From positions 2,303 to 66,302 of IMG/VR virus record IMGVR_UViG_3300023110_000034: a stretch of 64,000 nt of DNA; one strand, given 5' to 3'. Position 1 is the stretch's first letter; the number at the start of each line of letters is the position of its first letter. Under the pieces are notes generated by a model. The model was not told the origin of the DNA. It was given only the letters and a program-made list of their open reading frames with translations, and made no database searches. Below are positions 1-64,000 of the stretch, in pieces. Source of the stretch: a virus. The translations under genes and the position numbers were made by a program.

Positions 1-387
1 CTCAGAATTTTTACGCATATCATTTAATTTATGCTCAGGTATTCTGATATTACCTCTGTTAATATCAATAGCTCTGCGTATTGCACCCTTAATGCGTTTA
101 GATAGAAATGATTTTAGTGTTCTTTCAGGTTCTGTTGAATCTGTTATAACATCCCAATCAATTTTATCTACTGCATGTATTAATCCTATTGCACCCTCTT
201 GAATTAGATCATTTATAGTTAACACACCAGATGCTTGCTGTGTTGTGGAAAATTTCCTTGCTATATTTTCAACTAATTCCATGTTTTCTACTATAATTTT
301 TTCTCTATCATCAGAAATATCTCTTAACAATGTTCTGTCAAGGTCATGCTTGTATCGTACATAATTTTGTACATTATATTTCTTCAT
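1..387 (-). CDS. Sigma-70 family RNA polymerase sigma factor (runs off window edge)
   Basis: Not in the ORF track. Manual translation from ATG at 387 gives MKKYNVQNYVRY...ENMELVENIARKF...DLIQEGAIGLIHAVDKID...FLSKRIKGAIRRAIDINRGNIRIPEH, matching sigma-70 region 2 (DLIQEGxIGL..AV.KFD; IRIP). Confidence 0.9.
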   Translation of the reverse strand, partial: MKKYNVQNYVRYKHDLDRTLLRDISDDREKIIVENMELVENIARKFSTTQQASGVLTINDLIQEGAIGLIHAVDKIDWDVITDSTEPERTLKSFLSKRIKGAIRRAIDINRGNIRIPEHKLNDMRKNSE

Positions 388-991
388 TTAGTAAAAGTTT
401 TTCTTGTCTTATCTCATTTGTTATGTTTCTATATATCGTTCTGGTTGATACATTTAAAGCCTTAGCTATATTTGATATTGTGATTTTTTTATTGTTATCG
501 TGAATATACAACATTGTTTCGTAAATATCATCAGGTTCGGCTAATTTTTTTTTGCCAATGAGTTTTCCGACTATACTTAACTTCTGTGAAGTATCTAATC
601 CAGTAACTTCTTTGAATATGATTTTACGCATTTTATTTTTAGGTGGTGCGTCTAAATCACTTTCAAATACTTCTTGTACTAAATTTTGTATTGAAGCTTT
701 ACTAAGCGTAATGGTTGCAAAACCATTTTCTTTATCAGCAATAAATTCAGCTAATTCTGTAATCTGATCGTATTCTAATCTAGGATTAAGATACCATAGA
801 ACGAGCATGTGCCATTTAAATGACTTATAAGACGTTATTTTAGCCTTACTTCTAAATAACTCGTAACACTCGTACGTACCACTCTCATAAAAGTCACCCC
901 AGCTGTATGATTCAGAAGGGGTGTCAGTAATTGGTCCGCGTCGATATACGATGCGTCTTCGATGAAAATAGTCGAGTTTTCTATGCGACAT
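374..991 (-). CDS. DNA-binding protein with C-terminal helix-turn-helix
   Basis: 205-aa ORF; C-terminal ITISNIAKALNVSTRTIYRN is a typical HTH. Confidence 0.75.
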   Translation of the reverse strand: MSHRKLDYFHRRRIVYRRGPITDTPSESYSWGDFYESGTYECYELFRSKAKITSYKSFKWHMLVLWYLNPRLEYDQITELAEFIADKENGFATITLSKASIQNLVQEVFESDLDAPPKNKMRKIIFKEVTGLDTSQKLSIVGKLIGKKKLAEPDDIYETMLYIHDNNKKITISNIAKALNVSTRTIYRNITNEIRQEKLLLNEEI

Positions 992-1032
992 TAGCCTGCT
1001 ACTTATTTAATTTTATTTGCTATCGTCACACT
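984..1032 (-). promoter_or_regulatory. ~50-bp imperfect palindromic element, copy 1 (overlaps the HTH gene start)
   Basis: Minus strand AGTGTGACGATAG-(AT-rich)-GTAGCAGGCTAATGTCGCA; near copy on the plus strand at 6964-7013. Confidence 0.65.
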
Positions 1033-1117
1033 CTGGTCCGATGATTTCATAAAGGATTTCTAAATCTTCTAGTTCGGCTGGTGTGATGTGGTTTAATTGG
1101 TCTTTTGTTGCTCCCAT
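1013..1117 (-). CDS. Small hypothetical protein (34 aa)
   Basis: Manual ORF MGATKDQLNH...CDDSK, start overlapping the upstream stop codon. Confidence 0.5.
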   Translation of the reverse strand: MGATKDQLNHITPAELEDLEILYEIIGPECDDSK

Positions 1118-1320
1118 TATAATAATAATAGTTTTAAATACTTTTGGTGTTGTTTCATGCGTTTTGATATTGATTGTATCTCTTTTACTTTAGCATTAAG
1201 CTCTTTTCCTTTAAGTTCATCAATATCTTTCACTTTTTTAGTCATGCATTTATGCATATGAAAAATGTGATCTCTTACAAAATTAACGTGTTTAGTCTTT
1301 TTTGTCTTTAATTTTATCAT
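1117..1320 (-). CDS. Small basic hypothetical protein
   Basis: 67-aa ORF in a tightly packed minus-strand array. Confidence 0.6.
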   Translation of the reverse strand: MIKLKTKKTKHVNFVRDHIFHMHKCMTKKVKDIDELKGKELNAKVKEIQSISKRMKQHQKYLKLLLL

Positions 1321-1409
1321 AATTTTTCTTTTTAGTTAAACTTTTGATCGTCTCTGATATGTTTCTATAATTAGAAGCCATCAGGTGTTTATACAATTTA
1401 TGACTCATA

Positions 1410-1562
1410 TTAAAATATTGTTGTAATATCTATTATTGCCTCTGGATGGTAATATTTAAGTATGTCTTCAATTGTTTTTTCTGCAACGTGTATAGCAACT
1501 TTATTGTTAATCAGGTACTTATGCGTACCAAAGCGAGGGCAATTAATTATCAGTTCATCCAT
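1410..1562 (-). CDS. Small hypothetical protein (50 aa)
   Basis: Manual ORF MDELIINCPRFGTHKYL..., TAATG-coupled to the upstream gene. Confidence 0.55.
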   Translation of the reverse strand: MDELIINCPRFGTHKYLINNKVAIHVAEKTIEDILKYYHPEAIIDITTIF

Positions 1563-1840
1563 TACAATCCTCTTAATTTTAATTTTATCTGTCTTATTTT
1601 GTTTTTAATTATATCAGCTTTTTCATATTGTTCTTCGCCTACATATCTATTCTCAAGTTCATATAATCTTTCTAATTCATAATGAAAAAACTCTGATTCA
1701 GATACAGATGATGAATTGCCAAACTCATCATATATAACATACTGGTGTTTTGTTTCATTATTTTCTTGTGATTGCTTATCAATTAACTTTTCAAAAATTA
1801 ATTGAGCAATACGTTCTATTTCTCCGTCTGTTAAAGCCAT
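1562..1840 (-). CDS. Small protein with C-terminal UVR (UvrB/C)-like motif
   Basis: C-terminus EEQYEKADIIKNKIRQI resembles the UVR consensus E.YE.AA.IRD.I..L. Confidence 0.6.
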   Translation of the reverse strand: MALTDGEIERIAQLIFEKLIDKQSQENNETKHQYVIYDEFGNSSSVSESEFFHYELERLYELENRYVGEEQYEKADIIKNKIRQIKLKLRGL

Positions 1841-1841
1841 A

Positions 1842-2024
1842 CTATCTATTTATTAGATCCATTATTTCTTGTTTTATATTTACAATTTCTTCAGCAGCTT
1901 CAACTATTTGATCAATAGTACAGGCTTGATCCATACTTAATGATCTATTGTCATACAACCCGCCGTTAAAATTGTGTACAAACCTCCAAAGAGATTCAGC
2001 TGCTTCTAATGAATTATCACGCAT
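1842..2024 (-). CDS. Hypothetical protein
   Basis: 60-aa ORF in the array. Confidence 0.55.
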   Translation of the reverse strand: MRDNSLEAAESLWRFVHNFNGGLYDNRSLSMDQACTIDQIVEAAEEIVNIKQEIMDLINR

Positions 2025-2241
2025 TTGAAAAATTATATTGTTTTAAAATATGTTTATGTATGAACTTACCAATTGATTCAGCATATTTCATAGATAGAAA
2101 TTTATCTAATGGTACATTAAAATAATCATACTTTCTACCATTTACAAATGTAAGGCGTAGTTTGTTTAATTTATAATCATATTTAGCTTTTTTAATAGCC
2201 ATTGAATTTACTTGTAATGTTTCTTTATTTAATTTAATCAT
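2017..2241 (-). CDS. KTSC domain protein
   Basis: VNSMAI..AKYD....LRLTF.NGRKYDYFNVP...F..M..AESIGKF..KHI fits the KTSC pattern. Confidence 0.85.
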   Translation of the reverse strand: MIKLNKETLQVNSMAIKKAKYDYKLNKLRLTFVNGRKYDYFNVPLDKFLSMKYAESIGKFIHKHILKQYNFSNA

Positions 2242-2244
2242 AAT

Positions 2245-2649
2245 TTATTTAATTAAAAATTTATTTATTTTAGTTTCTAAAGCTTCAATTCTATTTAATA
2301 CTTGATCAAATGTCATATCAGCATATTCTTCACGGCCCGGTTTAATATAATAAATATCAAGGTGTTTGGCTATGCTATCATATACGTCATGCATATATGG
2401 GTCATAACGAGCCTCAATATCAAATCTTTTAAGGCCATTAATTACGGTCGCATGATCACGATTAACAAGTCTACCTATTTTAGATAAGCTTGCATACCTG
2501 CAGTATTTTCTAGCTAATTTAAAATATATAAAGCGTGCTTGTGACATTTCACGTGTACGATCTTTAATTGATATATCTTCAAGATCTAATTCTTTTTGTA
2601 CCATACGCAAGACTTTTTCAGGTCTAGCAATCTTTTCTTTTGTTTCCAT
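2245..2649 (-). CDS. DnaA C-terminal (domain IV)-like DNA-binding protein
   Basis: R..E...AR.I...LAR....SLSKIGRLVNRDHATVINGLK matches the DnaA domain IV signature; no AAA+ domain. Confidence 0.85.
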   Translation of the reverse strand: METKEKIARPEKVLRMVQKELDLEDISIKDRTREMSQARFIYFKLARKYCRYASLSKIGRLVNRDHATVINGLKRFDIEARYDPYMHDVYDSIAKHLDIYYIKPGREEYADMTFDQVLNRIEALETKINKFLIK

Positions 2650-2651
2650 AT

Positions 2652-2864
2652 TTAATAAGGTTTGTAAGTTGATTTATAAATTGAATTGTGAGTAAATTTA
2701 GTTTTATGTACTTTTTTACCGCTGAATATGATTTCACGATTGCGTGAATAATCTTCATCAGTAAATGGTTTGCAATAGCCGTGTATAGCAGTTTCAGCTT
2801 TCCATTTAGCAGCATTGCGTTTCTTTTTGTTTTCTACGTATTGTTTTAATTCTTTAATTGTCAT
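2652..2864 (-). CDS. Small basic hypothetical protein
   Basis: 70-aa ORF in the array. Confidence 0.6.
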   Translation of the reverse strand: MTIKELKQYVENKKKRNAAKWKAETAIHGYCKPFTDEDYSRNREIIFSGKKVHKTKFTHNSIYKSTYKPY

Positions 2865-3001
2865 TAGTATAAAGGTTTAGTATATTCAGGTTCAGTTTGC
2901 CAGTGTTCCATTAAATGTTCACCGGTTGAGTTATCTATATAATATGTTTCAGTACCTATTGTTATAAATACTGAATTTTCAGATCGTACATCTATAATCA
3001 T
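2864..3001 (-). CDS. Small hypothetical protein (45 aa)
   Basis: Manual ORF MIIDVRSENSVFITIGTETYYIDNSTGE..., overlapping both neighbours. Confidence 0.6.
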   Translation of the reverse strand: MIIDVRSENSVFITIGTETYYIDNSTGEHLMEHWQTEPEYTKPLY

Positions 3002-3240
3002 TTTGTTAATTGTTTAGCCATATATGTTGCATATGGGGTTGTTGTTTTCATTGGTTCAATAAGTTCAGCCATGCGTAGCCATACCCTTAGGTTGCTAATG
3101 TCACCCATAACTAATTTATAGGATAACTCAGGCCAAGCCGCATTGTGTCTGTTACGGAAATGAGTACGTAAATTTAATCTATAATGTGCTATTTTAGATA
3201 TTAGCTTTGCCTCAATTCGATCGTCAATTGGATTTGTCAT
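2998..3240 (-). CDS. Hypothetical protein
   Basis: 80-aa ORF. Confidence 0.6.
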   Translation of the reverse strand: MTNPIDDRIEAKLISKIAHYRLNLRTHFRNRHNAAWPELSYKLVMGDISNLRVWLRMAELIEPMKTTTPYATYMAKQLTK

Positions 3241-3268
3241 AGGTATTTGATTTAAAATTAATAATATT

Positions 3269-3574
3269 GCCAGCTTTATTCGGCGCTGGCTACCTAGCCT
3301 TCTTAACCGTTCCGGCTACGTCTGCCCAAGAGGGCATTGACAAACACACATAAAATGTGGTACAGAGGAGGAGGTACATGACCCTCGCTTCAACTCGAGT
3401 ATCTATTTACCCGTCGGTAATCCTCTGTAGCTTTTAATATTTTTATGATGGCGTCCCTTGTGCGGGTTCTTCAGGTAGCTAATCCTTATCCTCACCGAAG
3501 CCAACGGGGTAGAGGACCATCATAAATGTTATGCTTCTCTGGACAATGCCTTGCCACGCGGTTCTCATAACATT
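3269..3574 (-). ncRNA. Cluster of putative structured RNAs, including a CCA-ended tRNA-like element (3358-3428)
   Basis: GC-richer island with no tracked ORF and consecutive closed stems: GCCAGC/GCTGGC, TAGCC/GGCTA, TGCCC/GGGCA, TACAGAGGA/TCCTCTGTA, TTTATGATGG/CCATCATAAA, AATGTTATG/CATAACATT. Confidence 0.6.
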
Positions 3575-3578
3575 TTTG

Positions 3579-3725
3579 TTATAGTTGTTGGTTAAGTATG
3601 TAGTTTATAACTTGACTTGGTGTACCAGTCATTGTGCGTTCTTCGTCGTATAGATCTTTGAACGTTAAACTATAAAACTTTGGCTTGTGTATAGCAAACT
3701 GTGTGTTAAATTTATTACCAGCCAT
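3579..3725 (-). CDS. Small hypothetical protein (48 aa)
   Basis: Manual ORF MAGNKFNTQFAIHKPKFYSL... Confidence 0.55.
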   Translation of the reverse strand: MAGNKFNTQFAIHKPKFYSLTFKDLYDEERTMTGTPSQVINYILNQQL

Positions 3726-3726
3726 A

Positions 3727-3957
3727 TTATTTAGTTTGTGTTGTTATAATTTCTTTTTCGTTTTCAAGCTTATTAATTACGCTATGTAATTTTACTGTGA
3801 TATAGTCTACAATATCTTGTACATCAAAGCCGTCATTCCATACAGTTGGTACAAACTTTTCAAGATAGTATCTTGTGTCCCAATCAGCATTAGTTAATTT
3901 TTCAATGCGATCAATTTTGTTTTGTAAGTCTAAATAATTTTCTAATTGTGTGTTCAT
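3727..3957 (-). CDS. Hypothetical early protein
   Basis: 76-aa ORF directly downstream of the promoter motif at 3991. Confidence 0.65.
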   Translation of the reverse strand: MNTQLENYLDLQNKIDRIEKLTNADWDTRYYLEKFVPTVWNDGFDVQDIVDYITVKLHSVINKLENEKEIITTQTK

Positions 3958-3990
3958 AATATTTAATTTTAATTGTTTGTTATTCGTTAT

Positions 3991-4023
3991 TATTATCTGT
4001 TATGCTTCGTGTTTACTTTGTAA
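3991..4023 (-). promoter_or_regulatory. Early promoter-like motif, copy 1 of 6
   Basis: Minus strand TTACA-N8-ACGA-N8-AGATAATA. Confidence 0.7.
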
Positions 4024-4323
4024 TTCTTCTTCAAGATAGTTTTCAACTTCATACTCTGGTAAGTATTGTTCAAGATCGCTTACATATACGATAGCATCTT
4101 CGTCCAAATCTTTAATGCGTTCAATAATATCATCAAATGGTGGTTGATAATAATAAACATCCATATCCCATTGCATATGTATATGGTCATTAGTCATAAC
4201 GTGTACGTCATAGCTGTCTGCAGTCATATACTCACTAATTTGTAAATCTGCACTTGGTGTATAGTCTTCTGTAAATTTAGCTATGTTTAAAGCTTTTGCT
4301 AGTTGTGTGTAAATATTTGTCAT
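4000..4323 (-). CDS. Acidic hypothetical early protein
   Basis: 107-aa D/E-rich ORF. Confidence 0.65.
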   Translation of the reverse strand: MTNIYTQLAKALNIAKFTEDYTPSADLQISEYMTADSYDVHVMTNDHIHMQWDMDVYYYQPPFDDIIERIKDLDEDAIVYVSDLEQYLPEYEVENYLEEELQSKHEA

Positions 4324-4499
4324 TTTGTTACTCTTTTAATTAATGTAAATAATATTTGTTGTTTAACTTTTAATTCTAATTCGTTAAAGTCATCGCCTTC
4401 AAGTTCTTCTTCGTCAAGTTGCCAGTGTATTGTATTGTCAATGTATTCGTCAATAACTTCGATACAGTGATCAGCCATTTGTTGTACTATTGTGTTCAT
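4320..4499 (-). CDS. Small acidic hypothetical protein (59 aa)
   Basis: Manual ORF MNTIVQQMADHCIEVIDEYID...EEELEGDDF; ATGA overlaps on both sides. Confidence 0.6.
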   Translation of the reverse strand: MNTIVQQMADHCIEVIDEYIDNTIHWQLDEEELEGDDFNELELKVKQQILFTLIKRVTK

Positions 4500-4696
4500 G
4501 CTATTTCAAGATTAAGTTGTTGTGCTACGTAGTTGATATGTTTCGACGTCGTTGGACTGTGCGACCCGACGCCGGGAACATACCAATTCACCAAATGAAG
4601 TTTGTTATCTTTTATTTGTGCAACAACAGTGTCATAAGAATAAATATCGTTGCCAACCATTTTTAAGTTTTGTTTGTATCTGTCAAATGTTTTCAT
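4496..4696 (-). CDS. Hypothetical early protein
   Basis: 66-aa ORF with a YSYDT.VA...SPTTSKH pattern. Confidence 0.65.
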   Translation of the reverse strand: MKTFDRYKQNLKMVGNDIYSYDTVVAQIKDNKLHLVNWYVPGVGSHSPTTSKHINYVAQQLNLEIA

Positions 4697-4711
4697 AATT
4701 GTGTTTGTTTG

Positions 4712-4948
4712 TTATTTGTTAGTATTATCCGTTTGTTGTCGTATTAACTCTGTAATTTGTTTTTCAGTTTCTTTAATATTATATGACTGAAAGACTATAC
4801 CACCACCGTAACTTTTTGTGTGGTATTTACGGCCACCGATTTTGTTTGCCAAGTGTATAGCATTTTGATAGTCGTCTGCAATATTTAAAAAATGCACTAC
4901 ATATCTTGGATTGCCATATGTGTCGTTTTTAATTCTTGTAAATTCCAT
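4712..4948 (-). CDS. Hypothetical early protein
   Basis: 78-aa ORF: NDTYGNPRYVVHFL...GGRKYH...YGGGIVFQSYN. Confidence 0.65.
   Translation of the reverse strand: MEFTRIKNDTYGNPRYVVHFLNIADDYQNAIHLANKIGGRKYHTKSYGGGIVFQSYNIKETEKQITELIRQQTDNTNK
4723..4755 (-). promoter_or_regulatory. Early promoter-like motif, copy 2
   Basis: TTACA-N8-ACGA-N8-GGATAATA upstream of the ORF starting at 4696. Confidence 0.75.
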
Positions 4949-5044
4949 TATGATAATTCAGTTAAAATTAATGTTACACCGGTTAAGAACAGACCTAATA
5001 GAAAGCCTGTGTCGAGGTTTTGTAGTTCAAATAGTTCCATAATA

Positions 5045-5809
5045 TTATAATTTTATTTCGTCTTCTGGTTTGTATTCGTGTTTGTTTCTAGGTGGTGTTG
5101 GGTTCAGTGTTGGAGGAGAATATTTATATCCAAGTATTGGATTGATTCCGTGATTCCAAAAATCCCAAGGCATTTCTTTTTTAGTATCCATATTTAGTAT
5201 AATGTTTAATTGTTTCAGCTGATGCTTTATTGAATTGGTGTACTCGTTCACGATACTTTGGATCGGTACAATATTTTCTCATTGCTCGGGATTCTGTACA
5301 TTCACCCCAGCGACGTTCAAAGTCGTCAACTTGTTTTAGTTTTGCTTTTAGTTGTGCTTCTGTTTTCATTTTAATGTCATTGTTATTAGCTCAAATTCAT
5401 CGTTTGTTATTGTACCTTCCATTAAGGCTAGAAATTCTTTTGAGACGTCTCGTCCTGTGTATTTGTTTATTATTGTCATATTAGTTATTTATTAAATATT
5501 CTTTTGTTTCATCATAGCTCAGTGGCCAATCGTAGTATTTGTATATTCTGTAAATCTTTTCTTCTGTTGGTAGGTCAAGCGTGTTAACCCAGTCCATTAA
5601 ATTTGTGTGTGATGTGTTCATATTATATAATCTTTTTTAATTTTTTTTATTAATTCAAATCGTTGGTCAAGTAACTGTTGGTGTATAGCAAGCAATTGCT
5701 CTTGTTGGTCTAGTGATAATCCTAAGCCTTGTATTTTTAGGTCTTGTATCATATCTAGTTTACCATTTATTTCGTGTAGCCTTGTTATTTGATTTTCTTG
5801 TGTTATCAT
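5045..5809 (-). CDS. Array of five small hypothetical early genes (5045-5251, 5181-5369, 5366-5479, 5481-5621, 5618-5809)
   Basis: Abutting or overlapping minus-strand ORFs of 37-68 aa, from the track and by manual reading. Confidence 0.55.
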
Positions 5810-6018
5810 AGTCCTACAAATTTATTTATTATTTCTAATTCTGTTTTATATTCTTTTTCTTGGTCAGGGCTGAGATTATATAATCTATCAACATTATTTT
5901 TTGTTTTAACATAGTCAACTAATGTGAAGTATATTTTATCAATTTGTTGTTGTGTTAATTCTACTTTTGTGTATGTGTCTACTAAATGTTGTTTCATTGT
6001 GTTTGTTTTTATGTTCAT
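5806..6018 (-). CDS. Hypothetical early protein
   Basis: 70-aa ORF right after the motif at 6022. Confidence 0.6.
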   Translation of the reverse strand: MNIKTNTMKQHLVDTYTKVELTQQQIDKIYFTLVDYVKTKNNVDRLYNLSPDQEKEYKTELEIINKFVGL

Positions 6019-6021
6019 TTA

Positions 6022-6054
6022 TATTATCCGTTTGTGATCGTATTAAGCTTGTAG
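6022..6054 (-). promoter_or_regulatory. Early promoter-like motif, copy 3
   Basis: CTACA-N8-ACGA-N8-GGATAATA. Confidence 0.75.
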
Positions 6055-6231
6055 TTTGACATGAGAGTAATATACTTTTGTTGTGTCTATGTAGTCGTAC
6101 AGTGGTCGACGTGAGAATGTTACTCTGGTTGTACTCTTCATTGGTCGTACATAGTTAGCCATAAGGTCTTGAGTACGTTTGTTTTGTCTCTCAATTTTCT
6201 TTTTCAATTTGTTGTATGCTTCAGTAGTCAT
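6043..6231 (-). CDS. Small basic hypothetical protein
   Basis: 62-aa ORF. Confidence 0.55.
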   Translation of the reverse strand: MTTEAYNKLKKKIERQNKRTQDLMANYVRPMKSTTRVTFSRRPLYDYIDTTKVYYSHVKLQA

Positions 6232-6299
6232 AAGGTGTGTGTTTTATTTGTTAATGTTTTATTGTTTACTGGTATTAAACTAAGCCTTTGTGTGTGTTT

Positions 6300-6470
6300 T
6301 TACCATTTTTCAATAGGATTTTCAGTTATATTTTCAAATTTAGTTAACAATTTATCAATTTTAGCTTTAGCTTGTGGACTGAATCGATCGAAGTCAGGGT
6401 TGTTGATGAGGTCTTCGAGTGCCATCCAAATTATTTCAGTTTCAAAGGGAGTAAGTTGTGTAGTTACCAT
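6300..6470 (-). CDS. Small hypothetical protein (56 aa)
   Basis: Manual ORF MVTTQLTPFETEIIWMALEDL..., downstream of the motif at 6497. Confidence 0.55.
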   Translation of the reverse strand: MVTTQLTPFETEIIWMALEDLINNPDFDRFSPQAKAKIDKLLTKFENITENPIEKW

Positions 6471-6496
6471 GTGTTTGTATTTTTAATGTTCTTATA

Positions 6497-6529
6497 TATT
6501 ATCCAATTGAGATCGTGTTTAGTTTGTAA
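6497..6529 (-). promoter_or_regulatory. Early promoter-like motif, copy 4
   Basis: TTACA-N8-ACGA-N8-GGATAATA. Confidence 0.75.
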
Positions 6530-6646
6530 TTATTCTTGATCCCACCACTCATTATTGTAATAGTTTACAACATCTTGATTTGTACAAAGATTGTTATTAA
6601 TTAACTCTTTAATTTGTTTTGTGGTAAGGTTGTCAAAGTTGTACAT
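6530..6646 (-). CDS. Small hypothetical protein (38 aa)
   Basis: Manual ORF MYNFDNLTTKQIKEL...EWWDQE between two promoter motifs. Confidence 0.5.
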   Translation of the reverse strand: MYNFDNLTTKQIKELINNNLCTNQDVVNYYNNEWWDQE

Positions 6647-6671
6647 TGTATTTGTTTTTTTGTTACATATA

Positions 6672-6704
6672 TATTATCCAAATTGGTTCGTGTTAACTTT
6701 GTAA
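6672..6704 (-). promoter_or_regulatory. Early promoter-like motif, copy 5
   Basis: TTACA-N8-ACGA-N8-GGATAATA. Confidence 0.75.
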
Positions 6705-6750
6705 AAACTAAAATATTAATATTGTAAAATGTACGATCAGAGCCTAACTA

Positions 6751-6783
6751 TATTATCCAAAATAGTTCGTATTTACCACGTAA
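6751..6783 (-). promoter_or_regulatory. Early promoter-like motif, copy 6
   Basis: TTACG-N8-ACGA-N8-GGATAATA. Confidence 0.7.
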
Positions 6784-6873
6784 AACCTCAACATTAAAAG
6801 CTAAAAACATAACTGCTTGGCACTGAGCGCGTTGGGGGCTGGGGTAAAATAATTGGTTTTAGTTAAAGGGCTG

Positions 6874-6956
6874 GTTACCAGATAGTTACGTGTAATACGT
6901 TACCTCTAATTATCTAACAAAAAATTTAGGTTACCTACCGGGGTGCATTTGTTACC
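6874..6956 (+). repeat. Five GTTAC(C/G) direct repeats in the divergent intergenic region
   Basis: Copies at 6874, 6885, 6899, 6930 and 6951. Confidence 0.5.
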
Positions 6957-6963
6957 GCAAGAA

Positions 6964-7014
6964 AGTGTGACAATAGGTACTTAATATATATAATGTAGGG
7001 GGCTAACGTCGCAC
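6964..7014 (+). promoter_or_regulatory. ~50-bp imperfect palindromic element, copy 2
   Basis: AGTGTGACAATAG-(AT-rich)-GTAGGGGGCTAACGTCGCA; inverted near-copy of 984-1032. Confidence 0.65.
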
Positions 7015-7068
7015 TGTGTGTCAGATTTAAAATAAGCATGTAATAGTATATATGTTAATTAAATTCAT

Positions 7069-7995
7069 ATGGAGGTATCACAGATACGTTATGCGCAAAT
7101 AGACCCTAATGGTTTATGCAATGCAGGATGTTGGTTTTGTCCTGTAGCGTATATAGGTAATCCGAAGGAATCAATTAATCAAATGGAACCATCAGATTTC
7201 CGCAATATAATACAACAAATAGATTATTACAAAGGAGATATTGTTTCACCTGAATTTAATGGTATATATACATCCCATTATAATGAAGCATTGTTATATA
7301 GGTATTTTGAAGAAATGCTAGAAACATTGCGTGAATTTAGTCTAGGGATGGTTGTATTAACTAATGGTACAACATTAACGCCGGATAAAGTGGATATAAT
7401 AAATAAATATCCAGATGTAATATGGGGAGTATGTGTAAATGCGCCAATATGGTCAGATGCAGAGTTATTTGCAAAACGCACTAATATGAACCAAAGCATA
7501 TTTGAACGTTTAAAAATGAATGTGTCGTATGCTTATACCAATCTTAAAAATAAAAATTTATTATCTATACAGATTAATGGGCATGATCATGAGTCAGGGG
7601 CACTTAAAGGTCCTAAGTTTCCAGACATATCAGATACAGAATTAGATGAACAGGTAGCTATTGCTAAAGAAATGTTTCCAAATACTAATGTATTTAAACA
7701 ACCGCACCTTATAGATAGGGCCGGCCTTATAGACGATTATATAAGTTCATCGCCTTTTGTGCATAAAGATAAAAAAGTTGTTGGGTGTATGGGCAAAAGA
7801 GATACGGAATGGATACATGTAAATGCAAACTCTGAATTATTCCTATGCTGCAATGATTATCATATGGAACATAAATATGCTAATCTTAAAGAAACAACAT
7901 TAAAAAATGCTTGGGGCAGTATAAAACATAAAGAAGTATTACAACATGCTTGGGGTACAATATGCAATTCTTGTACTTCTGCTATATATGAATAA
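7069..7995 (+). CDS. Radical SAM enzyme with SPASM/twitch domain
   Basis: CxxxCxxC (CNAGCWFC), LTNGTTL, and C-terminal C...LCCND...CNSC. Confidence 0.9.
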   Translation: MEVSQIRYAQIDPNGLCNAGCWFCPVAYIGNPKESINQMEPSDFRNIIQQIDYYKGDIVSPEFNGIYTSHYNEALLYRYFEEMLETLREFSLGMVVLTNGTTLTPDKVDIINKYPDVIWGVCVNAPIWSDAELFAKRTNMNQSIFERLKMNVSYAYTNLKNKNLLSIQINGHDHESGALKGPKFPDISDTELDEQVAIAKEMFPNTNVFKQPHLIDRAGLIDDYISSSPFVHKDKKVVGCMGKRDTEWIHVNANSELFLCCNDYHMEHKYANLKETTLKNAWGSIKHKEVLQHAWGTICNSCTSAIYE

Positions 7996-8129
7996 TTAAA
8001 AACGAAGTACTTTTGGCACAGCATCTATATAATAAAATGCAGGAACTTAAATATAATAGATAAAACGTGATATAACAGATTATAACACATGCATGTTAAA
8101 CATATTGATTAATCATTAAAAAAACTATT

Positions 8130-8630
8130 ATGGGATCACCATTTAAAATGAATCCAAAGACACCTTTAATGAAGGCGTTGGTTGGAAAACAAAAGAACTT
8201 ACCTGAGCACCTAAAGCAGGCAATACTAGATGCACCTGCTAAAATGGATAAAGGTAAAAAGAAAGGTACTAAAAAAGATGACTTCCGCTATGAGTCTGAT
8301 ATGCCAGAAGTAATTGGTACTGCATATAGAAAAGCAGGTACTGAAAGAGTCACTGAGTATAAGAAAGGTGGTAAAACTATGAAAAAAGGTGATACCTACG
8401 AAAGAGGCGGGTTCCAAACACCAAAGAAAGTAGTTGACACTGGACGCGATGCATCGGGTAGAAAGAAAGCTGGTGAAACAGGTAAAGTAACTGTGGAGGT
8501 TAAAAAAGGTGATATTAGATTTTCTACCGGTAAGAAAACTAAAAAGAAAACCGGTGCAGGTAAATCACCTGCTAAAATGTATGGTAAGTCACCTGCTAAA
8601 ATGAAAGGCGTTAAAGGTCTTAAAAAATAA
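8130..8630 (+). CDS. Lys-rich basic protein with (S/A)PAKM repeats, possibly an internal virion protein
   Basis: 166 aa, very K-rich; APAKM, KSPAKMYGKSPAKMK. Confidence 0.65.
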   Translation: MGSPFKMNPKTPLMKALVGKQKNLPEHLKQAILDAPAKMDKGKKKGTKKDDFRYESDMPEVIGTAYRKAGTERVTEYKKGGKTMKKGDTYERGGFQTPKKVVDTGRDASGRKKAGETGKVTVEVKKGDIRFSTGKKTKKKTGAGKSPAKMYGKSPAKMKGVKGLKK

Positions 8631-8866
8631 TGCAAAAGCTTTCTCCTGAAGCGCGGCGTCGTAAGAAGGTCCGAGACAAGGCCGTTGCAATGAGCCCTCG
8701 GCGCCGTGCCATGAAAGCGGAAAACCAACGTAAGCGTAGAGCCGCTAAAAAGAATGGTAAGAATATAGACGGTATGGACTACGATCATACCACATCGTCC
8801 TTTGTATCTGCAAAAAGAAACCGCTCTGGTTTCGGCAAGGGCACTAAAATCAACAATACTAAATAA
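8630..8866 (+). CDS. Small Arg/Lys-rich protein
   Basis: 78 aa, TAATG-coupled on both sides. Confidence 0.6.
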   Translation: MQKLSPEARRRKKVRDKAVAMSPRRRAMKAENQRKRRAAKKNGKNIDGMDYDHTTSSFVSAKRNRSGFGKGTKINNTK

Positions 8867-11800
8867 TGGCTGACACTAAAATAAAAGCAGGGCAGTTCTT
8901 TGGCGTAGTAGGTCACGGAACAGATGGTTATTTCCTAATGACAAATGCAGATGGCAGTATGTCATGGTCACAGGCATCTACAGGACCATCAGTTACATCT
9001 GTTGATTATCCAGGAGATGACACCGCTGCAGATCCTGCAGGAGGACAAACAGTAGTATTAACTGGTACAAACTTTGGAAGCAGTATGACGGTTAGTATTG
9101 GTGGTACAACCGCACCTTCTGTTGCACACGACTCTAGTACGCAACTTACAATTACAACCCCTGCTAAAGCTGCTGGTGATTATGATATTGTTGTAACTAA
9201 TACTGTAACTGGTGCATCTGGTACATTTGTAAATGGTATATCATATAACGGTATTCCAACATGGACAACTCCTGCTGGTTCTTTAGGTATATTTGAATCT
9301 GAAACAACTATATCAACTATAACACTACAGGCTACAGAACCTGATGGTGGGACAATTACTTTTAATATAACCAATGGAGCATTGCCAACGGGGCTGTCCT
9401 TGACAGGTGCAAATATTGACGGTACTACAACTGCTGAATCATCTACAACATTATACAGCTTTACTATTGAAGCTATTGATGATGAAAATCAATCTACTCC
9501 AAGAAACTTCTCTATTACAGTTAATGCTTCTGAATTAACTCCATCTGAAAACTTTACAATAAATACCTATACAGGTAATGGTTCAACACAAAGCATAGAA
9601 GGTAAGATTGGTACTGCTGCTGCTTTTAATGGGAGTAGTAGTTATATATCTTTAGATTTAGATAGTTACTTTAATACTTGGGGCGATTTATCATATTCTC
9701 TTTGGTTTAATACAACCAATACAAATTATCAAAGATTTATAACAGCATTCAATTCCTCTAATTATTTAGGAAATGCGGGATTGCTTGGAACAGGAGCTGT
9801 AAATAACAACACAAGAGTTGGCGGAACTGATTATTATGGAAACGGAACTACAACAGGTCTAAATGATGGAAATTGGCATCATTTTGCTTGGGTATTAGAC
9901 AATACAAGCCATACTGTTAAAATGTATGTTGATGGAAGTTTAGAGGCTACCACAGATTATGGCTCAACACAAAGTGGTTCTTTTTCTTTAACTAATGGCG
10001 CTCTTCTTGGAATTGCACAAGATTTATCTTCTAATAGTTTCAATGGTAAAATAGACCAAGTAAGAATCTTTGACAAAGCATTATCATTAAATGAAGTAAC
10101 AACACTATACGGTGAACCAAGTAATCTATCTACTGCATCTACAACTGATATTTTTGGTGACGGCTCTGGGGTTGCTTTATATGAATTTGAAGAAGGAGCA
10201 AAAGACACTGGGGGTATATCTGGATATATTGGAAATGGTGGTACATTTAATGGGTTACAAACATCTTCTGCTTCTTATGTAGATATATCTTCTTCAACCA
10301 CTTCTACTACCTCAACTGTTTCTTTTTGGATGAACACCACTATAAAAGATTCTAATACTGGCACTATGCTTGATGCAGGCGGAGGAAGTTCAGCAAATAC
10401 AGGTTTTTCTATTGTAAGAACACCTACAAATGGTTATTTATCAGTTAATTTTACACACGGAACACCAGGTCAGAATCAAGCATTTACAGGGACAACTGAT
10501 ATTTGTGATGGTACTTGGCATCATATATCTTTAGTTATGGAGTCTGACAATACCTTTATTTGTTATTTAGATGGTGTATCTCATTTATCAGGAACAAGAA
10601 CGTATTGGACAAGTGGAGACACTCATAATTTATCAAATAATAGATTTGGTACAAATGCAGGTAGTCTTGGTGCATCTTCTTATGAAGGTAAAATAGACCA
10701 AGTAAGAATATTTAATAAAGCCCTATCATCAAGTGAAGTAACAACCTTATACGGAGAAACATCAGCATCAGCTACAAAATCAACTAAAGATATATTTGAT
10801 GATGGTAGTGGTGTTGCGTTGTATGAATTAGAGGGGAATGCTAATGATACAGTTAGAGCGATAGACAGCGGACAGAGTGCTGTTTTTAATGGGACCACTT
10901 CAATTTTTAATTTTCCTAATACTGCTTATGGAGCCTCAACAACTGTTTTTACAGTTTCAGGGTGGTTTAAACATACATCAACTGCGAATAATAGAGAGGA
11001 TATTTATTTTGGTAACGGAGCAACAGTTGGAGGTAATACAGGTTATGCTCTTTTTACAGATTATAGTTCAGGCAATATAGCTTTGTCTTTTAGAGATACA
11101 GACCAATCTCAAGTATTTTACACTTCTTCTTCAAGCATAAAAGATGGTAGTTGGTATCATTTATGTTTAACTTATAATAATGGCGCTTATGTTGTTTATT
11201 TAAACGGAGCATCTATATTAAATGGTACTTCGCCTGATTTTATAAATAATCAAACCCCTACTCACGCTACGTATATTGGGAATAGATATGGTAATACAGG
11301 TTCAGGTGCAAGTATAATAGGGGCGGTAGACCAAGTAAGAATATACTCTTCAGCATTAAGTAGTTCAGATGTAACTAACCTATACAACGAATCAAGCGTA
11401 CCAACAACAAACCTTATTGCCCACTATAAATTAGATGGTAACGCTAATGATGAAACAGGAAGCTACAACGGAACTGCAACATCAATAACATATTCAGATC
11501 CTGCAGAATACCCAACATATGACGGCACAGCAACAAATGTATCCTACGCTTATGACGGAACACCTACAAATGTAAGTTTTGTAGGAACTTCATTCCAACC
11601 GGATTTGGTTTGGATAAAGTCAAGAAGTGATTCAGACCATCACGTTCTTTTAGATTCAATAAGAGGTGGCACAAATCCACTTATGCCAAGTGGTACATCC
11701 GCTGAAATAGCAGATACAGATTATATACAATCTTTTGATTCTAATGGTTTTACGGTAAGAGTCGATACTCAAAGATTCGATTTTTCTCACAATGAAAGTG

Positions 11801-12504
11801 GTGACCCATTAGTCGCTTGGTGTTGGAAAGCAGGGGGAACTGTTTCCGCTAACAACAATACTGATGGTAGTATAACGTCAACAGTTAGTGCAAATACTGA
11901 TGCGGGGTTTAGTATTGCTACTTACACAGGTAATAATACGCAAAATGCTACTGTCGGACACGGACTTGGAATTGAACAAAAAATGGTAATTATTAAAAGA
12001 ACAGATGCTGCTAATTCGTGGTGGGTACCTTTACCAATATTAGGTTCTAATAAATTTATGGAACTTAATACAACGGCTGCTGCTACAACCGATAGTCAAT
12101 ATCAATATACTCAAACGTCTGATGTTTTTAAATTTACAAGTTCATCCCAATCAGCACAATACAACGCTTCAGGGGGAAGTTATGTAATGTATTCTTTTGC
12201 AGACATTGATGGGTATCAGAAGGTGGGGAGTTATACAGGGAATGGTTCAAGTGCTAAAACTGTATATACAACATTTGAACCAAGATGGATAATGATTAAA
12301 AGAACAGATTCAACAGGGGATTGGTATATATATGACCAACTTAGAGATGGTACAAACGATAGGCAATTATATGCAAATTTATCAGACCAAGAAAGTACAA
12401 CAAGTGATGTAATTACATACAATTCAGATGGTTTTACTATTGCTGCATCAGGCTCAGGAGTAAACGCATCAGGAGGAACTTACATATATTTAGCAATAGC
12501 ATAA
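8866..12504 (+). CDS. Fibre/adhesin: IPT/TIG and Ig-like domains, three LamG domains and a YTGNG-repeat C-terminal domain
   Basis: GQTVVLTGTNF (IPT), GALPTGLSL (He_PIG-like), three WHH/WYH...G.IDQVRI LamG cores, ends in YIYLAIA. Confidence 0.85.
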   Translation: MADTKIKAGQFFGVVGHGTDGYFLMTNADGSMSWSQASTGPSVTSVDYPGDDTAADPAGGQTVVLTGTNFGSSMTVSIGGTTAPSVAHDSSTQLTITTPAKAAGDYDIVVTNTVTGASGTFVNGISYNGIPTWTTPAGSLGIFESETTISTITLQATEPDGGTITFNITNGALPTGLSLTGANIDGTTTAESSTTLYSFTIEAIDDENQSTPRNFSITVNASELTPSENFTINTYTGNGSTQSIEGKIGTAAAFNGSSSYISLDLDSYFNTWGDLSYSLWFNTTNTNYQRFITAFNSSNYLGNAGLLGTGAVNNNTRVGGTDYYGNGTTTGLNDGNWHHFAWVLDNTSHTVKMYVDGSLEATTDYGSTQSGSFSLTNGALLGIAQDLSSNSFNGKIDQVRIFDKALSLNEVTTLYGEPSNLSTASTTDIFGDGSGVALYEFEEGAKDTGGISGYIGNGGTFNGLQTSSASYVDISSSTTSTTSTVSFWMNTTIKDSNTGTMLDAGGGSSANTGFSIVRTPTNGYLSVNFTHGTPGQNQAFTGTTDICDGTWHHISLVMESDNTFICYLDGVSHLSGTRTYWTSGDTHNLSNNRFGTNAGSLGASSYEGKIDQVRIFNKALSSSEVTTLYGETSASATKSTKDIFDDGSGVALYELEGNANDTVRAIDSGQSAVFNGTTSIFNFPNTAYGASTTVFTVSGWFKHTSTANNREDIYFGNGATVGGNTGYALFTDYSSGNIALSFRDTDQSQVFYTSSSSIKDGSWYHLCLTYNNGAYVVYLNGASILNGTSPDFINNQTPTHATYIGNRYGNTGSGASIIGAVDQVRIYSSALSSSDVTNLYNESSVPTTNLIAHYKLDGNANDETGSYNGTATSITYSDPAEYPTYDGTATNVSYAYDGTPTNVSFVGTSFQPDLVWIKSRSDSDHHVLLDSIRGGTNPLMPSGTSAEIADTDYIQSFDSNGFTVRVDTQRFDFSHNESGDPLVAWCWKAGGTVSANNNTDGSITSTVSANTDAGFSIATYTGNNTQNATVGHGLGIEQKMVIIKRTDAANSWWVPLPILGSNKFMELNTTAAATTDSQYQYTQTSDVFKFTSSSQSAQYNASGGSYVMYSFADIDGYQKVGSYTGNGSSAKTVYTTFEPRWIMIKRTDSTGDWYIYDQLRDGTNDRQLYANLSDQESTTSDVITYNSDGFTIAASGSGVNASGGTYIYLAIA

Positions 12505-12507
12505 ACA

Positions 12508-12540
12508 ATGGAACAATTGAAGATATATATAATTAAATAA
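12508..12540 (+). pseudogene. Truncated 5' remnant of a holin-like gene
   Basis: MEQLKIYIIK* versus the intact MEDLKIYG... at 54709. Confidence 0.45.
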
Positions 12541-12541
12541 A

Positions 12542-12799
12542 ATGGAAATAAATCAAATATTAGAGGGGTGGGGTAATTTAGTTAAAGACAAATTAAATCT
12601 TTTACACCCACCTATTAAAGCAGTTGCTGAAATGCGGTTGCAGCATTGTCATAAATGCCCTATAAGAAAAAACAATATATGTGATCCAAACAGTACGATC
12701 ACTCATATAACAACTAAAAAACCAGTTAAAGGCTGCGGGTGTAATATAGCAGCCAAAACATTAGCTATGCAAGCGCAATGCCCAGCCGGTAAATGGTAA
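12542..12799 (+). CDS. Small Cys-rich metal-binding protein
   Basis: CHKCP...C...GCGC...CPAGKW. Confidence 0.7.
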   Translation: MEINQILEGWGNLVKDKLNLLHPPIKAVAEMRLQHCHKCPIRKNNICDPNSTITHITTKKPVKGCGCNIAAKTLAMQAQCPAGKW

Positions 12800-12861
12800 C
12801 CAAAATATGTAATATAACATATAACCAATTAATTATTTATTAACCTAAAAACCAAAAACCT

Positions 12862-13155
12862 ATGACTTATTTTTATTACAAGTCTAATACATGGACAAAC
12901 GATGAAAACAACCAGATTCCAAAAGAAACCTTAGACGTATGGAAAAGCTGCATTGAAAAAAAGAATTGGAGAATAACGCAGTTACATAACGGTTATTACC
13001 AAGCAGAATTAAAAGATTTAAACGGCGAATGGAAAGGTATAACACGTAGAGAATCTATCAAAGGAGCTGAAAAAGCTATTGATGCATCTATTGAACATTA
13101 TACACAAAAGCTGAAATTAGCTGAAGGACCTGTGGTCGTAAAAACTTTTGAATAA
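12862..13155 (+). CDS. Hypothetical protein
   Basis: 97-aa ORF upstream of groEL. Confidence 0.65.
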   Translation: MTYFYYKSNTWTNDENNQIPKETLDVWKSCIEKKNWRITQLHNGYYQAELKDLNGEWKGITRRESIKGAEKAIDASIEHYTQKLKLAEGPVVVKTFE

Positions 13156-13175
13156 AATATACTAAATTTAATTTA

Positions 13176-14741
13176 ATGGAATTTAATAATCCGAGTGAAA
13201 TTGTTAAAGATTTAAACTTTGGCGATGACGCTCAAAACAAAATAATGGCTGGAGTTGAAAAGCTCGCTGAAGCTGTTTCATCAACTCTAGGAGCATCGGG
13301 TAAATGTGTTATATATGAAGACGCACTTGGTAAACCGATTGTAACAAAAGACGGAGTGACTGTTGCGAATAGTGTGGTGCTTATGGATCCAGTTGAGAAC
13401 ATAGGCGCGACCCTCGTTAAAGAGGCAGCACAAAAAACAGTAAAGGAAGCGGGTGATGGTACTACAACTAGTACCGTCCTCGCACACTCCATTTTAAAAG
13501 AATATGTAGCTTCTAAAAAATCTGATTTAAGAAAAATTAAAGAAGATATAATTGAAGCAAGTTCTAAAGTAATTAAATATTTAGAAAGTAGCTCAATCCC
13601 GGTTAAGGACTCGATGCTAGAGCATGTAGCTAATATTTCTACAAACAATGATGTAATATTAGGTAAATTAATTGCTGATGCGTATAACAAAGTGGGTAAA
13701 GATGGCGTGGTCCTTATGGAAGAGTCTGATACTGATGAAACGTTTATAGATATTATAGATGGTGTTCAGTTTGACAGTGGTTTAAAATCACAGCATTTAA
13801 TTACAGATAAAGAAAAAAATAAAGCAGAACTTGAAAAACCGTTAATATTATTAGTTGATTCTGAAATTTCAACTATTAGAAAGATACAAGCGGTATTGGA
13901 ATATGCTATAAAAAATAAAAGATCAATACTTATTATTGGTAATCTTTCACCTCAAGTGCAATCTGCACTTATAATGAATAAGGTTAAAGGTAATATTAAA
14001 GTAAACTTTATTGATCCACCTGGTTTTTCTAACTTAAGAAGAGATATGCTAGATGACTTAGCCGCACTTACGGGTGCTACAGTCATTTCAGAGGAGTTAG
14101 GAGACGATTTAGATTTAATTAATGAATCAGTACTAGGTGAAGCACAAAAGTCCGTTACGGATGATAATAACACTGTTATAACTATTGAAGAGTTAACTAA
14201 AGAAGTTAAAGATAGAATAGATGTTATTGAAAAGCAATTAAAGGAAGAAAAAAATCCTTATTTGCTTAAAAAGCTTGAACAGCGTAAAGCAATGCTTTCT
14301 GGTTCAGTCGGAATGTTATATGTAGGCGCTGATTCTAAAATAGCACTTAAAGAAAAAAAAGATAGGGTTGAAGATGCTATTTATGCTGTAAAAGCAGCAT
14401 TAAAAGATGGTATTGTACCTGGTGCTGGTGTGGCTTTGCACAATGCGGCTGATAACATAGCTACAAACAACAGTGATGGTTATAACATACTGTTTAACGC
14501 TATTAAAGCACCTTATAAGAAAATTCTTGATAATGCTGGAATTCCTTATGAAACTGTTGTAAAAAAAGGTAGAGGAATTAATGTAATTAGCGGGAAAACT
14601 GTTAATCTTGTAAAAGAAGGTATAATTGATCCTGTGCTGGTTACAAAAACTGCTTTAAGAAATGCAGTATCTGTAGCAACAACAATTATGTCAGCGGACT
14701 GTATAATTTCTAATGTAAGAGAAGGATCATGCGGGCTGTAA
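13176..14741 (+). CDS. groEL: Chaperonin GroEL
   Basis: TKDGVTVA, AGDGTTT, GIVPGAG, GIIDP motifs; no GGM tail. Confidence 0.97.
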   Translation: MEFNNPSEIVKDLNFGDDAQNKIMAGVEKLAEAVSSTLGASGKCVIYEDALGKPIVTKDGVTVANSVVLMDPVENIGATLVKEAAQKTVKEAGDGTTTSTVLAHSILKEYVASKKSDLRKIKEDIIEASSKVIKYLESSSIPVKDSMLEHVANISTNNDVILGKLIADAYNKVGKDGVVLMEESDTDETFIDIIDGVQFDSGLKSQHLITDKEKNKAELEKPLILLVDSEISTIRKIQAVLEYAIKNKRSILIIGNLSPQVQSALIMNKVKGNIKVNFIDPPGFSNLRRDMLDDLAALTGATVISEELGDDLDLINESVLGEAQKSVTDDNNTVITIEELTKEVKDRIDVIEKQLKEEKNPYLLKKLEQRKAMLSGSVGMLYVGADSKIALKEKKDRVEDAIYAVKAALKDGIVPGAGVALHNAADNIATNNSDGYNILFNAIKAPYKKILDNAGIPYETVVKKGRGINVISGKTVNLVKEGIIDPVLVTKTALRNAVSVATTIMSADCIISNVREGSCGL

Positions 14742-14989
14742 ATAAATTTATTATAATTAAATCAATTAAGGAAGAAGTTAAACCAAACGAATCAGGTTTA
14801 ATCCTTACAGAAAAACATCAAGATGACATACGATATAGAAAAGCTGAAGTACGTTCTGTTGGTAATTATGTTGAAGGAATTGCTCCAGGGGATAACATAT
14901 ATTACGACAGACATGCTGGTTACGGTATAGACTTTGATGGTGAATACCTACAAGTCATAAAAGAACAAGATGTTGTTGTAGTATTATGA
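14729..14989 (+). CDS. groES: Co-chaperonin GroES
   Basis: 86 aa adjacent to groEL; SGLIL mobile loop, VRSVG, IKEQDV. Confidence 0.9.
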   Translation: MRAVNKFIIIKSIKEEVKPNESGLILTEKHQDDIRYRKAEVRSVGNYVEGIAPGDNIYYDRHAGYGIDFDGEYLQVIKEQDVVVVL

Positions 14990-15426
14990 GGCTAGAGTCT
15001 GATGATATTAGAAGACTTGGTCTTTTTAAATATTATAGATTAGTTAGGAAGTGGGCTTGTAAAACATATAAGCTAACTGATGGTGATCTTGAATTATTAA
15101 TACATTTTGATTGTCTTGGTCGTTTTACACGTGATGATTACATAAAAGGTACATATATACATTCTTGGGATAAACATCGCTGGGAACGATTACGTAAAAA
15201 TGGTTGGATAGATATATATATTAAAAGAAATCATACTACTGTTAAATATAACGTATATAAGGTTTCAACAAAGTGTAAGCATCTAATATCAAGAATCTAC
15301 AGAATATTATTAGGCCAAGAAGACTTACCTACAACACATAGAAATGTGTTTAATAAAAACAGAAGCTATAGCGATAAAGTATTTAATGCCGCTATAGAAG
15401 ATATGCACAAAGACAAAGAACGATAA
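14986..15426 (+). CDS. Hypothetical protein, possible winged helix
   Basis: LTDGDLELL...RLRKNGWI...YKVSTK resembles a MarR/wHTH pattern. Confidence 0.55.
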   Translation: MRLESDDIRRLGLFKYYRLVRKWACKTYKLTDGDLELLIHFDCLGRFTRDDYIKGTYIHSWDKHRWERLRKNGWIDIYIKRNHTTVKYNVYKVSTKCKHLISRIYRILLGQEDLPTTHRNVFNKNRSYSDKVFNAAIEDMHKDKER

Positions 15427-15749
15427 TGGGTTATAAAATGAAAAGCGATATGATGTCGCTAATACACGAAAGCAAACCTTCACTAAAAGAGAATTTAGCA
15501 CCTGGTGTGCACGGTGTAACATTAGATGATGGCACTATCGTTATTAATAAAAAACTTTCACCTGTACAACAAAAAGTAGCTGAATCACACGAACGTATTC
15601 ACAGAGAACAAATACTTCGTAAAGATTTAAGTTATGATGATGACTATGTATATTGGAAAGGAAGAAAGTATCCTAGAAAAGGAATGAAAGAAGGGTTTCC
15701 TAAATTAGAATGGGAAGCTGAAGCATATAGAAGACAAACAAAAAAATAA
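15426..15749 (+). CDS. Zincin-like metallopeptidase domain protein
   Basis: HExxH (HERIH) plus downstream WEAEAY. Confidence 0.7.
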   Translation: MGYKMKSDMMSLIHESKPSLKENLAPGVHGVTLDDGTIVINKKLSPVQQKVAESHERIHREQILRKDLSYDDDYVYWKGRKYPRKGMKEGFPKLEWEAEAYRRQTKK

Positions 15750-15754
15750 ACACA

Positions 15755-15889
15755 ATGGATTTACCTATCACTAAAAAAGTACACGCTCAAAAAAAAGCTG
15801 CAACACCCGTATGCCCAAGTTGTATGAAACCAATCGGAAGCTGTGGATGTGCAATGCGTGGCAATAAAAAAATACAGAGAAGCAATTAA
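15755..15889 (+). CDS. 44-aa basic Cys-rich peptide
   Basis: Manual ORF MDLPITKKVHAQKKAATPVCPSCMKPIGSCGCAMRGNKKIQRSN. Confidence 0.6.
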   Translation: MDLPITKKVHAQKKAATPVCPSCMKPIGSCGCAMRGNKKIQRSN

Positions 15890-15915
15890 GCTAATCAACA
15901 ATTTAATTTAATATA

Positions 15916-16380
15916 ATGAAAATAAGTGACCACATAAGTATGAAAGAAGCGCTGCGTTCTAATACAGCACAGCGTTTAGGTATTAACAATATGCCAGACA
16001 ATGAAACACTTGTTACAATGCAGGTAACTGCTCAGCATATTTTTGAACCTTTAAGAAATCACTTTAACGAACCTATTTATATATCATCATTTTATCGTTC
16101 ACCAGAACTTAATAAAGCAATTGGTGGATCTACAAACTCGCAACACTGTAAAGGTGAAGCGATTGATATTGATGATGTGTATAGCAAAGCTTCAAACGCA
16201 GACTTTTTTAATTATATTAAAGACAAGTTAGAATTTGATCAGCTTATATGGGAATTTGGTGATGATGAAAATCCTGCTTGGGTTCACGTTAGTTATAACT
16301 TAGGTAAAAACAGAATGCGTATACTTAAGGCTATAAAAGAAAACGGTAGAACAAAATACATAGACATTACAAATGAGTGA
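15916..16380 (+). CDS. Endolysin, peptidase M15 family
   Basis: SSFYRS..LN.AIGGS..SQH..GEAID and WVHVSY zinc-ligand motifs. Confidence 0.9.
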   Translation: MKISDHISMKEALRSNTAQRLGINNMPDNETLVTMQVTAQHIFEPLRNHFNEPIYISSFYRSPELNKAIGGSTNSQHCKGEAIDIDDVYSKASNADFFNYIKDKLEFDQLIWEFGDDENPAWVHVSYNLGKNRMRILKAIKENGRTKYIDITNE

Positions 16381-16705
16381 TCCAATTACTTCAAGAGTGC
16401 AGAAAGCACCTTTATTTAAAAAAGCAAAACCACCAGCTCCTTCTAAAAAGAAGAGTTTAGGTTATTATAACGAAGCCAACCCAACAGGTACAGGTGCGGC
16501 TGCAGGTGGCGGTATGTCTAAAAAAGGTGTTGCAAAATACCGAAAAGATAATCCAGGGAGTAAACTAAAAACAGCAGTAACAACTCCGCCTAGTAAATTA
16601 AAACCAGGAAGTAAAGCTGCTAAAAGAAGAAAATCATTTTGTGCACGATCTAAAAGCTGGACTTCAGAAAGAGGTAGAGCTGCGCGTAGAAGATGGAATT
16701 GTTAA
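16373..16705 (+). CDS. Basic phage protein (RRKSFCAR...RRWNC family)
   Basis: 110 aa, K/R-rich. Confidence 0.7.
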   Translation: MSDPITSRVQKAPLFKKAKPPAPSKKKSLGYYNEANPTGTGAAAGGGMSKKGVAKYRKDNPGSKLKTAVTTPPSKLKPGSKAAKRRKSFCARSKSWTSERGRAARRRWNC

Positions 16706-16720
16706 TTTAAATTTTATATT

Positions 16721-17002
16721 ATGAACACTATTACTATTATCTTAACTGTTATTGCGGTTTTATCAATTTTACTTAATTTTTATTTAATTTATCTGTATAC
16801 AGGTAAAATTAAAGATAGTGACAGAGATTTAATTGCAGACTCTGCAGAAGAAGCAGCAGCTGAAATTAAAGAAAGAGCACAAAGAGTTGTGCAGGAAATG
16901 CAAGACGTAGGAGCTGCGGTAAAAGAAGTTGGGAATCAATTAGGAGATATTCCTAAAGCAGTAGCCGGTAAACCAAGAACTGGTAGAAAGCCTAAATCAT
17001 AA
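16721..17002 (+). CDS. Single-TM membrane protein in the lysis module
   Basis: N-terminal hydrophobic helix followed by an amphipathic helix. Confidence 0.6.
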   Translation: MNTITIILTVIAVLSILLNFYLIYLYTGKIKDSDRDLIADSAEEAAAEIKERAQRVVQEMQDVGAAVKEVGNQLGDIPKAVAGKPRTGRKPKS

Positions 17003-17418
17003 TGGCAGAAAAAAAGAAATTCAAAGACACAGGTGTCGGAAAGTTTCTTTTAGAAAAAATTCCAGATGTTGTTGGTGCTATAGCTGGTGATACGCCTGTT
17101 GGTTCAGTAATACAGGCCATCATTGGCGGTAGTGATATGTCAGATGAAGACAAAGCTATTGCTTTAAAAAAGCTTGAAATTGAAAGAGCTGAAATAGATG
17201 GTGTAACCCGCAGATGGGTTGCTGATGCTCGTTCTGGAAATTGGTTAGCTTCTAATGTTCGCCCACTTATTCTTGTATTTCTAACTATTTCATATGTCAT
17301 TGGATGGTATATGAATTATTCATTAGATAATATAACATCATTATTGACAATCGTAATTGGAGGCTATTTTGGGTCTCGTGGTGCGGAAAAAATATTTGGT
17401 AATAAAATGCATAAATAA
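17002..17418 (+). CDS. Holin (3TM/GTA-holin-like)
   Basis: RW.AD....WL..NVRP, two TM helices, GGYFGSRG.EK. Confidence 0.8.
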   Translation: MAEKKKFKDTGVGKFLLEKIPDVVGAIAGDTPVGSVIQAIIGGSDMSDEDKAIALKKLEIERAEIDGVTRRWVADARSGNWLASNVRPLILVFLTISYVIGWYMNYSLDNITSLLTIVIGGYFGSRGAEKIFGNKMHK

Positions 17419-17753
17419 TGGCAAGAATATCCACGTATATAAAAGACAGTAACTTATCTGCTCAGGATAAAGTAATCGGTACTGATTATGATAACGATAA
17501 TGCAACGGCAAACTTTCCTTTAAATGCTATAGGTGAGTTTGTTCGTACTTATTTAGGTGGACTAACCTATACATTTAACCAAGATACACCTAGTATAACT
17601 TGGTCTATTAACCATGCTTTAGAAAGGCATCCATCGGTTACAATAGTAGATTCTTCAGGTAATCATATAATGGGTGAAACATTTTACAACGATTCAAACA
17701 ATATAACACTAACATTTTCTGCACCATTTGCAGGAGTAGCATATCTAAACTAA
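17418..17753 (+). CDS. Virion structural protein
   Basis: MARISTY start; W.INH.L.RHPSVTIVD motif. Confidence 0.65.
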   Translation: MARISTYIKDSNLSAQDKVIGTDYDNDNATANFPLNAIGEFVRTYLGGLTYTFNQDTPSITWSINHALERHPSVTIVDSSGNHIMGETFYNDSNNITLTFSAPFAGVAYLN

Positions 17754-17759
17754 CAAAAA

Positions 17760-18875
17760 ATGGCATTGAATTTTTTAAATAACATTGATTTAAATAAAAA
17801 TCAAGTTCAAAACGGAGTAATCCACGTATTGGCTGCTGCTCCTTTAAATCCTGTTGAAGGACAAATTTATTATAACTCCACAGATAAAAGATTATACTTT
17901 TACGATGCAACCAACTGGATTGACGCATCTGGAGATATTAAAAGTGTTACTACAACAACTTCTAATCAAGTAACAATAACTGATCCAACAGGTCCAAATC
18001 CATCATTAGCTATTGTAACTGCAGCAGTAACAGCAGGCGGAACCGCACTTGCAACTGGCGATCAAATTGCGACTTACGTTACAAATGGTATTGGTAATAT
18101 TTCATTCACTGTCCAAGGTACTACAAATGAAATTGAAGTAACAAATGGAACTGTAGGTGATGGCGATACTGTAACAATTGGATTACCTAATGATATTACT
18201 ATTGGTAATGACCTTACTGTAACAAATGATTTAGATGTTGATGGTAGCGTTACACTTGGTACAACAACAGCTGATACAGTTAATATTGCTGGTAGTACAG
18301 TAATTGGTGGTGATTTAACAGTACAAGGTACAACCACTACTGTAAATTCCAATACAGTTAACATTGGCGATAGTATTATTACTTTAAACTCAGATGAGAC
18401 TGGTTCGCCATCACAAGACGGTGGAATTGAAATTGAAAGGGGTACTGCAGCAAATAGAAGCCTAATATGGGATGAAAGTGCTGGGGAATGGACTATTCAG
18501 CAATCATCAGGTAATTACGAAAGAATTGCAACATATGCAGATTCTGTTGAAGATGTAACTGTACAAGAAGGTACGGGAGGCGGTGTGACGGTAACAGAAA
18601 CACTATCTGGTACAGATAATAGAATTAAAACATATGATCTTGAATTAGACATAACAAACTTTACTCATAAAGCATCGATTGGTGATGGATCTAGTTTAAG
18701 TTATGATGTTACACACAACTTTGGTACTAGAGACGTTATTGTACAACTTTATGATACATCATCATACGATACTGTTTATGCGGATGTAGTTAGAACAGAC
18801 ACAACAAAAGTAACTATCACATTTGCTACTGCACCTACTACAAACGATATTAGAGTGCTTATTACAAAACTATAA
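17760..18875 (+). CDS. Tail fibre/structural protein
   Basis: Thr-rich beta repeats, GDLTVQGTTTTVNS, GGIEIERG, VTHNFGTRDV. Confidence 0.75.
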   Translation: MALNFLNNIDLNKNQVQNGVIHVLAAAPLNPVEGQIYYNSTDKRLYFYDATNWIDASGDIKSVTTTTSNQVTITDPTGPNPSLAIVTAAVTAGGTALATGDQIATYVTNGIGNISFTVQGTTNEIEVTNGTVGDGDTVTIGLPNDITIGNDLTVTNDLDVDGSVTLGTTTADTVNIAGSTVIGGDLTVQGTTTTVNSNTVNIGDSIITLNSDETGSPSQDGGIEIERGTAANRSLIWDESAGEWTIQQSSGNYERIATYADSVEDVTVQEGTGGGVTVTETLSGTDNRIKTYDLELDITNFTHKASIGDGSSLSYDVTHNFGTRDVIVQLYDTSSYDTVYADVVRTDTTKVTITFATAPTTNDIRVLITKL

Positions 18876-18883
18876 TATAAATT

Positions 18884-21784
18884 ATGGCTAATCGTTTCTT
18901 AAATAATATAAGAATAAACGATGAGTATACACTGCCCGCACAGGACGGTACTGCTGATCAGGTAATAGCAACAGATGGTGCTGGTAATTTAAGCTTTGTT
19001 GATGCTGCTGTTGCTACTGCGGACTCTAATCTTGTATATTACAATGTAAAAAACTCTTCTGGATCTACAATCATTAAAGGAAAAGCAGTAAGAGCTGTTG
19101 GTACAGATGGAAATTCTGGGCACATTCTTATTGATGAAATGGTTGCTGATGGTTCTGTAGAGTCAAAATACTTTATTGGAGTATTAGAAACAGACCTTGA
19201 CAATGGAGATATTGGTAGAGTTATTCATTTAGGTGAAATTGACCAGTTCAATACATTAGGGCAGAATGGTGAAACTTGGAGTGATGGGGATGTACTATGG
19301 CTTGACCCATCAAATCCAGGTGATTATACTTTAACAGAGCCTAATGGTCCTAATTACAAAATAGCTGCTGCAATAGTTTTAAATGCGGCAACAAACGGTA
19401 AAATACAAGTTCGTGTACAAGCTAATGAAGGGGTTCATGATCTGCATGATGTAAAACTAGGTACATTAGGTACAGGGGATTTACTTATATATGATACAAC
19501 GCTACAGGTTTGGGAAAATAGTGGCGATAATACTACAGCAGCTCAATTACCTTCAGGAACTACAGCAGAAAGACCAACAGGTGTTGCTGGTATGTTCAGA
19601 TTCAATTCAGATGACTCACAGTTTGAAGGATATGACGGAACACAGTGGGGTGCTATCGCAGGATCAGGTGGTGGTAGTGGAGGAGAGCTCTTAATAGAAA
19701 GAGACGTATTTACTGCTACTGCAAACCAAACAGCATTTACAATATCATCTGAAATAACTGCATCGAGTAATACACAAGTGTATATTGATGGGGTGTACCA
19801 AGCTAAAAGCAATTACACAACAAGCGGATCAACAATAACATTTTCAACAGGGGTTCCAGCAGGAGCTGAAGTTGAAGTTGTACATTTTATTTCCGTATTA
19901 TCAAAAGTTTATACAGATACGTTTACTGGGGACGCTTCTACAGTCAATTTCACGGCTTCTAAGGACGTTACAGACGAAAACGTTACACAAGTATACATAG
20001 ACGGAGTTTATCAGTCTAAAGACAACTATACGACTTCTGGGACAACTATCACTTTTTCCACCGCACCTCCAAGTGGTAGTGCAATAGAGGTCGTACATTT
20101 TACAGCAGCTGAATATTCAACATTGAATAGTAATCAGTTTACTGGGACAGGATCACAAACAGATTTCACTTTAACACAAGGCGTTACGGTTGATAATTCT
20201 TTTGTGTTTATTCAAGGGGTGTATCAAGAAAAAGATACATACTCTATAAGTGGAACAACATTAACTTTCACTTCAGCACCACTTAGTGGTTATAGTATTG
20301 AAGTTATTACAGTAGGTTCAGTATCTATATTTAATGACACTCTTTATGTAGACAACTTTAACGGAACAGGATCACAAGTTGATTATACACTTTCAACAAG
20401 TCCTGCTAGTGAAAATGCTATTGATGTTTACATTAATGGATTGTATCAGCAAAAAGATACATTCAGTTTATCTGGAAGTACATTAACATTTTCTGCAGCT
20501 CCTCCAAACGGTTCAACTATAGAGGTTAAATCAACAGGAGGATTAAATAATGTTGTTTCTTCAGGGGCATCGGTAACATTAGATGCAACACCTAAAACAG
20601 CAGATTTTACTGCTGCCACAAACAAAATACATTTAGTAGATACAACCTCTGCGGAAATTACAGTTACATTACCGTCTTCTCCAAGTGAAGGAGATGAAGT
20701 TGGAATTATTGATTATAGTTCTAATGCAGGAACAAATAATATTACAGTTACATCAAATGATGATATTCAAAACTCTGCTGATGATAAAGTTATTAATTAC
20801 GATAATGGTGCTGTAAATCTTATGTACACAGGAGCTACAAAAGGTTGGCTTGTAAAGTCAGCAGCTAATGAAACTGCTTCAGCTTTAAATCCAGGTGCAA
20901 TAACAGTTGATTATCTGGTAGTTGCTGGTGGAGCTGGTGGAGGTGGTATTTTTGGAGGTGGTGGAGGAGCTGGTGGTTTACGAACATCTTATGGTGGTAC
21001 TACTGGTGGGGGCGGAAGTTCTGAAACATCTTTATTATTAGAAAGTGAAACAAATTACACAGTTACAGTTGGATCTGGAGGTACTGGAGGCAATACAAGT
21101 AATTGGAATCCAACAGAGGGGAGTGATTCTACATTTGCAACTATAACATCAACTGGTGGTGGTGGCGGAGGTTTTGATAATATTGATAATGCTGTATCTG
21201 GTGGCTCTGGTGGTGGAGGTTCAAGGTCAACTTCTAACCAAGGTGCAGCTGCTGTAACTTCACCTGTAGTGCAAGGATACGCTGGGGGAGATGGTGGTGG
21301 AGATAATGATGGTGGAGGAGGCGGAGGAGCTGGTGCTGTAGGAGCAAATGCATCCTCTTCTACAACTGGAGCAAGCGGTGGAGATGGATTAGCTAATAGT
21401 ATAACAGGATCATCAGTAACTTACGCTGGTGGTGGAGCTGGTGGTAAAGCAATTTTTGCATCTACAACTGTTTTTGCTGGTAGTGGTGGTTCTGGTGGTG
21501 GTGGTAATGGTGCTGCTGGTAGTAGTAACACTTCTATACAATCAACTGATGGATCACCAAATACTGGTGGCGGCGGCGGTGGAGGTGGCTGGAATAACTC
21601 GCCTACAAACACAAGCGCTGGCGGAGATGGCGGCTCTGGAGTTGTAATAATCCGCTATCCAAATGCCTACACAATAACAGAAACTACATCACCAAATGTA
21701 CTAACATTTACAACTGCTACAGATGGTAGCGACAAAGTAACAACATTCACGGCTGGAACAAACGGAACTATACAATTTAGTTAA
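18884..21784 (+). CDS. Tail fibre with four internal repeats and a Gly-rich C-terminal domain
   Basis: GTTAERP..GMFRFN; four V(Y/F)I.G.YQ repeats; VDYLVVAGG...GSGVVIIRYP. Confidence 0.8.
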   Translation: MANRFLNNIRINDEYTLPAQDGTADQVIATDGAGNLSFVDAAVATADSNLVYYNVKNSSGSTIIKGKAVRAVGTDGNSGHILIDEMVADGSVESKYFIGVLETDLDNGDIGRVIHLGEIDQFNTLGQNGETWSDGDVLWLDPSNPGDYTLTEPNGPNYKIAAAIVLNAATNGKIQVRVQANEGVHDLHDVKLGTLGTGDLLIYDTTLQVWENSGDNTTAAQLPSGTTAERPTGVAGMFRFNSDDSQFEGYDGTQWGAIAGSGGGSGGELLIERDVFTATANQTAFTISSEITASSNTQVYIDGVYQAKSNYTTSGSTITFSTGVPAGAEVEVVHFISVLSKVYTDTFTGDASTVNFTASKDVTDENVTQVYIDGVYQSKDNYTTSGTTITFSTAPPSGSAIEVVHFTAAEYSTLNSNQFTGTGSQTDFTLTQGVTVDNSFVFIQGVYQEKDTYSISGTTLTFTSAPLSGYSIEVITVGSVSIFNDTLYVDNFNGTGSQVDYTLSTSPASENAIDVYINGLYQQKDTFSLSGSTLTFSAAPPNGSTIEVKSTGGLNNVVSSGASVTLDATPKTADFTAATNKIHLVDTTSAEITVTLPSSPSEGDEVGIIDYSSNAGTNNITVTSNDDIQNSADDKVINYDNGAVNLMYTGATKGWLVKSAANETASALNPGAITVDYLVVAGGAGGGGIFGGGGGAGGLRTSYGGTTGGGGSSETSLLLESETNYTVTVGSGGTGGNTSNWNPTEGSDSTFATITSTGGGGGGFDNIDNAVSGGSGGGGSRSTSNQGAAAVTSPVVQGYAGGDGGGDNDGGGGGGAGAVGANASSSTTGASGGDGLANSITGSSVTYAGGGAGGKAIFASTTVFAGSGGSGGGGNGAAGSSNTSIQSTDGSPNTGGGGGGGGWNNSPTNTSAGGDGGSGVVIIRYPNAYTITETTSPNVLTFTTATDGSDKVTTFTAGTNGTIQFS

Positions 21785-21786
21785 CT

Positions 21787-23079
21787 ATGGCATTAACAAA
21801 ACTTATAACAGATTTAATTGACGGTTCTTTAGGAACAGACTGGCAAGCTACTCCAAAAACAGCAGACTTTACGGCCGTTGCTGGGGAAGGTTATTTTGTT
21901 GATACTACAAGTACTGCAATTACAGTTACGCTTCCAAGCAGTCCAACTGCTGGGGATGAGGTTTCTATAGTTGATTACGCTGGTACTGCTGATACTAACA
22001 ATATCACAATAACATCGAGTGATAATATTAATGGTGTATCTGATGATGTTTCAATAGCTTACCAAAGAGGCGGAGTATCTATGGTTTATGTAGATGCTAC
22101 TCAAGGCTGGATAGCTTATAATGCCACTAATGAAACTGCTACTGCTTTAGTACCAAGTACAATAACAGTTGATTATTTAGTAGTCGCTGGAGGCGGAGGT
22201 GGTGGAGGAAATGAAGGTGCAGGGGGAGGTGCTGGAGGTTTAAGAACATCGTATGGCTCAATAACTGGTGGAGGAGGTAGTGCTGAAACATCTTTATCTT
22301 TATTATTATCTACAAATTATACTGTAACAGTTGGACCTGGGGGGAATGGTAATGATTATAGTCCTTGGACAAAAGGATATAATGGTTCTAATTCTGTATT
22401 TTCAACAATAACATCAAGTGGTGGTGGAGGTGGAGGAACTGGAATTTCATCACCATACCTCAAAACTGGTAATGACGGAGGTTCTGGGGGTGGAGAATCT
22501 CGTGGACTTGCAACTGCGACTGGACAAGCGGTTACAACCCCAGTTGTTCAAGGTTATAGAGGTGGATTTTCTGCTCCTACTAATGGTGATTCATCTGGAG
22601 GAGGAGGTGGAGCAGGTGGCGCTGGTGTTGATCAAACTGGAAGCACTACTGGAGGTACAAACGGCGGAGTCGGATTAGCTGTTAATATTTTGAGTGCATC
22701 AAATGCTACAACTGCATCAGTAGGTGAGGTATCTGGTTCTGATGTTTACTTTGCTGGTGGTGGTGGAGGTGGTAGCTATGGATCAGTAGCCGTAGGCACT
22801 GGAGGTTTAGGTGGTGGCGCTGATGGAGAAAACACAGGGGTTGGTTTCAATGCTACAGGAAATACTGGAGGCGGCGGTGGCGGTGGTGGCGGCAGTAACG
22901 CTGATTCAACAAGAGTTGGAGGTAATGGAGGCTCTGGAGTTGTGATTTTACGTTATCCAAGTGCTTATACGATAACAGAAACAACCTCGCCAACTGTACT
23001 AACATTTAATACCTATACAGAGGGTAGTGATAAAGTAACAGTATTCACAGCTGGAGATGGAACTATACAATTTAGCTAA
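21787..23079 (+). CDS. Gly-rich fibre, paralogue of the upstream gene's C-terminal half
   Basis: Shares TPKTADFTA, VDYLVVAGG and GTIQFS. Confidence 0.8.
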   Translation: MALTKLITDLIDGSLGTDWQATPKTADFTAVAGEGYFVDTTSTAITVTLPSSPTAGDEVSIVDYAGTADTNNITITSSDNINGVSDDVSIAYQRGGVSMVYVDATQGWIAYNATNETATALVPSTITVDYLVVAGGGGGGGNEGAGGGAGGLRTSYGSITGGGGSAETSLSLLLSTNYTVTVGPGGNGNDYSPWTKGYNGSNSVFSTITSSGGGGGGTGISSPYLKTGNDGGSGGGESRGLATATGQAVTTPVVQGYRGGFSAPTNGDSSGGGGGAGGAGVDQTGSTTGGTNGGVGLAVNILSASNATTASVGEVSGSDVYFAGGGGGGSYGSVAVGTGGLGGGADGENTGVGFNATGNTGGGGGGGGGSNADSTRVGGNGGSGVVILRYPSAYTITETTSPTVLTFNTYTEGSDKVTVFTAGDGTIQFS

Positions 23080-23105
23080 TATGGTAAAAATTAATAATAA
23101 ATAAA

Positions 23106-23504
23106 ATGGCACACTACGCATTACTAAACTATCAAAACATAGTTACTAAAGTTTGCACAGGCAAAAATGAGGATGAAACCGATACTAATATCGAAATAGT
23201 CTATCAAAATATGTTTGGACAATTATGTAAGCGCACCTCTTATAATACCAGAGGCGGAGTACATTATGATCCTGTAACAAATGAGCCAAGTGCTGACCAG
23301 TCAAAAGCATTTAGAAAAAACTATGCAGGAATAGGATATACATACGATGAATCTCGTGATGCTTTTATCCCTCCAAAACCATTTGATAGCTGGATACTAA
23401 ATGAAGACAGCTGTTTATGGGAAGCTCCTGTAGCTATGCCAGATGATGGACAGCAATACTCTTGGAATGAAGAAACAACAAGTTGGGATTTAATAACAGA
23501 ATAA
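23106..23504 (+). CDS. Fibre-associated protein
   Basis: MAHYA...TSYN...FRKNYAGIGYTYD..RDAFIPPKP..SW pattern, typical next to Gly-rich fibres. Confidence 0.7.
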   Translation: MAHYALLNYQNIVTKVCTGKNEDETDTNIEIVYQNMFGQLCKRTSYNTRGGVHYDPVTNEPSADQSKAFRKNYAGIGYTYDESRDAFIPPKPFDSWILNEDSCLWEAPVAMPDDGQQYSWNEETTSWDLITE

Positions 23505-23514
23505 ATAAATAATT

Positions 23515-23862
23515 ATGGCTTTAACTAAAGTAACATCAGCAGTATTAAATGACGATGCTGTATCATATGATAAACTTGGGGCTGAGTTTACAACTGCTGC
23601 GGTTATCTCTGCAAGTGATGTAGACTTTAGTTCTGCTGCGGTATTCACTAAAACATTATCAGATAATACTAATTTAACCTTTTCAAACGTAGAAACAGGG
23701 ATGGTAAAGGATTTAGTAATAACAGGAAACTTTCCTCTACAACTTCCTGTTTCAGTTAAGACAATCACAGGAACGTATGATGGGACAGTATCAAACCTAA
23801 TTCAAATAGTATCAACTAATGGTGCAACAGAACAATGGGCATCAATATCTCAAGAAGCATAA
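23515..23862 (+). CDS. Small structural protein
   Basis: MALTK start shared with 21787. Confidence 0.65.
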   Translation: MALTKVTSAVLNDDAVSYDKLGAEFTTAAVISASDVDFSSAAVFTKTLSDNTNLTFSNVETGMVKDLVITGNFPLQLPVSVKTITGTYDGTVSNLIQIVSTNGATEQWASISQEA

Positions 23863-23864
23863 TT

Positions 23865-24347
23865 ATGGGAAAGAAAGCAATAAATAAAAACGGTATAATA
23901 AAAGTTTACGAAGGAGTACCTAAAACTTTATATTCGTCAACAGGAACTTATTTAAATGCCCCTGCAATGACAGAAGGGCAATTAAGAGAGGCAGGATTGT
24001 TTGACGTTGTTATGCCTGATGGTTATGATTCAAGAATCCACGATTTAGGGCAAATATATTTTGATAGCGCCAATACACGATTTACTTACGACAAATCAAA
24101 TAAAACTTGGTCGCAAAGTTTAAATGAACTTAAAGAACAAAAAATAGCTAACTTAAAATCATCAGCTAATTCTAAACTTGCCGAAACTGATTGGTATTAC
24201 ATAAGACTTACAGCATTGGGCACAGCAGTTCCACAACAAATTATAGATGATAGAGCGGCAATAATTGAAACTGTATCTACAAAAGAAGCTGAAATTAACG
24301 CTAAAACAACAAAAGCATCAGTTGTAACTTACGACATAAGCTTATAA
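23865..24347 (+). CDS. Tail fibre assembly-like protein
   Basis: L.ETDWY..R....G..VP.....R motif; start 23865 chosen as it follows the upstream stop. Confidence 0.65.
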   Translation: MGKKAINKNGIIKVYEGVPKTLYSSTGTYLNAPAMTEGQLREAGLFDVVMPDGYDSRIHDLGQIYFDSANTRFTYDKSNKTWSQSLNELKEQKIANLKSSANSKLAETDWYYIRLTALGTAVPQQIIDDRAAIIETVSTKEAEINAKTTKASVVTYDISL

Positions 24348-24348
24348 T

Positions 24349-27300
24349 ATGATTGGTAAAAAATTAATAAATACAGGAGGTGCAGCAGAAGCAGCTTTTC
24401 TTCCATCACAACATTTTGAAACTGTAACCTATACAGGGAATGGTAGTACTCAATCTGTAGGTGGGTTTATAAATAGAGGTGCGGTATTTAATGGGAGTAG
24501 TTCAAGTTTAGATATAGAATCTTTAGATTTAATACAAAATCAAATTGAATCGTTTTCTTTTTGGTTTAGAGGCAAGTTTGTTTTTGGTTTTTATGACCCA
24601 AGTTCTGCGAGTACTTCAGATAGAAGAAGATGGTTTATAGACAATACCACAACAGGAAGTATAAAAATACAGGTTAATAATGACCAATATAATTATGAGC
24701 AGACAGGGATAACAGAAGATTCAGATTGGCATCATTTGGCAGTTGTAAGTGATGGTAAAATTTACCTTGATGGTACACAATTAACTAACACTTTTAATAC
24801 TTCTTATTGGATTACAGATGGTACTAATGGTACGCAAAGAGACACTATAAGAATAGGTACTTCAGATTTTATAGGTGCTGCTAATGAAGGTTACTCAGCA
24901 GGTTCTTATGACCAAATACGTTTATTTAACAAAGCATTATCCTCTGATGAAGTAACTACTCTATATGGGGAAACTGCTGCAAGTACATCTAAATCTGTAA
25001 CAGATATATTTGACGATAATTCAGGTGTTGCTTTATACCAATTAGATGGTAATGCTAATGATACAGGTGGAGTAAGTGGTAAGTTTGGAAGTGCTGCTAT
25101 ATTTAATGGGAGTAGTAGTGTTATAGAATCAACTTCTTTAAATTATGCTGCTTTACCAACTAATACTGCTTGGGCTGTAAGTTGTTGGATAAACAACAGT
25201 GATAACACAATAACAAGTGCTCCTATATCATTAATGGGCGGTATTAATGGGTGGGGGTTATTTTTACAATCAGGTACTGTGCAATTAGCTACCGATGGCA
25301 GTACACCTACAGCAACAACAGGAGCATTTGCTACACTTGCTAATAACACTTGGATGCACGTTGTTTTAAGTTATGATGGTTCAGGAACTACAACTCTTTA
25401 TTATGATGGAAGTTTTGGTGCTACAGTTTCTTTTACGTTTTCAGCTATAACAAGCGGTAACTTGAAAATTGGTAAAGCTCCGTATTGGAGTTATTTTAAA
25501 GGCAAAATAGACCAAATAAGAATATACGATACAGCATTAAGTAGTTCAGATGTAACTAACTTATACAATGAATCAAGTGTGCCTACAACAAATCTTGTTG
25601 CCCATTATAAATTTGATGGAGATGCAAGAGATGAGCAACAACTATATGATGGAACAGCTACTAACGTAGTCTATGCTTATGATGGTACTGCTACAAACGT
25701 AACTTATCAAGAGGCTACAAAATTCCAACCTGATTTGGTTTGGATAAAGGAAAGAACAACTGCTGAGGGGCATAGATTGTACGATTCGATAAGAGGCGCA
25801 ACTAAACATCTTAATTCTGAAAATACAAGTGCTGAAGCAACAAATACAGCGGGATTAGCATCTTTTGATTCAAATGGTTTTAGTGTTGGTAGTTATGCTC
25901 CTGTAAATACCAATGCTGAAGATTACGTTGCTTGGTGTTGGAAAGCAGGAGGGGATGATGTATTAAATGAAGAAGGAAGTATAGACAGCCAAGTTAGCGC
26001 AAATCAAGATGCAGGGTTTAGTATTGTTAGTTATACAGGTAATGGAAGTGCAGGGGCAACAGTAGGTCACGGATTATCTTCAGCTCCTGAAATGGTATTT
26101 TTTAAAAATAGGACTGATACTGAAAATTGGGATGGTCAAATATTTGGTACTATTAGAATGGGTCTAAATTCAACAGAAGCTGATCAAGGAAATAATCTTG
26201 TTACATTTGGTTCTACTGTTATGAATTTAACTACATCTAATAGAAATAATGGTTCAGGAGATAATATGATTGCCTACTGCTTCCATTCAGTAGATGGATA
26301 TTCTAAAGTAGGGTCTTATATAGGAGATGGAAATGAATCAGGAAATCATATTGTAACAGGATTTGAGCCACAATTTGTAATCATTAAGGCAACAGAAAAC
26401 GTATCTGATTGGATAATATTTGATACTGAAAGAGATTCTGTAAATCCAACAACAAAACTTTTATATGCAAATTCAAGTAGTGCAGAGCAAGATGGTATAA
26501 CAGATAGAAGCCCTGACCTTTATATTGAAGTAACTTCTAATGGGTTTCAAATTAAAGGACTGAATAATGATATAAATGTAAATGGTGAAAAATTCATCTA
26601 CCTTGCTATAGCAGCAGACCCTGATGTAACACAACCAGTTGTAGAGAATAGCTTTGACGTTGTTACTTATACAGGGAATGGTGGTACTCAAAGTATTGAT
26701 ACAGACTTTAAGCCTGATTTGGTTTGGATAAAATGTCGTGATGCAGCAAGAGATAATCGGCTTGTAGATTCAGTAAGAGGAGTGGGATTAGCATTAATAA
26801 GCGACCAAACTGCAACAGAACAAAGTGAATCAACAGGATTAACATCTTTTGATTCAAATGGATTTTCACTTGGAAGTTCAGGCGGATATAATAATAATAC
26901 AGAAAATTTTGTTGCTTGGTGTTGGAAAGCGGGCGACCACGATGACAACCTACCACAGATAAACACAGAGGGTACTATAGATAGTGTTGTTAGTGTGAAT
27001 GCTGCTGCTGGGTTTAGTATTGTGAAAGCAAATTCAAGCTCTTCTAATACTGATACAGTAGGTCACGGACTTTCTTCTGCTCCTGAAATGATTATTAGAA
27101 AACGACTTGATGGTACAAGCGGATGGTTAGTTTTAGTGGATATTAATGGAACTTATTATGAATTATTTTTAAATAGTAGTACTGCTGCAACCTCAGCTTC
27201 ATCTTTTGCTACAAGTACTACCATTGAAACAAGAAGTGGTACTTCAGGAAATGAATATATATGGTACTGCTTCCACAGCGTGGATTCCTATCAGAAGGTG

Positions 27301-27606
27301 GGGAGTTATACAGGAACAGGAGCGACAGGAAACGTCATAAATGTTGGATTTAAACCACGATTTATTTTATTAAAAAATACAAGTAGCGGAACAAATGGCG
27401 ATGGATGGTTTATGTTTGATACTACAAGGTCAGGTTCAGACGTTATAGACGTAAATCTACAAGCTCATATTTCTGATGCAGAATCAGGTCCATATTCTTA
27501 TACTATTACAGTTTCAAGCACAGGGTTTGAGCCTACAGGAAGTTTTGCAAACTTTACAGGAACAAATGCATCAGGAAATACATACATCTATTTAGCAATA
27601 GCATAA
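24349..27606 (+). CDS. Fibre/adhesin: two LamG domains and two YTGNG-repeat domains
   Basis: Paralogue of 8866-12504; PDLVWIK, VAWCWKAG, YIYLAIA. Confidence 0.85.
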   Translation: MIGKKLINTGGAAEAAFLPSQHFETVTYTGNGSTQSVGGFINRGAVFNGSSSSLDIESLDLIQNQIESFSFWFRGKFVFGFYDPSSASTSDRRRWFIDNTTTGSIKIQVNNDQYNYEQTGITEDSDWHHLAVVSDGKIYLDGTQLTNTFNTSYWITDGTNGTQRDTIRIGTSDFIGAANEGYSAGSYDQIRLFNKALSSDEVTTLYGETAASTSKSVTDIFDDNSGVALYQLDGNANDTGGVSGKFGSAAIFNGSSSVIESTSLNYAALPTNTAWAVSCWINNSDNTITSAPISLMGGINGWGLFLQSGTVQLATDGSTPTATTGAFATLANNTWMHVVLSYDGSGTTTLYYDGSFGATVSFTFSAITSGNLKIGKAPYWSYFKGKIDQIRIYDTALSSSDVTNLYNESSVPTTNLVAHYKFDGDARDEQQLYDGTATNVVYAYDGTATNVTYQEATKFQPDLVWIKERTTAEGHRLYDSIRGATKHLNSENTSAEATNTAGLASFDSNGFSVGSYAPVNTNAEDYVAWCWKAGGDDVLNEEGSIDSQVSANQDAGFSIVSYTGNGSAGATVGHGLSSAPEMVFFKNRTDTENWDGQIFGTIRMGLNSTEADQGNNLVTFGSTVMNLTTSNRNNGSGDNMIAYCFHSVDGYSKVGSYIGDGNESGNHIVTGFEPQFVIIKATENVSDWIIFDTERDSVNPTTKLLYANSSSAEQDGITDRSPDLYIEVTSNGFQIKGLNNDINVNGEKFIYLAIAADPDVTQPVVENSFDVVTYTGNGGTQSIDTDFKPDLVWIKCRDAARDNRLVDSVRGVGLALISDQTATEQSESTGLTSFDSNGFSLGSSGGYNNNTENFVAWCWKAGDHDDNLPQINTEGTIDSVVSVNAAAGFSIVKANSSSSNTDTVGHGLSSAPEMIIRKRLDGTSGWLVLVDINGTYYELFLNSSTAATSASSFATSTTIETRSGTSGNEYIWYCFHSVDSYQKVGSYTGTGATGNVINVGFKPRFILLKNTSSGTNGDGWFMFDTTRSGSDVIDVNLQAHISDAESGPYSYTITVSSTGFEPTGSFANFTGTNASGNTYIYLAIA

Positions 27607-27632
27607 ACAATAGAAAATTAAATAAAATAAAA

Positions 27633-27851
27633 ATGAATTTAATACGAAAAATATCAATTGGTCGTGATTATAAAAACGACGCAATGCATTATAGTATTGG
27701 ACAAGAAGTATTTGGAGGCCATATAATATCTGAAATACTTGAAGAAGAAGAAGGATACGTAATATATATAAAGAAAAAAGACGAAATATTGCCATGGAAA
27801 CATTTTAATAAGAATATGGCAGTATCAATTGAATTTAATTTAGAATATTAA
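27633..27851 (+). CDS. Hypothetical protein
   Basis: 72-aa ORF upstream of the packaging genes. Confidence 0.7.
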   Translation: MNLIRKISIGRDYKNDAMHYSIGQEVFGGHIISEILEEEEGYVIYIKKKDEILPWKHFNKNMAVSIEFNLEY

Positions 27852-28450
27852 TGAAACATACACATGCTTATATTGTTGAACCAATTAACGGCAGATACAA
27901 TAATAAGAAAAATGTTGAAAACCAAGAATTAATATTAAATACATCAATAGAAGATCATAAGTTTGTGAATAGATCTGGTATTATAATTGAAACACCAGTT
28001 ATTAAAGACGAATATGATTTACAAATAGGTGATGAAGTAATCATTCATCATAATGTATTTAGAAGATATTACGATATTCGAGGTAACGAAAAAAACAGTA
28101 GAAATTATTTTGAAGAAAACAAATACTTTTGTTTTACTGATCAAATATTTTTATATAAAAGAAGTGGCAAATGGTACACGCCGCCAGGTTTTTGCTTTGT
28201 AAAGCCAATTAAAAGTCTAAATAGTCTTTCAGATGATAAAGAAGAACCGCTTACGGGTGTTTTAAAGCACATAGGACGCGATTTAAAGGACTTTGGTTTA
28301 CAAAACAATGATTTAATAGGGTTTACGCCAAATAGTGAATATGAGTTTGTTATAGAAGGCGAACGATTATATAGAGTACCGCTTAATTCAATTTCAATTA
28401 AATATGAACGCAAAGGAACTGAAGTCGAATATAATACAAGCTGGGTATAA
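27851..28450 (+). CDS. Possible tandem GroES-like protein
   Basis: Two halves with VEP/VKP...G....L..GD.V/I pattern. Confidence 0.5.
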   Translation: MKHTHAYIVEPINGRYNNKKNVENQELILNTSIEDHKFVNRSGIIIETPVIKDEYDLQIGDEVIIHHNVFRRYYDIRGNEKNSRNYFEENKYFCFTDQIFLYKRSGKWYTPPGFCFVKPIKSLNSLSDDKEEPLTGVLKHIGRDLKDFGLQNNDLIGFTPNSEYEFVIEGERLYRVPLNSISIKYERKGTEVEYNTSWV

Positions 28451-28679
28451 AGCAGTACACGAGCTTATACGGGTAGCAGAGGAAGAAATAATTGTAGAAG
28501 GTGGTGATGATGAACTTGCTGCTGATAGATTAAAGAACGCTGCTGCTACTAAAAAACTTGCAATATTCGATGCTTTCGAAATTCTTACACGCATAGAAGC
28601 CGAAAAGAATTTAATGGAAGATAAACCCATTGAAAAGAAAGAAGCGTTTGGTGGATTTGCTGAAAGAAGATCTAGGTAA
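28404..28679 (+). CDS. Small helical protein, candidate terminase small subunit
   Basis: TAATG-coupled to terL; call is by position only. Confidence 0.5.
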   Translation: MNAKELKSNIIQAGYKAVHELIRVAEEEIIVEGGDDELAADRLKNAAATKKLAIFDAFEILTRIEAEKNLMEDKPIEKKEAFGGFAERRSR

Positions 28680-30886
28680 TGTACGAACAGACATTAGTTA
28701 AAACCGTAACACCAGTTAAGTCTAACGTAATCAAAAGATTAAATAGATATAACAAATGGGAATACGGATATAATAAAGAACACGATATTGTTGTTATCAG
28801 TAAGAATGGTAAGATTGGCGAGATAATTGAAATTCAAGGGCTGTGTATAGCATTACCGCCTCAGCCAAAAGAAGTTGAAAACAATAATAACAGATGGACT
28901 ACACATGAGTTTCCTAAGGAGCTTAAAAACGTAAAAAGTATATTTGATTGGGAAACATATCCGGATTCTTTTAAAAACAAATGGTATGCATATATTGATA
29001 GAGAATTTACCAAACGCGAAGAAGGTTATTGGTTCATTAACAAAGGTATCCCTACTTTTATTACTGGTTCTCATTATATGTACTTGCAGCACACCAAAAT
29101 TGATGTTGGGAAGCCAGACTATAGGGAAGCAAACAGATTATTCTTCATATTCTGGGAAGCATGCAAGGCAGATAAAAGATGCTATGGAATGTGCTACCTT
29201 AAGAACAGACGTTCTGGATTTAGCTTTATGGCCTCATCAGAGACTGTTAACCAGGCTACAATTACATCAGATGCCAGATTTGGAATATTATCTAAGTCCG
29301 GTAGCGATGCAAAGAAAATGTTCACAGATAAAGTGGTACCAATATCAGTCAATTATCCGTTCTTTTTCAAACCAATACAAGACGGAATGGACAGACCAAA
29401 GTCAGAGCTTGCATACAGGGTACCAGCATCCAAACTCACTAAAAAGTCGATTACAGAAACGAGTGAAAAGCAAATACTTGAGGGGCTCGATACAACGATA
29501 GACTGGAAGAATACAGGTGATAACAGTTATGATGGTGAGAAGCTCAAGTTATTAGTACATGATGAATCAGGTAAATGGGAAAAACCTGATAACATATTAA
29601 ATAACTGGAGAGTAACAAAAACTACGCTGCGTTTAGGTAGTAGAATTATAGGAAAGTGTATGATGGGATCAACATCCAATGCATTAGAAAAAGGTGGTGA
29701 TAACTTCAAAAAGCTTTATTATGACTCAGACGTTACAAGACGAAATAAAAATGGACAGACTAGCTCGGGATTATATAGTTTGTTCATACCTATGGAATGG
29801 AACTACGAAGGATACATTGATTCTTTTGGATACCCTGTCTTTGATACTCCAGAAGAACCCGTCCTTGGAAATGATGAAGACTATATCGATACCGGAGTCA
29901 TAGACTTTTGGGAAAATGAAGTTGATGGTTTAAAACATGACAGTGACGGTTTAAATGAATATTATCGTCAATTCCCTCGTACTGAAGAGCATGCGTTTAG
30001 GGATGAAGCTAAAAATAGTATATTTAATTTAAGCAAAATATATGAACAGATTGATTTTAATGAAAGTGCTACAAGAGATGGTTTGGTCACTAAGGGATCG
30101 TTTTCGTGGGAAAATGGAATAAAGGATACAAAAGTTATATTCTCACCTAATCCTAATGGCAGGTTTTTAGTTAGCTGGGTACCGTCTAAGAATCTGCAAA
30201 ACAATGTAATAGTAAAGAATGGCGCAAAGTATCCGGGTAATGAGCACGTTGGCGCTTTTGGTTGTGACTCATATGATATATCTGGAACAACAGATGGTGT
30301 TGGGTCTAAAGGTTCACTTCACGGATTAACTAAGTTTAGCATGGAAGATGCACCACCTAATACATTTTTTTTAGAATATGTAGCAAGGCCACAAACCGCG
30401 GAAATATTTTTTGAAGATGTACTTATGGCATTAGTATTTTACGGAATGCCGATATTAGCAGAAAATAACAAACCTAGATTGCTATATCATTTGAAACGAA
30501 GAGGTTATAGAGGATTTTCAATGAATAGACCTGACAAAATTTGGAATAAATTATCTGTAACTGAAAAAGAAATTGGCGGAATACCCAATACATCTGAAGA
30601 CATAAAACAAGCTCACGCTGCCGCTATTGAAACATATATAGATAAATATGTTGGTTATAATGAAGAGGGTAGTGGTAATATTTATTTTAATAGAACATTA
30701 AATGATTGGGCAAGGTTTGATATAAATAAAAGAACAAAGTATGACGCAACTATTAGCTCTGGGCTCGCTATCATGGCTTGCAATAGGCATTTATATCATC
30801 CGAAACCAAAGCATGAAAAACAATCATTAGGAATACAAATAAAAAGATTTAACAATAAAGGAATGCATTCGCAAATAATTAAATAG
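28679..30886 (+). CDS. terL: Terminase large subunit
   Basis: Walker A-like KNRRSGFS, Walker B LLVHDE, GST motif, nuclease GCDSYD. Confidence 0.9.
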   Translation: MYEQTLVKTVTPVKSNVIKRLNRYNKWEYGYNKEHDIVVISKNGKIGEIIEIQGLCIALPPQPKEVENNNNRWTTHEFPKELKNVKSIFDWETYPDSFKNKWYAYIDREFTKREEGYWFINKGIPTFITGSHYMYLQHTKIDVGKPDYREANRLFFIFWEACKADKRCYGMCYLKNRRSGFSFMASSETVNQATITSDARFGILSKSGSDAKKMFTDKVVPISVNYPFFFKPIQDGMDRPKSELAYRVPASKLTKKSITETSEKQILEGLDTTIDWKNTGDNSYDGEKLKLLVHDESGKWEKPDNILNNWRVTKTTLRLGSRIIGKCMMGSTSNALEKGGDNFKKLYYDSDVTRRNKNGQTSSGLYSLFIPMEWNYEGYIDSFGYPVFDTPEEPVLGNDEDYIDTGVIDFWENEVDGLKHDSDGLNEYYRQFPRTEEHAFRDEAKNSIFNLSKIYEQIDFNESATRDGLVTKGSFSWENGIKDTKVIFSPNPNGRFLVSWVPSKNLQNNVIVKNGAKYPGNEHVGAFGCDSYDISGTTDGVGSKGSLHGLTKFSMEDAPPNTFFLEYVARPQTAEIFFEDVLMALVFYGMPILAENNKPRLLYHLKRRGYRGFSMNRPDKIWNKLSVTEKEIGGIPNTSEDIKQAHAAAIETYIDKYVGYNEEGSGNIYFNRTLNDWARFDINKRTKYDATISSGLAIMACNRHLYHPKPKHEKQSLGIQIKRFNNKGMHSQIIK

Positions 30887-30887
30887 C

Positions 30888-33311
30888 ATGGCTGAAACAA
30901 TTTTAAAAAGTTCATTTCCAAGTCAAATAGCAAGCGATGCTGAAAAGGCTAGTTTAGATTACGGATTAGAAGTAGCTCGTGCTATTGAACATGAATGGTT
31001 CAAAAGAGACTCAGGCGCTACTAGATTCTATTCTAATAGAGATGAATACCATAGACTCAGACTATATGCAAGAGGTGAGCAGTCTGTAAAAAAATATAAA
31101 GATGAATTATCTATTAACGGTGATTTGTCTTATCTTAATTTAGATTGGAAACCTGTACCTATCATACCAAAATTTGTAGACATCGTTGTAAACGGTATGT
31201 CAGATAGATTATATGATGTTAAAGCTTTTTCACAAGATCCATCTTCTGTTGAGCAAAGAACAAAATATGTTGAGTCTATTATGACAGATATGCAAACAAG
31301 GGCAATATCTGATCAAATACAAGAACAACTTGGGATTAATGTTTATAATAATGATCCTGAAAAATTACCAGAGTCTGAAGAGGAACTATCATTACATATG
31401 CAGCTTGAATACAAACAAGCAATTGAAATAGCTCAAGAACAAGCTATTAATTCTGTAATGAATGCAAATAATTATGATTTACTACAAAGAAGAGTAAATT
31501 ATGATTTAACTGTTATTGGTATTGGTTGTGTTAAAAATGAATTTAATAAGTCTGAAGGTATTAAACTTAAGTATGTTGATCCTGCGGATATTGTTTATTC
31601 ATATACGTATTCACCTTATTTTGATGATATATATTATATAGGTGAAGTTAAAAGCGTGACAATCAATGAGTTAAAGCAACAGTTTCCTGAATTAACTAAT
31701 GAAGATTTAGAAAACCTAACTAAACAAGGTGTACAGACGCCAGCTTCTCATAATAGATTTATTAATGAAGATAGTGTTTTAGATGCAAATACTATTCAAG
31801 TTTTATATTTTAATTATAAGACTTACAATAATGAAGTATTTAAAATAAAGAAAACAGCTTCTGGTGCTGATAAAGCAATTCCTAAAAACGATCAGTTTAA
31901 TCCTCCAAAAGATGATAGATCAAGATTTGCAAAAGAATCAAGATCAATTGAAGTGGTTTATGATGGTGCATTTGTTTTAGGTACTAAAAAAATGCTTAAA
32001 TGGGAAATTGCAAAAAATATGGTAAGACCAAAAAGCGATACTACAAAAGTAATGCTTAATTACCATGTTGTTGCTCCTAGAATATATAAAGGTCGTATTG
32101 AATCTCTTGTAAGCCGTATAACTGGTTTTGCAGATATGATTCAATTAACGCATTTAAAGCTACAACAAGTATTATCAAGAATGATACCTGATGGAGTTTA
32201 TTTAGATGCTGATGGATTGGCTGAAATTGATTTAGGTAATGGAACAAATTATAATCCGCAAGAAGCATTGAATATGTTCTTCCAAACGGGTTCTGTTATT
32301 GGTAGATCAATGACTCAGGACGGCGATTTAAATCCAGGTAAAGTACCAATCCAAGAATTAACATCTAATGGCGGTAATAATAAAATAAGTTCACTTATAA
32401 GCACTTATAATTATTATTTACAAATGATCCGTGACGTAACAGGCTTAAATGAAGCAAGAGATGGTTCTATGCCAGATAAAAACGCACTGGTCGGTGTACA
32501 AAAGCTTGCAGCAGCAAATTCAAATACTGCTACACGTCATATATTACAATCAAGCTTATACCTAACTGCTAAAACAGCTGAAGCAATAAGCTTAAGAATA
32601 TCAGATGTATTAGAATTTTCACCAACAAGAGATGCATTTATTTCAAGCATTGGAAGATTTAATGTTGGCACATTAGAAGATATTAAAAATATGCATTTGC
32701 ATGATTTTGGTATTTACATTGAATTGTCACCAGATGAAGAAGAAAAAGGAATGCTTGAAAACAATATACAACAAGCACTCGCAAAAGACCAAATATATCT
32801 TGAAGATGCAATTGATATTAGAGAAATAAAAAATATCAAGCTTGCTAATCAATTATTAAAAGTACGTAGAAGAAAGAAACTACAGCAAGATCAAGAATCT
32901 CAACAACGTAATATTCAAGCACAAGCAAACGCTAATTCACAGAATACACAAGTTGCTGCGCAAATGGAAATTCAAAAGAATGAAGCTATTACAAATCAAA
33001 AAGCACAACTCATTCAAATTGAAAATGATCTTGAAATGCAAAAAATGCAACAAGAAAAAGAACTTAAGAAAGAACTTATGAAATATGAGTTTGATCTTAA
33101 TATGGCTCTTAAGGATAGAGAAAATGAAGTGATTGACAAGAAAGAAAAGTATAAAGAGGATCGTAAAGATGAAAGAACTCGTATACAAGCATCACAACAA
33201 TCTAAACTTATAGAGCAAAGAAAAGATAGAAAAGGTGAACAAGAATTTGAATCTGCAGGAAATGATACAATGGGTAGCGGATTTAATTTAGAAATGTTCG
33301 AACCTAGATAA
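30888..33311 (+). CDS. Portal protein
   Basis: 807 aa after terL; PVPIIPKFVDIVV, TGLNEAR and a coiled-coil C-terminus. Confidence 0.85.
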   Translation: MAETILKSSFPSQIASDAEKASLDYGLEVARAIEHEWFKRDSGATRFYSNRDEYHRLRLYARGEQSVKKYKDELSINGDLSYLNLDWKPVPIIPKFVDIVVNGMSDRLYDVKAFSQDPSSVEQRTKYVESIMTDMQTRAISDQIQEQLGINVYNNDPEKLPESEEELSLHMQLEYKQAIEIAQEQAINSVMNANNYDLLQRRVNYDLTVIGIGCVKNEFNKSEGIKLKYVDPADIVYSYTYSPYFDDIYYIGEVKSVTINELKQQFPELTNEDLENLTKQGVQTPASHNRFINEDSVLDANTIQVLYFNYKTYNNEVFKIKKTASGADKAIPKNDQFNPPKDDRSRFAKESRSIEVVYDGAFVLGTKKMLKWEIAKNMVRPKSDTTKVMLNYHVVAPRIYKGRIESLVSRITGFADMIQLTHLKLQQVLSRMIPDGVYLDADGLAEIDLGNGTNYNPQEALNMFFQTGSVIGRSMTQDGDLNPGKVPIQELTSNGGNNKISSLISTYNYYLQMIRDVTGLNEARDGSMPDKNALVGVQKLAAANSNTATRHILQSSLYLTAKTAEAISLRISDVLEFSPTRDAFISSIGRFNVGTLEDIKNMHLHDFGIYIELSPDEEEKGMLENNIQQALAKDQIYLEDAIDIREIKNIKLANQLLKVRRRKKLQQDQESQQRNIQAQANANSQNTQVAAQMEIQKNEAITNQKAQLIQIENDLEMQKMQQEKELKKELMKYEFDLNMALKDRENEVIDKKEKYKEDRKDERTRIQASQQSKLIEQRKDRKGEQEFESAGNDTMGSGFNLEMFEPR

Positions 33312-33343
33312 TTTTTATTTAACCAATTTTATATTATTTTATT

Positions 33344-34588
33344 ATGGCTGAAGAAGCAAACAGTGTTGAAGAGACTGTACAAGAAACAGTTGAACAACAA
33401 GTAGAAGAACAACCGCAAGCGGAAGTTCAAACAGAAGAGAAACCTAATAATGTTACTGTTGATGATGATGGTACCATTAAAATAGATTTAAGACAACAAC
33501 CTCAAACAGAAGAAACAGATGCCGTTCAAGAGCAAGAAACAACAAGCGTGGATGTGGGCGAACGAACCGGAGATAGCGCGAAAGTGGACCAAGAAGTACG
33601 GTCCGATAACAATGAAAGTGCAGCAGAAGAGCAAGTGCTCGAGCTCGTACAGGATGAAGAAACGGTAGAACAAGAAGCAACATTAGCGGATAAAATAAAA
33701 GATATTCCTAATAAGCTTAAAGAACAAGAGGAAGATGTAAATAATAATCAAGAAACCAATCAGTTACCAGAAAACATTGACAAGTTAGTCAAATTTATGG
33801 AAGAGACTGGTGGTACACTTGAAGATTATGTGAATCTTAATAAAGATTATGATAGTATGGATGATATGCAATTATTGCGTGAATACTATCAACAAACAAA
33901 ACCGCATTTATCAAACGATGAAATTGATTTCTTAATTGAAGACAATTTTTCATATGACGAAGAAGTTGATGAAGAGCGAGATATAAAAAGAAAAAAATTA
34001 CTATTTAAAGAATCAATTGCTGAAGCTAAATCAAATCTTTCTAATCTGAAGAACCAATATTACGATGACCTTAAGTTAAGCTCAAAGTTAACTCCAGAAC
34101 AAAAAGAAGCGGTTCAGTTTTACAACGATTATAAAGTTGAACAAGAATCAACACAGAAATTGCGCGAACAGCAACGAAACATTTTTGAACAACAAACTAA
34201 TAATTTATTTTCAAATGAATTCAAAGGTTTTGAATACAAAGTTGGAAATAATAAATATAGGTTTAATGTAAAAGATGTTGATAGTGTTAAATCATCTCAA
34301 TCGGATATAAACACATTGGTTAGCAAGTTTGTTAACGAAAACAATGAATTATCTGATGCAGCTGGTTATCATAAAGCACTATTTACCGCAATGAATTCAG
34401 ATGCTATTGCAAATCATTTTTATGAGCAAGGTAGAGCAGATGCTATTAAAGAGTCTATGGCTAAATCTAAAAATGTAGATATGGCTCCTCGCCAAGGTCA
34501 TGAAGCGGTTACAACAGATTCTGGATTTAAAATCCGTGCAGTTAGTGGTGATGACAGTTCTAAATTACGAGTTAAAATTAGACAATAA
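33344..34588 (+). CDS. Scaffolding protein
   Basis: Highly acidic N-terminus; lies between portal and capsid. Confidence 0.7.
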   Translation: MAEEANSVEETVQETVEQQVEEQPQAEVQTEEKPNNVTVDDDGTIKIDLRQQPQTEETDAVQEQETTSVDVGERTGDSAKVDQEVRSDNNESAAEEQVLELVQDEETVEQEATLADKIKDIPNKLKEQEEDVNNNQETNQLPENIDKLVKFMEETGGTLEDYVNLNKDYDSMDDMQLLREYYQQTKPHLSNDEIDFLIEDNFSYDEEVDEERDIKRKKLLFKESIAEAKSNLSNLKNQYYDDLKLSSKLTPEQKEAVQFYNDYKVEQESTQKLREQQRNIFEQQTNNLFSNEFKGFEYKVGNNKYRFNVKDVDSVKSSQSDINTLVSKFVNENNELSDAAGYHKALFTAMNSDAIANHFYEQGRADAIKESMAKSKNVDMAPRQGHEAVTTDSGFKIRAVSGDDSSKLRVKIRQ

Positions 34589-34608
34589 TAATTAAAAAAT
34601 AATTTAAA

Positions 34609-36051
34609 ATGGGATTATTTGGAACAGGTGGATCGTTTCCTGCTGGGTTAACACCTTCACCTACTAAAACACTTTTCTCAGGTAACTACCTGACTTTTGA
34701 TTCTGCCTCTGGAGGTGGAACATTTGCACAACAATTTTTACCAGACGTATACGAAAAGGAAGTTGAGCGTTACGGAAATCGCTCTGTTTCTTCTTTCTTA
34801 CGCATGGTAGGAGCTGAAATTCCTTCTGCTTCAGATCAAGTTATCTGGTCAGAACAAGGAAGATTACACATCGCATATGATGCTGCTGCGGCAAACACTG
34901 CAACTAATGTTATTACAGAAGCTGGACACGCTGTACGCGCCGGTCAAACCGTAGCTATTAGCGAAGGTCTTGTAACTGTAAAAGCTGTAGTTACTGCTGT
35001 TACTGATGACACATTTACTGTTGCTCCTTATGCTGAGCAAGATCTTGACGCTGCTGGTTTATCTACTGGTACTGCTGTAGCTGTTAAAGTATTTGTTTAT
35101 GGTTCAGAATTTGCTAAAGGTTCTGCTGGAATGACTGGATCAATTGATGCTGGTTTCCAACAGTTTAGCAATTCACCAATCATTATCAAAGATAAATATT
35201 CTATTTCTGGTTCTGATACTGCTCAAATCGGATGGGTTGAAGTTACTACTGAAAACGGTGCTTCTGGATACCTATGGTATTTGAAATCAGAGCATGAAAC
35301 AAGACTTCGTTTTGAAGATTATCTTGAAATGTCAATGGTTGAAGGTGAATTAGCTGCTACTACTGGTAATGGTTCTGAAGCTGCTGATCAAGGATATAAA
35401 GGTACTGAAGGTCTTTTTGCTGCTATTGAAAGCCGTGGAAACATCTATCAAAACTTTAATTCTGGTGAAGCCACTTTAAGCAATGCTGGAGCAGATAGAA
35501 CTGCACTTCAAGACTTTGATGAAATTCTTAAGAATCTTGACAAGCAAGGAGCTATTGAAGAAAACATGCTTTTCTTAAACAGAGCTACCGCACTTGCTTT
35601 TGATGATATGCTAGGAGCTGTAAATGCTCACTATAACGGTGGTACTTCTTACGGAGTATTCAACAACAGTGAGGATATGGCGCTTAACCTAGGATTCAGC
35701 GGTTTCCGCAGAGGATCTTACGACTTCTACAAAACTGACTGGAAATACTTAAATGATGCTGCTACACGTGGTCTTACTGAAGATATTGATGGTGTACTTG
35801 TACCTGCTGGTACTTCAACTGTATACGATCAGCAACTAGGTAAGAACATTAAGCGTCCTTTCTTACACGTACGTTATAGAGCTTCTGAAGCTGATGATAG
35901 AAAAATGAAATCTTGGATCACTGGATCTGTAGGTGGAGTTTATACTTCTGACGTTGATGAGATGAATGTACACTTCTTGTCTGAAAGATGTTTATGTGTT
36001 CAAGGAGCAAACAACTTTGTATTATTCAAGTCTGTTACTCAAGGAGCATAA
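34609..36051 (+). CDS. Major capsid protein
   Basis: 480 aa, strongly biased codon use, GTEGLF, followed by a terminator; position after scaffold. Confidence 0.85.
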   Translation: MGLFGTGGSFPAGLTPSPTKTLFSGNYLTFDSASGGGTFAQQFLPDVYEKEVERYGNRSVSSFLRMVGAEIPSASDQVIWSEQGRLHIAYDAAAANTATNVITEAGHAVRAGQTVAISEGLVTVKAVVTAVTDDTFTVAPYAEQDLDAAGLSTGTAVAVKVFVYGSEFAKGSAGMTGSIDAGFQQFSNSPIIIKDKYSISGSDTAQIGWVEVTTENGASGYLWYLKSEHETRLRFEDYLEMSMVEGELAATTGNGSEAADQGYKGTEGLFAAIESRGNIYQNFNSGEATLSNAGADRTALQDFDEILKNLDKQGAIEENMLFLNRATALAFDDMLGAVNAHYNGGTSYGVFNNSEDMALNLGFSGFRRGSYDFYKTDWKYLNDAATRGLTEDIDGVLVPAGTSTVYDQQLGKNIKRPFLHVRYRASEADDRKMKSWITGSVGGVYTSDVDEMNVHFLSERCLCVQGANNFVLFKSVTQGA

Positions 36052-36059
36052 TTAATAAT

Positions 36060-36102
36060 GTAAGAAATGGGGCGCTTTAGGGCGTCCCTGCTCTTACTTT
36101 TT
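36060..36102 (+). terminator. Rho-independent terminator after the capsid gene
   Basis: GGGGCGC-TTTAGG-GCGTCCC stem within GTAAGA/TCTTAC, followed by a T run. Confidence 0.7.
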
Positions 36103-36124
36103 ATCAATTTTATTATATTATATT

Positions 36125-36955
36125 ATGGCAAAGAAAAAAGAGTCTATGGAGGTTTTAGAAACACCCGTAGCGGAAGCGGTTCAAACTGCATCACAACCAA
36201 AAACTCCTATTAAACCTAAAAATGAATGGGAATTAAAAGATAGGACTTATATTTTATTAGGTAATAAAGCACCAATTACATATACCCTAGCTTCAAGACA
36301 TCACAGTAGAAATCCATTAATGTGGTGGGACGAAGAAAAAGGTATGAGCCGAGAATTAAGATATGCTTCTAATCAAAATTCACCTTTTAAAGATGAACAA
36401 GATGGTTTTTCTACATTAAAGCATATTGTATTTAGAAATGGTTCTTTATTTGTGCCAAAATCAGATCAAGCTTTACAGAAGCTATTATCTCTGTATCACC
36501 CACAAAGAAATTTAACTTATTATGAGGTTGATGCGATTGCTGAAGCAAAAGATGATTTAGAAGATCTTGAACTTGAAATTACAGCACTTAACTTAGCTAA
36601 AGATTTAGATATTGATCATTCTGAAGCGGTATTAAGAGTTGAGCAAGGTTCAGCTGTATCTAAAATGACATCTTCAGAAATTAGAAGAGATATATTATTA
36701 TTTGCAAAACGTAATCCAGCTACATTTATTGCACTTGTTGAAGACGATAATGTACAATTAAGAAACTTTGCTATTAAAGCGGTTGAAGCTGGTATTATTA
36801 GCCTTTCTGGTGATCAAAGATCATTCCACTGGGGAAGTAATAATAAAAAGTTAATGTCAGTACCTTTTGACGAAAATCCATATTCTGCATTTGCAGCATA
36901 TTTAAAAACAGACGAAGGTGTTGAGGTTTATAAATCAATAGAAAAGAAAATTTAA
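36125..36955 (+). CDS. Virion/head-associated protein
   Basis: 276-aa ORF after the capsid gene. Confidence 0.6.
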   Translation: MAKKKESMEVLETPVAEAVQTASQPKTPIKPKNEWELKDRTYILLGNKAPITYTLASRHHSRNPLMWWDEEKGMSRELRYASNQNSPFKDEQDGFSTLKHIVFRNGSLFVPKSDQALQKLLSLYHPQRNLTYYEVDAIAEAKDDLEDLELEITALNLAKDLDIDHSEAVLRVEQGSAVSKMTSSEIRRDILLFAKRNPATFIALVEDDNVQLRNFAIKAVEAGIISLSGDQRSFHWGSNNKKLMSVPFDENPYSAFAAYLKTDEGVEVYKSIEKKI

Positions 36956-36968
36956 ATAAACCACTGTA

Positions 36969-37000
36969 GTGATAGGGTCGCTTCGGTGGCCCTTATCATT
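36969..37000 (+). terminator. UUCG-loop hairpin (terminator or processing site)
   Basis: GATAGGGTCGC-TTCG-GTGGCCCTTATC. Confidence 0.6.
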
Positions 37001-37014
37001 ATAATACAAGATAC

Positions 37015-37713
37015 ATGATTAGTATAGATACAGTATATCAAAGAGTACTTGCCATACTTAATAAAGAGCAAAGGGGATATATTACACCGCAAGAATTTAA
37101 TTTGAAAGCCAATCAGGCACAGTTAGAAATATTTGAACAATATTTTTATGACCTGCAACAATTTAAAAGAATGCGTGATAATAATACAGAGTATTCTAAC
37201 ATGGTCAAGCTTATTGATGAGAAAATAAGTAAGTTTAAAAAATCTGGTACTATGACTTTTAGTTCTGGATCATTTTTAATGCCAAGTGATTTACATAAAT
37301 TAGGTACTGTTATATATAATAATACTGAAATTGAAAGAGTTGATGCTAAAGAAGTTTTATACTTAAACGCATCACCGCTTGCTGCTCCAACTGCAACACA
37401 TCCAATATATACTGAAAATATTGATAATACAAGTGAAGATTGGGGAGTTAAAATTTATCCTACATCAATTATATCAGGAGTTACTTGTACATATGTACGT
37501 AGACCTGCACAAGTTGAATGGAGTTATGTAGAAGTTGACAATACACCTTTATATAATGCAAATAATAGTGTTGACTTTGAATTACACGAATCAGACGAAT
37601 CAAGTTTGGTTATAAAAATATTATCTTATTCTGGTATTATAGTAAGAGAACCAGAAATTACTAATACAGCAGAAGCCAAAGAGAATAAAACTTTAACACA
37701 AGAAAAATCATAA
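37015..37713 (+). CDS. Tail adaptor/ring protein
   Basis: NKEQRGYITPQEFN...Y.R.P...W pattern; position. Confidence 0.65.
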   Translation: MISIDTVYQRVLAILNKEQRGYITPQEFNLKANQAQLEIFEQYFYDLQQFKRMRDNNTEYSNMVKLIDEKISKFKKSGTMTFSSGSFLMPSDLHKLGTVIYNNTEIERVDAKEVLYLNASPLAAPTATHPIYTENIDNTSEDWGVKIYPTSIISGVTCTYVRRPAQVEWSYVEVDNTPLYNANNSVDFELHESDESSLVIKILSYSGIIVREPEITNTAEAKENKTLTQEKS

Positions 37714-37716
37714 TAG

Positions 37717-38607
37717 ATGGCTTTATTTACACAAACACATGAACAATATTATGATGGTGACAATTATGGTAACTATCAATACACAGCTTTAAATGATGTT
37801 ATCAATAACTTTATCATTTCCTATGTAGGGGATGATAAAATTATTAATACAGTAAAGCGAAGTGAAGTTGCATACCATGCTAGAAGAACATTACAAGAAC
37901 TTAGCTATGATACATTGCGTTCAATTAAATCGCAAGAGCTTGAAGTTCCACCGTCATTGTCTATTGTGTTGCCACATGATTATGTAAACTACACACATAT
38001 CTCTTGGGTTGACGATGCTGGTATTGAACAAGTCGTTTTACCAAATAGAATTACTAGTTCACCTACAGCCCCATTACAAGATGAAGATTATAATTATCTT
38101 TATGATCAAGATGGTAATCTATTATTAGCAAATAAATCAGTAACTGAAACAAGATTTCAAGATGGTACAGCTTATGATAATAGTTTATCAGATGTAAGCA
38201 CAGACTTTTTAGAAGAAGGTTACGGATATAATGTTGATTATGGAAAGCGTTATGGAATAAATCCTGAAGTGACTACAAAGAATGGTGCTTTTGTAATAAA
38301 CTACAATAAAGGTATTATATCTTTTTCAGGTGATTTTGCAGGTAGAATTATTACATTAAAATATATATCTGACAGTGTTGCCACAGATGAAGAAATGAAA
38401 ATTCATAAATTAGCTGAAGAAGCTATGTATAAAAGCATAGCCTATGCTATTATGTCTGTAAAGCAAGGTATTCCTGAATATCAAGTTCAAAGAATACGCA
38501 AAGAAAAAATTGCTGCAACAAGAAAAGCTAAATTAAGATTAAGTAATATCAAGCTTAAAGAAATTTCGCAAATTATGCGAATTAAGTCTAAGCAAATAAA
38601 ACACTAA
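37717..38607 (+). CDS. Tail tubular/ring protein
   Basis: LPHDYVNY motif; position. Confidence 0.65.
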   Translation: MALFTQTHEQYYDGDNYGNYQYTALNDVINNFIISYVGDDKIINTVKRSEVAYHARRTLQELSYDTLRSIKSQELEVPPSLSIVLPHDYVNYTHISWVDDAGIEQVVLPNRITSSPTAPLQDEDYNYLYDQDGNLLLANKSVTETRFQDGTAYDNSLSDVSTDFLEEGYGYNVDYGKRYGINPEVTTKNGAFVINYNKGIISFSGDFAGRIITLKYISDSVATDEEMKIHKLAEEAMYKSIAYAIMSVKQGIPEYQVQRIRKEKIAATRKAKLRLSNIKLKEISQIMRIKSKQIKH

Positions 38608-38613
38608 GGTATT

Positions 38614-41600
38614 ATGCCAGAAATTAAGCATGTATTTACCTCAGGTCGAATGAATAAAGACCTGGATGAAAGAGCTATACCTAATAACGAGTATAGAGAT
38701 GCTTTAAATGTTCAGGTATCAACTTCTGATGGAAGTGATGTTGGTGCATTACAGAATATATCTGGTAATCAGCAAATATCATTATTAACTGAAGAAGGGG
38801 CAAAAGTAATAGGCTCAGTAAGAGATACTGAAAATAATAGAATATATTGGTTTGTAGCTAGTAATGCTAAAAGTTTAATTGTTGAATATAATGAAGAAAC
38901 TAATTTAGCTTACCCTGTATTAGTTGACGTACACAATATTTTAAAGTTTAGTGAAAACTATTTAATTACTGGCGCTAATATAATTGATGGTTTATTGTTT
39001 TTTACAGATAATCAAACTGAGCCTAAAAAAATAAACATAGAAAAGTTTAAAGCTGGGACACCTAATTTTAATGATCATTCACAATTATATAATAGACGTT
39101 TTGCTGAAGCTGATATTACTGTTATAAAGAAAAAACCAAATAATGCACCTAAAATTGTACTTTATGATACAGTAGGTAGTGATAATATACAATCAAGTAC
39201 ATTTTTTAATTTTTCAAAAAATAATGGGGCTGATCCAGTAGAAGTTGGGGAGTCATATACAGTTAACTTGTTAAATTCTAATTTAGACTGGAATATTGGC
39301 GATATATTAGTTTTTGAATATGAGCAAAACTCAGGTCAATTTAGTACAAACTGGGATCCCATAAAAATAAAAGGATTAATTACTTCATATAATAAAGGAA
39401 CTACAGTAACTGTTGAAATTGTAACAGCCACTGATAATTTTGCAAATGAGGCAGCCCAATATAGTATAACTATTGAACAGCCAAACCCTTTATTTGAATT
39501 AAAATTTCCAAGATTTGCATATAGATGGAAATATGAAGATGGTGAATACTCTGTGTTTTCACCTTTTTCAGAAGTAGCATTTTTACCAGGTGAAATAAAA
39601 TACAACGCCAAAGATGGGTATAATGAAGGAATGCTCAATACTGTTAGAAAAATAAATTTATATTCTTTTGATACTCCTCCTGATAATGTTGAAGAAGTAG
39701 AGATATTATATAAAGAATCAAATAATAATAACATATATACTATTGAATCTTTAAAAAAAGAAGATTTAAATAGTTACGATATTAAGTCTGAAATTATATA
39801 TAAAGTAGTTGAAAATAATCAATTGCTTAGAGCATGGGATAATGTGCCTAAAAAAGCAAAAGCACAAGAAATTACAGCAAATAGATTAATGTTTGGTAAT
39901 TATACTCAAGGGTATAATATAGAAACAGAGCCAAATATTTCTGTTAAAATTAAATCAAAAAATGATTCTGGTGCTTCTGTAAAATCTGACCGTACATATC
40001 AAATAGGTACAGTATTTGAGGATATATATGGTAGACAATCACCTGTTATTGCAAATCAATCTGGTGTTATTAAGTTAGACAGAGCGGCTTCAGATAAAAA
40101 AAATAGTATTACAGTTACTGGTATTGACACACCCCCTAGCTGGGCATCAAAGTTTAAATACTATGTAAAAGAAACATCTGCTCCATACTATAATGTATTA
40201 GTAGATAAATATTATAGAAACAAAGAAGAGCCAAATTCTATATGGTTTTCTTTGCCTTCATCAGAACGTAATAAAGTTACAGAAGATACTTATTTAATAT
40301 TAAAGAAACAGCATGGCGCGGATATTGCGGTAGATGATACTACAACAAAATATAAAATATTAGATATTGATAATGAAGCACCTAATTTTTTAACAGATAA
40401 ATTTAAAAATAAAGGGCAAATTAAATTAACTAGTATCACTACTAATTTAATATCTAACTCTAGTTTACTGCAAGCTAATATAGAACCAAATGAAACATTA
40501 GAAGCTACATTAGCCGCGGGGTCTAAAATAAAATTAGTAAATTCAAGCGGGACTAAAAGCGATATTTATACTGTATCAAACGTAACTTTTGATGATACTA
40601 ATAATGATGATAAATCTGATACAATTTCTTTAACTATAAATGAAGTATTTAATGAAAGTGATATAAATGTTTTTGGTTCTGAAACAAGTTATAATATTGT
40701 TTTTGGTGAAATTGAAACCAAAGTTTCTCCAGAATTTAAAAATAGATTTTTTATAAAATTACGTATTGATTCTTTATTAAAAGAAAATATTATAGGGGTT
40801 GAATCTATTAAAACAGAAAATCAAAGTGAACATACAATTGTTGCTGGGATGACATTAATAGGTGATACATATACAAATATAAACCCAGATTGTACGGGGA
40901 GAAGAACAGACGAAAATTCTGGTTATTATTGGCCCGGTCCTGGAGATCCAAGCGTTACACCAATACAAGTAGGAAGTAATAAAATTTATATTAGAAGAAC
41001 AGGGCAAGAATTTAAAGATAAAAATAGTGTTTTTGATGATAACAAATTAAAAATAGGAAAAAGTTCTTTTAAATTTTCAGAGGCATTAGATACTATAGAC
41101 GCAAAAATTAGATTTGAGGACGATCCAAATTTAGAAACATATACTATAAAATCATCTACTAGAACTGATGGTTATCATTTTAGAGGCAGAGAAGAGGAAA
41201 GAATATGTAATTATTATGTTCAATGGGAAATAACACTTGATAAAAATATTGATTTTACAGCTAATACAACTTCTCAAAATAAAAGAATATATTTTTTAGA
41301 AAGTAATTTTAATGAAGAAGAAAATCAGTTATCTGTAAATTCACCAATAATATTTGAAACAGAACCGGAAGAGGTTGCTGATTTAGATTTATATTATGAA
41401 ACTGAAGAGTCTTATGATATTGGACAATGGTTTTATGAAAAAGAATTAAGATGGTTTAATTGTTTTTCTTTTGGTAATGGTGTTGAATCTGATAGAATAC
41501 GTGATGATTTTAATGGCATTACTATGGGCAAAGGGGTTCGTGTTAGCTCTGTAATTGCAGAACAGTTTAAAGAGGAACAAAAGAAAAATACTATTATATT

Positions 41601-42633
41601 TTCGGGTATATATAACAGTATAAATGGTATAAATCAAACTAATCAGTTTAATCAAGCTGAAGCTATAACAAAAGATATTAATCCAGAATATGGATCAATA
41701 CAGAAGCTGCATGCTAGAGAGGGTGATTTAATTGCTTTGACTGAAGATAAAGTTTTAGGTATATCAGCTGGGAAAGATGTTTTATTTAATGCCGATGGAA
41801 ACCCCAACTTAATATCTTCTACAAATGTATTAGGCTACGTAAGACCTTACGCTGGAAATTTTGGTATATCTAAAAATCCAGAGTCATTTGCTGAATATGG
41901 TAATAGATTCTATTTTACTGACAAAGCTAGAAATGCTGTATTAAGATTTTCAGGAGGTATAGGAGGAGGTGATGGATTAACAGTCATATCTAATTATGGT
42001 ATGTCTGATTATTTCAAAGATTTATTATCCTCAAATTCCGGTGCGTTTATTGGTAGCTTTGATGAAGATCTTGGTACATATAATATATCAATAGCGGATC
42101 AAACTGTTGGCTTTGACGAAATGGTAAAAGGTTGGACTTCAAGATATAGCTATATACCAGAAAATGGTATTAGTTTAAATGCTAAATATTATACATTTAA
42201 AAATGGTAATTTATGGCTTCATAATGTAGAGAGCCGATCAAAAAATAATTTTTACAATATTCAATATTCATCTAAAGTTACTTTCTTTTTTAATGAAGAT
42301 TCATCAGTTATTAAAAAGTTTAAAACTTTAGGTTATGAAGGAGATAGTAATTGGGTAGCTAATTATATAAAAACAAATTTACAAGATGGTTCAGTAACAA
42401 AATTTATTGATAAAGAAGGTAAGTTTTTTAATTATATAAAAGGTGATAAAACTTATTTAGATATTCCAGGCAGAGAAGATAATTGGGATAGTAAACAATT
42501 TTCAAGTCAAGGAATTGGTAATGTAACTACATTAGCAGGTGATACAACAATAACAGAGGTAAGAATGGATGTTTATATAGTTGGAACAGTAGTAGAATGG
42601 AAGGGTGATACATATGAATGTGTACAAACATAA
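38614..42633 (+). CDS. Tail stabilisation/nozzle protein
   Basis: GRMNKDLDER...YRDALN start, FGISKNPES, GWTSRYSY.PE; 1339 aa. Confidence 0.8.
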   Translation: MPEIKHVFTSGRMNKDLDERAIPNNEYRDALNVQVSTSDGSDVGALQNISGNQQISLLTEEGAKVIGSVRDTENNRIYWFVASNAKSLIVEYNEETNLAYPVLVDVHNILKFSENYLITGANIIDGLLFFTDNQTEPKKINIEKFKAGTPNFNDHSQLYNRRFAEADITVIKKKPNNAPKIVLYDTVGSDNIQSSTFFNFSKNNGADPVEVGESYTVNLLNSNLDWNIGDILVFEYEQNSGQFSTNWDPIKIKGLITSYNKGTTVTVEIVTATDNFANEAAQYSITIEQPNPLFELKFPRFAYRWKYEDGEYSVFSPFSEVAFLPGEIKYNAKDGYNEGMLNTVRKINLYSFDTPPDNVEEVEILYKESNNNNIYTIESLKKEDLNSYDIKSEIIYKVVENNQLLRAWDNVPKKAKAQEITANRLMFGNYTQGYNIETEPNISVKIKSKNDSGASVKSDRTYQIGTVFEDIYGRQSPVIANQSGVIKLDRAASDKKNSITVTGIDTPPSWASKFKYYVKETSAPYYNVLVDKYYRNKEEPNSIWFSLPSSERNKVTEDTYLILKKQHGADIAVDDTTTKYKILDIDNEAPNFLTDKFKNKGQIKLTSITTNLISNSSLLQANIEPNETLEATLAAGSKIKLVNSSGTKSDIYTVSNVTFDDTNNDDKSDTISLTINEVFNESDINVFGSETSYNIVFGEIETKVSPEFKNRFFIKLRIDSLLKENIIGVESIKTENQSEHTIVAGMTLIGDTYTNINPDCTGRRTDENSGYYWPGPGDPSVTPIQVGSNKIYIRRTGQEFKDKNSVFDDNKLKIGKSSFKFSEALDTIDAKIRFEDDPNLETYTIKSSTRTDGYHFRGREEERICNYYVQWEITLDKNIDFTANTTSQNKRIYFLESNFNEEENQLSVNSPIIFETEPEEVADLDLYYETEESYDIGQWFYEKELRWFNCFSFGNGVESDRIRDDFNGITMGKGVRVSSVIAEQFKEEQKKNTIIFSGIYNSINGINQTNQFNQAEAITKDINPEYGSIQKLHAREGDLIALTEDKVLGISAGKDVLFNADGNPNLISSTNVLGYVRPYAGNFGISKNPESFAEYGNRFYFTDKARNAVLRFSGGIGGGDGLTVISNYGMSDYFKDLLSSNSGAFIGSFDEDLGTYNISIADQTVGFDEMVKGWTSRYSYIPENGISLNAKYYTFKNGNLWLHNVESRSKNNFYNIQYSSKVTFFFNEDSSVIKKFKTLGYEGDSNWVANYIKTNLQDGSVTKFIDKEGKFFNYIKGDKTYLDIPGREDNWDSKQFSSQGIGNVTTLAGDTTITEVRMDVYIVGTVVEWKGDTYECVQT

Positions 42634-42645
42634 TTAAAAAATAAA

Positions 42646-43650
42646 ATGGCAAATTCAGGTTATAAAAATTGGTTAACACTTAAAAAATACATAAACGGTG
42701 TAGCTACAGATGAAACAAAAACGAATGCATCTAGTGATCCAGACTATATTGCACCGGTTTTAGATGAAACAACATGCCCCACAACTTCTAATAGTTGTCC
42801 TACCTTAAGTACAGCTATATCTAATGTAGCTGCTAATGCAGGGGCTGTAGACCAAACTATAAATTTAAATAACCACTTTAGTGATTTGGATGGTGATACT
42901 TTAACATACACTGCGGTATCATCAAGTACTAATATTGTAACTACTTCTATAGCATCGAATATATTAACACTTTCTTTTTCAGAAACAGGGGGGAGCTCTA
43001 CAATAACAGTTACTGCATCAGATGGCACGTGTAGTGCTGAAGGAACTTTTAGCGTTACAGTAACAGAAGTTTCTACGGCTTGTGTTACTGGGTTAACAGC
43101 TTTACTTGGCGTATTTAGTGGGAGTACTTCTGATATTGCTTGTACTCCAACTTTAAACACAGCTACTTTTCTTATTTTTGGGGATGGCACTAGTATAACA
43201 AATTCAACAAACTTTTATTCAGCTGTTGATGGTTGTACAACATTACCAGCGGGTTTTTATGCACAAGCAGATCCATCAGATCCAACCACATTAACAAATT
43301 GGGTTCAAGTAAATTCTTCCGGAGTTAAAATTGATAGTGGGTTATGTGATACTTCAGTACCTGCCCCAGCACCCGAACCAACACCTTATACTGGTTTAAC
43401 TAGATGCGATAACAATACAGTTACTTGGTATACAAACTACGAAGTGAATTTTAATGATGGAACAAGAGGTCCTGCAGGAAGTGGTAATACTTTTTTTAGT
43501 GCTGGTTTAGTATGTTATATTACTAGTGGAACAATATATGATATATCAGGTAAAACATTTATAGATGGAACTGCCGCAAGACCAGGGCAAAGTGATGACT
43601 GTGATTGTGATTGTTATGGCATGAATTGTGGGTCAACTCCTCTTTATTAA
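42646..43650 (+). CDS. Cys/Thr-rich virion accessory protein with Ig/cadherin-like domain
   Basis: TK.N..DPDYIAPV.D...CP N-terminal motif; FSDLDGDTLTY...ITVTASDG; Cys-rich end. Confidence 0.7.
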   Translation: MANSGYKNWLTLKKYINGVATDETKTNASSDPDYIAPVLDETTCPTTSNSCPTLSTAISNVAANAGAVDQTINLNNHFSDLDGDTLTYTAVSSSTNIVTTSIASNILTLSFSETGGSSTITVTASDGTCSAEGTFSVTVTEVSTACVTGLTALLGVFSGSTSDIACTPTLNTATFLIFGDGTSITNSTNFYSAVDGCTTLPAGFYAQADPSDPTTLTNWVQVNSSGVKIDSGLCDTSVPAPAPEPTPYTGLTRCDNNTVTWYTNYEVNFNDGTRGPAGSGNTFFSAGLVCYITSGTIYDISGKTFIDGTAARPGQSDDCDCDCYGMNCGSTPLY

Positions 43651-43659
43651 TAATAAAAA

Positions 43660-45126
43660 ATGGCTTTAATAAATTTTAATTCTTCAGTTTGTAATTATAC
43701 AACTTCAGCAAAAGTAATTGCTGCTGCACCTGGCTCTATAGCAACAAATACCTATGAATATGTTGATTTAGAAATGGTACCAGACAGTGGATACTATTTA
43801 GATGCAACAGAGTTTACGTATTTATCAAATGATTATGTAGACTACGTTACATTTATGGCTGATGGAAATAATTTAAAAGCTAGAGTTTATTTAAAAGATT
43901 TTACTTGGCCATCAGAAAGAACTGATTTAGAAGTTCCTATATCAGGTTGTGCAAGTGTATTAATTACTACAACAACTACAACAACCACAATAGCCCCTAC
44001 CACTACAACTACAACTGCTATTGCTTGTCCTGCAATATCTGGATATTTTATAAATAAAAGTATTATTGAATTGCGTGGTGAAACAAGGATATTTAAAGTG
44101 TATGGACAACAAGGTGCTGAGTTTTCATATACTGTAGTAGATAATGGCAATGGTATTTCATTAGATACAGGAACGGAAACAATTCCATATTCAGGTTTTG
44201 TTAATATAGAAATTGTAGTTCCATTAGTATCAGCAGCAAGGGTACTTGATGTAACTATTACAACTGCACAATCTTGTACATTACAATTACAAACACAGCC
44301 TGCAACATTTAAATTATACCAAGGTATCGACGAAGAATGGCTAGGGGATACTTATGAATGTTGTGAAGCGGCGGGGGTATTACAAAGCACAAATTGTGTT
44401 GGATATGATTTATATGGTACATATACTGATGGGCAGTGTGGCACTACAAATAGTTTAATTGAAACTAATTCTGCTACTTGTGGATATGTACCGCCAACAA
44501 CAACTACCACTACATCCGGTACTACAACAACAACAACTGCAGCTCCTTGTACTGACTGTGCGGGAGATATTAGCTCAATATCAGACTTTTCAGCAGCTGT
44601 TGGCGGAACTACAGGAACTATAAATGTTACCGGAACTAATATTTCACCATCTTCTGTATATACTTGGGATCCAAACTTAGTTACTGTTAGCTTGAGTGGA
44701 AGTACATTAACTTGGACTACAAATAGTAGTAATAATTGCGGAACAGCCCATGTAAGAGTATTTGCTAGTAATACTGCTGGAGGAAATTGTTGTACCGAGG
44801 CAGAAGATTTCTATATTACTGTAACTGGTTGCACAGGGACAACTACTACTACAACAGGTACTACTACTACTACAACAAGTACTACTACCACAACAACAAC
44901 AACTACTACAACGACTACTATTGCTCCTCAAGAGTGCTATCAATATTATATTGGTGCTGATGGAGGCGAGCCAGTAACTTTCACTTATACCCCATGTGGA
45001 AGTCAATCGTCAACAAGCGTTACATTACCAAATGGACAGAATCAAACAATATGTGCAGTTGTAAATTCAGTTACAATGAATCCAAGTTCAGGAACTATTG
45101 GTTCTCCAACAAATACTTGTACTTAA
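43660..45126 (+). CDS. Mucin-like poly-Thr, Cys-rich virion protein
   Basis: Poly-Thr tracts at 43966-44016, 44497-44538 and 44839-44919 separate Cys-rich modules. Confidence 0.75.
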   Translation: MALINFNSSVCNYTTSAKVIAAAPGSIATNTYEYVDLEMVPDSGYYLDATEFTYLSNDYVDYVTFMADGNNLKARVYLKDFTWPSERTDLEVPISGCASVLITTTTTTTTIAPTTTTTTAIACPAISGYFINKSIIELRGETRIFKVYGQQGAEFSYTVVDNGNGISLDTGTETIPYSGFVNIEIVVPLVSAARVLDVTITTAQSCTLQLQTQPATFKLYQGIDEEWLGDTYECCEAAGVLQSTNCVGYDLYGTYTDGQCGTTNSLIETNSATCGYVPPTTTTTTSGTTTTTTAAPCTDCAGDISSISDFSAAVGGTTGTINVTGTNISPSSVYTWDPNLVTVSLSGSTLTWTTNSSNNCGTAHVRVFASNTAGGNCCTEAEDFYITVTGCTGTTTTTTGTTTTTTSTTTTTTTTTTTTTIAPQECYQYYIGADGGEPVTFTYTPCGSQSSTSVTLPNGQNQTICAVVNSVTMNPSSGTIGSPTNTCT

Positions 45127-45137
45127 AATTAAATTAA

Positions 45138-46043
45138 ATGAAATATATATGTGCCCAACCTGCTACTCAATATTTTGGGTGGCAGATTGATGTATTAATA
45201 AATAGTCTTATATCTAATGGTGTATTTCAGCAAGATATTCATGTAGTAAATGCAATACACGGAGAAATAAGTCCATATTTTAATAAATTAAAAGATAAAT
45301 ATCCTTATGTATTGTTTGAATTTTATGATGATACAAGAAATTATAAAGAATATATACCATCAATAAAACAGCATTTACTATATAAACATTATAATAAATA
45401 TAGTTATTTAGAAAACGAAACTATATTACTATTAGATGCGGATGTTGCTTTTATAAGACCAATTGATTTTAGTGCATTATTAAATGATGATATATGGTAT
45501 TTAAGTGATACTAATAGTTATTTAAATTATGACTATATAAAATCAAAAGGTGATGATGTATTAATTACAATGCTAGAAATAGCTAATATTGATGAGCAAT
45601 TAGTTAAAAATAATAATAAAAACTCAGGAGGAGCACAGTATTTAATTAAAAATATTAATAAAGAATATTGGAGCGAAGTAGTTGAATTATCTCATAAATT
45701 ATACCAATCTATTAGTAAACTTAATGAAGAAAAAGTGAAAGCTGACCCAAGCCATCATCCTTTGCAAATTTGGACTGCTGAAATGTGGGCATTATTATGG
45801 GTTGCTTGGAAGTGCGGTATTGAAACAAAAATATCACCTTTAATGAATTTTTGTTGGGCAACTGACTCTATATTTAAATGGGATAAAGATGCCATATATC
45901 ATAATGCTGGTGTTACAGCAGAAATGGATCATTTATTTTTTAAAGGCAAATATATTGATAATATACCCACAAAAAATATTGAAGTTAGCAATAAGCATTG
46001 TTCTTATAATTACTATCAATTAGTAAAACAAGTGGTAGCTTAA
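45138..46043 (+). CDS. GT-A glycosyltransferase resembling HPAT/serine galactosyltransferase (GT95/GT96)
   Basis: Y..WQ start, Y.PSIK.H, DxD in LLLDADVAFIRP, GGAQY, WTAEMWA, IYH. Confidence 0.75.
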   Translation: MKYICAQPATQYFGWQIDVLINSLISNGVFQQDIHVVNAIHGEISPYFNKLKDKYPYVLFEFYDDTRNYKEYIPSIKQHLLYKHYNKYSYLENETILLLDADVAFIRPIDFSALLNDDIWYLSDTNSYLNYDYIKSKGDDVLITMLEIANIDEQLVKNNNKNSGGAQYLIKNINKEYWSEVVELSHKLYQSISKLNEEKVKADPSHHPLQIWTAEMWALLWVAWKCGIETKISPLMNFCWATDSIFKWDKDAIYHNAGVTAEMDHLFFKGKYIDNIPTKNIEVSNKHCSYNYYQLVKQVVA

Positions 46044-46073
46044 CAACTTAATAAACATCGTAATAATAATAGC

Positions 46074-46400
46074 ATGGATAGTATAACTTTAACATTTCCT
46101 AAAGACTTAAACGTATCGTTACAAAAAAGTGTAGGTGATATTGTTTATTTTTTAGATGATGAAGGTGAAAAAAGACGTATTGGTATTTGTACTGATATAT
46201 CTGATAAAACTATTACGTGTAGTATAGAAGCTTGGCGTAAAAGACCAAGTGCTGGAAACTATATATTTTTCGGTAAAGAAAACATTATAAATTCATCTGG
46301 GCTGGTAGGTTACTATGCTGAAGTTGAAATGGAAAACACAAGTACAACAAAGAAAGAACTCTTTGCTGTAAATTCAGAAATATTTTTAAGTAGTAATTAA
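46074..46400 (+). CDS. Hypothetical structural protein
   Basis: 108 aa; SSGLVGYYA...ELFAV.SE. Confidence 0.65.
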   Translation: MDSITLTFPKDLNVSLQKSVGDIVYFLDDEGEKRRIGICTDISDKTITCSIEAWRKRPSAGNYIFFGKENIINSSGLVGYYAEVEMENTSTTKKELFAVNSEIFLSSN

Positions 46401-46402
46401 TT

Positions 46403-47041
46403 ATGAGTTTTGGAAAAACATTAGGCGCGGCAGCTAAGTCTGATCCAGGATCTTTTGGACAAGTAGCGCAGGGTTTAACGCAGCTTGGTACTTCATTAAT
46501 TGGGGGAAAAGCTAGAAAAAAAGAGCAAAAAGCAGCGGGACAAGAATTAGGGCAGCGAAAGCAGGCATATGAAAGTTTTCAATTTGTTAATCCATATGCC
46601 AATATGGAAAATACATATGAGGATTTAACCGTAAATCAACAGGCTGCACAATTCCAATTACAACAGGGGCAACAGGCATTAGCTTCTACGATGGCTAGTG
46701 CACAGCAAGCTGCGGGATCCTCAGGAATAGCTTCTCTTGCTCAAGTATTAGCCCAACAACAACAAGCAAATATTCAACAAGCAACAGTTTCTTTAGCCGC
46801 TCAAGAGCAGGCAAATCAAATAGCTAAAGCGCAAGCGGCTGAGTCTATACAAAAAATGGGAGCTGAAGGGCAAGCAATGAAACAGGAATTTGAACTTGGT
46901 AGAACTGAAACTTTATTTGATATGGCTTCGCAAAGAAAATTAAGAGCTGATGAAGCTAGAGCTCAGGCTACTCAAGATTTAATTGGAGGTGTTGCTAATG
47001 TTGCTGTGGGGGCAGGTAGAATAGCGGCAGCAGGCGCTTAA
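46403..47041 (+). CDS. Gln/Ala-rich helical ejection (DNA pilot-like) protein
   Basis: Q/A-rich coiled coil with Gly/Ala-rich ends. Confidence 0.65.
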   Translation: MSFGKTLGAAAKSDPGSFGQVAQGLTQLGTSLIGGKARKKEQKAAGQELGQRKQAYESFQFVNPYANMENTYEDLTVNQQAAQFQLQQGQQALASTMASAQQAAGSSGIASLAQVLAQQQQANIQQATVSLAAQEQANQIAKAQAAESIQKMGAEGQAMKQEFELGRTETLFDMASQRKLRADEARAQATQDLIGGVANVAVGAGRIAAAGA

Positions 47042-47060
47042 TAAAATTAAAAATTATACA

Positions 47061-48482
47061 ATGGCAAGTAGATATTATAATCCAAGATTAGCTTCAATAG
47101 CAGGGGCGGCGCAAGGGAAACCTTATGTATCTGCTAAACCTCAAATAGATGAAGCTTTTAATAAACTATATCGTTCTTTAGATATTAAAAGAGCTGAGCA
47201 AATAAAAAAACAAAAAGAAATTGATAGCCAAGTTTCTCGTATTAAATACGATAGTGACAAATGGCTATTGAGCCAACAACAAAAAAAAGGAAATATTCCT
47301 GAAAAACACAAAGCTGGCTTTTTATTAAGTGTGGGAAGTGAACTAAAAAAACTTTTTAAAGATTCTAATGACCCAAAGCTTCTTGCTGAAGAAAGCCAAA
47401 GAATTAAAATGAATGCAATTTCACAGCTTAATTCAATAGGTGATTCGTATGATAAAATAAATAATGCCATAGCCCCTAATGCTTTATTAATTAAAGAAAA
47501 TAAATATGATAAAGATTTATTAACAGAAGAAGCTTTAGACATTAATGCTAAATTACAAAATGGCGATTGGGTACCTAAAATAACAGAAAATGGGTATGAA
47601 CAAATTAAGCTTGGAGGAAGTGATGAATTTGTATCAACAGAAGAAATTCTTAAAAAAGCAGCATTAATACCTGATCAATCTGAGTTACATTCAACTATAA
47701 CTAAAAATATGATTGACGCTGCGGAAGAATTTGAAAAATCTGATTATCCCATTGACGTTTTTAAGTCAAAAATAAATAATGAAATATTATCTGGGCCATT
47801 AGATTATAAAACAGCTTTATCCTTAGCTGGCAAGATTGGCCTAGGAGGTCAAGAAAATATTGATTTAAAAAGATTAGCTTTAGCGTCTAGCGATGAAAAC
47901 GATTATGTTTATGAAGATTATGAATTTAATGAAAAAGGTGAATTTGTGAAAACAGGTAAGGTAATATCTGGAGAAGCTGGATTAATAGAAAGAGTAAAAG
48001 ATTATTATAGAAATGCTGCTGCACAATACGCAAGTCAATTTGAAAGTAACAGAATTGAAAAAGAAACAATAAGCACTACAAAAAGCAAAGATAGTACAGT
48101 TGAAAATATAGCAACCGCGGGGATAGAAGACATTGAAAAAGCTTTAACTGATTTTAATTTTTCAATATTAAATGGAAAAACTATAAACGGTAGAAAGGTA
48201 GAAAATACAGAAATTAAAAACGGTAAGCTAATAATAAATTATGTTGCTAGAACCACCAGCGAAGGCCAACAAATTGCCGAGAGTGAACCAATTGATTTAA
48301 ATGATCAAATGGCAATTAAAAATTTAACAGGGGAGTATTTAAAAAGTATTTATGGAAGCGATAAAACAATAGACCAAGCTATATTATCACTTAGAAATAA
48401 AGAAATAAAAACTATAGAAAAAGCTGCTCAAGAAAAATCTATATTATTTCCCTCACCTACAACAAAACCTCAATTACCTTAA
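47061..48482 (+). CDS. Putative internal virion/ejection protein
   Basis: 473-aa helical protein between the pilot-like and giant genes. Confidence 0.55.
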   Translation: MASRYYNPRLASIAGAAQGKPYVSAKPQIDEAFNKLYRSLDIKRAEQIKKQKEIDSQVSRIKYDSDKWLLSQQQKKGNIPEKHKAGFLLSVGSELKKLFKDSNDPKLLAEESQRIKMNAISQLNSIGDSYDKINNAIAPNALLIKENKYDKDLLTEEALDINAKLQNGDWVPKITENGYEQIKLGGSDEFVSTEEILKKAALIPDQSELHSTITKNMIDAAEEFEKSDYPIDVFKSKINNEILSGPLDYKTALSLAGKIGLGGQENIDLKRLALASSDENDYVYEDYEFNEKGEFVKTGKVISGEAGLIERVKDYYRNAAAQYASQFESNRIEKETISTTKSKDSTVENIATAGIEDIEKALTDFNFSILNGKTINGRKVENTEIKNGKLIINYVARTTSEGQQIAESEPIDLNDQMAIKNLTGEYLKSIYGSDKTIDQAILSLRNKEIKTIEKAAQEKSILFPSPTTKPQLP

Positions 48483-48493
48483 ATTAAATATAC

Positions 48494-51400
48494 ATGGAAG
48501 AATTATTTGAATTTGAAGGCCAAGAATACACGTTAGCTGAAGTTCAAAAAGCAGCTGAGGCTAAATCATTAAATATAGATGATTATATAAAAGAATATAA
48601 TATTTCTCGTAAGCCGGGAAAGACAACTCCCACAACACCGGGTGCGGTTGTGGAGGAAACTGCAGCACCCCAAATAAAAAATTTGGAATTCAAATCGGCA
48701 ACTTCTTTGCCGGAATATCCTGGAGCAAAGCTTGAATATATAAACCCATTAATTGATCCTGAAGTTGATAAATTTGAAATAATTAAAAATAGATATTTTA
48801 TTAATACAGCTGACCAATTAAAAGGAGCAGAAGCTTTAGAAAAAGAAAGAGCACAAAAGGAATATATAGAAAAATTACCTTTTCATTTTAAACAGTCAAG
48901 AGTTAAAAAAGAAGAAAGAGCTGCTTATGATAAATGGAAAGAAACAGGAGAGATTGATGAATCATTATTACCACAACAAGAAATAGCCACTATAAATCCT
49001 GAAACATTAAAACCATATACTGGTCTTGAAATAGTTGAAAATGTTATTGATAATTTCAAACCTTCAATGTTAATGCAATGGAAAGGTATAAAATTTGGAG
49101 CTATTGATTGGGCTAAAAATGTGTTTGGAAAAGATGTTGCTGATTTTTTATTTGCTTATGATCCGGAATTAGTAGATTCTAAAATAATAAAACAAGAAGA
49201 TAAATATTTTTATGAAAAACCCTCTGGTGAATTAGAACAAATTGGAGGAAGAGCAAATAAAAAACAAATTGAAGTATTAGAAGATTATATAAAATTACAA
49301 AATACTTTAGAATATGCAGGTAGTATTACTGAAGGATTTGCAAAAGGCGATGTAGCTACAACGGTTGGAGGTATGGCTAATGCCGTTAGTGGGGCTATAC
49401 AAACAATAGTTCCAGCACTGGTAACAAGGGGTGCATCACTTTATCCACAAGTTGCCGGTACTATGATTGCTGATTTTAATTTAGAAAAAGCAAATACATT
49501 ATATAAAAATGATCCAAATGCTATTGAAAAATTAATTAAAAATAATCAAACTGAATTTTCTATTCCTATGGCTGCAGCTGCTTTGTCAGCTTCTTTTGAA
49601 TATATTGGTTTTAAAGGTATTACAAAAGCATTACAAGCAAACAAAGGAGTGGCTGCAAATACTTTAAAATTATTATGGGCAACAGGAACAGAAGGAGCCA
49701 CCGGATGGGGGCAATTTTTAGTTGAAGACGTAAATCAATCATTAGCTAAAGGTAATTCTTTAGAAGATGCTTTAGCTTTGGCCGCAACAAAAGCTTTTTC
49801 ACAAGAAGCATTAGAATCAACTTTACAAGAAGCTTTTGGGGGATTTGGTATTACTATAGGAGGTAAGGCTTTAAAATCTTTATCAAATGTTAGAGCAGCT
49901 ACTTATCAAGATTATGAAAAAGATATTGATCAGCTTTATAAAATTAGATTAAAAATAAAAGAAACATCTGATGAAGATGTTTTAAATGCTTTAAATGAAA
50001 AAGCTAAGTCTATAGAAAAAAAAATAGAATCATCAATAATACAAGCAAACTCTATATTTAGTTTTGGCTCTGAAAAAGATTTAAATGAAATTAATTCATT
50101 ATCAGAATTAAGAGATAAACAGGTAAAAAGAGTTAATGAATTAAACAATAAAAGAAACAAAGGAGAAATTTCTGAAGAAGATTATTTACTTGTTTATGAA
50201 ACATATAAACAAACATTTATTGATGCTAAAAATAGAATTAATGGTGTTGTAGAAAAAATTTCTGAAAACGCAAATAAAACTGCTCAAGAGGTTGAAAAAA
50301 TATATCAACAAAAAGGCGTTGATGGGGAAGCTGATATATTAAATCTTTATAAGCCAATGGCAGAAAAAATGGCTAATAAATATAGAAATGTACCTGGTTT
50401 TGACAAACAATTACTTGCAGATGAAATATTAACCGGAAAGAGAGGTATATTCGATTTAATAAGGTCATATAAAGCTGAAGACAACCCAGGTGTTACACTT
50501 CCAATGTATGTAAATAAATTTGCCCAGCGTAGGGCAATTGAAGCAGCTCAACGTATATTAAAAACAGATTTTGAGTTAGATGTTACTGAAGCTAAAGGTG
50601 TTACAGATACTACTACAGCAGAAACTCAAGTTGAAGCAAAAGAACAAGCAAAACAAGAAATTAAAACTGAGCTTGCTAAAGACTTAAATTTATCAGAAGA
50701 TACACAAAATAAAATAGTATCTGCCGTAGAAAAAACTTTAGGAACTAAATTACCTCCAGTAACTGATAAAAAATTTAAACAAGCTTTAACTACTGGGTTT
50801 AGAAATGAATTAACAAATACCTTTAAGTCTATTTTTGGGCGTACTGCCGCATATGAACAATTTCTTAGAGATAATTTTGAAAAAATATATCCAGCAATTC
50901 CCCAAGAAACTATAAACCGTAATTTTAAAGAATTTAATGAACCAGTATTAGATCCTAAGACCGGTAAACAATTAAGAGAGCGTACAGCTGAAGGTAAAAA
51001 AGTATTTAAAAAACGGGATATAAGTAAAGCTGAATTTATAAAATATTTTTTAGATGCTCCTGGAAATGTTAAAGGTGCACGTAAAACTTCATTAGCAAAA
51101 GTATTAGCTGACGAGATAGGGCTAGACAATGTATTAACATCGTTGTCTAAACCTGAAGTTGTTGAAAAATTTAAAGCTATTCAAGAAATACAAGGGCAAG
51201 AAGTTCCAAGTAATTTTATTGAAATTATATCTGAAAAAATTGATAGAGCTATAAAAAACTTAGAAGCCTATCAAAAATCAAATGCTTTTAGAAGTTCTAC
51301 TGGTATTCCAGAAATAATAATTAATTCTACTATTGTATTTGCTAAAGCATTAAAAGCTGGTATTAATGCTGGAAAAACTTTTATTGACGCTTTAAATGAT

Positions 51401-54268
51401 GCAATTAAAAAGTTTAAAAAAAGTTTATCAAAAAAATACAATGAACAGGAACTTGATATTGCAGAAGAAGTAATCAGATCTGAAGTAACAGAAGAAAATA
51501 TTCCAGATTTTTTAAATTTAGCTGAAATTATTGAAAATAATATTGCTAAAAAAAGAGGAGAAGCTTATGAAAATGAAATTTTAAAAGCTTTAAAAAAATC
51601 AAATATTAAAAATTTAAAAGTTTTAACTAAAGAATCAATAGGTTCCGATAGAACAAAAGCTGATATATCTATAGAATATAATGGCAAAAAAGTAGATATA
51701 GAAGCTAAATTGAATGCTAATGCGCAATATGGCAGTATAAGTTTAAGAATAAACGATAATACTCTTAGTGTAAAAACATCATTTGAAAAAGAATTATTAT
51801 CATTAGCAAAAGAAAAAAACGAGGCTATTGAAGCTTATAAAAATAGGGCTTTAGAATTAGGGGCTACAATTACTGGCTCAAATTTAAAGGCGGATAAAAA
51901 AGTTCATGAACAACTTAAAAAAGAAGGTTTACAGGCAAAATTACAAGGTTCAATTAATGTTTCTGCAGATATAATTTCTGAATTTTATAATAATAAAGGA
52001 GTTTATTATATACAAATTGGTGAAGCTGGATTATTTCATTTAGGAAAGGATATATTAAACTTAGGAACAACTAAATTTGAGGGAAATGCTGAAGTAGCAT
52101 TAAGAATAAGAAGAAGTGGTACTGGTTTAAATACATTAACTTTTATTCCAAAATTAACTAAATGGAATCAAATTTCTAATAGAACTATAGACACTGAATC
52201 AGGAATACAAGAAGTTTTTAAAGAAAAAGTTTCTTCAAATTCATTAGATAAAGACTTTAATAAAATATTAGAGCAATCTAAAGGTATTAAATTTACAAAA
52301 GAATTTTCGCCTGTTGAAGCTAGAATTTTAGGTAAAGGCAAAGGACGTAATAAATTTTTTATTCCCTACTCTGCTGATGATTTTGTTGGTTTGCTATACG
52401 CAACTTTAGCTAAAGGTAAAATTGGTGACCAACAAATGGAATGGTATCAAGAAAATTTACTTAGACCATTTTCTCGCGGTATACAACAATACGAAGCGGC
52501 AAAGCAAAAAGCTCTTCGTGACTGGCAGATTCTTAAAAAAGAAGCAAAGAAAAATGTGCCTGGTGGATTAACAAAAAAGAATACAACAGGATTAACAAAC
52601 CAAGATGCTGTTCGTATTTATATTTGGAATCAACAAGGTATGGAAATACCTGATTCAGAAGGAAGTAAAGCGCTTATTAATGAAAATATAAAAATTGTAA
52701 GAAAAAACAAAGAGCTTAAAGCATTTGCTGAAAGGCTAATAGCTTTACAACCAGAAGGTTATCCAGAGCCATCTAAAAACTGGGATTCAGGCGACATTAC
52801 TACAGACATTGTATCATATATAAACGGCGTTAAAAGAAGTGAATTTTTAACGGGATGGAAAGACAATGTTGATATTATATTTTCTGATAGAAATAAAGAA
52901 AAGCTGAGAGCCTTGTACGGAGACAGATATGTTGAAGCTTTAGACGATATTCTTCAGCGTATGCGTACTGGTACAAATAGAAAATTTGGCACAAGCAGAA
53001 TTGAACAACAATTTATGGATTGGACTAATAATTCTGTGGGTGCTATTATGTTCTTTAATGCAAGATCTGCTGTGCTACAAACATTATCTGCCGTTAACTT
53101 TATAAACTTTACGGACAATAATCCACTTAACGCAGCATTAGCATTAGGTAACCAACCACAATATTGGAAAGATTTTGCTACATTATTTAATTCAGATTTT
53201 CTTAAACAAAGAAGATCTGGTTTACAGACCGATGTAAATGCTGATGAAATTGCAAGAGCGGCTAAAGGTGCTGAAAATACAGCAAGAGCGGCACTAAGTG
53301 CAATACTTAAATTTGGATTTACACCAACGCAAATAGCAGATAGTTTTGCAATTGCTTCTGGTGGTGCTACATTTTATAGAAATAGAATTAATAAATACAA
53401 GAAAGAAGGGTTATCACAGCAAGAAGCTGAACAGAAAGCATTTACTGATTTTCAAGAGATTGCGGAAGAAACACAACAGTCTGCAAGACCCGATAGAATA
53501 TCATCACAGCAAGCAAGCTCATTAGGGCGCCTTATATTAGCTTTTGGCAATACTCCTATGCAATATGCTCGTTTAACTAAAAAAGCTGGATTAGATTTAA
53601 TTAATGGGCGTGGTGATTGGAAGACAAATATAAGTAAGATTATGTATTATAGCGTAATACAGAATATTATATTCTCTGCATTACAACAAGGATTGTTTGC
53701 CTTATTATTTGACGATGAAGATGATGATAAAGAAAAATCAAGATTATTTAGAATAGGTAATAGTAGTATTGACACATTGTTACGTGGTGCTGGTGTTTAT
53801 GGTGCTGCGGCTGCTACTGTTAAAAACATGATCCTTGAAATAATAGACCAGCAAAAAAGCGGTAGACCTGATTATACTGAAGTTGTAATTTCAGCTACTG
53901 CAATATCACCTCCAATTAACTCTAAATTAAGAAAATTAAATTCAGCTGGTAAAACATTTACATATAAGCAATCTAAAGAAAAAGTATTTACTGAAGGCTT
54001 TAGTTTAGAAAATCCTGCATTTTTAGCTGGCGGCCAAATAATTTCTGCAGCAACAAACTTACCTGCTGATAGAGTTGTTTTAAAAGCTGATCATATTAAA
54101 ACTGCTATGCAACCTGAAACAGAATTGTGGCAAGCAATAGCATTATCGCTTGGTTGGAGCGAATGGGATTTAAATATGATTGAAAAGCAAACTAAAAAAG
54201 AAAGTAATTTAAAGATAAAACCTTTTAAAAATAAAGGATTTAAAACTAAAAAATTTAAAACAGAATGA
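48494..54268 (+). CDS. Giant internal virion (polyvalent) protein with sigma-like and PD-(D/E)XK-like modules
   Basis: 1924 aa, last of a three-gene ejection-type cluster; internal motifs detailed under findings. Confidence 0.7.
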   Translation: MEELFEFEGQEYTLAEVQKAAEAKSLNIDDYIKEYNISRKPGKTTPTTPGAVVEETAAPQIKNLEFKSATSLPEYPGAKLEYINPLIDPEVDKFEIIKNRYFINTADQLKGAEALEKERAQKEYIEKLPFHFKQSRVKKEERAAYDKWKETGEIDESLLPQQEIATINPETLKPYTGLEIVENVIDNFKPSMLMQWKGIKFGAIDWAKNVFGKDVADFLFAYDPELVDSKIIKQEDKYFYEKPSGELEQIGGRANKKQIEVLEDYIKLQNTLEYAGSITEGFAKGDVATTVGGMANAVSGAIQTIVPALVTRGASLYPQVAGTMIADFNLEKANTLYKNDPNAIEKLIKNNQTEFSIPMAAAALSASFEYIGFKGITKALQANKGVAANTLKLLWATGTEGATGWGQFLVEDVNQSLAKGNSLEDALALAATKAFSQEALESTLQEAFGGFGITIGGKALKSLSNVRAATYQDYEKDIDQLYKIRLKIKETSDEDVLNALNEKAKSIEKKIESSIIQANSIFSFGSEKDLNEINSLSELRDKQVKRVNELNNKRNKGEISEEDYLLVYETYKQTFIDAKNRINGVVEKISENANKTAQEVEKIYQQKGVDGEADILNLYKPMAEKMANKYRNVPGFDKQLLADEILTGKRGIFDLIRSYKAEDNPGVTLPMYVNKFAQRRAIEAAQRILKTDFELDVTEAKGVTDTTTAETQVEAKEQAKQEIKTELAKDLNLSEDTQNKIVSAVEKTLGTKLPPVTDKKFKQALTTGFRNELTNTFKSIFGRTAAYEQFLRDNFEKIYPAIPQETINRNFKEFNEPVLDPKTGKQLRERTAEGKKVFKKRDISKAEFIKYFLDAPGNVKGARKTSLAKVLADEIGLDNVLTSLSKPEVVEKFKAIQEIQGQEVPSNFIEIISEKIDRAIKNLEAYQKSNAFRSSTGIPEIIINSTIVFAKALKAGINAGKTFIDALNDAIKKFKKSLSKKYNEQELDIAEEVIRSEVTEENIPDFLNLAEIIENNIAKKRGEAYENEILKALKKSNIKNLKVLTKESIGSDRTKADISIEYNGKKVDIEAKLNANAQYGSISLRINDNTLSVKTSFEKELLSLAKEKNEAIEAYKNRALELGATITGSNLKADKKVHEQLKKEGLQAKLQGSINVSADIISEFYNNKGVYYIQIGEAGLFHLGKDILNLGTTKFEGNAEVALRIRRSGTGLNTLTFIPKLTKWNQISNRTIDTESGIQEVFKEKVSSNSLDKDFNKILEQSKGIKFTKEFSPVEARILGKGKGRNKFFIPYSADDFVGLLYATLAKGKIGDQQMEWYQENLLRPFSRGIQQYEAAKQKALRDWQILKKEAKKNVPGGLTKKNTTGLTNQDAVRIYIWNQQGMEIPDSEGSKALINENIKIVRKNKELKAFAERLIALQPEGYPEPSKNWDSGDITTDIVSYINGVKRSEFLTGWKDNVDIIFSDRNKEKLRALYGDRYVEALDDILQRMRTGTNRKFGTSRIEQQFMDWTNNSVGAIMFFNARSAVLQTLSAVNFINFTDNNPLNAALALGNQPQYWKDFATLFNSDFLKQRRSGLQTDVNADEIARAAKGAENTARAALSAILKFGFTPTQIADSFAIASGGATFYRNRINKYKKEGLSQQEAEQKAFTDFQEIAEETQQSARPDRISSQQASSLGRLILAFGNTPMQYARLTKKAGLDLINGRGDWKTNISKIMYYSVIQNIIFSALQQGLFALLFDDEDDDKEKSRLFRIGNSSIDTLLRGAGVYGAAAATVKNMILEIIDQQKSGRPDYTEVVISATAISPPINSKLRKLNSAGKTFTYKQSKEKVFTEGFSLENPAFLAGGQIISAATNLPADRVVLKADHIKTAMQPETELWQAIALSLGWSEWDLNMIEKQTKKESNLKIKPFKNKGFKTKKFKTE

Positions 54269-54420
54269 AATATAACCCAATAACAGCAAAAACATCTACA
54301 CCTTTAGCATTAAAGGATGCATGTTATCGTAAAGCAAAAGCAAAGTATAGAGTATTTCCATCTGCTTATGCGTCGGGTTATATTGCTAAATGCCGTAAGA
54401 AAGGCGGAAAATTAGGATAA
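54265..54420 (+). CDS. 51-aa basic protein
   Basis: Manual ORF MKYNPITAKTSTPLALKDACYRKAKAKYRVFPSAYASGYIAKCRKKGGKLG; overlaps both neighbours. Confidence 0.7.
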   Translation: MKYNPITAKTSTPLALKDACYRKAKAKYRVFPSAYASGYIAKCRKKGGKLG

Positions 54421-54707
54421 TGGCTGTACGTAAAACTAAAAAAGGAGCATCGCTTAGACGTTGGTTTAAAGAGGAATGGACTGATGTTAAAACTGGTAAG
54501 CCGTGTGGTCGAAGTGAAGGAGAAAGCAGAGGTACACCTTACTGCCGTCCTAAAAAAAGAATATCAAGTGATACACCAAAAACAGCAAGCGAAATGTCAG
54601 TTGCTGAAAAAAGAAAAAAAATTAACGAAAAAAATAGATTAGGGCAACCGCCGGGTAAACCAAAAAGAGTAAGTCCTGTAACAATGAAAAGTTCTTGTAA
54701 ATATTAA
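54420..54707 (+). CDS. Basic phage protein (LRRWFKEEW...PCGR...CRP family)
   Basis: 95 aa, K/R-rich. Confidence 0.7.
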   Translation: MAVRKTKKGASLRRWFKEEWTDVKTGKPCGRSEGESRGTPYCRPKKRISSDTPKTASEMSVAEKRKKINEKNRLGQPPGKPKRVSPVTMKSSCKY

Positions 54708-54708
54708 A

Positions 54709-54876
54709 ATGGAAGATTTGAAAATATATGGCATAAGCATCTCGGCATTAACCGGAGTATCTATAGGTGAAATCAATCCAATATTATCTACTTTAGTTTT
54801 AACAGCAACACTTGTATATACTGTTATACAAATAATAGAAAAACTAAAAAATAAAAATAATGGAAAATCCGTTTAA
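54709..54876 (+). CDS. Small holin-like membrane protein (55 aa)
   Basis: Manual ORF MEDLKIYGISISALTGVSIGEINPILSTLVLTATLVYTVIQII with a basic tail. Confidence 0.6.
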   Translation: MEDLKIYGISISALTGVSIGEINPILSTLVLTATLVYTVIQIIEKLKNKNNGKSV

Positions 54877-55225
54877 AAATAAAGAATTACGTGGTTATAT
54901 AGGAGCAGCAACAGTATTTATCCTAGTTATGGGATTATTATTGTTTTTAGCTTTTTATGAAATACCCGAAACAAATAATGATATATTTAAAGTAATTGTA
55001 GGTATGCTTGTTGGATCTTTATCTGTAGTTATATATACATTCATAGGTAAGAATCCTGAAGAACTTGAGTCTCTTAAGGGTAAAAATGAATCTTTAGAAA
55101 CACAAGTAGCACAAATAGTAGATGAAAAAGATAAACTTGAAAAAATGTTAAGAGATTATCAATCCGAAGTTATTGATAAATTAGCATTATCAGGTGATAA
55201 CTTTGAATATAAAACTAAAAAGTAA
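54860..55225 (+). CDS. Two-TM plus coiled-coil membrane protein
   Basis: Two hydrophobic helices then a coiled coil. Confidence 0.65.
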   Translation: MENPFKNKELRGYIGAATVFILVMGLLLFLAFYEIPETNNDIFKVIVGMLVGSLSVVIYTFIGKNPEELESLKGKNESLETQVAQIVDEKDKLEKMLRDYQSEVIDKLALSGDNFEYKTKK

Positions 55226-55518
55226 TGGCAAGGGTTGATCTTAATGGCGATGGAAAAGCGGATATTAGTATTAGCTTGCCACAAATTATTACCGTATTAG
55301 CAATGTTTGCTTCTATAGTCGGGTCATATTATACTCTTAATGCAAGAGTAGAAGCAGTTGAATTGTCTGCTAAAAAATTAAAAGAAAACGAACAAAAGTA
55401 TACTTGGCCTAATCAAAGAAAAACAGAAGAAGAAGTAAAAGCCCTTGGAGCTGAAATGAGGGCATTTATGAAAGATATAGAATATCTTAGAAGAGATATT
55501 GATAGTAAAAAAAGATAA
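55225..55518 (+). CDS. Single-TM plus coiled-coil protein
   Basis: DLNGDGKAD start, TM helix, coiled coil. Confidence 0.65.
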   Translation: MARVDLNGDGKADISISLPQIITVLAMFASIVGSYYTLNARVEAVELSAKKLKENEQKYTWPNQRKTEEEVKALGAEMRAFMKDIEYLRRDIDSKKR

Positions 55519-55551
55519 TAAAAAAGGGGCCGCAAAGCCCCTTAATTTTTT
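55519..55551. terminator. Bidirectional terminator at the late/replication convergence
   Basis: A run, AAGGGGC-CGCAAA-GCCCCTT stem, T run. Confidence 0.85.
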
Positions 55552-57304
55552 ATCCATCACAACTTAAGCAGTCAGGATCCATTGCGCTGGCAGCAATATC
55601 ACCTCTTAATACTGACTCGGTCCTCATATAATATAAAGTCTTTATACCACGTTTCCATGCTTCTAAATGAACTTGATTAATCCATTTAGGTTCTGCAACA
55701 GATGGGAATGCTAAGTTTAATGATACTGATTGATCTATATAATCTTGACGTATACCTGCTTGATTAACTAATTCTAGTTGGTTTATTTCCTTAAATGTTT
55801 TAAATACATTCTTTACAGATTCCCCTTCCTCTTGATTCAATCTTCCTCCGTGATCGTAAAACCATCCATCGAGTTTTTTAATTCCCTGAACGGATCCACC
55901 GTCTTTAAGAATTTTATCCCAAGTTTCTTTAGTATCAATTCCAACTTTTCTAAGTACTTTTTTAAGCTCATTGTTTTTTCTTATAAATGTTCCCTTAGCA
56001 CTTTGTTCCGTAAATACATTGGCAGCCCAAGGCTCAATTCCAGGAGATACGTTACCGCTAAGCTTACTATTAGAGACTGTAGGGGCCACAGACCGAAGAT
56101 GAGTGTTACGCATACCAGTACCAACACACCAGAGTGGCTCCCCATATACCTCTGCAAGCTTTCTCGATGCTCTTTCAGACTCAATTTTAATTTTACTAAA
56201 AATTTCACGTGTTTTAAATTGTGCTAATAATCCTTCAAATGCAATACCATTTTGCTGTAATAATGTATGCCATCCTAATACGCCTAATCCTAAAGCTCTG
56301 CCTTTTTCAGCTGATCTTACAGAATTATCAAAGCCTTTCATCCCCTTAGCTTTCTGAATAAACTCTTCAAGTACACCATCTAAAAACCATATAGAATCAT
56401 ATACAAGATCTGTATTCTTCCATTCATCATACTTAGCTAAGTTTAGAGATGATAAACAACATACAAAACTATGTGACTCATCTGTATGCAATGTAATCTC
56501 ACTACATATATTTGTCATATGGACTTTGAGCCCATTTGATTTATACGCAGTTGGATTTGCCTTGTTTGTATTTCCCTTAAAGAGGATATAAGGCTCTCCA
56601 GTTGCTTTACGCTTTTGTAATAGTTTTCCCCATTTTTGTCGAGCTTCTTTATCTCCTTGTTCAAGTCTTCGCATAAACTTGTCACCGACCACAGCACACT
56701 GGTGTAGGTTAAGGGATTGTCTATTAACATCTCCTTTTGGTTCGCGGATCTCCAACCACTCTTCAAAGTCGGGGTGATCAATATTGATATTAACTGACGC
56801 AGCTCCTCTGCGGACAGCTCCTTGATTAGTGGCAAGTATAGTTGAATCGTAGATTTTGCAAAACGGGACCACTCCATCAGATGTTCCATTACCTGTAATT
56901 TTAGAACCAGCGGGTCTGATCATATTAACTCCTATACCAACACCGCCGCCATGCTTAGCTAAGAGCATCATTTCTAAATTCTTATTACCTATTTCGTAAA
57001 TACTATCACCAACATCAATACCAAAGCATGAGATAGGTAAACCTCTGTCTGTACCTGTATTAGAAAGCACAGGTGAGGCCAAACACAACCAACCATCCCA
57101 TATATATTGAAAAAACTTTTCGGCTAGTTCTGGCTTATATAAACGCCTTGCAACAGTGTTAGCCACACGTTTATAAGCATCCTTAGGTGTTTCACCTATC
57201 ATTAGATAGCCTCCACCTATAGTTTTCTTGTATACATCAGTATCACCCCATACTGGATAGTCCTCACCTTTTACCCAATCGTTATTCCACTGCTGTACCT
57301 TCAT
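55550..57304 (-). CDS. nrdA: Class I ribonucleotide reductase alpha (no ATP cone)
   Basis: RGLPISCF, TNICSEI, CCLSSLN, APT, TLYY and C-terminal CLSC. Confidence 0.95.
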   Translation of the reverse strand: MKVQQWNNDWVKGEDYPVWGDTDVYKKTIGGGYLMIGETPKDAYKRVANTVARRLYKPELAEKFFQYIWDGWLCLASPVLSNTGTDRGLPISCFGIDVGDSIYEIGNKNLEMMLLAKHGGGVGIGVNMIRPAGSKITGNGTSDGVVPFCKIYDSTILATNQGAVRRGAASVNINIDHPDFEEWLEIREPKGDVNRQSLNLHQCAVVGDKFMRRLEQGDKEARQKWGKLLQKRKATGEPYILFKGNTNKANPTAYKSNGLKVHMTNICSEITLHTDESHSFVCCLSSLNLAKYDEWKNTDLVYDSIWFLDGVLEEFIQKAKGMKGFDNSVRSAEKGRALGLGVLGWHTLLQQNGIAFEGLLAQFKTREIFSKIKIESERASRKLAEVYGEPLWCVGTGMRNTHLRSVAPTVSNSKLSGNVSPGIEPWAANVFTEQSAKGTFIRKNNELKKVLRKVGIDTKETWDKILKDGGSVQGIKKLDGWFYDHGGRLNQEEGESVKNVFKTFKEINQLELVNQAGIRQDYIDQSVSLNLAFPSVAEPKWINQVHLEAWKRGIKTLYYMRTESVLRGDIAASAMDPDCLSCDG

Positions 57305-57491
57305 TTTTATTTTCTTTTAAATCTTTTGCTAATTTTTCTATTGCTTTTTCGTAATCAGGAAATTTCTTTAAAAGGCTCATCGTCCCAATAGATAAATCTC
57401 TGAGATTCGTCATTTCTTGACTCATTTGTTGTACTAGTGAACCCAGAGTCTCTATTCTGTTCCACATTTCTATTAGTTTGCTTTCTTTCAT
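57282..57491 (-). CDS. Hypothetical protein
   Basis: 69-aa helical ORF between the RNR genes. Confidence 0.6.
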   Translation of the reverse strand: MKESKLIEMWNRIETLGSLVQQMSQEMTNLRDLSIGTMSLLKKFPDYEKAIEKLAKDLKENKNEGTAVE

Positions 57492-57847
57492 TATGCATTA
57501 TATAAATAAATTAAATACCCAATTGTTACGTTTAAATTAACCGCTACTAAATTCCATTGCTTAGCTACAAATACTTGCATTATAGATAATATACCACCTA
57601 TAACATAAGTTACTGCGCCTAGATTACTATAATTTAATATATGAGGTGACATCATTATAAATGCGGTACCCATATATCCTAATCTATTTGCTAATCTTTC
57701 AACAGCAGTTAACTTTCTATCTTGTACTAATACCCTTAAAAATCTTTGTTTAAAACGGTATTCACATTTTTTGCATGTACGTTTTCCATATCTAAACTTA
57801 TTAGTTGATTTTTCTTTATGGCATTTATTACATTTTCTCATTACCAA
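57491..57847 (-). CDS. Zn-finger plus multi-TM membrane protein
   Basis: CxxC-x15-CxxC followed by about three hydrophobic helices. Confidence 0.6.
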   Translation of the reverse strand: MVMRKCNKCHKEKSTNKFRYGKRTCKKCEYRFKQRFLRVLVQDRKLTAVERLANRLGYMGTAFIMMSPHILNYSNLGAVTYVIGGILSIMQVFVAKQWNLVAVNLNVTIGYLIYLYNA

Positions 57848-58809
57848 ATATCTTCAAAATCTTCTCCCTCGTTTGCTTTGGAATAATCAGTCGGGCGAAT
57901 AGCAAAAAAATCAGTATGAGTATGCCCCCCGGTAAGATGATAGAACCAGTCAAGATTTTCTGCTCCTTTTTCGTTAAACGCAAAGTATTGCCCGAGGTCC
58001 AAGTAACCAAGTTCTTGTAATTTTTCATTGAGACGTTTTCTAATGAATTGTTTGAGATCGTAGGATTTAAGGTTTTCAATATCTCCTTGTTCAAACATTT
58101 TGTCGATATATTTTTCTTCTGCTTCAAGCATTGCTTCTGCTGCTTTAATAACATCTTCTCTACAATCTTCTAATAAATTTGGTATTTCTTCACACATATG
58201 TCTAAACAATTGACAACCCATTTTACTATGCAGTGATTCATCACGTACACTCCATTTCATTTGTTGTCCTATTCCTTTGAGCAAATTACGTAATTGGAAG
58301 CTATAAAGAACAGCAAAAGCAGAATAGAGACTAACTCCTTCTGCGAATGCACTAAATACTGCAAGGCTTTTTGCAATTCCAATGGGGTTATTTCCATCAT
58401 AACTAACTAAATTATCAAAGCGTTCCATTGTTGCTTCATCTTGCAAAAACGCTTCAAAGTTTTCTAATCCTAATGTTTCATTTAAATAACTATAAGCTAC
58501 AGCGTGTATTGTTTCTTGTGATCCAAACATCATAGCCATTTGCTGTATCTCATGCTTTGGAAACCATGATACAACTTTTTGCGTCCAGTAGTCAGATACT
58601 GCACACTCTGTTTGCGCAAAACCCAATAAGATATTTCCAACCAAGTTTTTTTCTGAGGCTGTAAGCTTTTCGTTCCAATCCTTGACGTCACCTGACATCG
58701 GGATCTCGGTATGTAACCAGAATGCTTGAGCTTGTTTAAGCCATCCCTCAGTATAGTATTCTGGATACTCAAATGGTTTGTACGGTATTCTTTCATCAAA
58801 TAATCCCAT
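57841..58809 (-). CDS. nrdB: Class I ribonucleotide reductase beta
   Basis: FW...E, QTEC, ETIH...Y, AEG..LYS.F, DESLH, DFF...TDY. Confidence 0.95.
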   Translation of the reverse strand: MGLFDERIPYKPFEYPEYYTEGWLKQAQAFWLHTEIPMSGDVKDWNEKLTASEKNLVGNILLGFAQTECAVSDYWTQKVVSWFPKHEIQQMAMMFGSQETIHAVAYSYLNETLGLENFEAFLQDEATMERFDNLVSYDGNNPIGIAKSLAVFSAFAEGVSLYSAFAVLYSFQLRNLLKGIGQQMKWSVRDESLHSKMGCQLFRHMCEEIPNLLEDCREDVIKAAEAMLEAEEKYIDKMFEQGDIENLKSYDLKQFIRKRLNEKLQELGYLDLGQYFAFNEKGAENLDWFYHLTGGHTHTDFFAIRPTDYSKANEGEDFEDIW

Positions 58810-58810
58810 A

Positions 58811-59251
58811 TTAATTTTTTTCTATTTCTAAACAAATATCTATAAATGGTAAATATAATACATGCTGCACATAATCTTGCTCAACATACGATCTAATTCC
58901 TAACAAAATACCAGGATACAAACCAATACTAAGTGCCCAGTTTGGTATATTCATCTTCCTTGTGATCTATAAGGTTTAACATAATTTTTAGAAGACTTCA
59001 AATTAGATGTTTTACTTTTTGCATGAACACCCGGTCTTCTTACTTTTGTTTTTTTAAAGTAATTTCCACTTATTATTTTAGCCATAACATTTAATGTTGT
59101 ATTTATCTTGTATCTCAACTAATTCTCTATACTTTATATAACCTCTATTAGTTATTGACCACTTAATCCATTTTTCTATTTGGCGCTCAGCATATTTAAT
59201 CCTAGCTATTTTTTTTGCTTGCTCAGGATGAGTTCTATTGTTCTGTCGCAT
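58811..59251 (-). CDS. Three small hypothetical genes (58811-58954, 58951-59085, 59078-59251)
   Basis: Manual overlapping ORFs of 47, 44 (basic, RRPGVHAKSK) and 57 aa. Confidence 0.55.
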
Positions 59252-59652
59252 TCTTTTTGATTTTGTGGTTTATATAAAGTATATTCTGGAAATTGTTCAG
59301 TAACTAATCTTTTGAATAATTTCCACCTGATAGGGAAAGATTCGTTAGGCCTTCCTTTGGTTTCAATTATGAAATCTTTACCAATAAAATCTGGAGTATA
59401 TTTAATGGGTAATATTCTTTTACTACCCCTATTGACATACTCACCTTTGCCATTGGCTTGCCTTTCATAAGATTCGTTTTCAAAGTGAAAACCATTTATT
59501 AAAACGAATGTTTCCCCCTCATACTTGGCTCTAATTTTAGCTTTTTTTAAAGCTGTATACATATATCTTTCTAATCCTGATGCAAAGTTATGCCCATCAT
59601 AACTAATCTTTTTTGCTCTTACAGGACCTTTCTTTTTACTCTTTCTTCGCAT
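59206..59652 (-). CDS. T7 endonuclease I-like Holliday junction resolvase
   Basis: F.SGLE...YE...YTPDF....IIETKG. Confidence 0.85.
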   Translation of the reverse strand: MRRKSKKKGPVRAKKISYDGHNFASGLERYMYTALKKAKIRAKYEGETFVLINGFHFENESYERQANGKGEYVNRGSKRILPIKYTPDFIGKDFIIETKGRPNESFPIRWKLFKRLVTEQFPEYTLYKPQNQKECDRTIELILSKQKK

Positions 59653-59863
59653 CTCTAATATAACATTCTTCAATCTCATCTCTTAATACCATACGAGCTT
59701 TCTCAAGATAGTTAACAGCATCCATTAATTCTTCTTGTAAATGCTGTAACCAAGTATCAAGTGGTTGATCATCATCTGCTAAAGTTACACCATACTTTTT
59801 AAAGCCAACATCAGATCTTGATTGAATTTTATTTATAACTTGTTTTATTATTTGATCTCTCAT
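59636..59863 (-). CDS. Small all-alpha NTP-pyrophosphatase-like protein
   Basis: G.KKYG.TL....WL.HLQEELMDA..Y. Confidence 0.6.
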   Translation of the reverse strand: MRDQIIKQVINKIQSRSDVGFKKYGVTLADDDQPLDTWLQHLQEELMDAVNYLEKARMVLRDEIEECYIRDAKKE

Positions 59864-60624
59864 TATAATGTTGTTTTTACAAATGTACCATTTTTCATTT
59901 CACCAGTTCTAGTAGATATTTCATCATAAGCAGACTGAATACAACTTTCAATGTCGGTACCTGCAAGGTGGGCGAGATTAGTAAGAACAACAACACAATC
60001 ACCAATAGCGTCAATAATATCTGGTTGGCTGTCTTTAAGTATCCCTTGCGATAATTCTCCTGATTCTTCATATAATTTAATTAATTGTGTCTTAACATCT
60101 CCTTTATCATAGATGCCACGCTCGTTTGCCCAGTCTCTAATGAGTCCAAATATGTTTTCTTTGTTGTACGTTGGTTTTGCCATAAAAGCCTCATAAAAGG
60201 CTTTATTATAAATATAAGAACGTTGGTCATTATACATTGATACTTTAGAATTTTTAACTATCCATTTAATTGTGTCTTTGTTTATTTCAAATACACCTAA
60301 TGAAGTCTTCCATTTACTTTCAATATTTTCTTTAAGAAACTTTTTTAATTTCTTTTTTTCAACAGGAAAAGTGGTTGTTTGTTCTGTAATGTTTATATCC
60401 ATTTCTCTATTTGATTTAAATAAATTTTTGTATAATGTTCTATCAATCTTATACCCATAAGACTTTTGAAGTTCTATTTCCTTCTCGGATATATAACTTA
60501 TATCTTCAGAAGAATCAAGAACTTCATATTCATCAGGCTTATAGCCCTGCACCAGCGTAACTCTATTATTTAGATTACGTGTTACACCTATTTTTTTACC
60601 TGGAATATGATAAATATAAAACAT
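59863..60624 (-). CDS. MazG-like pyrophosphohydrolase with N-terminal GIY-YIG-like domain
   Basis: C-terminal W..ERG...Q..KL.EE.GEL...DAIGD..VVL; N-terminal YIYHI..KKIGVT...R. Confidence 0.75.
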   Translation of the reverse strand: MFYIYHIPGKKIGVTRNLNNRVTLVQGYKPDEYEVLDSSEDISYISEKEIELQKSYGYKIDRTLYKNLFKSNREMDINITEQTTTFPVEKKKLKKFLKENIESKWKTSLGVFEINKDTIKWIVKNSKVSMYNDQRSYIYNKAFYEAFMAKPTYNKENIFGLIRDWANERGIYDKGDVKTQLIKLYEESGELSQGILKDSQPDIIDAIGDCVVVLTNLAHLAGTDIESCIQSAYDEISTRTGEMKNGTFVKTTL

Positions 60625-60625
60625 A

Positions 60626-61045
60626 TTATTCGTATAGTTTGTTATACTTAGCTACAACGTATATTGATTCTTTATTTTCTGCAACTCCAAATCCAATATT
60701 TGTTGCTCCTGGATAAATTATTTGATTAAAAGTACTCCAATCATCTGGATCTATAATCCAATTTAAAGTAGCTTCTAATAAAACATCTTTATTATTATTT
60801 ACAGCATACATTCTATTAATATAAAATATGTTTTCTCCGTAATTATCTGTGCTTACAGTGAATGTATCTGTTTCTGCTAAATATTCAGCCCAAGCTTGTG
60901 CTTCTAAAGCTAAGTTGTCATTATATGATAATAAAGGTGCATCGTAATAACTTCTAACTGTGTTTTGAAATTGTAATGCATTATCATAATACGTTTGCCC
61001 TATAGCGAATATAGGAAATAGTAATGTAAATATAAATTTTTTCAT
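60626..61045 (-). CDS. Secreted CAP (SCP/PR-1) domain protein
   Basis: Signal peptide MKKFIFTLLFPIFAIG; L...AQAWAEYLA, YGENIF, IGFGVA, YVVAKY. Confidence 0.75.
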   Translation of the reverse strand: MKKFIFTLLFPIFAIGQTYYDNALQFQNTVRSYYDAPLLSYNDNLALEAQAWAEYLAETDTFTVSTDNYGENIFYINRMYAVNNNKDVLLEATLNWIIDPDDWSTFNQIIYPGATNIGFGVAENKESIYVVAKYNKLYE

Positions 61046-61133
61046 GTTTTTATTTTTTATTTGTTCAATTATTTTTTTACTTTCTTTTGATAACCATTTG
61101 CCTGGATAATTATTTTTAATAAACCATAATTCA

Positions 61134-61958
61134 TCAGACTGCGAGTGGGGCTTTGATTTTTTCATGAGGATTATAATTATTTAATTTAAACATATTTTTT
61201 GATGGTATAAAAACAAAATTATTAGCACCCTCTTGTACGGTCAATCCAAATGACACATCAACAGTCGGTAATTTTTTTGGTTCCCTGGCTAATTGTATAC
61301 TAGCTTGATCTAAATGATTATTATATAAATGACAATCACCAAGTTGTCCTATTAGTTGACCTGGTTTATAACCATTTCCTTTAGCTAACATTAACAAAAG
61401 TAAACCATACATAGCTATATCATAAGGTAAACCTAAAAATATATCAACAGATCTTTGTTGCCACATAAGATCCATTACACCATCATTTATATAGACTTGA
61501 AAACCATAATGACAAGGAGGCAATGCCATATCATCGAAATCAGCAGGGTTCCAAGCATTAACCATAAGTCTGCGCGAAGATGGATTTCTTTTGATGTCAA
61601 GTAATAAACGTAAAAGCTGGTCACTCCCATTGAAATTTCTCCACTGCCAACCGTATACCTTGCCAAGAGTTCCATCAGTCCTTCCTGAGGCTTCATAGTT
61701 GGGAGTCCAATAATTAACACCATTGTTAATAAGGTATTGTAGATCAGTGCGACCCTGAAGTATCCATAATATTTCCGTAAGCGCATGATTAAAATTTACT
61801 TTTTTAGTTGTTAAAAGTGGGAAACCCATTTTCATATCATGTCTGATAATCCTCCCAAATACAGATTTAGTGCCTGTACCTGTTCTGTCTGGTTTATCTT
61901 TACCAGCGTGAAAAACGCCTGATAATAAACCCCTATATTCTTCATCTATATTTATCAT
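61134..61958 (-). CDS. thyA: Thymidylate synthase
   Basis: DRTGTGT, FPLLTTK, YGWQWR, MALPPCH, QRS.D.FLGLP. Confidence 0.97.
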   Translation of the reverse strand: MINIDEEYRGLLSGVFHAGKDKPDRTGTGTKSVFGRIIRHDMKMGFPLLTTKKVNFNHALTEILWILQGRTDLQYLINNGVNYWTPNYEASGRTDGTLGKVYGWQWRNFNGSDQLLRLLLDIKRNPSSRRLMVNAWNPADFDDMALPPCHYGFQVYINDGVMDLMWQQRSVDIFLGLPYDIAMYGLLLLMLAKGNGYKPGQLIGQLGDCHLYNNHLDQASIQLAREPKKLPTVDVSFGLTVQEGANNFVFIPSKNMFKLNNYNPHEKIKAPLAV

Positions 61959-62205
61959 AGTAATATTTACAAAAATTATAATATTCTACCCAAACAGTAT
62001 CTTTATCATATATGCTTGGTGCTATATTTGGTTTTTCACCTTTTTTATGTGGTCCAATATTTATACCTATTCGCCATTTATTAGGTTCATTCTTAATTCC
62101 TAACGGAGATATTCTTATATTGTTTTTAACACAAAAATCTCGTGCAGTTACTTCATCATCATTTGCATGATAATAAGGCATCCAATTTTCTTTTTTTTTA
62201 GCCAT
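61942..62205 (-). CDS. Hypothetical protein
   Basis: 87-aa ORF. Confidence 0.6.
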   Translation of the reverse strand: MAKKKENWMPYYHANDDEVTARDFCVKNNIRISPLGIKNEPNKWRIGINIGPHKKGEKPNIAPSIYDKDTVWVEYYNFCKYYYDKYR

Positions 62206-63921
62206 TTATTCCCAAGGCATTGCTTCTTGTTCTGTAACTAATGGTTCGTGCGGAATAAAACATCCTGATCTTGGTTCCCATTTGAAATGTGCTTCTGCTC
62301 CGTTTTCCCCAAGGTTTTGGAATTTAACTTTAAGAACTTTTGCTTTAACTGTCTTATTATCGTAATCCCTGTGAACAAGAAGGCCATGATAAGAAGCATC
62401 ATACCACTCACCACCTCCTTTGATATTATACATAGTTGGTTCTTCAATTTTTCCATTTGCATCTTTGTACATTTTAGTTGGGTGAGCTACTACAATAACT
62501 AAAACGTCATACTTTTTAGCAAATGTTTCAATTTTTGTAAGATACTCCATTGTATATCTATTAACGTCTTCTGTTTTAGCATCAACGTCTCTTACCTTAT
62601 TAAATGGATCAATAACTAAACATTTAATACCTTTTCGTTTTACTAATTCAGCACCTTTCCTTAATACAGATTCAAGTGTATATCTGTCCATATCAATAAA
62701 AAAGAAATTATCATTAACATGCTCAGCTACTTGATTCCATTTATCAGATCCTATTTGATCTTTACGTGGCATATCTTGCCACACTTTACGCATTAATTTA
62801 TGGGCGTGTAAATAAGTTGGTGCATTTTCAGGAGAAGCAAACGCCGTCTTCCAAGCATAGTTTTGATTATATCCAACAACCATTTGGTCGACAAAATCAC
62901 TTTTACCGGAACTCGGTATACCAGTGACAGTAATGAATTGACCAGTATAAGTCGAAAATATATCATCAAAATTTTGAATTCCAATTTGATAACCCTTTTT
63001 AAAACCATTTTGAACGAAATCGGTAATCTCAGACTCGATGTCTTTGAACGTAGTAACATTTTCAAGGGGTACCGGTTTTGCGGCGGTAATACACTTTGCC
63101 AGTTTTTCTTTTCCATATTTTAATAAATATTCGTTAGCGTCTTTACAATCATCAAATGTTGCTAAATAACATACTTCAGATCCTAATCTTCTAACTAATT
63201 CTGATTGTAACGCTTGTCCAGCTTCATCTGAATCAACTGCTATAATAATTTTTTCTTTATCAGAAAAATAATCAATGCAATTATCAAGATAATCAAGATT
63301 GTTGGAATTAAGAGTAGCTCCATTAGGGACTGAAACGACATTATGTATGCCAGATTCATAAAGACTAAGAGCATCCATCTCGCCTTCCACAATAACACAA
63401 TATTCATAACCAACAATATTATCAATATTATAAAAGATTTTTTCGGCTCCTTTATATAATTTAAAATTCTTTCTACCATCTCTATATTTAATATTGACTA
63501 ATTCATTACCTGCAAAATAATTAAAATGTATAGCATTCTCGATTTTTCCCGTCTGTGGCATAAACTCAGGGCCCTCAGTTACTTTAAGAGCCCTTAGAGT
63601 TTCTTTTGATATACCACGTGATTTAAACCACTCTTCAACTTTTGTACTTACTTCCTTTACATTTACAATAGGATCTGGTTTAATATAGATCTTATCAGTT
63701 TCTCCTTTTCTTTGGTAAGTATGTAATTGAAAAGTGCTATCACAATTATGACAAGTACCGAGACCCCGTTCCCAATCATAAGAAGCACACTTTTGCTTTT
63801 TATTTTCGGGTTTTCTGTTGTGGGAACACAAAGGACAGACTCCTTGTGTTTTACCCACTTCCAGCTCATATTGATTGAAAGTATCAATCAAAAATCCATT
63901 GATCTCCGTGTTATTAATCAT
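62206..63921 (-). CDS. Primase-helicase (T7 gp4/Twinkle-like)
   Basis: Zn finger CPLC...CHNC, TOPRIM EGEMD/DSD, Walker A GIPSSGKS, VAHP. Confidence 0.93.
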   Translation of the reverse strand: MINNTEINGFLIDTFNQYELEVGKTQGVCPLCSHNRKPENKKQKCASYDWERGLGTCHNCDSTFQLHTYQRKGETDKIYIKPDPIVNVKEVSTKVEEWFKSRGISKETLRALKVTEGPEFMPQTGKIENAIHFNYFAGNELVNIKYRDGRKNFKLYKGAEKIFYNIDNIVGYEYCVIVEGEMDALSLYESGIHNVVSVPNGATLNSNNLDYLDNCIDYFSDKEKIIIAVDSDEAGQALQSELVRRLGSEVCYLATFDDCKDANEYLLKYGKEKLAKCITAAKPVPLENVTTFKDIESEITDFVQNGFKKGYQIGIQNFDDIFSTYTGQFITVTGIPSSGKSDFVDQMVVGYNQNYAWKTAFASPENAPTYLHAHKLMRKVWQDMPRKDQIGSDKWNQVAEHVNDNFFFIDMDRYTLESVLRKGAELVKRKGIKCLVIDPFNKVRDVDAKTEDVNRYTMEYLTKIETFAKKYDVLVIVVAHPTKMYKDANGKIEEPTMYNIKGGGEWYDASYHGLLVHRDYDNKTVKAKVLKVKFQNLGENGAEAHFKWEPRSGCFIPHEPLVTEQEAMPWE

Positions 63922-64000
63922 TTAATCTTCTATCAAATTTTCATTGTCATTATCATTGCTTACGGCAACATCGTAATCATCATCAAAATGGTAAATCATC

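Follow-up and report, generated by a model that had tools for sequence, protein, structure and literature searches.

Repeated 33-bp elements at the head of a small-gene array as candidate early promoters of a large group of uncultured marine phages

Many copies of information-rich early promoters precede the small, variable early genes of T4, and in the middle class of promoters of this phage a -10 element is combined with a specific box near -30 that replaces the -35 contact and depends on MotA. SPO1 (gp28) and phiEco32 (gp36) run sigma cascades in which the host sigma serves the early genes and the phage sigma the later ones, and their early promoters match the host consensus. ECF-sigma promoters have the consensus AAC (-35) and CGT (-10), 16-17 bp apart, and the promoters of N4-type virion RNA polymerases carry a short DNA hairpin. 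For the Bacteroidota, the accessible text on Flavobacterium psychrophilum promoters (PMC9723704) gives the sigma-A promoter as TTTG at -33 and TAnnTTTG at -7, names the ECF consensus as well, and reports a median 5' UTR of 24 nt. Closest to the present case are the middle promoters of phi14:2, a crAss-like phage of Cellulophaga (Flavobacteriia), which, in the accessible part of their description (10.1101/2020.03.07.982082), are repeated, extended and tripartite, with a -10-like element and an upstream block, as are the elements described below. One of them, P070, consists of TTGACT, a 17-bp spacer and TATATTTG, has an ATG within 1-2 nt of the expected start, and is attributed by the authors to host RNA polymerase.

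The window analyzed here, meaning the whole stretch of DNA under study, comprises 64 of the 66.3 kb of an IMG/VR podophage record (66,302 bp) related to Flavobacteriia phages; its host probably belongs to the Bacteroidota. A leftward array of about 25 small ORFs of 30-134 aa occupies 1013..6646 on the minus strand. Most of these ORFs lack known families, with few Pfam and PHROGs matches among them, and the array is hypervariable among related phages, each early protein being present in 1-22 of 220 related loci. After the array, this strand continues with genes for a helix-turn-helix (HTH) protein, a sigma factor, an Erf-family annealing protein and an exonuclease, and then with replication genes. 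The HTH protein (374..991, minus strand; 205 aa; Pfam HTH_11, 3.1e-6) has its helix-turn-helix at the C terminus and is present in 22 of the 220 loci; its gene overlaps that of the sigma factor by 14 nt. Only the 5' part of the sigma gene lies in the window (1..387, minus strand; Pfam Sigma70_r2 and Sigma70_r4, phrog_351). The gene extends past the window start, to a full length of 243 aa (record positions 1958-2689), and its product aligns with SigA/RpoD chains over regions 2, 3.0 and 4.

Six exact 33-bp matches to the pattern YTACR-N5-AAYACGA-N8-RGATAATA, every one of them on the minus strand, form a cluster where the array begins, beside a divergent region. The sequence-only reading had placed these copies at 3991, 4723, 6022, 6497, 6672 and 6751 with invariant spacers, and both points are borne out: the exact pattern, spacers included, matches all six, and it matched nothing in any of 100 dinucleotide-preserving shuffles. 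A relaxed 23-nt core with up to two mismatches found nine matches in the window versus 1.19 expected, the three additional ones being weak plus-strand matches within coding sequence (18599, 26396 and 26628). Over the whole record, up to one mismatch gave six reverse matches and one forward match, with none for the backwards control, and a weight-matrix scan at a score of at least 18 returned the six copies only, in agreement with the earlier impression that there are none elsewhere.

Every copy lies upstream of a minus-strand ORF and points into the small-ORF array, as expected of the promoter-like element that had been suggested, and the ATG comes 25-27 nt after the motif in four cases and 34 nt after it in the case of the copy at 3991. 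The first copy (6751..6783; weight-matrix score 28.1; predicted +1 at 6745, an A) is in tandem with the second, 79 nt upstream of it. The second (6672..6704; predicted +1 at 6666, G) would produce a 20-nt A/C-rich leader before the ATG at 6646, and the third (6497..6529; predicted +1 at 6491, G), whose upstream edge abuts the stop of ORF 6530-6646, a 21-nt leader before the ATG at 6470. For the fourth (6022..6054), the predicted +1 at 6016 (G) leaves the ATG at 6018 upstream of the predicted transcript, so that an in-frame ATG at 5997 would follow a 19-nt leader. The fifth (4723..4755; predicted +1 at 4717, A; 21-nt leader, ATG 4696) sits within the 3' end of ORF 4712-4948, and the sixth (3991..4023; predicted +1 at 3985, G; 28-nt leader, ATG 3957) overlaps the stop of ORF 4000-4323. 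The leaders predicted in the window are A-rich, 19-28 nt long and lack Shine-Dalgarno sequences.

These repeats are very probably promoters, and the genes that they would transcribe are the small, presumably early ones of a large set of uncultured marine phages: a -10-like GATAAT is combined with a purine 7 nt behind it and with ATGs where transcription is predicted to begin. All six copies in the window have GATAAT unchanged, and it includes the A at -11 and the T at -7 expected of a sigma-70 -10 element. Index 37, counted as the seventh nucleotide past the final T of GATAAT, is a purine in 99% of 269 contexts from related phages, with a T before it in 73%. In 255 contexts, an ATG falls exactly at index 37 in 68, of which 67 open at least 30 codons, and the next best position has 13. 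The prediction that transcription begins a few nucleotides after GGATAATA fits these sequences, with +1 placed six nt past the motif end from the leaderless ATGs of the relatives and transferred to the window from there, and 67 of the 255 copies (26%) would give rise to leaderless genes, with the ATG of a long ORF at the predicted start. The position of the start, roughly 7 nt after the hexamer, is read from sequence data rather than from transcript 5' ends. Four salt-marsh metatranscriptome runs match parts of 1-10000 solely as contigs of related strains (95-99% alike), from which no starts can be read, and carry-over of DNA is another possible source of these matches.

Upstream of GATAAT, conservation runs on to -22, and a TTACAA-like block lies 19-20 bp from the hexamer, which is too far for a standard -35 element with its spacing of 16-18 bp. 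The ECF arrangement is not found, since AAY and CGA are adjacent in the motif; the six copies of the window do not retain the AAC at index 4-6. An opposite-strand reading was rejected, because TAACTTTG, seen in the reverse complement of the copy at 6672, occurs in one of the six copies only and would be read antisense to every ORF. Rfam yielded no family at gathering score in the window. Two further elements, with inverted arms, lie nearby. The one at 6967..7014 (plus strand), with arms GTGACAATAG ... CTAACGTCGCAC and an AT-rich core containing TATAAT within its 48 bp, opens the rightward block of structural genes and is kept in two related genomes (G013 and G036); it is a second, different promoter- or operator-like element. 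A related one at 985..1030 (minus strand), with arms GTGACGATAGC ... GCTAATG, is directly upstream of, and overlaps, the start of the HTH-sigma gene pair and is kept in G000, G013 and G036.

The motif shares with Bacteroidota sigma-A promoters the likely host phylum, 5' leaders that measure about 20 nt and lack Shine-Dalgarno sequences, the A at -11 and the T at -7, but otherwise differs from the consensus in the accessible text of PMC9723704, as the sequence-only reading had pointed out. Compared with TAnnTTTG at -12 to -5, GATAATAT agrees at two of the six specified positions only (A at -11 and T at -7), and neither TTTG nor TTG is found near -33, where the consensus from -38 to -30 is TTACAAACT. 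Nor does it resemble any of the six promoter classes mapped in F. psychrophilum, as given in that text. Leaderless mRNAs amount to 5.5% there, versus 26% of motif copies (67/255); with so many ATGs placed at the predicted +1, leaderless expression would be much more frequent than in that flavobacterium. TAnnTTTG is not enriched in four phage genomes (in G000, 103 occurrences versus 109.6 in shuffles), and no canonical host promoter heads the array, TAnnTTTG being absent from 6650-7068. In 301 sampled Flavobacteriaceae genomes, the motif was found in six with up to one mismatch (seven matches, versus ten for the backwards control), and we therefore rejected the idea of a host regulon, there being no excess above control. 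A few Flavobacteriaceae chromosomes that lack a detectable phage-sigma homologue carry single copies upstream of genes, with an 18-20-nt leader. The genes behind them are mixed (CAP, TerB, GH20, DUF285 and small secreted proteins), and one copy stands before a CAP gene that shares 63% identity with a gene of a phage; such rare copies may be of phage origin.

Among uncultured relatives, the motif is present in at least 220 IMG/VR stretches from at least 112 contigs. Equal use of both orientations, which had been named as evidence that would speak against promoters, did not occur: copies are co-oriented within each locus, none of the 220 loci carries them on both strands, and loci found via the sigma gene alone have 359 copies on the sigma strand versus 3 on the opposite strand. 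The flanking ORFs are not conserved among the 220 loci, and GATAAT is kept in motif variants found without requiring it, such as those of L402 and G026. In cultured relatives on Flavobacteriia hosts the motif is absent, and both motif and sigma factor are absent from MW202828.1, elemoB, phi18:3, phi38:1 and Gundel_1. One near-complete genome (G036; 99%) retains the sigma factor (60% identity) and the HTH protein (62%) and has neither small-ORF array nor motif. The apparent reverse case, a motif phage without sigma (G029), was rejected, as its contig ends inside the array and the whole replication block is missing.

Set against the described systems, the T4 likeness lies in an upstream block likewise centered at -30 and in the position before small, variable early genes; the sequences are unrelated, however, and ORF, Pfam and PHROGs searches found no MotA or AsiA homologues. 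As in SPO1 and phiEco32, a sigma-70-family protein is encoded at the end of the early block. The presumed early promoters described here do not match the host consensus, and their assignment by the logic of those cascades is accordingly uncertain. The motif is not shared with phi14:2, in which 28 matches at three mismatches equal the 28 of the control. As far as the accessible text of 10.1101/2020.03.07.982082 goes, the phi14:2 promoters are middle or late, whereas ours head presumed early genes, and the TATATTTG of P070 fits the host TAnnTTTG box, which our motif lacks.

Functions other than promotion appear highly improbable, whether as operators bound by a DNA-binding protein of the phage, as signals at the RNA level or as recombination sites for cassette shuffling. 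With its 17 bp, the upstream block could accommodate a regulator site, but such a role is compatible with promoter function, and where the ATG coincides with index 37 the motif lies mostly outside the mRNA. The geometry from GATAAT to purine is that predicted for a promoter. Annealing protein/exonuclease pairs, one of which (the Erf-family protein and its exonuclease) this phage encodes, can use short homologies, and of 191 endpoints of homology blocks shared with relatives, 27 coincide with the upstream motif edge, versus 3.1 expected. Nonetheless, only two of the 191 end at the downstream edge, the motif contains no inverted repeat, and the record encodes no integrase. Promoter and gene thus move as one cassette; for the earlier idea of recombination points, this is no evidence that crossing-over happens inside the motif. 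Another very unlikely reader is a virion-borne factor or polymerase that would enter the cell together with the DNA, after the model of N4 or crAss-like phages. The candidate would be a giant protein (48494-54268; 1924 aa) that is specific to the clade: all 30 of 30 motif contigs encode it, in open frames that range from 565 to 3,817 aa and mostly span 2,200-3,800 aa. It is a protein without a tblastn match in GenBank relatives, and whose gene lies near a crAss muzzle-like gene. Also in favor are the failure to find a canonical host promoter anywhere in these genomes, the presence in MW202828.1 of both a 3,859-aa protein and another type of early repeat, one that could form a hairpin, and a motif middle that we take to resemble the T7-class promoter core, one base shorter. 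Yet DxDxD is not conserved among the giant proteins, which have no Pfam family or PDB sequence match. The conserved C-terminal 738 aa of the 1924-aa protein are predicted as an all-helical fold at low confidence (mean pLDDT 51.8) with no Foldseek match at E <=0.001, and the sole lead is a polyvalent-protein domain, LPD38 (Atlas score 0.75). Index 16-23, the counterpart of T7 -8 to -1, is the least conserved part of the motif, so a T7-like promoter with conserved -8 to -1 and G at +1 is not seen; the ATG peak fits a sigma-type +1 and not a start at GG, and the 33-mer lacks the inverted repeat of an N4-type hairpin. No RNA_pol family was found among record ORFs of at least 100 aa, and a PF00940 search of the record gave no match, its controls being equally silent.

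The clade encodes its own sigma factor, and it is conceivable, if rather unlikely, that the motif is the cognate promoter of that sigma and belongs to a middle-type class. In that case, initial transcription of the HTH-sigma pair by host polymerase would come from a separate element, for example that at 985-1030 with its sigma-70-like hexamers, and the phage sigma would then fire all motif copies. Consistent with this, sigma is encoded by 29 of 30 large motif-bearing contigs, the thirtieth being truncated; among the 37 sigma loci whose 10-kb upstream flank is complete, canonical copies are present in 35 and a variant in one other, while sigma-bearing contigs number at least 490 in all; the motif does not fit host sigma-A; the five phages named above lack both; and the HTH-sigma pair has its own conserved upstream element. 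In the SigA alignment, the phage sigma has K-R, G and R at the positions that correspond to W433/W434, Q437 and T440 of E. coli sigma-70, which would suit a non-standard -12/-13 such as GG. On the other hand, the co-occurrence is that of one clade and possibly one evolutionary event, and G036 keeps sigma and HTH without any motif, so its sigma must have other targets. In locus L419, the ATG of sigma is the predicted +1 of a motif copy, which would make sigma there dependent on the motif, so that under this reading the circuit would need its own product and would have no evident primer. The late regions of six genomes yielded nothing that resembles the motif, and k-mer enrichment in 163 of their upstream regions gave no clear late or sigma-dependent motif, only leftover GGATAAT. 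The co-variation of motif and sigma-like module that had been proposed as a check was not seen, since variants of the region 4.2 helix do not track motif variants, a weak test given that the helix was not extracted in many loci. A literature search on phage-encoded sigma factors and promoters in flavobacteria found nothing.

The reading that we prefer, at roughly even confidence, is that host RNA polymerase holoenzyme recognizes the motif before any phage protein is made. Each 33-bp copy would be a promoter of sigma-70-family geometry with GATAAT at -12 to -7 and transcription from the purine six nt past the motif end, and the 17-bp upstream block (consensus TTACAAACTAAATACGA, -38 to -22) would supply extra specificity. 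The copies would drive cassettes of small, fast-evolving early genes, whose mRNAs would be leaderless in many relatives. Host holoenzyme would read them at the start of infection, and the later genes would be reached once the phage sigma, whose gene lies at the opposite end of the array, redirects the polymerase. Recognition before sigma is made is favored by the location of sigma, which is downstream of the array in all loci examined (in each of the 35 loci whose upstream flank is complete, it follows a motif copy at a distance of 0-5,320 nt), by the start of sigma at the predicted start of the motif in L419, and by the sigma factor kept without motif in G036. We count in favor of host polymerase as the reader the lack of a canonical host promoter at the array head, the chromosomal copies in genomes without a phage-sigma homologue, and the transcription of the T7 A1 promoter in vitro by purified Cellulophaga baltica RNA polymerase, as stated in the accessible text of 10.1101/2020.03.07.982082. 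Against it count the poor fit to the flavobacterial sigma-A box (2/6), the rarity of the motif in host genomes (6/301), which makes it no general host element, and its absence from cultured relatives on Flavobacteriia hosts. The different early repeat of the sigma-less MW202828.1, and thus lineage-specific early elements, argue for a phage-borne specificity factor. The need for such a factor, as originally claimed, therefore receives support from that repeat and from the shared presence and absence of motif and sigma, and is opposed by the gene order, L419, G036 and the lack of co-variation.

Transcription signals of Bacteroidota phages are almost unmapped, and gene-expression tools for marine Flavobacteriia are scarce. 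The present element is compact (33-44 bp), has a predicted start base, is conserved in hundreds of contigs of uncultured phages and precedes hypervariable early genes, among which host-takeover and anti-defense functions are usually encoded. It marks early cassettes in metagenomes, is a candidate part for a reporter or expression system, and allows a clear test of how a phage programme starts with a promoter outside the host consensus. It is possible, although we consider it doubtful, that no host sigma-A-type promoter is used at any stage by this large clade of Bacteroidota phages, with its hundreds of contigs, its early cassettes being expressed through a phage-borne factor that reprograms the host core. 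That factor would be the phage's own sigma in a self-priming circuit or an injected protein, and many of the mRNAs would be leaderless. If this is true, the few copies in Flavobacteriaceae chromosomes would mark host genes that are switched on only when such a phage arrives.

The pattern YTACR-N5-AAYACGA-N8-RGATAATA matches the window at 3991, 4723, 6022, 6497, 6672 and 6751, in all six cases on the minus strand. It matched in none of 100 dinucleotide-preserving shuffles of the window, and no further copy lies in the remaining 2.3 kb of the 66,302-bp record, of which the window covers 2303–66302; therefore, the six exact same-strand repeats of the sequence-only reading are exact as written, with pattern scan, shuffles and whole-record scan in agreement. 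A 23-nt relaxed core with up to two mismatches gave three extra weak matches on the plus strand, in long coding regions (1.19 expected).

The motif is a clade-wide element. In IMG/VR, the exact pattern occurs in at least 220 stretches from at least 112 contigs, many of them 59–72 kb long, and none of the 269 distinct contexts of the matches listed has copies on both strands of one locus. When loci were collected solely by the gene for a phage-encoded sigma-70-family protein, relatives of which are encoded in at least 490 stretches, the 80 loci kept held 359 motif copies on the strand of the sigma gene versus 3 on the other. Full genomes carry 6 to 22 copies, every one in the early block, and no conservation is seen in the ORFs behind them: any given early protein of this phage occurs in only 1–22 of the 220 loci among the matches listed. 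Positions left free in the search are also conserved, the consensus of the 269 contexts of matches listed being T-TACAAACTAAATACGA, eight A/T-rich bases, GGATAATA, then TAAAT and a purine. In one relative (G007), early-block copies occur at either end of the contig, with about 63.8 kb between the two sets, which differ by a few bases, and another (G014) likewise has copies and the sigma gene at both ends; these doubled ends could reflect long terminal redundancy or assembly of two strains. One copy that also matches well at the free positions was found in a single-cell genome labelled Prochlorococcus, on a 63,985-base contig (L298) as long as the genomes of these phages; the contig probably comes from a clade member sorted together with the cell and is therefore no evidence of host.

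With the T of TAC as index 0, GATAAT occupies index 25–30. A purine stands seven bases beyond its final T, at index 37, in 99% of the 269 contexts of matches listed, with T at index 36 in 73%. An ATG stands exactly at index 37 in 68 of 255 such contexts, and in 67 of them it opens a frame of 30 codons or more; at any other position, long-ORF ATGs number 13 at most. Index 35 has an ATG in 64 cases, but 38 of those frames close within three codons and long ORFs follow in just 7. These patterns are most simply explained if index 37 is +1, in which case a quarter of the cassettes would be leaderless. The predicted +1 positions in the window (6745, 6666, 6491, 6016, 4717 and 3985) are all purines, and the predicted leaders to the next ATG (19–28 nt) are near the median 5′ UTR of 24 nt given for F. 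psychrophilum in the accessible part of PMC9723704.

The record is a podophage-like genome. Its rightward block (7069–55518, plus strand) holds lysis, tail-fibre, GroEL/GroES, terminase, portal, capsid-type and crAss-muzzle-like genes and that of a 1924-aa protein. The leftward block (from about 6650, minus strand) comprises about 25 small ORFs, then genes for a DnaA-C-like HTH protein, a 205-aa HTH protein, the sigma protein, Erf and an exonuclease; if the record is circular, it continues into primase/helicase, thymidylate synthase, MazG and ribonucleotide reductase (64000–55550). Accessory genes include a radical-SAM/SPASM gene at the head of the rightward block (7069–7995), GroEL (13176–14741), GroES (27851–28450) and, inside the replication block, a CAP-family (cysteine-rich secretory) gene (60626–61165). 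The large terminase matched 87 phage records in GenBank; the host genus is named for 86 of them and is always Flavobacterium, Cellulophaga, Tenacibaculum or Maribacter (32–46% identity), and the nearest match is the uncultured record MW202828.1 (64%). None of 73 genes has a Shine-Dalgarno core in front of it, against 4.8 expected, and A makes up 52% of the upstream regions; A-rich gene starts lacking Shine-Dalgarno sequences are described for Bacteroidota in the accessible parts of PMC9723704 and PMC6847099. Because of these gene starts and the hosts of the terminase relatives, the host is likely a member of the Flavobacteriia.

Among described promoters, the tripartite middle promoter of phi14:2 comes closest; it fits the host box, whereas the motif does not, and the phi14:2 sequence is absent here. 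The sequence-only reading had set the motif apart from the Bacteroidota consensus, and this is borne out: with GATAAT placed at −12 to −7, it agrees with the flavobacterial sigma-A box TAnnTTTG (−12 to −5) only at −11 and −7, and it matches none of the six promoter classes mapped in F. psychrophilum, as set out in the accessible part of PMC9723704. It falls outside the Bacteroidota sigma-A, ECF, T7-like and N4-like classes and lacks standard −35 spacing. Canonical TAnnTTTG boxes are not enriched in a related genome (G000; 103 versus 109.6 in shuffles), two-box host promoter patterns are at or below chance in four phage genomes, and no canonical host box heads the small-ORF array. Judged from sequence, the motif appears to work like a phage early promoter.

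That the phage's own sigma (243 aa; record 1958–2689, window −344 to 387, minus strand; regions 2, 3.0 with an invariant RIPEHK, and 4) reads the motif has perhaps one chance in a few. Of 30 large motif contigs, 29 encode it and the other is truncated; it is undetectable in cultured relatives without the motif; and its alignment to SigA puts K-R, G and R at the putative −12-reading positions of E. coli sigma-70. MW202828.1 (L452), without motif and sigma, carries another repeat, a perfect 16-bp palindrome (GTGTCGTTAACGACAC) about 16–25 nt before 7 of 21 gene starts inspected (14500–20000, plus strand), and one more, degenerate copy. However, all of 35 loci have the sigma gene downstream of the motif array, and in one (L419) the predicted +1 of a motif copy coincides with the sigma ATG. 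A 99% complete relative (G036) keeps sigma and HTH at 60–62% identity, yet has no motif and no small-ORF array; nothing motif-like was found before late genes in six genomes; and co-variation of the motif with the sigma module, a test the earlier reading had named, was not seen, the region 4.2 helix variants (extracted in only part of the loci) not tracking motif variants. In addition, Cellulophaga baltica RNAP transcribes a sigma-70-type promoter in vitro, according to the accessible part of 10.1101/2020.03.07.982082. For these reasons we favor the host holoenzyme at time zero, to which we give about an even chance, although the poor agreement with the sigma-A box and with the F. psychrophilum classes of PMC9723704 counts against it.

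An injected polymerase, with the 1924-aa giant protein (48494–54268, plus strand) as candidate, is an improbable reader. This protein is clade-specific, its orthologues being open frames mostly of 2,200–3,800 aa and reaching 3,817 aa, and the centre of the motif resembles what we take to be the T7-class promoter core; however, the segment matching that core is the least conserved part of the motif, with spacing one base off. Moreover, the protein has no conserved DxDxD, no family match and no structural match for the part folded, which is predicted at low confidence to be all-helical. Only the C-terminal ~680 aa are well conserved among orthologues (44–72%), an acidic run (DDEDDD-like) recurs in giant proteins, even in a 3,859-aa protein encoded by MW202828.1, and the Atlas lead is the polyvalent-protein domain LPD38 (score 0.75).

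A second conserved element has GTGAC(A/G)ATAGC-type inverted arms that flank an AT-rich core containing TATAAT-like hexamers. One copy stands at the head of the rightward structural block (6967–7014, plus strand) and another overlaps the start of the HTH–sigma gene pair (985–1030, minus strand); the element recurs in four relatives (G013, G026, G021 and G036). It is perhaps a promoter plus operator for a dimeric regulator, with the 205-aa HTH protein as candidate. In the divergent intergenic region (6850–6960), several short repeats with GTTACC (GGTTACCAG, CGTTACCTC, GGTTACCTACC, TGTTACCGC) sit in a G+C-richer stretch separating the two gene blocks, a possible origin or regulator-binding region.

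Alignment of window 3001–7100 to all fetched viral loci gave 191 alignment ends, 27 within 5 nt of the motif's upstream edge (3.1 expected), 2 at its downstream edge and 31 at 14 other ORF boundaries (7.2 expected). Promoter and gene appear to be inherited together as a cassette. The earlier suggestion that the repeats are recombination points holds insofar as homology ends at their upstream edge, but there is no sign of crossing-over inside the motif; short-homology exchange is plausible, since the phage encodes an Erf/exonuclease pair. RNA for the region comes from four metatranscriptome runs, as contigs only. A 338-bp G+C-rich gap in the A+T-rich array (3241–3578, minus strand) has the region's highest RNA-contig depth in three runs (bins 3007–3674: 13.8, 19.7–19.9 and 14.7–15.0), a fold z-score of −2.2 and no Rfam family; the matching place in G013 has a tRNA-like T-arm sequence. 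The gap is a candidate phage non-coding RNA.

A scan of one bacterial genome per species found 90 stretches with the motif. Those with multiple copies belong to phage contigs that were assigned to MAGs of several phyla; among them, a 117-kb Flavobacteriaceae contig has two clusters separated by about 62 kb. Single copies occupy intergenic DNA of several Flavobacteriaceae chromosomes (contigs L265, L294, L318, L330, L295/L305, L314, L337 and L293), before CAP, TerB-like, GH20 and small secreted-protein genes, with ATG at index 55–57 in three; in one genome, promoter and gene 5′ end are duplicated. Some lie a few hundred nt from a tRNA gene, and four have further sequence in common (ACGAGAG ... 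GGATAATAGATAAAACTTAAAAT). No phage sigma homologue was detected at E ≤0.001 in five Flavobacteriaceae genomes with chromosomal copies, and the motif is not family-wide (6 of 301 genomes matched versus 10 control matches). Because one gene behind such a copy is 63% identical to a phage CAP gene, the chromosomal copies may stem from phages; each could mark a cassette captured from a phage or a host gene that responds to phage.

No cultured phage in the collection searched carries the motif, and no publication on this promoter class was found in the literature on flavobacterial phage-encoded sigma factors and promoters. Our analysis suggests that the motif represents a well-defined, widespread and unstudied promoter class.
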